Assembly (NCBI GenBank): GCA_048886185.1
Contig: JBHLKY010000015.1
Coordinates: forward strand, 60,001 to 92,000
Source of the DNA: Candidatus Hermodarchaeota archaeon
GTDB taxonomy: Archaea > Asgardarchaeota > Heimdallarchaeia > Hodarchaeales > Hodarchaeaceae
DNA: 32,000 nucleotides
Reading direction: 5' to 3'
The translations under genes and the position numbers were made by a program. The notes under the pieces were generated by a model, which did not search any database, was not told the origin of the DNA, and was given only the letters and a program-made list of their open reading frames with translations. This document shows, piece after piece, positions 1-32,000 of the stretch (position 1 is the first letter of the stretch; the number at the start of each line of letters is the position of its first letter).

Positions 1-67
1 TATGAGTGTGAAAATCAACAAGAGGAAGATGAAATGGTGAACCCTGTTCGTCTAAAACAACAATCAT
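1..67 (-). CDS. 5' fragment of a probable metal-dependent hydrolase (amidohydrolase/PHP-type), runs off the window
   Basis: ATG at 67-65 opens a frame to the window edge reading MIVVLDEQGSPFHLPLVDFHTH. D-x-H-x-H is the N-terminal metal-binding motif of amidohydrolase/PHP families. Only 22 codons are visible, and a + frame is also open to position 102. Confidence 0.4.
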   Translation of the reverse strand, partial: MIVVLDEQGSPFHLPLVDFHTH

Positions 68-227
68 GTTGTATCACAGCCTGCTTTACATCATCCAAAT
101 AGAATTAGGACAGCAATAGTCAATTAACCGATAATTAATTAAATTTATCGAAGTTATAAACTTAAGAATTTATTGTCATTTAGATTAAAACTATTCCTAG
201 GATAAATAGTGATGATTTCTATTTTGA

Positions 228-1184
228 TTAAGTTATTCTATACAAATTCTTAAAAAAGAGACGTGCTTGACGTATCAATACAACCCACGGATGTTCTTCT
301 GTATTGACATTTTTTGTTAAAAATGATTGGAAAATGGACTGATCGATTGATAACTGTTTAATCATTAAGGCTATAACAGGTAGAATAAATACTCCCAAAG
401 ATGACAATCGATAGAATTGCGTTTTATCTAGTTGTTCAACTAAAATAAGAGGACTTAATTTATTAAGATTACTGGTTATTGAACTTTCGAAATGACTGGC
501 TATATCATCTTTTGAAATACCAATATTTAGATTTAGGTGATCCCAAAGTATTTCTTCTAAAATTTTGAACGTGTCAATACCCCCCTTACCACTAAAGGTT
601 TTATTGATGTCGAGATCCAGCGGTTTACTCATCCTGATTGTTTTTGGTTCTTTTCCACTTTTTAAAGATGTCCAGAATTTTTCTGTTATTTTATTACTTT
701 CGATCAGTGAATTGTTCAAGAATCTGACAAGGTTATCCTCACGATCACCAGAAATATATCCCACAAACATCAACTTATCCCACTCTACCCCATGCATTGG
801 ATCTTTTATAATGTACATTATGAGAATATATAATAAGGCAATAAGACCCAAATGACTAATGGAATGGAACGAAACTTTAGTTGAACTGATCATTTTAACG
901 CTTTCACGTTCAAGAATGTTGACATTGATTAAATAAGTTATCAATCTACGAACTTTTGCGGGAGTTGCTTCTGTTTCTTTTCCTAAAAGTGCTGAGAAGA
1001 TATCTGTTATTCCTTGAACTGTATTCTGGTCAGCTCTTTGGCCTAGATATACGGCTATCAAACAGAGGGCTCGGTCATAGTTCTCTAAAACTGCAAGGGT
1101 CTCGACAAGCTTTGAAAAGGGATCTTCTTCGGACGTCATAACATCTGATCCATATATTTCCTGGAATTTTATTGTCCTTCCCAA
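228..1184 (-). CDS. hypothetical protein with two winged-helix-like halves, each followed by a hydrophobic helix
   Basis: 318-aa ORF overlapping the GTPase stop by 16 nt. Two similar segments: ATPAKVRRLITYLINVNILER...FHSISHLGLIALLYILIMYII and SITSNLNKLSPLILVEQ...FYRLSSLGVFILPVIALMI. These resemble a recognition helix plus a Y-x-L-[ST]-x-x-G wing. Confidence 0.6.
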   Translation of the reverse strand: MGRTIKFQEIYGSDVMTSEEDPFSKLVETLAVLENYDRALCLIAVYLGQRADQNTVQGITDIFSALLGKETEATPAKVRRLITYLINVNILERESVKMISSTKVSFHSISHLGLIALLYILIMYIIKDPMHGVEWDKLMFVGYISGDREDNLVRFLNNSLIESNKITEKFWTSLKSGKEPKTIRMSKPLDLDINKTFSGKGGIDTFKILEEILWDHLNLNIGISKDDIASHFESSITSNLNKLSPLILVEQLDKTQFYRLSSLGVFILPVIALMIKQLSIDQSIFQSFLTKNVNTEEHPWVVLIRQARLFFKNLYRIT

Positions 1185-1795
1185 ACATCAAACGCTGAAG
1201 CATCACGATCAAAATCACATAGACTTAAGATACCATTCAAACAATTTTCTTGGTATTCTTTGAATTCTTCTCCTGTTGATCGTAATGCTACAGTAGGGAA
1301 TATGGCTTTTATCAATTTCCTCTGTTCATCAATGAAGAAGGACTTTACTTCTTCCTCATATTCTTTAAGATTCTTTGCAGCTAAATCATATTTATTTAGA
1401 TATATTACAACTGCTTTTGTAGGTATTTCAAATGTTCGGTAAAATTCGAGCTGAGATTGAAGAGGTTCACTTAAGTCGAACATACAAAGGAATCGGTTAG
1501 CGTTTCGCAAGACGTAAACACGGTAATAATCAGTTATCGGTGTTTGATGTCCTCCTGTGCCATAAAGGACGTGAATGAAGCCTTTTGAAGTGAAACGGAT
1601 AAAATCAACAGTTTGTGTTGTATACATTTCTGGTCCTCCAGGAGCGCCTGCGATGATCTTTTCATCAGAACTAGCTAAAGAATTCATAAAAGAAACGAAG
1701 ACAGATGTTTTTCCGCAATTCATTGTACCTAAAATACCGATGTTGACCAATGTTCGACCTATCCTTATGGGATTTCTGTTCAGAAGTAAATCCAT
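1169..1795 (-). CDS. small P-loop GTPase, MglA/CvnD-like
   Basis: G1 GTMNCGKTS; G2 region YTTQTVDF (like TTTVAMDF); G3 region LYGTGGH (like LFGTPGQ, no canonical Asp); G4 NKYD; G5-like FPTVAL. Confidence 0.85.
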   Translation of the reverse strand: MDLLLNRNPIRIGRTLVNIGILGTMNCGKTSVFVSFMNSLASSDEKIIAGAPGGPEMYTTQTVDFIRFTSKGFIHVLYGTGGHQTPITDYYRVYVLRNANRFLCMFDLSEPLQSQLEFYRTFEIPTKAVVIYLNKYDLAAKNLKEYEEEVKSFFIDEQRKLIKAIFPTVALRSTGEEFKEYQENCLNGILSLCDFDRDASAFDVWEGQ

Positions 1796-2014
1796 TGAAT
1801 TAGTTAATAATAGTATCTAGTAAGCTTTAGAAATTAGAGTTTTTTCAATTATTTTCGCATTAATTAAAAGCAATTTTTTAATATATCATATGATCAATAA
1901 AGCCATGTTGATAAAGTTTATTTAATTACTTACTTTGTGGTTTTTCGGATTACTGACTACTAAATCTGATTAATTATTATTTAATATTTCCAATGTGGTA
2001 AATGGTGCTGATAT

Positions 2015-5000
2015 ATGTCAGATCCAGAATTCTATCTAGGAAGAATAGGGGAGGAGCAGTTTAAAATACCAAGTACTACCTTTTTAACCCATGCAGCTAT
2101 TCTTGGGGCAAGTGGTTCCGGGAAAACTGTAGTATGTAAATCAATTGTTGAGGAAGCTATTCGTGCGGACATTCCCATTATTGCTATTGATCCAAAAGGA
2201 GATATTGGTGCGCTAGGTATAGGACTTGGTGAATTTACCAAGGATAAGCTTTTAATTCATGCTGAAGTAGAGGCTGAAGATCGTGGCGGTGGAGATCCAG
2301 GGCAAATAGCTGAGGATTGGATTGAACTTTATCAAGATAAGCTAGAAGACTCATTCGGAGACGAATATGCTGCCATCGAGAAAGATTTCTCTGATAAAGT
2401 AGCTGTCATTCTTATTACTCCTAAAAATTCCGCTGGAGTCCAAATATCCTTAACTCCCAGCTTTGAGAAACCCCCTAACTATGAAGAGTTAATGACTGAA
2501 TCTCCTGATGCTCTACTAAGCAGCCTAGATTTGAAAATTCAATTATTACTCTCTCGCTGTGGTATTAGTACGAGTTCTTCAACTGATAATAGAGTGATTT
2601 TTCTAAGTAATTTAATCAGAAATTACTGGGAAGAAGGAAAACAGAAGCATGTATCATTAGATCAACTGATTGACGGGATTCAAGATGCTCCCTTTGAAAA
2701 AGTTGGTTCTTTAGAAGTAGATAAGTTTATTTCTAAAACAAAACGATCCGAACTGGCTAGGAACATCAATGCCCTTATGGTACGAGCAGTACCAGGAGTA
2801 GACCTAGACTTCGATAAAATGATAGAATTAGCTAAGAAAAAACAAAAAACACCGATAATTGTATTTGATCTACGTAAGATTACAGATACAGATGAAAAGA
2901 ATAATTTTGTTGCTGAAATATTAGGAGAAGTGCAAAGATGGGTATGGTCGAAAGGAGGTACGAGTCGTTTACGGGCAATACTCTACTTTGACGAGCTCTA
3001 TGGCTTTATGCCAGCTGGTGCGTTGAGTCCACCTTCCAAAACTGCATTATTGATAATTCTGAAACAAGCACGAGCAGCAGGTCTAGGTTGTGTTTTAGCT
3101 ACTCAAAATCCAGGAGATCTTGACTATCGTGGTCTTTCAAATATTGCAACTTGGGTTTTAGGAAGATTAGCTACAAATCAGGATATCGCTAAGGTCGAGG
3201 GGGCCTTAAAACCAGTTTTTGAAGGAGCAGGAGGAACATCTGAAGAATTTACAAAATTAATGAGCCAAATTAGAGCTCTAAAACCAGGGAATTTCGTTGC
3301 GTATAATCCGAAATATGGTGTAAATAGACTAAAAACCCGTTGGTTATTAAGTCTGCATAAGGGGCCTTTAACAGATAACGAAATTAAAGTATTGACTCTC
3401 AGACCACCAAAGCCAAAGAAGAAATCGCAACCAAGAAAAGAAATAGCTACCGCTGAGGCTATAGAAGAAGCACCCGAAATAGATTTTGAATTTAGTAAGA
3501 AGAAACCAGCAACAGGAAAGATAACAGAGCGCTTTCTTATCCCTAAAATCCCCTTAAAGGGAAAACAAAGGGATAACGTCATTTACAGCCGATTGAGTAT
3601 AAGTGGTAATCCAGAAATTGATGGTTTCTCGACTTTATCTGGAAAAACAACAAATTTTTATTCCCCTCTTTATTATTCAACAACCCTGATTAATATTAAA
3701 CGAACAATTAAAGAGGGGTCTCTCGATTTTCCTGTAGCTATCACAGAGGAAATGACCCGATCATTTGATTTAAGTAAAAAGATTGAATGGAATGCTACTA
3801 CAATTGAAGGAGTTCATGCCTCGTCATTACCCCCAACTGACCTGCAAATACAACCTATAGATGGCATAGAGTTTTACAACCTTGATAAAGAGATAATCAG
3901 TAAATTACCTGACAATATTGTATGGTATTTTACTCAGAATCCCTTCAAGGAAGCAGAGGTGATATATCATCAAAAATTACGCGAATTTGAAAAGGAGGAA
4001 GTGGAAAAACTTGCTGGGCGGAAGGTTAGGGCTGAGTTATCAAAGCTTTCGACACAAATAGGCCGCCTTGAAGAAAGAATGGAAAATGAGAATCGAAAAG
4101 TCGATGAGACGATTATAAGGTTAGAAACCCTCCAAGCAGAAAAACGGGCTCGTGATGCTGAAGGAAAATCAAGTAAAGCCACTGAACGTTCAATTGAGTC
4201 AAGTGAGAATAAGCTAGCAAAGCACGAAGAAAAGATACGAGAACTTCGTGATCAAATTAAAGAAGCTGAGAGTCAACGACAAGATTTAATGAAAGAACAA
4301 CAGGCTGCTTATGAAGAATTTCATAATGCCATTGCTAGGTTGAAATCGAAAGGAGTTCCTCAAGATTTTCTTCGTCCAGGTAAGGCTGACGTTTCCATCT
4401 CTGAAAAAGCTATTTACTGGATTCCCAGATTACTTGTACCCATTACACTAAGTAATACTATTAAGGAAGGAGGCTTCGAAAAACAGCTTTTAATCAACTT
4501 AAACTTATATAATGGGAATGCAGATATTACCTGTGATGGCTGCGGTCCACAGGTTAGTACTGAAAATTATTATCAGTCTTTGTTAGAATCAGAAATTTCT
4601 CCGCCAACGTTTATTTGCCTAGAATGCTTGAAAACCTTCTGTAGCGAACATATTACATTCTGCTCTGATTGTGGAAAGAAAGCTTGTATCGACCATTCAC
4701 AAGAATGCACAATCTGTAATAAACCACTGTGCACTGCTTGTGGTGTTGTTGACGAATCAACAGGGGGAGTGCTTTGCAGCGATCATTCATGGAAGTGTTT
4801 TGTGTGCAAGAAAGGATTTAGTGAGGAAGTTCCATATAAAATGGGCAGAACAGAACAAAAACCTGTGTGTGAGGAGTGTAAAGACGATCATCTATTCACA
4901 TGTCCTGAATGTGGAGAGATTGAATCTCGTACAGTAGCTAAAATCTGTGATGGATGTAATAAAGCATATTGCCCAGAACATATGTCGGTCTGCAAAAAAT

Positions 5001-5089
5001 GCGAAGCTGAAGTGTGTAACGAATGTGGAAGGGTTAAAGTTAAAATAAAAAACGAGGAAGTTGTGGCTCGCTGTGTAAATTGTTCATAA
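2015..5089 (+). CDS. HerA/FtsK-superfamily (DUF87/DUF853-like) ATPase with coiled coil and C-terminal Cys-rich zinc-finger array
   Basis: Walker A GASGSGKT (2105-2128) and IDPKGD; Walker B LYFDELYG (~2980); KQARAAGLG and LATQNPGDLDY motifs; heptad-rich region ~3970-4340; 12 CxxC and 4 CxxH motifs at ~4530-5086. Confidence 0.85.
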   Translation: MSDPEFYLGRIGEEQFKIPSTTFLTHAAILGASGSGKTVVCKSIVEEAIRADIPIIAIDPKGDIGALGIGLGEFTKDKLLIHAEVEAEDRGGGDPGQIAEDWIELYQDKLEDSFGDEYAAIEKDFSDKVAVILITPKNSAGVQISLTPSFEKPPNYEELMTESPDALLSSLDLKIQLLLSRCGISTSSSTDNRVIFLSNLIRNYWEEGKQKHVSLDQLIDGIQDAPFEKVGSLEVDKFISKTKRSELARNINALMVRAVPGVDLDFDKMIELAKKKQKTPIIVFDLRKITDTDEKNNFVAEILGEVQRWVWSKGGTSRLRAILYFDELYGFMPAGALSPPSKTALLIILKQARAAGLGCVLATQNPGDLDYRGLSNIATWVLGRLATNQDIAKVEGALKPVFEGAGGTSEEFTKLMSQIRALKPGNFVAYNPKYGVNRLKTRWLLSLHKGPLTDNEIKVLTLRPPKPKKKSQPRKEIATAEAIEEAPEIDFEFSKKKPATGKITERFLIPKIPLKGKQRDNVIYSRLSISGNPEIDGFSTLSGKTTNFYSPLYYSTTLINIKRTIKEGSLDFPVAITEEMTRSFDLSKKIEWNATTIEGVHASSLPPTDLQIQPIDGIEFYNLDKEIISKLPDNIVWYFTQNPFKEAEVIYHQKLREFEKEEVEKLAGRKVRAELSKLSTQIGRLEERMENENRKVDETIIRLETLQAEKRARDAEGKSSKATERSIESSENKLAKHEEKIRELRDQIKEAESQRQDLMKEQQAAYEEFHNAIARLKSKGVPQDFLRPGKADVSISEKAIYWIPRLLVPITLSNTIKEGGFEKQLLINLNLYNGNADITCDGCGPQVSTENYYQSLLESEISPPTFICLECLKTFCSEHITFCSDCGKKACIDHSQECTICNKPLCTACGVVDESTGGVLCSDHSWKCFVCKKGFSEEVPYKMGRTEQKPVCEECKDDHLFTCPECGEIESRTVAKICDGCNKAYCPEHMSVCKKCEAEVCNECGRVKVKIKNEEVVARCVNCS

Positions 5090-5103
5090 CTAGAAAGAAT
5101 TGA

Positions 5104-6033
5104 GTGTACAAATCTTTGAAAAAATACTTGAATATTGGTAGAGAGCTTCTAATCTTATCTCGACCAGAATGGGGTTTCATTTTCGCAGGTGTTGCCTATA
5201 TGTTAAGCCTTCTCTATTTACTACCCTTAATGTCTATAGTTGTTACATGGTGTAGCACATATGCTTTTGTCTGTGGTCATTTCAGTCTTAATGGCTTTTT
5301 TGACAAAGATTCTGATATCAATAATCCCCGTAGTTTTTCTCTACGAAATCCCTTAACAGCTTCAGATTTATTATCTTCACGCATTATTTATCTATGGGTA
5401 GGTTTTTTATGGTTTTCAGTAATTCCCCTTAATATTTTCTTCGTACCAAATGCCCTTACTTATCCAAAATTTGTTCTTGCTTTCATAGCATATTTTTTAG
5501 CGGTAGGAGGATCCATTACGTATTCTGTACCTCCTTTCAGGTTAAAAGCGAGGCCCTTTCTTGATTTAATTATAACTCTACTAATAATTGGATTTCTTAT
5601 TCCTTTCTATATTGGATTACTCGGAACTAATACCCTTGTCGATATTAAATTAATTTTTTATGGGATTTTTCTCTGCATTTTGCTAGTAGCAGGAATTCAT
5701 TTACCTACTATTTTAACAGATCTAGATACAGATCAGAATAATGGAGAAGTGACTACAGCTGTACTCTTAGGGTGGAGAAAAGCTTCTTACCTGACTTCTA
5801 TAGTCATACTTATTAGGGTTGTTGGTTTTGCACTAGTTAATTTGGTTCTAATGAATGAGGGTTTACTTAATCCAAGTTTTTTACCATTCTTACTTGGGAT
5901 TGTTGAACTAATACTTGGTACTAATTTAGCATGGAGAAAAAATCGGGATGCGGCTCTACTTCTATGGAAGGGTGTGATCCTCACTAGTATCATAGGAGGA
6001 ATTCTTTTCGGTTTTTTGTATACTCCTATATAA
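5104..6033 (+). CDS. UbiA-family prenyltransferase
   Basis: Polytopic 309-aa protein with Asp-rich motifs NGFFDKDSD and DLDTDQNNGEVT. GTG start 14 nt after the ATPase stop. Confidence 0.88.
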   Translation: MYKSLKKYLNIGRELLILSRPEWGFIFAGVAYMLSLLYLLPLMSIVVTWCSTYAFVCGHFSLNGFFDKDSDINNPRSFSLRNPLTASDLLSSRIIYLWVGFLWFSVIPLNIFFVPNALTYPKFVLAFIAYFLAVGGSITYSVPPFRLKARPFLDLIITLLIIGFLIPFYIGLLGTNTLVDIKLIFYGIFLCILLVAGIHLPTILTDLDTDQNNGEVTTAVLLGWRKASYLTSIVILIRVVGFALVNLVLMNEGLLNPSFLPFLLGIVELILGTNLAWRKNRDAALLLWKGVILTSIIGGILFGFLYTPI

Positions 6034-6068
6034 CTAAACAGGCGAACTCAATGATCCATAGAGCCTAT

Positions 6069-6365
6069 TTATTTTAAATCACTGATTAAATCAAGAAAAT
6101 CAGAATATGGAATAGCTGTCCAACTTTCTGCAAAAGCAGCTCCAGCAGCTCGCGAAAGCAAAGATACTTTCGCTGCTTCAATTTCATCCGCAGCTTCAAA
6201 AATGTCCAAAAAATCATAGGGCCCTAATATTGCATAGTGAGAGATCCATTTAACATTTGGAACTTTTTCTTTAACTAATTCAAGCCATTTTCTGCCTTGT
6301 TCTTTCCGCTTCGCTAGATCTTCTTGATCAAAATCGATTCTTGTGACGAGTACATAAAGTGGCAT
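6069..6365 (-). CDS. GYD domain protein
   Basis: 98 aa, MPLYVLV start, LGPYDFLDIFEA signature, ferredoxin-like pattern. Confidence 0.85.
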   Translation of the reverse strand: MPLYVLVTRIDFDQEDLAKRKEQGRKWLELVKEKVPNVKWISHYAILGPYDFLDIFEAADEIEAAKVSLLSRAAGAAFAESWTAIPYSDFLDLISDLK

Positions 6366-6471
6366 GAACTAAGAATACTCAAAATACTATAAAAATGTTC
6401 TCTACATGAAAGAGTAGGTTTATTTTATTTAAAACCAAACATATTAAAAAATCGCATACTTCGGGTGATTT

Positions 6472-6948
6472 ATGAACCTAAGTAAATTAACAGAAAGTAA
6501 AACGAGTTTATTTGTTGGAGGATTGATTGTTAGTCTATTAGGAGGAATTTTCTTATTAATAGACGATTTTGCTGGATGGTACTGGTATGTGTGGGGAGAA
6601 GGTTATGGTTGGGGTTGGATTGGATTCCCCTCAGTTTTGGAAAACCTACCAGAATCGCTTATAATTATGCCGCTTTTTCTTGTGGCTGCGGGTGGATTAT
6701 TCTATTGTTCAATAATTTCTGTTCTTGGACTTATCAACAAAGAAAATCCTCCCATGAGGAATTTTTTTCTGATTGGACTTATTTTATCAGTAGCTACCTT
6801 TGTGATTTGTTTAATCGGCGGATTAGTTGTTGCAATCGAGATGATATTTGAAGATTTAGAATTCTGGTATGGTGGTGCATTTTGGGGTGGAGTAATAGGT
6901 GGCGCGCTATCAGCACTTTTTATGTATTTGATATGGCGAGATTACTAA
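6472..6948 (+). CDS. hypothetical membrane protein (~4 TM helices, Trp/Gly-rich loop)
   Basis: 158 aa, four hydrophobic stretches. SD-like GGTGA at 6464-6468. Confidence 0.7.
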   Translation: MNLSKLTESKTSLFVGGLIVSLLGGIFLLIDDFAGWYWYVWGEGYGWGWIGFPSVLENLPESLIIMPLFLVAAGGLFYCSIISVLGLINKENPPMRNFFLIGLILSVATFVICLIGGLVVAIEMIFEDLEFWYGGAFWGGVIGGALSALFMYLIWRDY

Positions 6949-7015
6949 TATTTTACTGCACATTTTCCTTGCCTCATTTCTTCAGGATTAAAAATAAAAT
7001 GAAGATGCTTGGACC

Positions 7016-8302
7016 ATGTCGCCTGTAAATAAAATTATAGGTTCCTTAAAACAAGAAGAATTAGTTCAAATATATGCTGATTATGTATCGAAACATAAAG
7101 CGGCCTTTTTCGAGAGTCTCGGCCTTGGATTAATCCAAGGTGAAAGAAAAGGGATAAAAATAAAGATGTTGGAGGGAATTGAAGAAGGAGAATCTCCTTT
7201 GGAGCTGATTGATTGTCACACTAGTGGAGGAGTTTTTAATCTTGGACATCATCATCCAGCAATCAATAAAGCCCTCAACGAAGGTTTAGAGGCGGGTCTT
7301 GACATAGGGAATCATCATCTTCTTAGCGAACAGCGCGCTTTGCTAGCCAAACAGTTAGCTAATCTTCTTCCAGGAGATATTACTAAAACAATGTTCTCAG
7401 TTGGCGGAGGTGAGGCAATTGATTTAGCGATTAAACTCTCACGAGCTTTTACCAAAAGAAGAAAGGTTATTTCTGCAAATAGAGCTTATCATGGAGTCAC
7501 TGGGTTTTCTCTTGCTACTTGCGCGGCTAGTTTCAAAGATCCTTTTCTTTGGAATTTACCCGACTTTAAACAGGTTCCCTTTGCGGATATCATTAGTCTC
7601 AAAAAAATTATAGATGAAGAAACAGCCTGTATAATTTTTGAAACAATCCCTGCCACAGGAGGCATTCTTATCCCTCCAGAAGGGTACTTTGCAGAGGTTA
7701 GAGAGCTATGTGACGATTTGGGAACAGTACTAATTGCTGATGAAGTCCAAACTGGACTAGGACGAACAGGCCAAATGTGGGGGATTTATGGAGGATTGTA
7801 TCCAACTGAAAAAATCGTTCCTGATATGATCGTCCTAGCAAAAGGGATGAGTTCAGGTATCTATCCACTCTCAACTACCAGCTATAAACCTAAATTTGAA
7901 GAAGTTTTTGAAGATGACCCTTTTTTGCACATCTCCACGACTGGGGGTTCAGAATTAGGTTGTTATGTTACAAGAAAGATGTTAGACATAATATCTCAAC
8001 CTATCTTTCTGGAACAGGTGCAAAATAGAGGAAAACAATTTCGTAATGGGTTGACAGAACTTCAAGAGAAACATTCCAATAAAATTGTGGATGTACGAGG
8101 ACGTGGATTAATATGGGGCGTTGAATTTAAAGATGAATTTACATCATTACACTTCACTCTTACTATGATCAAAAATGGTGTTTGGTGTGATTATTGCGGT
8201 AATTATAAGGTCACCAACAAATTTTTACCACCATTAATCATTGGAACTAAGGATATAGATGAAGTTCTGAATCGGATAGAAGTTTCCTTGGAAGAAATCT
8301 GA
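7016..8302 (+). CDS. class III PLP-dependent aminotransferase (putrescine/ornithine-AT-like)
   Basis: LGHHHP, GGGEA, AYHG, DEVQTGLGRTG and the PLP-lysine motif LAKGMSSG. Confidence 0.92.
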   Translation: MSPVNKIIGSLKQEELVQIYADYVSKHKAAFFESLGLGLIQGERKGIKIKMLEGIEEGESPLELIDCHTSGGVFNLGHHHPAINKALNEGLEAGLDIGNHHLLSEQRALLAKQLANLLPGDITKTMFSVGGGEAIDLAIKLSRAFTKRRKVISANRAYHGVTGFSLATCAASFKDPFLWNLPDFKQVPFADIISLKKIIDEETACIIFETIPATGGILIPPEGYFAEVRELCDDLGTVLIADEVQTGLGRTGQMWGIYGGLYPTEKIVPDMIVLAKGMSSGIYPLSTTSYKPKFEEVFEDDPFLHISTTGGSELGCYVTRKMLDIISQPIFLEQVQNRGKQFRNGLTELQEKHSNKIVDVRGRGLIWGVEFKDEFTSLHFTLTMIKNGVWCDYCGNYKVTNKFLPPLIIGTKDIDEVLNRIEVSLEEI

Positions 8303-9002
8303 ATTAGAAGAAAAATGAAGACTAAAGGGAGATAGAACAATCAAATAAATAGAATAAAATAGTAATCTCAGTTATCTTTAGTTTTTGGCCGATCTACATA
8401 ATGTTTATGGAATGATTTTTTGTAAATAATTCTTGTATGAATCAGTTTCTGGAAAATTGGGCCTCTATGGACATTATGTATTATTTACTTCTTCTCAAAT
8501 TTCTATTATTCCACTCAATGTTGAAAATAGCACATTCCACGTTTGTATTAGTGCGATCAGTATTATTTTATGACTTAGATCTCGTCCTATTTGAGATTTT
8601 GAAAGCTTATGGTACTCTTTCCTGTCCTAAACTGTCCTCTTTACCAGTATTCCATTTAGCACAAATTTTTGATAGTTCTGCTTGATTCACTCTAAAAGTG
8701 TTAAATGCTTAATATCCAAAGAGGAAAAGCTCCATAATACACCACTTTAGCATTTTTAACACAGTAAAGTGATTTATCAAGTTAATTTTATATGGAGAAA
8801 AATCATATTAATTTGAACTATAGTAAACTTGCTCAAAAATGTTAACAAGTTTTATCCACACGATTCTAATCTGGTTAACACTCTTGTTGGTTTCATGTTT
8901 TACTTGGATGAACATTTCTAAAATAAATTATATATGATATTTGATTCATTCATTTTTTGTATTACCGATCTTAGAATGAAGTTAAAAAAAACCGACATAA
9001 CC

Positions 9003-9010
9003 TTTAAATA
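9003..9010 (+). promoter_or_regulatory. TATA-like box conserved in both copies of the inverted duplication
   Basis: TTTAAATA at 9003-9010 (+) and at 15357-15350 (-), in homologous context and 156-171 nt upstream of the shared CTGAATTCCCGATT core. Confidence 0.45.
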
Positions 9011-9125
9011 ATTGTAAATTTCAAGATAATGCACTCACACAAACAATTCTCAAATAAGATGAGGGATCTTAAATTCAATCCTCTTTCTGAAAAATAGCAT
9101 AAGAAAAATTCGAGATACCTTATGG

Positions 9126-9237
9126 TTAAACTCTATGAAGAGGGGTAGCGACCATAACATACCCCTCAACCCTAAATACACTGAATTCCCGATTATGGTC
9201 GCTTATTCTCTATAGGAACACCCTATTAGACTGAACC
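9126..9237 (+). ncRNA. candidate structured RNA/element, copy 1
   Basis: Perfect 11-bp stem AGCGACCATAA (9147-9157)/TTATGGTCGCT (9193-9203), a competing stem GAGGGGTA/TACCCCTC, an outer TCTATG/TATAGG stem, and covariation versus copy 2. Confidence 0.55.
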
Positions 9238-9275
9238 GTACCTTATTTAAACAGAATTTAGTGAATTTGTTAGAA

Positions 9276-17191: not shown

Positions 17192-18778
17192 ATGGGAATA
17201 ATCACTAAAATTCGATCGCAGCGGAAGAGGATTAACTGGTGGAGAGAGTATTCTCTTTCTCTAATAATTATTTTAGTGATGACTATCGCTTCTGGACTAG
17301 CATCTTCTCAGTATATTCTTATGAGCGATTGGTACTCTGTGGGTCCTTTTCTCGTAGGATCAGAAGAAGATACGTGTCCTCCCTTGGTCGAGGCAGCTTT
17401 TGTTCCTATCCACGTAGAAAGGACAGAAGGAACTTTCACAATTGATTTCACAGTAATTGATGATATAGATCCTGAACCAGATGTCACCGCAATTCTCCAA
17501 GTTTTTTTGCCAGAAGGCTGGCGAGATTGGGATACTATTGAACATGAGGATGGATCTAAGATCAAAATAGAAATCGATTATGATGATGAAGAAATAGAAA
17601 TAAAAGGTCCTAATTCAGAAAAAATCTTGAATGATCTCATAAATCTCGGGGGATTAGTAATAGATAATGGTCAGCTTCTGAAGATCGAGCTAAAAGATGA
17701 TAAAGTAGAGATAGAGCTAATAGAACCCCAAACAGGTAAAATAGAACTAGAAGATTTTGAAGGAGAGCCTATTTCAATGGTGAATAAATTACTTAAGGTT
17801 ACAGCTGTGGATGACGCTGGGAATTTAGGTATCGCTACTGCGACCCCATCTTTCGATGATGATAAGATAGACACATGTTCCTCACCGATAGAATTTATAG
17901 AAGAACAGATAGTCTTATTAGAAAATATAAAGAGTTCAGAAGCAGAAGAAGAAATTGAAACCGCTATAGAATATCTTAGCATGGCGATTGAAGCCTTCAA
18001 AATAGACCTCATAAGATGTGCAATGAATAAAATTAGACTTGCGGTCGAAAACTTGATAGATGCCCAAGATGAAGATGGGGCAGATACTCAAGAAGTAATA
18101 GATAATCTAATCAATTGGGTTCGATGTATAGTAGATCAAGCTATGAATACTGCTATTGATTTGCTAGGAGAGGAAAATTCACACATCATTGAAGCACAAG
18201 AAAAATGTGGAACTGCTTTCTTAAAAATAGACCAAGGAAAATACGATGAAGCAATCACGAAATTCAAGGAAGTATATACTGATCTTATGAAAGAATTGCA
18301 TAATTATATTTCTACCCTCAGCGTATCTACAACAGACACTTCTGCAACAATTACACTAAGATTATATAGAGTAGGTTTTGTGGTATGCTATTATGGTATT
18401 GGTACGCCAACATACTCAACTGAAGTTACATCATTATCTCGTAATCATGAAATCATTTTAACAGGACTCATTCCCGACTCTGAATATTCATACTATCTCG
18501 AAATTACTTTTGATCTTGAATTTCCTGATAACCCTGGGGGGAATACCGATCGATATCCATATGATTTAAGCTATCTAACCTTTACAACGACTGATGAGAT
18601 GAAAATCACAACTGAAGAACCAACCACTAAAGATGATTCTCTAGGACTTTCTTCTAGCTGGAGTATTTCTTCTGATTTGAGTGATAACACTCCAGGATTT
18701 GAAATAATTCTTATCATAGTGTGCCTGCTTTCAGGTGTTTTCTTATTTAAAAGAAGAAAAAAATCTAAGCAACCATGA
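17192..18778 (+). CDS. cell-surface protein with signal peptide, acidic Ig-like and helical regions, FN3-like domain and PGF-CTERM-like anchor
   Basis: N-terminal hydrophobic helix; VTAVDDAGN Ig-type motif; Ser/Thr-rich linker; ends TPGFEIILIIVCLLSGVFLFKRRKK. Confidence 0.8.
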   Translation: MGIITKIRSQRKRINWWREYSLSLIIILVMTIASGLASSQYILMSDWYSVGPFLVGSEEDTCPPLVEAAFVPIHVERTEGTFTIDFTVIDDIDPEPDVTAILQVFLPEGWRDWDTIEHEDGSKIKIEIDYDDEEIEIKGPNSEKILNDLINLGGLVIDNGQLLKIELKDDKVEIELIEPQTGKIELEDFEGEPISMVNKLLKVTAVDDAGNLGIATATPSFDDDKIDTCSSPIEFIEEQIVLLENIKSSEAEEEIETAIEYLSMAIEAFKIDLIRCAMNKIRLAVENLIDAQDEDGADTQEVIDNLINWVRCIVDQAMNTAIDLLGEENSHIIEAQEKCGTAFLKIDQGKYDEAITKFKEVYTDLMKELHNYISTLSVSTTDTSATITLRLYRVGFVVCYYGIGTPTYSTEVTSLSRNHEIILTGLIPDSEYSYYLEITFDLEFPDNPGGNTDRYPYDLSYLTFTTTDEMKITTEEPTTKDDSLGLSSSWSISSDLSDNTPGFEIILIIVCLLSGVFLFKRRKKSKQP

Positions 18779-18826
18779 ATAACTAAAAGATTTTCCCTTT
18801 ATTCGGAGCAGTAGCCCTAATACTGA

Positions 18827-19459
18827 GCTGGTCTAGGGCAAACTGGCCGAACATGGGGGATTTATAGAGGATTGTACTCAAATGAGAAAATCGTCCGCAA
18901 TATCGTCATACTAGCAAAAGGGATGAATTCAGGTATCTATCCCCTCTCAACTACCAGTTATTAACCAAAATTTACACAAATCTTTGAAGAAAACCCATTT
19001 TTACGTATCTCCAGCACAGAGTGATCTGAATTAGGTTTTTACTTAATAAGAAAGATGTTGAGTATTATTTCTCAACCTAAATTCCTGAAGCATGTCCAAG
19101 ATATGCGATCTGAGTTCAGTGGGGGATTATTGGAACTTCAAGAAAGTTATTCTGAGAAGATAGTAGATGTCAGAGGCCACGAACTGATGTGGGGGATTGA
19201 ATTTATAGATGAGTTCACCTCATTACATTTTACTTTAACAATGATTAAAAAGGGGGTGTGGTGTGATTATTACTGTTATCACAAGGTTACAAATAAATTT
19301 TTCCCACTGACTATTATTAGAACTACGGATATAGACGAGATCCTTAAAAGGACAGGAAAGTCCCTAAAGGAAATTAAAATAAATCATGAAATAAAAGAAA
19401 AATCGAATGTAATACAAATCTCTAGATTCTTATTGAATAACATTAAATACATCATGTAA
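18827..19459 (+). pseudogene. 5'-truncated, nonsense-disrupted copy of the class III aminotransferase
   Basis: One frame reads AGLGQTGRTWGIYRGLY...LAKGMNSGIYPLSTTSY*PKF...ISSTE*SELG...GVWCDYYCYHKVTNKF. It is collinear with 7751-8302 and has stops at 18962-18964 (TAA) and 19022-19024 (TGA). The track ORF 19055-19459 is only its distal part. Confidence 0.9.
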
Positions 19460-19463
19460 TGAA

Positions 19464-20951
19464 TTGATAATCGATTTCAATAAAGGGCAGGAAACCATGA
19501 TAATCATCAGAAATAAAGTTCTAAGATTTAGTCTGAGTATCTTCTGGTTTTTAACAACATTAATTTTGGTTGTTCCATTACTTCAAACGGATTGTATTGA
19601 TTATTATCCCTCTGATGATGAATTTGAGATCCTAGGGTTTAATGTGCAAATTTACTTTGATCCTAAACCCGAACCGGAACCCAAAACCATTTCTTCAGGC
19701 ATTGATAAAATTAAGGGGATCATTAATATCACTGGGGAGTTTTCAGGGTATTTTTTTGGAATTATAATTGATTCTTATGGTACCATCTATAACAATGAGA
19801 CGATTTTTTCAAACGAAAATATTGGTAAACTCACCATCCAACTCAACTCTTCCCATAAGGCTTATACGGAAGAAATTCTAATTGAAACACCAAACTCAAA
19901 TGGTCAATTCACAGTTTACATGGTAGCATACTTTGTTTGGTGGGAGGAAATGACTTACGATTTTTCTGGTGATAAAGTCGTAAAACTTGATGCTGAATAC
20001 CAAAAGCTAGGGTTTGATCTAGCAAATATAATCATTCCAAGTGCGATTTTTCTCTTCTGTATCAGTATGATATTTATCTCTGTGTTTGCATATAGGAAAA
20101 TACACAAGCAGAAGGATATTGATACTAATGAGATTAATAAGCGATTAGAGCAAATAATCATATTTAATAAACAGTTTTTTACTCGGTCAGGTGGTTTTAA
20201 AGATTTAGATCTCAATTCCATGATTTCTTGGGACAAACCTGGACAGCTCAATTTATTAGAACAGAGAAAACAAGAGCTAGAACAAAAATTGAAGAAATTA
20301 GAACCAAGACAGAAAGAATTAAATGGGATTGCTAAAAGATTAGAGGAAGCTAGAAATCCTGTTCTCAATAATGATCTCTTTAAGGTTATTTCATCTCACT
20401 TTATTCATGCAAGCAGAAAAAGAGAAAATTATCCATCAATCAATCATGTTGAAGAAAAGGTTCGTGAATTAAGGAACTCTCTCAGGGAAGGTAGATGGGA
20501 TGAACTACAAGATCTTGAGAAGGTAAAGCTTGCATGGATAATATGCGAATCCTACATACGAGAAACAAACACCGAAGAGGTTTTATTGGGAAAAAACAGA
20601 GATCCTGAAAAAGAAGCTATAGCGCTTACAATGTATGTCAAGAACTTTATTCAAACCGAAACCAATACACGGTGGCCTCCAGATCGTAACCTAATATTAA
20701 AAACAATAGAAGAGTCAAAAACAGATTTGGATATAATTAGTAATTTAATAATAAAATTGAGAAAATCAAATAAAAAATCCATAAGAAAATACTTGAAAAA
20801 ATGTGAAACCATAAAGCAAGAAGCAGAAGATAATTTGAAATGGCTTAAATCAAGGGAGGCTGATATTGATACTGATATAGCAAGTCGAAATTTAATAAGA
20901 TTAAATAAATTAATCAATTTGCTAGATAATGAGCTTAATTTGTTAAGCTGA
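19464..20951 (+). CDS. single-pass membrane protein: signal peptide, beta-rich ectodomain, TM, cytoplasmic coiled coil and helical domain
   Basis: Hydrophobic segments FSLSIFWFLTTLILVVPLL and IIIPSAIFLFCISMIFISVFAY; heptads LLEQRKQELEQKLKKLEPRQKELNGIAKRLEEA. True start may be ATG 19497. Confidence 0.75.
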   Translation: MIIDFNKGQETMIIIRNKVLRFSLSIFWFLTTLILVVPLLQTDCIDYYPSDDEFEILGFNVQIYFDPKPEPEPKTISSGIDKIKGIINITGEFSGYFFGIIIDSYGTIYNNETIFSNENIGKLTIQLNSSHKAYTEEILIETPNSNGQFTVYMVAYFVWWEEMTYDFSGDKVVKLDAEYQKLGFDLANIIIPSAIFLFCISMIFISVFAYRKIHKQKDIDTNEINKRLEQIIIFNKQFFTRSGGFKDLDLNSMISWDKPGQLNLLEQRKQELEQKLKKLEPRQKELNGIAKRLEEARNPVLNNDLFKVISSHFIHASRKRENYPSINHVEEKVRELRNSLREGRWDELQDLEKVKLAWIICESYIRETNTEEVLLGKNRDPEKEAIALTMYVKNFIQTETNTRWPPDRNLILKTIEESKTDLDIISNLIIKLRKSNKKSIRKYLKKCETIKQEAEDNLKWLKSREADIDTDIASRNLIRLNKLINLLDNELNLLS

Positions 20952-21002
20952 ATAAATTTAATTCAGAAATTGAACGAGATCCATCATAATTGAGCCAATA
21001 AA

Positions 21003-21356
21003 ATGAATGAATCAATAAAGTTTTTGTACCGTGCTTTGGGAGGCACCCTCCTAATCATCCTGATAATTATTTGTGGAATAATAGCACTTGCTTTTCTTGT
21101 GGCTGGAGTTGCCCTTGCAGGGCTTTCGTGGTTATTATTTATTTCTCCAGATATCTTAAAGACTTATCGTATATCATTCTTAGGTGAACGGGTAGTCGAT
21201 CCCTTTCAGGCTTTTTTATTATTCCTTTTATCAGGATTAACCTTAGCAGCTTTTGGTATTATTCTATTTGGATGTCTATATTTTGCTAGTAAAGCCATTC
21301 AAAAAATAGCTAAAGACTTAATAAGTGAAAGAGCGCAAAGCAAGGAAACTTCATGA
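21003..21356 (+). CDS. small membrane protein, tandem paralog 1
   Basis: Two long hydrophobic blocks; YRALGGTLL and RISFLGER are shared with the next gene. Confidence 0.7.
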   Translation: MNESIKFLYRALGGTLLIILIIICGIIALAFLVAGVALAGLSWLLFISPDILKTYRISFLGERVVDPFQAFLLFLLSGLTLAAFGIILFGCLYFASKAIQKIAKDLISERAQSKETS

Positions 21357-21452
21357 AAATTCTAATTTAGAATTTTGATGATGAATTAATGTAGAAAACG
21401 AAATAAAAGAATTCTCCCACCTAGATTGAAAAATAGATGCTGTGTAAATGAA

Positions 21453-21899
21453 ATGAGTGAACCAATAAAGTTAGGGTACCGTGCTTTAGGAGGCACCCTC
21501 CTAGTTATTCTGATAATTATTTGCGGAACAATAGCAATTGCTTTTCTAATAGCTGGAATTGCCCTTATGGCATATATTTCATGGTTGCCCTATATCGATC
21601 CAAGCTTCTTACAGACTATTCGCATATCATTCTTAGGTGAACGGATATTAGATCCTTCCTATGCTTTCTTATTGTTCTTTATATCAGGATTGACCTTGGC
21701 AGCGGTCGGAATTATTATATTTGGGTTTTTATATTATGTTGCTAAAACTGCTGAATTAATTGACAAGGATTTATCAAATTCAGTGGAAAATACTTTGCCA
21801 AGTCTCAAAGTTCTTAAAAGCCGAAAAGGAAAAGCAGTCTTTATATTGGGAATAATGTTGTTTGGCACAGTCCTTACATTTCTCGCTTTAATTTTTTAA
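21453..21899 (+). CDS. small membrane protein, tandem paralog 2 with an extra C-terminal TM
   Basis: ATG 21453 (MSEPIK) aligns with the paralog start. Extra tail KAVFILGIMLFGTVLTFLALIF. Confidence 0.72.
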   Translation: MSEPIKLGYRALGGTLLVILIIICGTIAIAFLIAGIALMAYISWLPYIDPSFLQTIRISFLGERILDPSYAFLLFFISGLTLAAVGIIIFGFLYYVAKTAELIDKDLSNSVENTLPSLKVLKSRKGKAVFILGIMLFGTVLTFLALIF

Positions 21900-21940
21900 T
21901 AAATCATATATTAAGTCTGAATCCATGTCCAGCTTTGATG

Positions 21941-24900
21941 TCATGTATTTTTCTTTCGCTTTAATAACAATGTACTTGCCGTGAAAGACACTATTACAAC
22001 TACACTAAAAGCTCCAAGAAGAAGAATTGGATCAAAAATAACTTCTTCAACTATAACTTGAAATGACTCTTTTGCTGTTTCTACAACATTCCCAGCCCTA
22101 TCCTTAATCTCCAAGTACCAATAGTATGTACCATCTTCCAGTTCATCATGATTGAAAGTATGGCTACGGCTTTTAGTAATATCCAATGAACTCCAAGATG
22201 CTTCTCCTTGATCTTCATGACGATACCATAACAAGACTTTCTCTATTCCAGAAGCATCTTTAGGTTCCCAAACAACTATAGATATAGTATTGTTCATTCC
22301 TGCTGTTAACACCTCCTCAGTCTGGTTTATTTTAGAGTAACTTGGAGGATTAAAATCACGGACTGTAGAGGACATGGTTTTTGTCGTATCGTTATTCCCT
22401 GCAGTATCATTATACCAGAAATACCACACCCATACATGACCATAAACTAATAGTGAGGAGTCAATCCTAAAACTCTGGTTTTCAGTAACAAGAGCGTTTA
22501 GCCATTTAGATGATGTACTATTATCTTTATAATAGAAATATATTTCATCCACTCCACTAGCATCTGTTGGTTCAGCGATCACAATTGATATTGTAGCAGA
22601 TTTATCATATTCTAGGGGAGAAATATCCTGCTGCATAGATAGGAATGAAGGAGGGGTATTATCGGTTACAGTGAAAGTATAGATGATCGTTTGATTACTA
22701 TTCCCTGCAGTATCATTAAACCAGAAGTACCAATCATAAAAATCAGGATATATTAGTGCCTTATTATCAAATGTATAATTGGCAGTGTTTGAAACATCTA
22801 TTGGATCCAACCATAAATTATTATCATGATTATTATGCCGATAATACAATAATATAGTGTCAACTCCACTGGCATCTTCCGGTTCTATCAAATTAACAGA
22901 AACAGTGAAATCAGCATCGTATTCAGGGTGGCCTTCAGTTAAGTGCCCTGCAACAGGTGCTATAGTATCGATTACTGTAAATGACAAGATATCTGTGCTT
23001 CCATAATTCCCAGCAGTATCGTTGAACCAGAAAAACCAGTCATATACTTGGCTAAAAGTTAACATCGAAGCTTTGAAGGTATAATTCTGGATATAAGAGA
23101 CATCTATATGTTTCCATGCTTCATTGTTCACACGATAGTAAAGAAGAACTGTATCTACACCACTAGCATCCTCAGGTTCCGAAATATCGACAGAAACAGT
23201 ATTTGACTCACAATATTGGATTACTGTATCTTCTTGGAATGGATCTTCTGAACCTTGAGGTATTGTTGTATTTTGTTGAAATAGATCAGAAAAAGTTGGC
23301 GCAGTCGTATCGATTATAATAAACGATTGAGTGGCAGTTAGATTGCTATTACCAGCTGTATCATTAAACCAGAAATACCAGTCGTAATTTTGGTTATAGC
23401 TAAGCATGTCTGCTGTGAATATGTAACTGCTTGTGTCTGAAACATCAACAAAAATCCATGAACCATTATTATTTACCTGATAGTAAAGCAGAATAGTTTC
23501 TACTCCGCTGGCTTGATCAGACTCAATTACGTTAACTTCAACAATATTTGTTTCATCGTATTCAATATGGGTATTTGTTTGAGTGGGATTTGTATAAGTG
23601 GGAGAGGTCTTGTCTACTACACTGAAAGAATAAATTGCTGTTGTGTTTGAATTGCCAGCTAAATCATTAATCAGGAAGTACCACTTGTAAAATTGACCAT
23701 AGATAAACATATCGGATGTAAAAGTGTAATTCTTCATTGTAGTGACATCAACCATTAACCACGCTCCATTATCTACTTGATAGAAAAGTAGAATAGTGTC
23801 AATACCGCTAGAACCTTCAGGTTCATCTGGAATAATAAAAACAGTGTTAAACTCAGTATATTCTGGTAAAGAATTCGTCTGATTCACTTCAGAATAAAGA
23901 CGAGGTCCGATATCTGTTATAATAAAGAATAGAATAGGAGTCTGATGACTAAATCCAGAAGTTTCATTGATCCAATAATAACATTCCCAAATTTGTCCAT
24001 AAAACAGAAGATCTGAATAGAACATGAAATTATGACTTGTTGAGATATTTATACTAGTCCAGGTTTCATCATCTACCCTATAGTAAAGAAGACAAGTATC
24101 AATATTTGAAATATTTTCTACTCCAAAGAAGACAATATGATCAAGATCATAATTTACTTCAGCTGTTTCTTGATAAATCCAGATATTATTCTCGCTATAG
24201 TAATTGAACTGAAGGTACTCGTGATTTCCATCTGGATTACCTAATCCTGGTTTAATATTGAAAATAACTGATGAAATTGAATTGTACGAGGAATTTACTA
24301 GGTATATACTCGTACTATTTCCACCAGGTCCATTAGATGACGCATACCCCCCTTCTCCACCTATTCCACCAATAATATCAGAAACGATGTTGTTTTGAAT
24401 AATGTTATAAGTTGAATTCAAGAGATAAATGCCAATTCCTACACCACCAGAACCCCCAGAGGCTTGATATCCTCCTGTCCCACCTATTCCTCCCTTTATG
24501 TTCTTAATGGTATTATTTTTGATGATTATGTTTTCAGAATTTAAGAGAAAGATAGCAACACCTGATTCTCCAAGATAACCAGGAATAGTCGATGCTCCAG
24601 TGGCTCCAGCAGCTCCTTGATAGTTTGATATGATATTATTCATAACAGTGATGTTATGACAATTGATTAATACAATCTTTCCAAGATTGGTTGGATTACT
24701 TTGGGCAGTAAGAGTGTATCCTTCAATAACTGTATCTGCTTGACCGAAAAGGTAGATGATAAGGTTATAATCAAGACGGTTTGTTTGAAGGAGATTGTTA
24801 AAACTATTATTTTCGAGAAAAATGCCAAAAGCTGATCCTTTAGTCCCATTAACATTACCACGGCCACCTATAGCTTCCATTATATTGTTGATATTATTAT

Positions 24901-27900
24901 ATCGTAACAGATTTTCAGTGGAGTTAGAGAAATATATTCCTGCACCGATTCCGCCATTCCCTCCAGAGCCATAGGAGCTATCTGCAGTTCCCCCTATTCC
25001 CCCTATAATATCATTAATCCAATTACTATAAAAACGATTCTTAGTTGAATTAGACAGATATATCCCTGTTCCGATGCCACCATTCCCTCCCGAGCTATAG
25101 GAACCATTTGCGGCTCCCCCCATTCCACCAGTAATATCAGTAATCAAATTGAAAGAAAAGTAATTATCATGGGAGTTTGACAAAAATATTCCTGCACCGA
25201 TCCCATCATTCCCTCCCGAGCTATTAGTGTCGTTTGTTCCCTCTCCTATTCCCCCACTGATATCAGTGATTGAGTTGAAAGTGATATAATTATCGTCGGA
25301 ATAATACAAGTATATTCCTGTTCCAATATTACCAAGTGAATAAGGGTTTTTTATTAAATCTCCCGAATGTTCAATATTGTTAATTTGATTTTCTTGGATA
25401 ACATTATTAGTAGAATGACTTAATGTAATCCCATTGAAACTGATGTTGATAAAAGTATTCGAATAGAGATTATTATTCGAGGAATTTCTTAAATAAAGCC
25501 CAAAATAATTATTTTTGAAAGTATTATCTTTAATAAGGCAATTACTGGCATGATCAAGTATCAGAGGATAGTAATTATTTATGAAATAAGAATTAGTGAT
25601 CTGAACACCATCAGTATTGATCCATAAGCTTCCAAATTCACTAGAAGCATTTCCACAATAAGAAATAGAACTGCTGTTCATACGGAAAGAAGAACCATTT
25701 TTTACTTTTATTTGGTAGGAGTTGGTTGAATCTATGGAAGTAATGGATGACCCAGTTTCAATAGTAAGACTACCACCTTTGAAAATCTCAATACGGGATT
25801 GACTACTGGATATGTAAGTCATATAAACGGTAATGTTTCGAAGAGTTAGAGTTCCGTTTTTAAGGATAAGTAAATTCCCATTAAGGGTTAAAATATCATT
25901 CTCAAGAATTATCGTGTGATTTTCGATAATCCAATCACCCATGGATGGTAAATTGAAGTGTTTTACAACAGAGAGCCATACTGTATCTTTTGCTTGGTTA
26001 TTCTTTTGATCAAAAACTATCAATGTGTAGTTGTAATCGCCTATAGGAAGTTCAGTGATTTGAAGATCGATTGAAGATCCATTCCAAGGGCCTGAAAGAA
26101 TAACAGTTCCATTTTGATAGATGACATAAGAAGAGGGATAAACATCATTAGGAAGCCAACTAAGCTCCGTGTCAGTTACACCTTCAGAAATAGTCACATC
26201 AAAAGGATGATTAATGTTGGGAACTGTCAAATCTTCCACATAGAATGATTTAAATCCTACATAGTGGCTAGTATCGTCACTATTACCCGCTGTATCATTA
26301 TACCAGAAATACCAGTTATAAATCTGACCATAGGTAAGCATCTCCTCAGTAAAGGTGTAAGTGCTGGTCTCCGTGACATCCACGATTATCCAAGACATAA
26401 AGTTTATTCGATAATAGAGTAGGATAGTATCCACACCACTTGCGTCCTGCGGTTCAGTTATAGTTACTGATACGGTATTAGATTCATCATATTCTGGCTT
26501 GACACTAGTCTGTGTTAGATCAGAGAAACTTGGTACAGTGTTATCAATTACATTGAAAAACTGCTTTATGGACTGATCATTGTTACCTGCGGTGTCATTA
26601 AACCAAAAGTACCACTCATAACTTTGATTATATGCAAGATCTGCAAAAGTGTAACTGCTAGTAGTACTGCAGTCTACCTCTTCCCAAGAATCATTGTTGA
26701 TACGATAGTATAATAAAATCTTATCAACACCACTTGCGTCTGATTCTTCACTGACTACGATAGAAACAGTATTGATCTCATCATATTCAGGTGTATTTGC
26801 TACCTGATTTGGAGGTTCTATAATTTCAGGTACAAAATTATCAACTACTTCGAAAGAGAACTCATTACTGAAAGCTATATTACCAACAGTATCATTATAA
26901 CCAATCTTCCATTTGTAAACCTGACCATAGAATAACATTAGATCATTAAAGGTGAAAGATTGAGTAGTTGTAATTTCTACAATTGTAAATGTTTGCCAAT
27001 TATTTATTGTATAATTGATCCATACTGTATCGACACCACTAGCATCAAAGGATTCAGTCACTAAAATGGAAACAGAAGTAGAACCATTAAACTCGGGAGT
27101 GGAATCAGTTTGAACTGGTTTAATCTCGACATCTGGGGCATATGAATCTATAACTACAAAAGAAAATTCAGAGCTAATTGCATAATTTCCTATGGAGTCG
27201 TTATATCCAATAATCCATTGAAAGGTTTGACCAAACACCAACAATGATTCATTAAAGGTGTAGTATTGCGTTTTACTAATATTAGCTACTGTGAATGACT
27301 GCCAATTATTCGAAGTGTAATTAATCCATATAGTATCGATACCTGCGGCGTCAGAGGGTTCAGCCACAACAATAGAAGCAATTACAGTACCATTATAATC
27401 AGGTGTGGAGGTAGTTTGGCTAGGTGTTATACTAACATCAGGTGAATAACTATCGATAACAGTAAAGGTGAATTCATTACTGGTAGCAAAATTGCCTGCA
27501 GTGTCGTTATAGGCTATTATCCATCTATATATCTGGCCATATTCAAGATTTGTATCTGTAAAGATGAAAGTTTGAGTCTCTGTTATGTTAATCACTAGAA
27601 AATTGTTCCAGTTGTCAATTGTATAATTAATCCAGACAGTATCCACGCCACTTGCATCTCCAGGTTCAGACACAGTGATGGAAGCAATAACGGTACCGTT
27701 ATATTCAGGGGTAGTGGTGGTTTGAGCAGCTGGAGTGATTAAATCAGGAATATAAGAGTCGATGACTGAGAAGGAGTGTTCCTCACTCGAAGCGGTGTTT
27801 CCCACAGTGTCGTTATAAAGAATAACCCATTGATAGACTTGGTTATAGAATAATAATGAGTCTGTAAAGACAAATGTTTGTGTTTTTGTAATATTGACCA

Positions 27901-30900
27901 TTGTACTTGTGGCCCAATTGTCGGTCGAATACTTAATCCAGACAGTATCCACACCACTAGCATCTCCTGGTTCAGATACAGTGATAGAAGCAATAACGGT
28001 ACCGTTATATTCAGGGGAAGTGGTGGTTTGAGCAGCTGGAGTGATTAAATCAGGAATATAAGAGTCGATGACTGAGAAGGAGTGTTCCTCACTCGAAGCG
28101 GTGTTTCCTGCGGTGTCGTTGTAAAGAATAACCCATTGATAGACTTGGTTATAGAATAATAATGAGTCTGTAAAGACAAATGTTTGCGTTTCTGTAATAT
28201 TGACCGTTGTACTTGTGGCCCAATTGTCGGTCGAATAATTAATCCAGACAGTATCCACGCCACTTGCATCTCCAGGTTCAGACACAATGATGGATGCAAT
28301 AACGGAGCCGTTATATTCAGGAGTAATGGTGGTTTGAGCAGCAGAAGTGATTAAATCTGGACTATAGGAGTCAATGACTGAGAAGGAGAATTCCTCACTC
28401 GAATCGTTATTTCCTGCATTATCGATAAATACAATCTTCCATCGATACATTTCACCATATGATAAAATTTCATTTGAAAAAGTGTATGATTGAGTTGAGG
28501 TAATATTTTCAATCATAAAGGTTTCCCAGTTGTCTGTGGTATAGTTAATCCACACAGTATTCACACCACTTGCATCTAGTGGTTCTGTAACAAGGATTGA
28601 TGCAGTCACTGAACCATTAAATTCGGGAGTAGATGTTGTTTGACTAGCAGCATCTTCAACATTAGGTAGATAAGAATCAATAACAGTAAAGGATTCAATC
28701 GTTGTTTGATCACTATTTCCAGCTGTATCATTAAATTTAAAGTACCACATATATTTTTGACCAAAAGTTAGCATATCTGGGGTGAAAGTAAAGTTACTTG
28801 TACTAGTAACATCTATCTCTACCCAAGAACCAGTATTTACACGATAGCATAGCAAGATTGTGTCTACGCCACTGGCATTTCCAGGATCACTAACCATAAC
28901 GGAAACTGTGTTTGATCCGTTATATTCAGGAGTGGAACTAGTCTGAGTCAGATTAGTGTACTCCATGGAAGTATTATCAGTAACAGTGAACGTTAAGATT
29001 TCTGTCTCATCATTATTTCCTTCTGTATCATTAAACCAGAAACGCCAATCATAAATATCGCCATAATTGAGTATGGCTTCCGTAAAAGTAAAATTACTTG
29101 TCGATGTGACATCTATCTCGATCCACATACCACTATTAATCCGATATTTTAGTATAATTGTGTCCACTCCACTTGCATCTATTGGTTCAAATACATTCAC
29201 AGATACAGTATTCGATCCATTATATTCGGGAGTTTCTGTAGTTTGTTCTAACATAGAATAAATAGGGGCAGTATAATCATCAACATAAAATGAATAATTC
29301 GTTGTTTCGGCACTGTTTCCTTCTGTATCATTAAACCAGAATCGCCAATCATAAATATCGCCATAATTGAGCATTTCTTCAGTAAAAATGAAGTAGCTTG
29401 TTAAAGTGACATCAACTTCTGTCCATGACTCACTATTAAGACTATAAAATAATAAAACAGTATCCACTCCTGCAGCATCTGAAGGTTCATTCACAACTAT
29501 AGAAATAGTATTGGATCCATCATATTCAGGAGAAGCAGTCGTTTGTTGAGCAATTTCCTCGATATCAGGTGCATAGGAATCAATCACTGTGAATAAGAAT
29601 GCTTCACTAAAGGCTTTATTACCTGCAGTATCATTGTAACCAATAATCCAGTTATATGTTTGGTCAAACTTTAACATCTCCGCAGTAAAAATGAAAGTTT
29701 GGGTTGAAGTTATATTTACAACTGTAAAAGTAACCCAATTATCAAGTGTATAGTTAATCCATATAGAATCTATCCCACTAGCATTCCCTGGTTCTATAAC
29801 AGTAATAGAAGTAGTTACTGTACTATTGAATTCAGGAGTAGCAGTAGATTGAATTGCTGAACTAATTACATCAGGGGCATAGGAATCGATTACTTCAAAA
29901 GATAATTCTTTACTAAAAGCAGTATTCCCTGCAGAGTCGTTATAACCTATTACCCATTGATATTTTTGACCATATACTAATATAGCTTCATTAAATATGA
30001 AATCTTGAGTAAGAGATATATCAACTAACATGTAATTTAACCAATCATCTATTGTATAATTAATCCAGACAGTATCCACACCACTAGCGTCTCCAGGTTC
30101 AACTACTTGAATTGAGGCAATTACAGAGTTATTAAATTCAGGTCTTGAAGTATTTTGATTGGCTCTAATTAACACATCAGGAACATAAGTGTCTATCACA
30201 ACAAAAGTAAACTCACTACTTGAACCTGTATTGCCAATGGTATCATTGTAGCTTATTACCCAGGAATAAATTTGGGGGTATTCTAACATCTCTTCAGCAA
30301 ATGTGAACCTTTGAGTTGAGGTAATATTCACAATCGTGAAATTAATCCAATTATTAATGGTATAATTAATCCAAATGGTGTTTATTCCACAGGCATCTTC
30401 AGGTTCAGTTACCTGAATAGAAGCTGTAACAGTATCATTAAATTCTGGTGTTGAAGTAGTTTGAGATGCCTCAACTATCACATCAGGCGCATAAGAGTCG
30501 ATAACTATGAAAGAAAGTTCCTCGCTATAAGCTATATTTCCTGCAAAATCGGTATAACGCATTATCCACTGATATTTTTGATTAAAACGTAACATGTTTG
30601 AAGTAAAGATGAAAATCTGCAATGTAGTAATTTCAGCAACAGTGTAGCTAGACCAATTATCAGTAGTATAGTGGATCCAAAGCCTTTTAAAGCCACTCGC
30701 ATCCACCGGTTCATTTACATTAATTGAGGCTATCACACTAGCATTATATTGAGGATTGAAAGTTGTTTGACTAGCGGGGATTATCACATCAGGTGCAAAT
30801 GAATCAACCACTGTAAAAGAGAGTTCCTCACTATATCCGATATTGCCTAAACTATCGTTATATCCAATTATCCACCGATAAATCTGATTATATTCTAGCA

Positions 30901-32000
30901 TTGCAGCTGTGAAAATGAATGATTGGGTCTGATTAATATTCACAACAACAAAATTATTCCAATCATCTATTGTATAATTTATCCAAACTGTATCCATCCC
31001 ACTAGCATCAGAAGGTTCAGTTACTTGAATAGTTGCCTCTACAGTCCCATTATACTCTGGAGTAGAATCAGTTTGTGATGCCTTCACTATTACATCAGGT
31101 GCATAGGTGTCAATAACTGTAAAGGAAAACTTATTAGAATACCCCATATTACCTACAGTATCGTTATAGCCAATATACCATCGATAGGTTTGATTATATT
31201 TAAGTATAGCTTCAGTAAATATGAAAGACTGGGTTGTGGTTATATCCACAATTATAAAGGTTAACCAGTCGTTTATGGTGTAATTTATCCATACGGTATC
31301 TATACCACTAGCATTAATAGGCTCATAAACTTGAATAGATGCCTCTACAGTCCCATTATACTCTGGATTAGAATCAGTTTGTGATGCATCAATTATTACA
31401 TCAGGCGCATAAGTATCAATTACTGTAAAGGAAAGCTCATTAGAATACCCCGTATTACCTGCAGTATCGTTGTAGCCAATATACCATCTATAAATTTGAC
31501 TGTATTTAAGCATTGTTTCAGTGAAAGTGAAAGATTGAGTAAGGGTAATATTCTTCACTATATATGATACCCAATTATCTAATGTATAATTAATCCAAAT
31601 AAAATCTAAACCTGCTGCATCCCCTGGTTCTGTTACTGTAATGGAAGTGGTCACAGTTTCATTAAATTCAGGAATAAATGTGGATTGAGTGATAGGCACT
31701 TCAACATCAGGAATAAAACTATCAATAACATAAAAGAGAAATTCATCACTGAAACCAGTATTACCTACTGTATCATTGTACCCTAATATCCATTGATAGG
31801 TTTCTCCATATTCTATCATGTCTTCGGTAAATGTAAACATTTCTGTTAAGGTAATATCTATTATTATAAAGGAATCCCAAGAGTCTGTTGTGTAATTAAT
31901 CCAAATAGTATCCACACCACTGGCATCAGAAGATTCACTTACATCTATTGATACAACAACACTGCTATTAAATTCAGGATAAGCTGTTGATTGAGATGCC
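21941..32000 (-). CDS. giant (>3350 aa) cell-surface glycoprotein/adhesin with Ig-like repeats, a right-handed beta-helix and a C-terminal TM anchor; 5' end outside the window
   Basis: The frame stays open from 31915 to the window edge (ASQSTAYPEFNSSVVVSIDVSESSDASG), so the track start is internal. About 26 repeats with ND[TS]xGN; NosD/pectin-lyase-like I-x-L-x-x-S-x-x-N repeats at ~24230-25940; ends ILLLGAFSVVVIVSFTASTLLLKRKKNT. Confidence 0.9.
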   Translation of the reverse strand, partial: ASQSTAYPEFNSSVVVSIDVSESSDASGVDTIWINYTTDSWDSFIIIDITLTEMFTFTEDMIEYGETYQWILGYNDTVGNTGFSDEFLFYVIDSFIPDVEVPITQSTFIPEFNETVTTSITVTEPGDAAGLDFIWINYTLDNWVSYIVKNITLTQSFTFTETMLKYSQIYRWYIGYNDTAGNTGYSNELSFTVIDTYAPDVIIDASQTDSNPEYNGTVEASIQVYEPINASGIDTVWINYTINDWLTFIIVDITTTQSFIFTEAILKYNQTYRWYIGYNDTVGNMGYSNKFSFTVIDTYAPDVIVKASQTDSTPEYNGTVEATIQVTEPSDASGMDTVWINYTIDDWNNFVVVNINQTQSFIFTAAMLEYNQIYRWIIGYNDSLGNIGYSEELSFTVVDSFAPDVIIPASQTTFNPQYNASVIASINVNEPVDASGFKRLWIHYTTDNWSSYTVAEITTLQIFIFTSNMLRFNQKYQWIMRYTDFAGNIAYSEELSFIVIDSYAPDVIVEASQTTSTPEFNDTVTASIQVTEPEDACGINTIWINYTINNWINFTIVNITSTQRFTFAEEMLEYPQIYSWVISYNDTIGNTGSSSEFTFVVIDTYVPDVLIRANQNTSRPEFNNSVIASIQVVEPGDASGVDTVWINYTIDDWLNYMLVDISLTQDFIFNEAILVYGQKYQWVIGYNDSAGNTAFSKELSFEVIDSYAPDVISSAIQSTATPEFNSTVTTSITVIEPGNASGIDSIWINYTLDNWVTFTVVNITSTQTFIFTAEMLKFDQTYNWIIGYNDTAGNKAFSEAFLFTVIDSYAPDIEEIAQQTTASPEYDGSNTISIVVNEPSDAAGVDTVLLFYSLNSESWTEVDVTLTSYFIFTEEMLNYGDIYDWRFWFNDTEGNSAETTNYSFYVDDYTAPIYSMLEQTTETPEYNGSNTVSVNVFEPIDASGVDTIILKYRINSGMWIEIDVTSTSNFTFTEAILNYGDIYDWRFWFNDTEGNNDETEILTFTVTDNTSMEYTNLTQTSSTPEYNGSNTVSVMVSDPGNASGVDTILLCYRVNTGSWVEIDVTSTSNFTFTPDMLTFGQKYMWYFKFNDTAGNSDQTTIESFTVIDSYLPNVEDAASQTTSTPEFNGSVTASILVTEPLDASGVNTVWINYTTDNWETFMIENITSTQSYTFSNEILSYGEMYRWKIVFIDNAGNNDSSEEFSFSVIDSYSPDLITSAAQTTITPEYNGSVIASIIVSEPGDASGVDTVWINYSTDNWATSTTVNITETQTFVFTDSLLFYNQVYQWVILYNDTAGNTASSEEHSFSVIDSYIPDLITPAAQTTTSPEYNGTVIASITVSEPGDASGVDTVWIKYSTDNWATSTMVNITKTQTFVFTDSLLFYNQVYQWVILYNDTVGNTASSEEHSFSVIDSYIPDLITPAAQTTTTPEYNGTVIASITVSEPGDASGVDTVWINYTIDNWNNFLVINITETQTFIFTDTNLEYGQIYRWIIAYNDTAGNFATSNEFTFTVIDSYSPDVSITPSQTTSTPDYNGTVIASIVVAEPSDAAGIDTIWINYTSNNWQSFTVANISKTQYYTFNESLLVFGQTFQWIIGYNDSIGNYAISSEFSFVVIDSYAPDVEIKPVQTDSTPEFNGSTSVSILVTESFDASGVDTVWINYTINNWQTFTIVEITTTQSFTFNDLMLFYGQVYKWKIGYNDTVGNIAFSNEFSFEVVDNFVPEIIEPPNQVANTPEYDEINTVSIVVSEESDASGVDKILLYYRINNDSWEEVDCSTTSSYTFADLAYNQSYEWYFWFNDTAGNNDQSIKQFFNVIDNTVPSFSDLTQTSVKPEYDESNTVSVTITEPQDASGVDTILLYYRINFMSWIIVDVTETSTYTFTEEMLTYGQIYNWYFWYNDTAGNSDDTSHYVGFKSFYVEDLTVPNINHPFDVTISEGVTDTELSWLPNDVYPSSYVIYQNGTVILSGPWNGSSIDLQITELPIGDYNYTLIVFDQKNNQAKDTVWLSVVKHFNLPSMGDWIIENHTIILENDILTLNGNLLILKNGTLTLRNITVYMTYISSSQSRIEIFKGGSLTIETGSSITSIDSTNSYQIKVKNGSSFRMNSSSISYCGNASSEFGSLWINTDGVQITNSYFINNYYPLILDHASNCLIKDNTFKNNYFGLYLRNSSNNNLYSNTFINISFNGITLSHSTNNVIQENQINNIEHSGDLIKNPYSLGNIGTGIYLYYSDDNYITFNSITDISGGIGEGTNDTNSSGGNDGIGAGIFLSNSHDNYFSFNLITDITGGMGGAANGSYSSGGNGGIGTGIYLSNSTKNRFYSNWINDIIGGIGGTADSSYGSGGNGGIGAGIYFSNSTENLLRYNNINNIMEAIGGRGNVNGTKGSAFGIFLENNSFNNLLQTNRLDYNLIIYLFGQADTVIEGYTLTAQSNPTNLGKIVLINCHNITVMNNIISNYQGAAGATGASTIPGYLGESGVAIFLLNSENIIIKNNTIKNIKGGIGGTGGYQASGGSGGVGIGIYLLNSTYNIIQNNIVSDIIGGIGGEGGYASSNGPGGNSTSIYLVNSSYNSISSVIFNIKPGLGNPDGNHEYLQFNYYSENNIWIYQETAEVNYDLDHIVFFGVENISNIDTCLLYYRVDDETWTSINISTSHNFMFYSDLLFYGQIWECYYWINETSGFSHQTPILFFIITDIGPRLYSEVNQTNSLPEYTEFNTVFIIPDEPEGSSGIDTILLFYQVDNGAWLMVDVTTMKNYTFTSDMFIYGQFYKWYFLINDLAGNSNTTAIYSFSVVDKTSPTYTNPTQTNTHIEYDETNIVEVNVIESDQASGVETILLYYQVNNNGSWIFVDVSDTSSYIFTADMLSYNQNYDWYFWFNDTAGNSNLTATQSFIIIDTTAPTFSDLFQQNTTIPQGSEDPFQEDTVIQYCESNTVSVDISEPEDASGVDTVLLYYRVNNEAWKHIDVSYIQNYTFKASMLTFSQVYDWFFWFNDTAGNYGSTDILSFTVIDTIAPVAGHLTEGHPEYDADFTVSVNLIEPEDASGVDTILLYYRHNNHDNNLWLDPIDVSNTANYTFDNKALIYPDFYDWYFWFNDTAGNSNQTIIYTFTVTDNTPPSFLSMQQDISPLEYDKSATISIVIAEPTDASGVDEIYFYYKDNSTSSKWLNALVTENQSFRIDSSLLVYGHVWVWYFWYNDTAGNNDTTKTMSSTVRDFNPPSYSKINQTEEVLTAGMNNTISIVVWEPKDASGIEKVLLWYRHEDQGEASWSSLDITKSRSHTFNHDELEDGTYYWYLEIKDRAGNVVETAKESFQVIVEEVIFDPILLLGAFSVVVIVSFTASTLLLKRKKNT
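26240..32000 (-). repeat. tandem ~300-306-nt repeats, 19 units visible in this array
   Basis: Identical anchors recur at 27631, 27937 and 28243 (306 nt), at 31039 and 31345 (306 nt), and at 29021 and 29321 (300 nt). Confidence 0.92.

What the first reader, a model, noticed from the sequence alone, without database searches (positions are those of the whole stretch)
9126..9237. Structured ~115-nt element with a compensatory base-pair change and a pseudoknot/switch-like topology
Seen: the 11-bp stem is perfect in both copies, with A9151-T9199 replaced by G-C (15225/15176). The stem's 5' arm lies in the loop of a second stem (GAGGGGTA/TACCCCTC), so the two are either pseudoknotted or mutually exclusive. 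G-T to G-C changes (e.g. T9211) favour an RNA read + here and - in copy 2. CTGAATTCCCGATT in the loop region is invariant. I recognise no Rfam family. Inference: an undescribed ncRNA, ribozyme or mobile-element end. One covarying pair is suggestive only, and a DNA palindrome bound by a dimer would covary too.
Basis: partly seen in the sequence, partly recalled or inferred. Interest (0 to 1): 0.8.

Follow-up and report, generated by a model that had tools for sequence, protein, structure and literature searches.

The report
Clade-specific structured small RNA candidate
A roughly 120-base non-coding element found twice beside a secreted protease gene in a Hodarchaeales (Asgard) archaeon keeps three base-paired stems through compensating mutations in five known copies, so it is probably an undescribed small regulatory RNA, most likely read from the strand opposite to the one first proposed.

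Summary
The two inverted copies (9118-9245 and 15130-15258) are real, and they are the only two in this 4.8 Mb genome. Three more copies exist: two congeneric genomes and one metagenome contig.

Across the five copies, three helices stay paired (94-96% of cells), and 5-6 pairs are changed on both sides. No Rfam family matches. The element was not found in 80 other Heimdallarchaeia genomes or in IMG/VR.

- **Topology.** Hairpin A and stem B abut with no linker and have near-equal energies. They are alternatives rather than a classical pseudoknot.
- **Strand.** An extended 12-bp helix (9205-9236) pairs in 60 of 60 cells on the opposite strand, 11 of them G.U. On the proposed strand it pairs in only 83% of cells.
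- **Promoter.** A rare BRE/TATA-like box (9341-9326, minus strand) points the same way.
- **Second element.** The invariant CTGAATTCCCGATT also sits in a second element, F2 (16164-16361). There it forms a hairpin about 50 nt into a predicted leader of a conserved secreted-protein operon.

Best reading (about 0.4): a small RNA whose loop pairs with that leader. No expression data exist.

Rivals: a sense-strand RNA switch, a TrmB-type operator region, and a recombination site.

The scan had already noted F2 and the inverted duplication on this same window, not on other DNA.

The parts
9118..9245 (-). F1 copy 1, the conserved structured core.
   Evidence: CM hits of 150 and 143 bits. Alignment A8/A10. 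Pair counts.
9140..9167 (.). Hairpin A: GAGGGGTA (9140-9147) pairs with TACCCCTC (9160-9167). The 12-nt loop is the 5' arm of stem B.
   Evidence: 8 pairs, 97.5% (sense) and 95% (antisense) of cells paired. Two pairs are changed on both sides: G-C/U-A/U.G and A-U/U-A.
9147..9203 (.). Stem B: 9147-9157 pairs with 9193-9203, with a 35-nt loop.
   Evidence: Pair 9151/9199 is A-U, G-C or A.C. Pair 9155/9195 is U-A, G-C or A-U. State energy is within 1 kcal/mol of the hairpin-A state in 3 of 5 copies.
9181..9194 (.). Motif M, CTGAATTCCCGATT. It lies in the loop of stem B next to its 3' arm.
   Evidence: Invariant in all 5 F1 and all 4 F2 copies. Other exact sites in the genomes searched look unrelated, mostly inside long open frames.
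9205..9236 (-). Helix P3x: 12 pairs in three blocks with two bulges.
   Evidence: On the minus strand 60 of 60 cells pair, 11 of them G.U, and 2 pairs are changed on both sides. On the plus strand 83% pair.
9326..9341 (-). BRE/TATA-like box GGAAAAAAATATAAAC pointing at the core. The predicted start is near 9302.
   Evidence: The strict pattern occurs 16 times in 4.8 Mb on both strands. It resembles boxes upstream of this genome's tRNA genes. It is conserved in copy 2 and G010. The start site is an inference.
9090..9108 (-). Two T5 runs on the minus strand (9108-9104 and 9094-9090), candidate terminators.
   Evidence: Read from the sequence. On this strand the 50 nt beyond hairpin A hold a T run in every copy: T5 to T8 in three, only T4 in G010 and G019. 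Inference only.
15130..15258 (+). F1 copy 2, an inverted paralogue 200 nt beyond the subtilase stop codon.
   Evidence: CM hits of 147 and 135 bits. 82% identical to copy 1.
15039..15054 (+). Copy 2 counterpart of the BRE/TATA-like box (AGAAAGAAACATAAAC).
   Evidence: A T6 run (about 15110-15115) lies between it and the core, which argues against read-through.
16126..16139 (+). BRE/TATA-like box of F2 (GAAAGACTTATAAG).
   Evidence: Its TATA part ends 24-25 nt before GTTTA[G/A]AAAC in all four lineages.
16164..16361 (+). F2: boxes GTTTAGAAAC, M palindrome CTGAATTCCCGATTCAG (16214-16230), GxGAGAxxCA and GTTTTTAAACAT, upstream of the 206-aa and 528-aa secreted-protein genes.
   Evidence: Alignments. 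The only consensus structure is the M hairpin. Downstream genes are conserved in the other lineages.
9787..14922 (+). S8 subtilase with CARDB, PKD and DUF4350 domains, enclosed by the two F1 copies. Its likely true start is TTG 9841.
   Evidence: Pfam E = 4.5e-63. N-terminal signal anchor. Orthologues at 64% identity or more lie within 6 kb of F1 in all four lineages.
8434..8772 (+). Pseudogene remnant: the C-terminal half of a TrmB-like winged-helix regulator, with stops.
   Evidence: tblastn 44-49% identity to residues 110-220 of the intact G010 and L067 proteins.

Best explanation
F1 is the gene of a lineage-specific structured small RNA, or of a structured segment of a longer transcript.

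**Anatomy on that strand**
- A 5' interrupted hairpin of 12 pairs (P3x).
- A 10-11 bp stem (B), whose large loop displays the invariant AAUCGGGAAUUCAG.
- A 3' hairpin (A) that uses the 3' arm of stem B as its loop.

Stem B and hairpin A therefore cannot both form fully.

**Proposed mechanism (inferred)**
- The displayed loop pairs over 15-19 nt with the invariant hairpin CUGAAUUCCCGAUUCAG.
- That hairpin lies about 50 nt into the predicted leader (F2) of a co-occurring operon of secreted proteins.
- The pairing would link that operon to the protease locus.
- The A/B alternative would set whether the RNA is in its stem-B form.

**Status of each step**
- Shown: conservation, covariation and complementarity.
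- Inferred: transcription, strand and target.
For: **1. Base pairing is selected**
- 22 core pairs are 94.5% paired, 5 of them changed on both sides. Covariation is 0.236 against 0.100 for shuffles (0 of 500). Slid controls give 40-45%.
- With P3x added, the opposite strand gives 30 pairs at 96.0% and 6 pairs changed on both sides.

**2. The linker and loops vary freely, while the stems and M do not**.

**3. Strand**

**4. Promoter**
- A BRE/TATA-like box, rare in this genome (16 sites), points at the core from the opposite strand. It resembles boxes upstream of the tRNA genes.
- The 60-70 nt between box and core are about 85% conserved with G010.

**5. F2 looks transcribed**
- Its TATA box ends 24-25 nt before the same conserved box in all four lineages.

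**6. Complementarity**
- The F1 opposite strand and the F2 leader form 15-19 bp duplexes of -26 to -31 kcal/mol. The M hairpin alone is -5.3.

**7. Co-occurrence**
- F1 and F2 are present together in the same four lineages, and neither was found in any other genome searched.

**8. Copy number and position**
- It is low-copy and tied to one locus, so it does not behave as a repeat family.
Against: - **No expression data of any kind.**
- **Helices A and B give no strand signal.** There are 3 sense-only G.U cells against 2 antisense-only.
- **T runs upstream of P3x.** On the opposite strand, copy 2 has a T6 run and G019 a T9 run just before P3x. These could stop transcription from the distal promoter.
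- **The metagenome copy has no clear promoter.**
- **Pairing with the same genome's own F2 is not consistently stronger than with another lineage's F2**. There is therefore no firm covariation in trans.
- **A shared protein could explain M equally well.** M is identical, not merely complementary, in F1 and F2.
- **Small sample.** There are five sequences from about three to four independent lineages, and one internal A.C or C.A mismatch occurs on either strand.
Confidence: 0.4

Rival explanations
1. A plus-strand RNA (for copy 1) acts in cis as a two-state switch or pseudoknot in a long leader of the subtilase gene.
For: - Copy 1 and the G010 copy lie upstream of the subtilase gene and point the same way.
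- A conserved TATA-like CCTTTAAATAA lies about 120 nt upstream in copy 1, copy 2 and G010.
- A T5-T6 run lies about 45 nt after the core in 4 of 5 copies.
- The hairpin-A and stem-B states are near-isoenergetic.
- Hairpin A pairs slightly better on this strand (97.5% against 95%).
Against: - In 3 of 5 copies no co-oriented gene follows.
- The core lies about 600-700 nt before the subtilase start. A T5 run and a closer TATA box (9749-9756) lie in between.
- P3x has 10 unpaired cells on this strand.
- The pairing GGGG with CUCU, which this strand favours, shows no compensation. Changes at 9140 and 9141 are compensated in hairpin A instead.
Confidence: 0.15
2. F1 and F2 are regulatory DNA, not RNA. 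M is the operator of the neighbouring TrmB-like winged-helix regulator, which would control the protease and the secreted-protein operon. On this reading the other inverted repeats are further protein sites or cruciform-prone DNA.
For: - In F2, M is a perfect 6-N5-6 palindrome. That is the architecture of the Thermococcales TGM site bound by TrmB-family proteins (from my own knowledge, not tested here).
- An orthologous TrmB-like gene (67% identity between lineages) adjoins F1 in G010, adjoins F2 in the metagenome lineage, and is a pseudogene next to F1 here.
- Apart from M, F2 consists of short conserved boxes in variable spacers with no consensus fold.
Against: - Compensating changes in three inverted repeats are not expected for sites bound by protein dimers.
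- The G.U against A.C asymmetry of P3x points to a single strand.
- The 5-nt spacer of M is invariant, which is unusual for a 6-N5-6 operator.
- M lies 136-146 nt upstream of the nearest conserved TATA box on the gene side, far for an archaeal activator.
- The regulator is a pseudogene in this genome, yet M is intact in all three sites.
- The TrmB family is large and present in all 22 genomes of the genus, so adjacency is weak evidence.
Confidence: 0.2
3. The shared 15-18 bp identical cores are crossover sites for site-specific inversion of the subtilase gene and of the 1-kb segment between copy 2 and F2, giving phase variation of surface proteins. Alternatively, F1 is the decayed end of a mobile element.
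For: - Sites lie in inverted orientation at 9181(+)/15194(-) and 15194(-)/16214(+), and at 3052(+)/6004(-) in the metagenome contig.
- The enclosed genes encode surface or secreted proteins.
- The whole block sits between direct copies of the aminotransferase 3' half (D12 and D13).
- The position and orientation of F1 relative to the subtilase gene differ between lineages.
Against: - No recombinase or transposase domain was found in any neighbour scanned.
- The sites are in direct orientation in G019 and 600 kb apart in G010.
- No strand-changing joints appeared in the contigs of four runs, a weak test.
- Crossover at M would separate the two arms of stem B, yet those arms covary.
- There are only 2 copies per genome and no target-site duplication.
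Confidence: 0.07

Closest known systems
Loop-displayed antisense RNA regulators (for example CopA/CopT of plasmid R1, RNAI/RNAII of ColE1) and archaeal trans-acting small RNAs such as Methanosarcina sRNA162 (named from my own knowledge)
   Same: - A structured RNA of about 100-200 nt.
- It displays a conserved sequence in a hairpin loop, perfectly complementary to a hairpin in another transcript's leader.
- The predicted duplex is 15-19 bp.
   Different: - No expression or binding data.
- Regulator and target lie 1 kb to 600 kb apart rather than overlapping.
- The regulator has an alternative 3' hairpin that competes with the displaying stem.
- It is restricted to four Hodarchaeales lineages.
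Riboswitches and attenuators with mutually exclusive helices
   Same: Two covariation-supported helices share adjacent nucleotides and have similar energies.
   Different: - It is not consistently in a 5' leader.
- No ligand-pocket signature and no Rfam match.
- No U run directly after either hairpin in most copies.
TGM operator (TATCAC-N5-GTGATA) of TrmB-family regulators in Thermococcales (from my own knowledge)
   Same: The 6-N5-6 palindrome architecture of M in F2, and TrmB-like genes next door.
   Different: - A different sequence.
- An invariant spacer.
- In F1 the second half-site is degenerate and embedded in a covarying stem.
- Binding is untested.
Invertible DNA switches (fimS, Bacteroides capsule promoters, shufflons)
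   Same: Short identical inverted repeats enclose surface-protein genes.
   Different: No recombinase nearby, no evidence of both orientations, and direct orientation in one lineage.

Membership tests
Any Rfam 15 family | A covariance-model score at or above the family's gathering score | tested here: not met
   No match in the whole window at gathering score. At E<=10 nothing overlaps 9118-9245 on either strand.
Structured functional RNA (generic) | Helices kept through compensatory changes beyond what shuffles and slid controls give | tested here: met
   94.5-96% paired, 5-6 pairs changed on both sides, 0 of 500 shuffles reach the covariation score. Only five sequences, so power is low.
Structured functional RNA (generic) | Transcription of the element | not testable with these tools
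   No RNA run is listed as holding the stretch.
H-type pseudoknot | Loop lengths that let both helices form at once | tested here: not met
   There are 0 nt between the 5' arms of A and B (or, on the other strand, between the 3' arms) and 2 nt on the other side, for helices of 8 and 10 bp (alignment A8). This is judged from geometry only; partial stems could still coexist.
Cis-acting riboswitch or leader | Lies in the 5' leader of a co-oriented gene in all members | tested here: not met
On the opposite strand none does.
Trans- or antisense-acting small RNA | Its own promoter and terminator signals | tested here: inconclusive
   A rare BRE/TATA-like box lies at 9341-9326, with T5 runs at 9108-9090. 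T6 and T9 runs precede the core in copy 2 and G019.
Trans- or antisense-acting small RNA | Conserved complementarity to a target transcript | tested here: met
   14 invariant nt, with 15-19 bp per lineage, match the M hairpin of F2. Whether F2 is transcribed is inferred from TATA spacing.
MITE or IS end | Many copies, terminal inverted repeats with target-site duplication, a related transposase | tested here: not met
   There are 2 copies in this genome and 1 in each of G010 and G019. The flanking GTTNAAC-like words belong to the conserved element. No transposase domain was found.
Invertible DNA switch | Inverted repeats plus a recombinase, with both orientations present in a population | tested here: inconclusive
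   Inverted repeats are present. No recombinase was found. No strand-changing joints were seen, but only contigs could be laid.
TrmB-family operator | A palindromic 6-N5-6 site bound by the regulator | not testable with these tools
   The architecture is present in F2. Genome-wide palindrome counts gave nothing usable. Binding is untested.
C/D box small RNA | Conserved C (RUGAUGA) and D (CUGA) boxes flanking guide sequences | tested here: not met
   ATGAAGA at 9135 is absent in G019 and in the metagenome copy. The 3' CTGA is not conserved.
tRNA gene fragment (att-site relic) | M matches the anticodon arm of a tRNA gene in the genome | tested here: not met
   ARAGORN, with and without the intron option, finds no tRNA containing the motif and no tRNA-Gly(CCC).

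The most novel reading that the evidence does not exclude
F1 is a bistable riboregulator of a new class in the archaeal order closest to eukaryotes. An unknown signal, a ligand or a protein that recognises the invariant loop, would flip it between the stem-B and hairpin-A states. The flip would gate its pairing with the F2 leader and so coordinate secretion of a giant protease with a surface-protein operon.
Probability: 0.1. Interest if true: 0.75.

Novelty: new member of a known kind. Interest (0 to 1): 0.45.

Why it matters
My two searches of the paper library found no report of a small RNA or RNA regulator in Asgard archaea. Hodarchaeales are also the archaea usually placed nearest to eukaryotes.

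A covariation-supported RNA family with a candidate target gives a concrete, testable entry point into post-transcriptional control in this group. The genes involved bear on their peptide-degrading lifestyle: a 1,700-residue secreted subtilase and a conserved secreted-protein operon.

The family is narrow (four lineages) and its function is inferred, so the immediate reach is modest.

Tried and rejected
- **Rfam**, at gathering score and at E<=10: nothing.
- **tRNA and tmRNA scan:** none in the window.
- **tRNA-fragment idea.** M looks like an anticodon stem-loop with anticodon CCC, but no such tRNA exists in the genome.
- **More homologues, by covariance model.** Models R1 and R2 over the family, order and class found only G010 and G019.
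- **More homologues, by pattern scan.** One hit in genome contigs (G010 = CP070695.1), one metagenome contig, none in IMG/VR.
- **More homologues, by neighbouring genes.** Contigs around aminotransferase and subtilase homologues held no further copy. The 85-aa neighbour has no homologue.
- **The 14-mer and 17-mer across the class and phylum.** The extra hits are coding or unrelated.
- **RNA evidence:** no RNA holder is listed.
- **Read laying on four DNA runs.**
  - Relatives of the element appear in contigs of three runs from two further sediment studies.
  - No inversion joints were seen.
  - Only contigs could be laid, and cover over copy 2 was poor.
- **A closing stem P1** (GGTTAAAC with CTGAACC) and **the extension GGGG with CUCU** are not supported outside the closest copies.
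- **Coding potential:** the small ORFs in the core are not conserved.
- **Genome-wide CTGAAT-N5-ATTCAG counts** gave nothing usable. By my own rough calculation from base composition, about 20 sites per genome are expected against 28-34 observed, and the tool's control was oddly depleted.
- **Full-length duplexfold energies** were meaningless and were replaced by local duplexes.
- **Trans covariation at positions -1 and -2 of M** is suggestive only.
- **Literature:** no paper holds the motif in a relevant context.

Full report
**What is there**

The window comes from a Hodarchaeales (Heimdallarchaeia) metagenome-assembled genome. Its nearest complete relative with the element is CP070695.1, 'Candidatus Heimdallarchaeota archaeon bin6'. 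Neighbouring proteins are labelled Hodarchaeales or Hodarchaeota in public records.

The element is real at the stated coordinates. Arms 9125-9267 and 15108-15251 form an inverted repeat.

- The 11-bp stem is perfect in both copies.
- A9151-T9199 becomes G-C at 15225/15176.
- GAGGGGTA pairs with TACCCCTC around the stem's 5' arm.
- The 14-mer CTGAATTCCCGATT is invariant.

Homology is longer than reported, about 9000-9380 against 15357-15000. The two copies enclose a single gene, an S8 subtilase with CARDB, PKD and DUF4350 domains (9787/9841-14922). Both copies fold better than shuffles (z = -3.9 and -4.3). Rfam gives nothing.

**Distribution**

- These are the only two copies in the 4.8 Mb genome.
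- Of 22 genomes of the genus, only G010 and G019 also carry it, one copy each. No genome among 83 of the class carries it outside this genus.
- A pattern scan added one metagenome contig, Ga0209536_100000212 (75 bits). IMG/VR gave nothing.
- Contigs of three sediment runs from two other studies hold close relatives, but their letters could not be retrieved.
- Contigs around more distant aminotransferase or subtilase homologues lack it.

This is a low-copy, locus-bound element, not a repeat family.

**Covariation**

In the five-sequence alignment three helices hold:

| Helix | Window coordinates |
|---|---|
| Hairpin A | 9140-9147 with 9160-9167 |
| Stem B | 9148-9157 with 9193-9202 |
| Small hairpin | 9213-9216 with 9222-9225 |

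- 94.5% of cells pair.
- Five pairs change on both sides. Examples are 9155/9195 as U-A, G-C or A-U, and 9140/9167 as G-C, U-A or U.G.
- No shuffle reaches the covariation score, and sliding the partners drops pairing to 40-45%.
- The linker between hairpin A and the 14-mer, and the hairpin loops, vary freely.

One covarying pair in two copies has become five to six pairs in five copies. With three to four independent lineages this is good but not conclusive support.

**Switch or pseudoknot**

The 5' arms of A and B abut with no linker, and only two nucleotides separate B's 5' arm from A's 3' arm. Full simultaneous formation is therefore sterically implausible (inference).

The two states differ by no more than 1 kcal/mol in three copies. 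Stem B is favoured in copy 2 and hairpin A in G010. A rival pairing of GGGG with CUCU, preferred by single-sequence folds, is not compensated when 9140 and 9141 change; hairpin A is.

**Strand**

I counted the same 30 pairs on both strands.

- RNAalifold on the opposite strand finds an extended 12-pair helix, P3x (9205-9236). It explains the conserved TCTC and TAGATTGAAC words.
- On the opposite strand P3x pairs in 60 of 60 cells, 11 of them G.U. Two pairs are changed on both sides.
- Helices A and B are neutral: three sense-only G.U cells against two antisense-only.

A BRE/TATA-like box, GGAAAAAAATATAAAC (9341-9326, minus strand), points at the core. The strict pattern occurs only 16 times in the genome. 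It resembles the boxes upstream of this genome's tRNA genes. It lies in the 'extension' that is conserved in copy 2 and G010.

Against this, a T6 run in copy 2 and a T9 run in G019 precede P3x on that strand. I put the opposite strand at about two to one, given that the element is an RNA at all.

**A second element with the same motif**

The exact 14-mer recurs at 16214. It also occurs once more in each of G010, G019 and the metagenome contig.

These sites define F2 (16164-16361), a set of conserved boxes in variable spacers:

1. GTTTA[G/A]AAAC
2. the perfect palindrome CTGAATTCCCGATTCAG
3. GxGAGAxxCA
4. GTTTTTAAACAT

Only the palindrome forms a consensus hairpin.

A BRE/TATA-like box ends 24-25 nt before the first box in all four lineages. 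This predicts an RNA that starts at GUUUAGAAAC and carries the hairpin about 50 nt in.

F2 precedes a conserved operon of secreted proteins. The 206-aa and 528-aa products here match the 189-aa and 287-aa products of the metagenome lineage. The 528-aa product also matches a 292-aa protein in G019 and a truncated 143-aa ORF in G010.

Other exact 14-mer hits and one-mismatch 17-mer hits elsewhere in the phylum are coding or unrelated.

**Neighbourhood**

In all four lineages F1 lies within 6 kb of a subtilase orthologue of 64% identity or more, and close to a TrmB-like winged-helix gene.

| Lineage | TrmB-like orthologue |
|---|---|
| G010 | intact, directly beside F1 |
| Metagenome lineage | intact, beside F2 |
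| This genome | reduced to a pseudogene (8434-8772) |

The orientation of F1 relative to its neighbours differs between lineages. That suits an independent unit better than a leader.

**Mechanism**

An RNA read from the opposite strand of F1 would carry AAUCGGGAAUUCAG in the loop of stem B. This sequence is complementary to the F2 hairpin over 15-19 bp (-26 to -31 kcal/mol, against -5.3 for the hairpin alone).

This explains several things at once:

- why a 14-mer is frozen in two otherwise unrelated elements;
- why the two always co-occur;
- why F1 has a covarying scaffold while F2 does not.

The match extends one or two bases beyond the 14-mer in a lineage-specific way. However, pairing with the same genome's own F2 is not consistently the strongest, so covariation in trans is only a hint.

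I therefore commit, at about 0.4, to a loop-displaying small RNA that targets the F2 leader, with the A/B alternative modulating it. The looser claim that F1 is a functional structured RNA, whatever its strand or target, I put at about 0.7.

**Rivals**

- **Sense-strand cis switch (0.15).** It fails on position in three of five copies and on P3x.
- **TrmB-type operator DNA (0.2).** It fits the 6-N5-6 palindrome and the neighbouring regulator. It does not explain compensated stems, the strand asymmetry or the invariant spacer. It could still coexist with an RNA role.
- **Inversion sites or a mobile-element end (0.07).** There is no recombinase, the sites are in direct orientation in G019, and no joints were seen. 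A crossover at M would also split stem B.

**Verdict**

The strand call is probably wrong, and the ribozyme and mobile-end readings find no support.

It is a new family of a known kind, a lineage-specific archaeal small RNA. It is of moderate interest mainly because of the organism and the testable RNA-target pair.

Noticed in passing
window 16164-16361 (+); L036, L030 555-760, L032 5870-6065 (-): Second conserved non-coding element, F2, upstream of a secreted-protein operon. It shares the invariant motif as a perfect 17-nt palindrome. A TATA box ends 24-25 nt before its first conserved box in four lineages.
   Followed up: yes
window 7752-8298 and 18828-19374: Direct copies (72-78% identical) of the aminotransferase 3' half bracket an 11-kb block. 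The block holds F1, the subtilase gene, F1', F2 and the secreted-protein genes. Relatives such as L068 have the aminotransferase directly followed by the homologue of the 495-aa gene. This suggests an old insertion or integration into the gene's 3' end.
   Followed up: partly
window 8434-8772 (+): Remnant of a TrmB-like regulator: the C-terminal half only, with in-frame stops. The orthologue is intact in G010, L067 and the metagenome lineage.
   Followed up: yes
window 9519-9602 (-); L029 about 9340-9440: A 24-27 aa micro-ORF (ME[T/K][L/I]LR[S/G]FADLF...KFNPT) on the strand opposite to the subtilase gene is conserved between this genome and G010. G010 has a second, broken copy upstream of F1.
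   Followed up: no
window 9787-9843: The subtilase ORF as listed starts at TTG 9787. The signal anchor (MKKRHIRQISILLLGFF) begins at TTG 9841, with a TATA-like box at 9749-9756, so the real start is probably 9841.
   Followed up: partly
window 16449-18778 (+): The 206-aa and 528-aa secreted proteins form a conserved pair. The N-terminal 230 residues or so of the 528-aa protein are 47-54% identical to 287-292 aa proteins in the other lineages. The small partner evolves fast (19-32% identity). No Pfam family matches.
   Followed up: partly
contig listed (gene list only, no DNA) and L073: In two relatives the orthologous subtilase gene lies beside a cdc6/orc1 gene. In one of them a gene with Metallophos and DNA_pol_E_B domains also lies there, which I read as the PolD small subunit. 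That places it near a probable replication origin. No cdc6 gene is in this window.
   Followed up: no
window 21941-31999 (-): Giant repeat protein of more than 3,300 aa built from units of about 300-306 nt (families D1-D11).
   Followed up: no
whole genome G000: ARAGORN finds 11 tRNAs without the intron option and 32 predictions with it. A few of those (tRNA-Pyl, tRNA-Trp) look spurious. Many tRNA genes therefore seem to carry introns.
   Followed up: no
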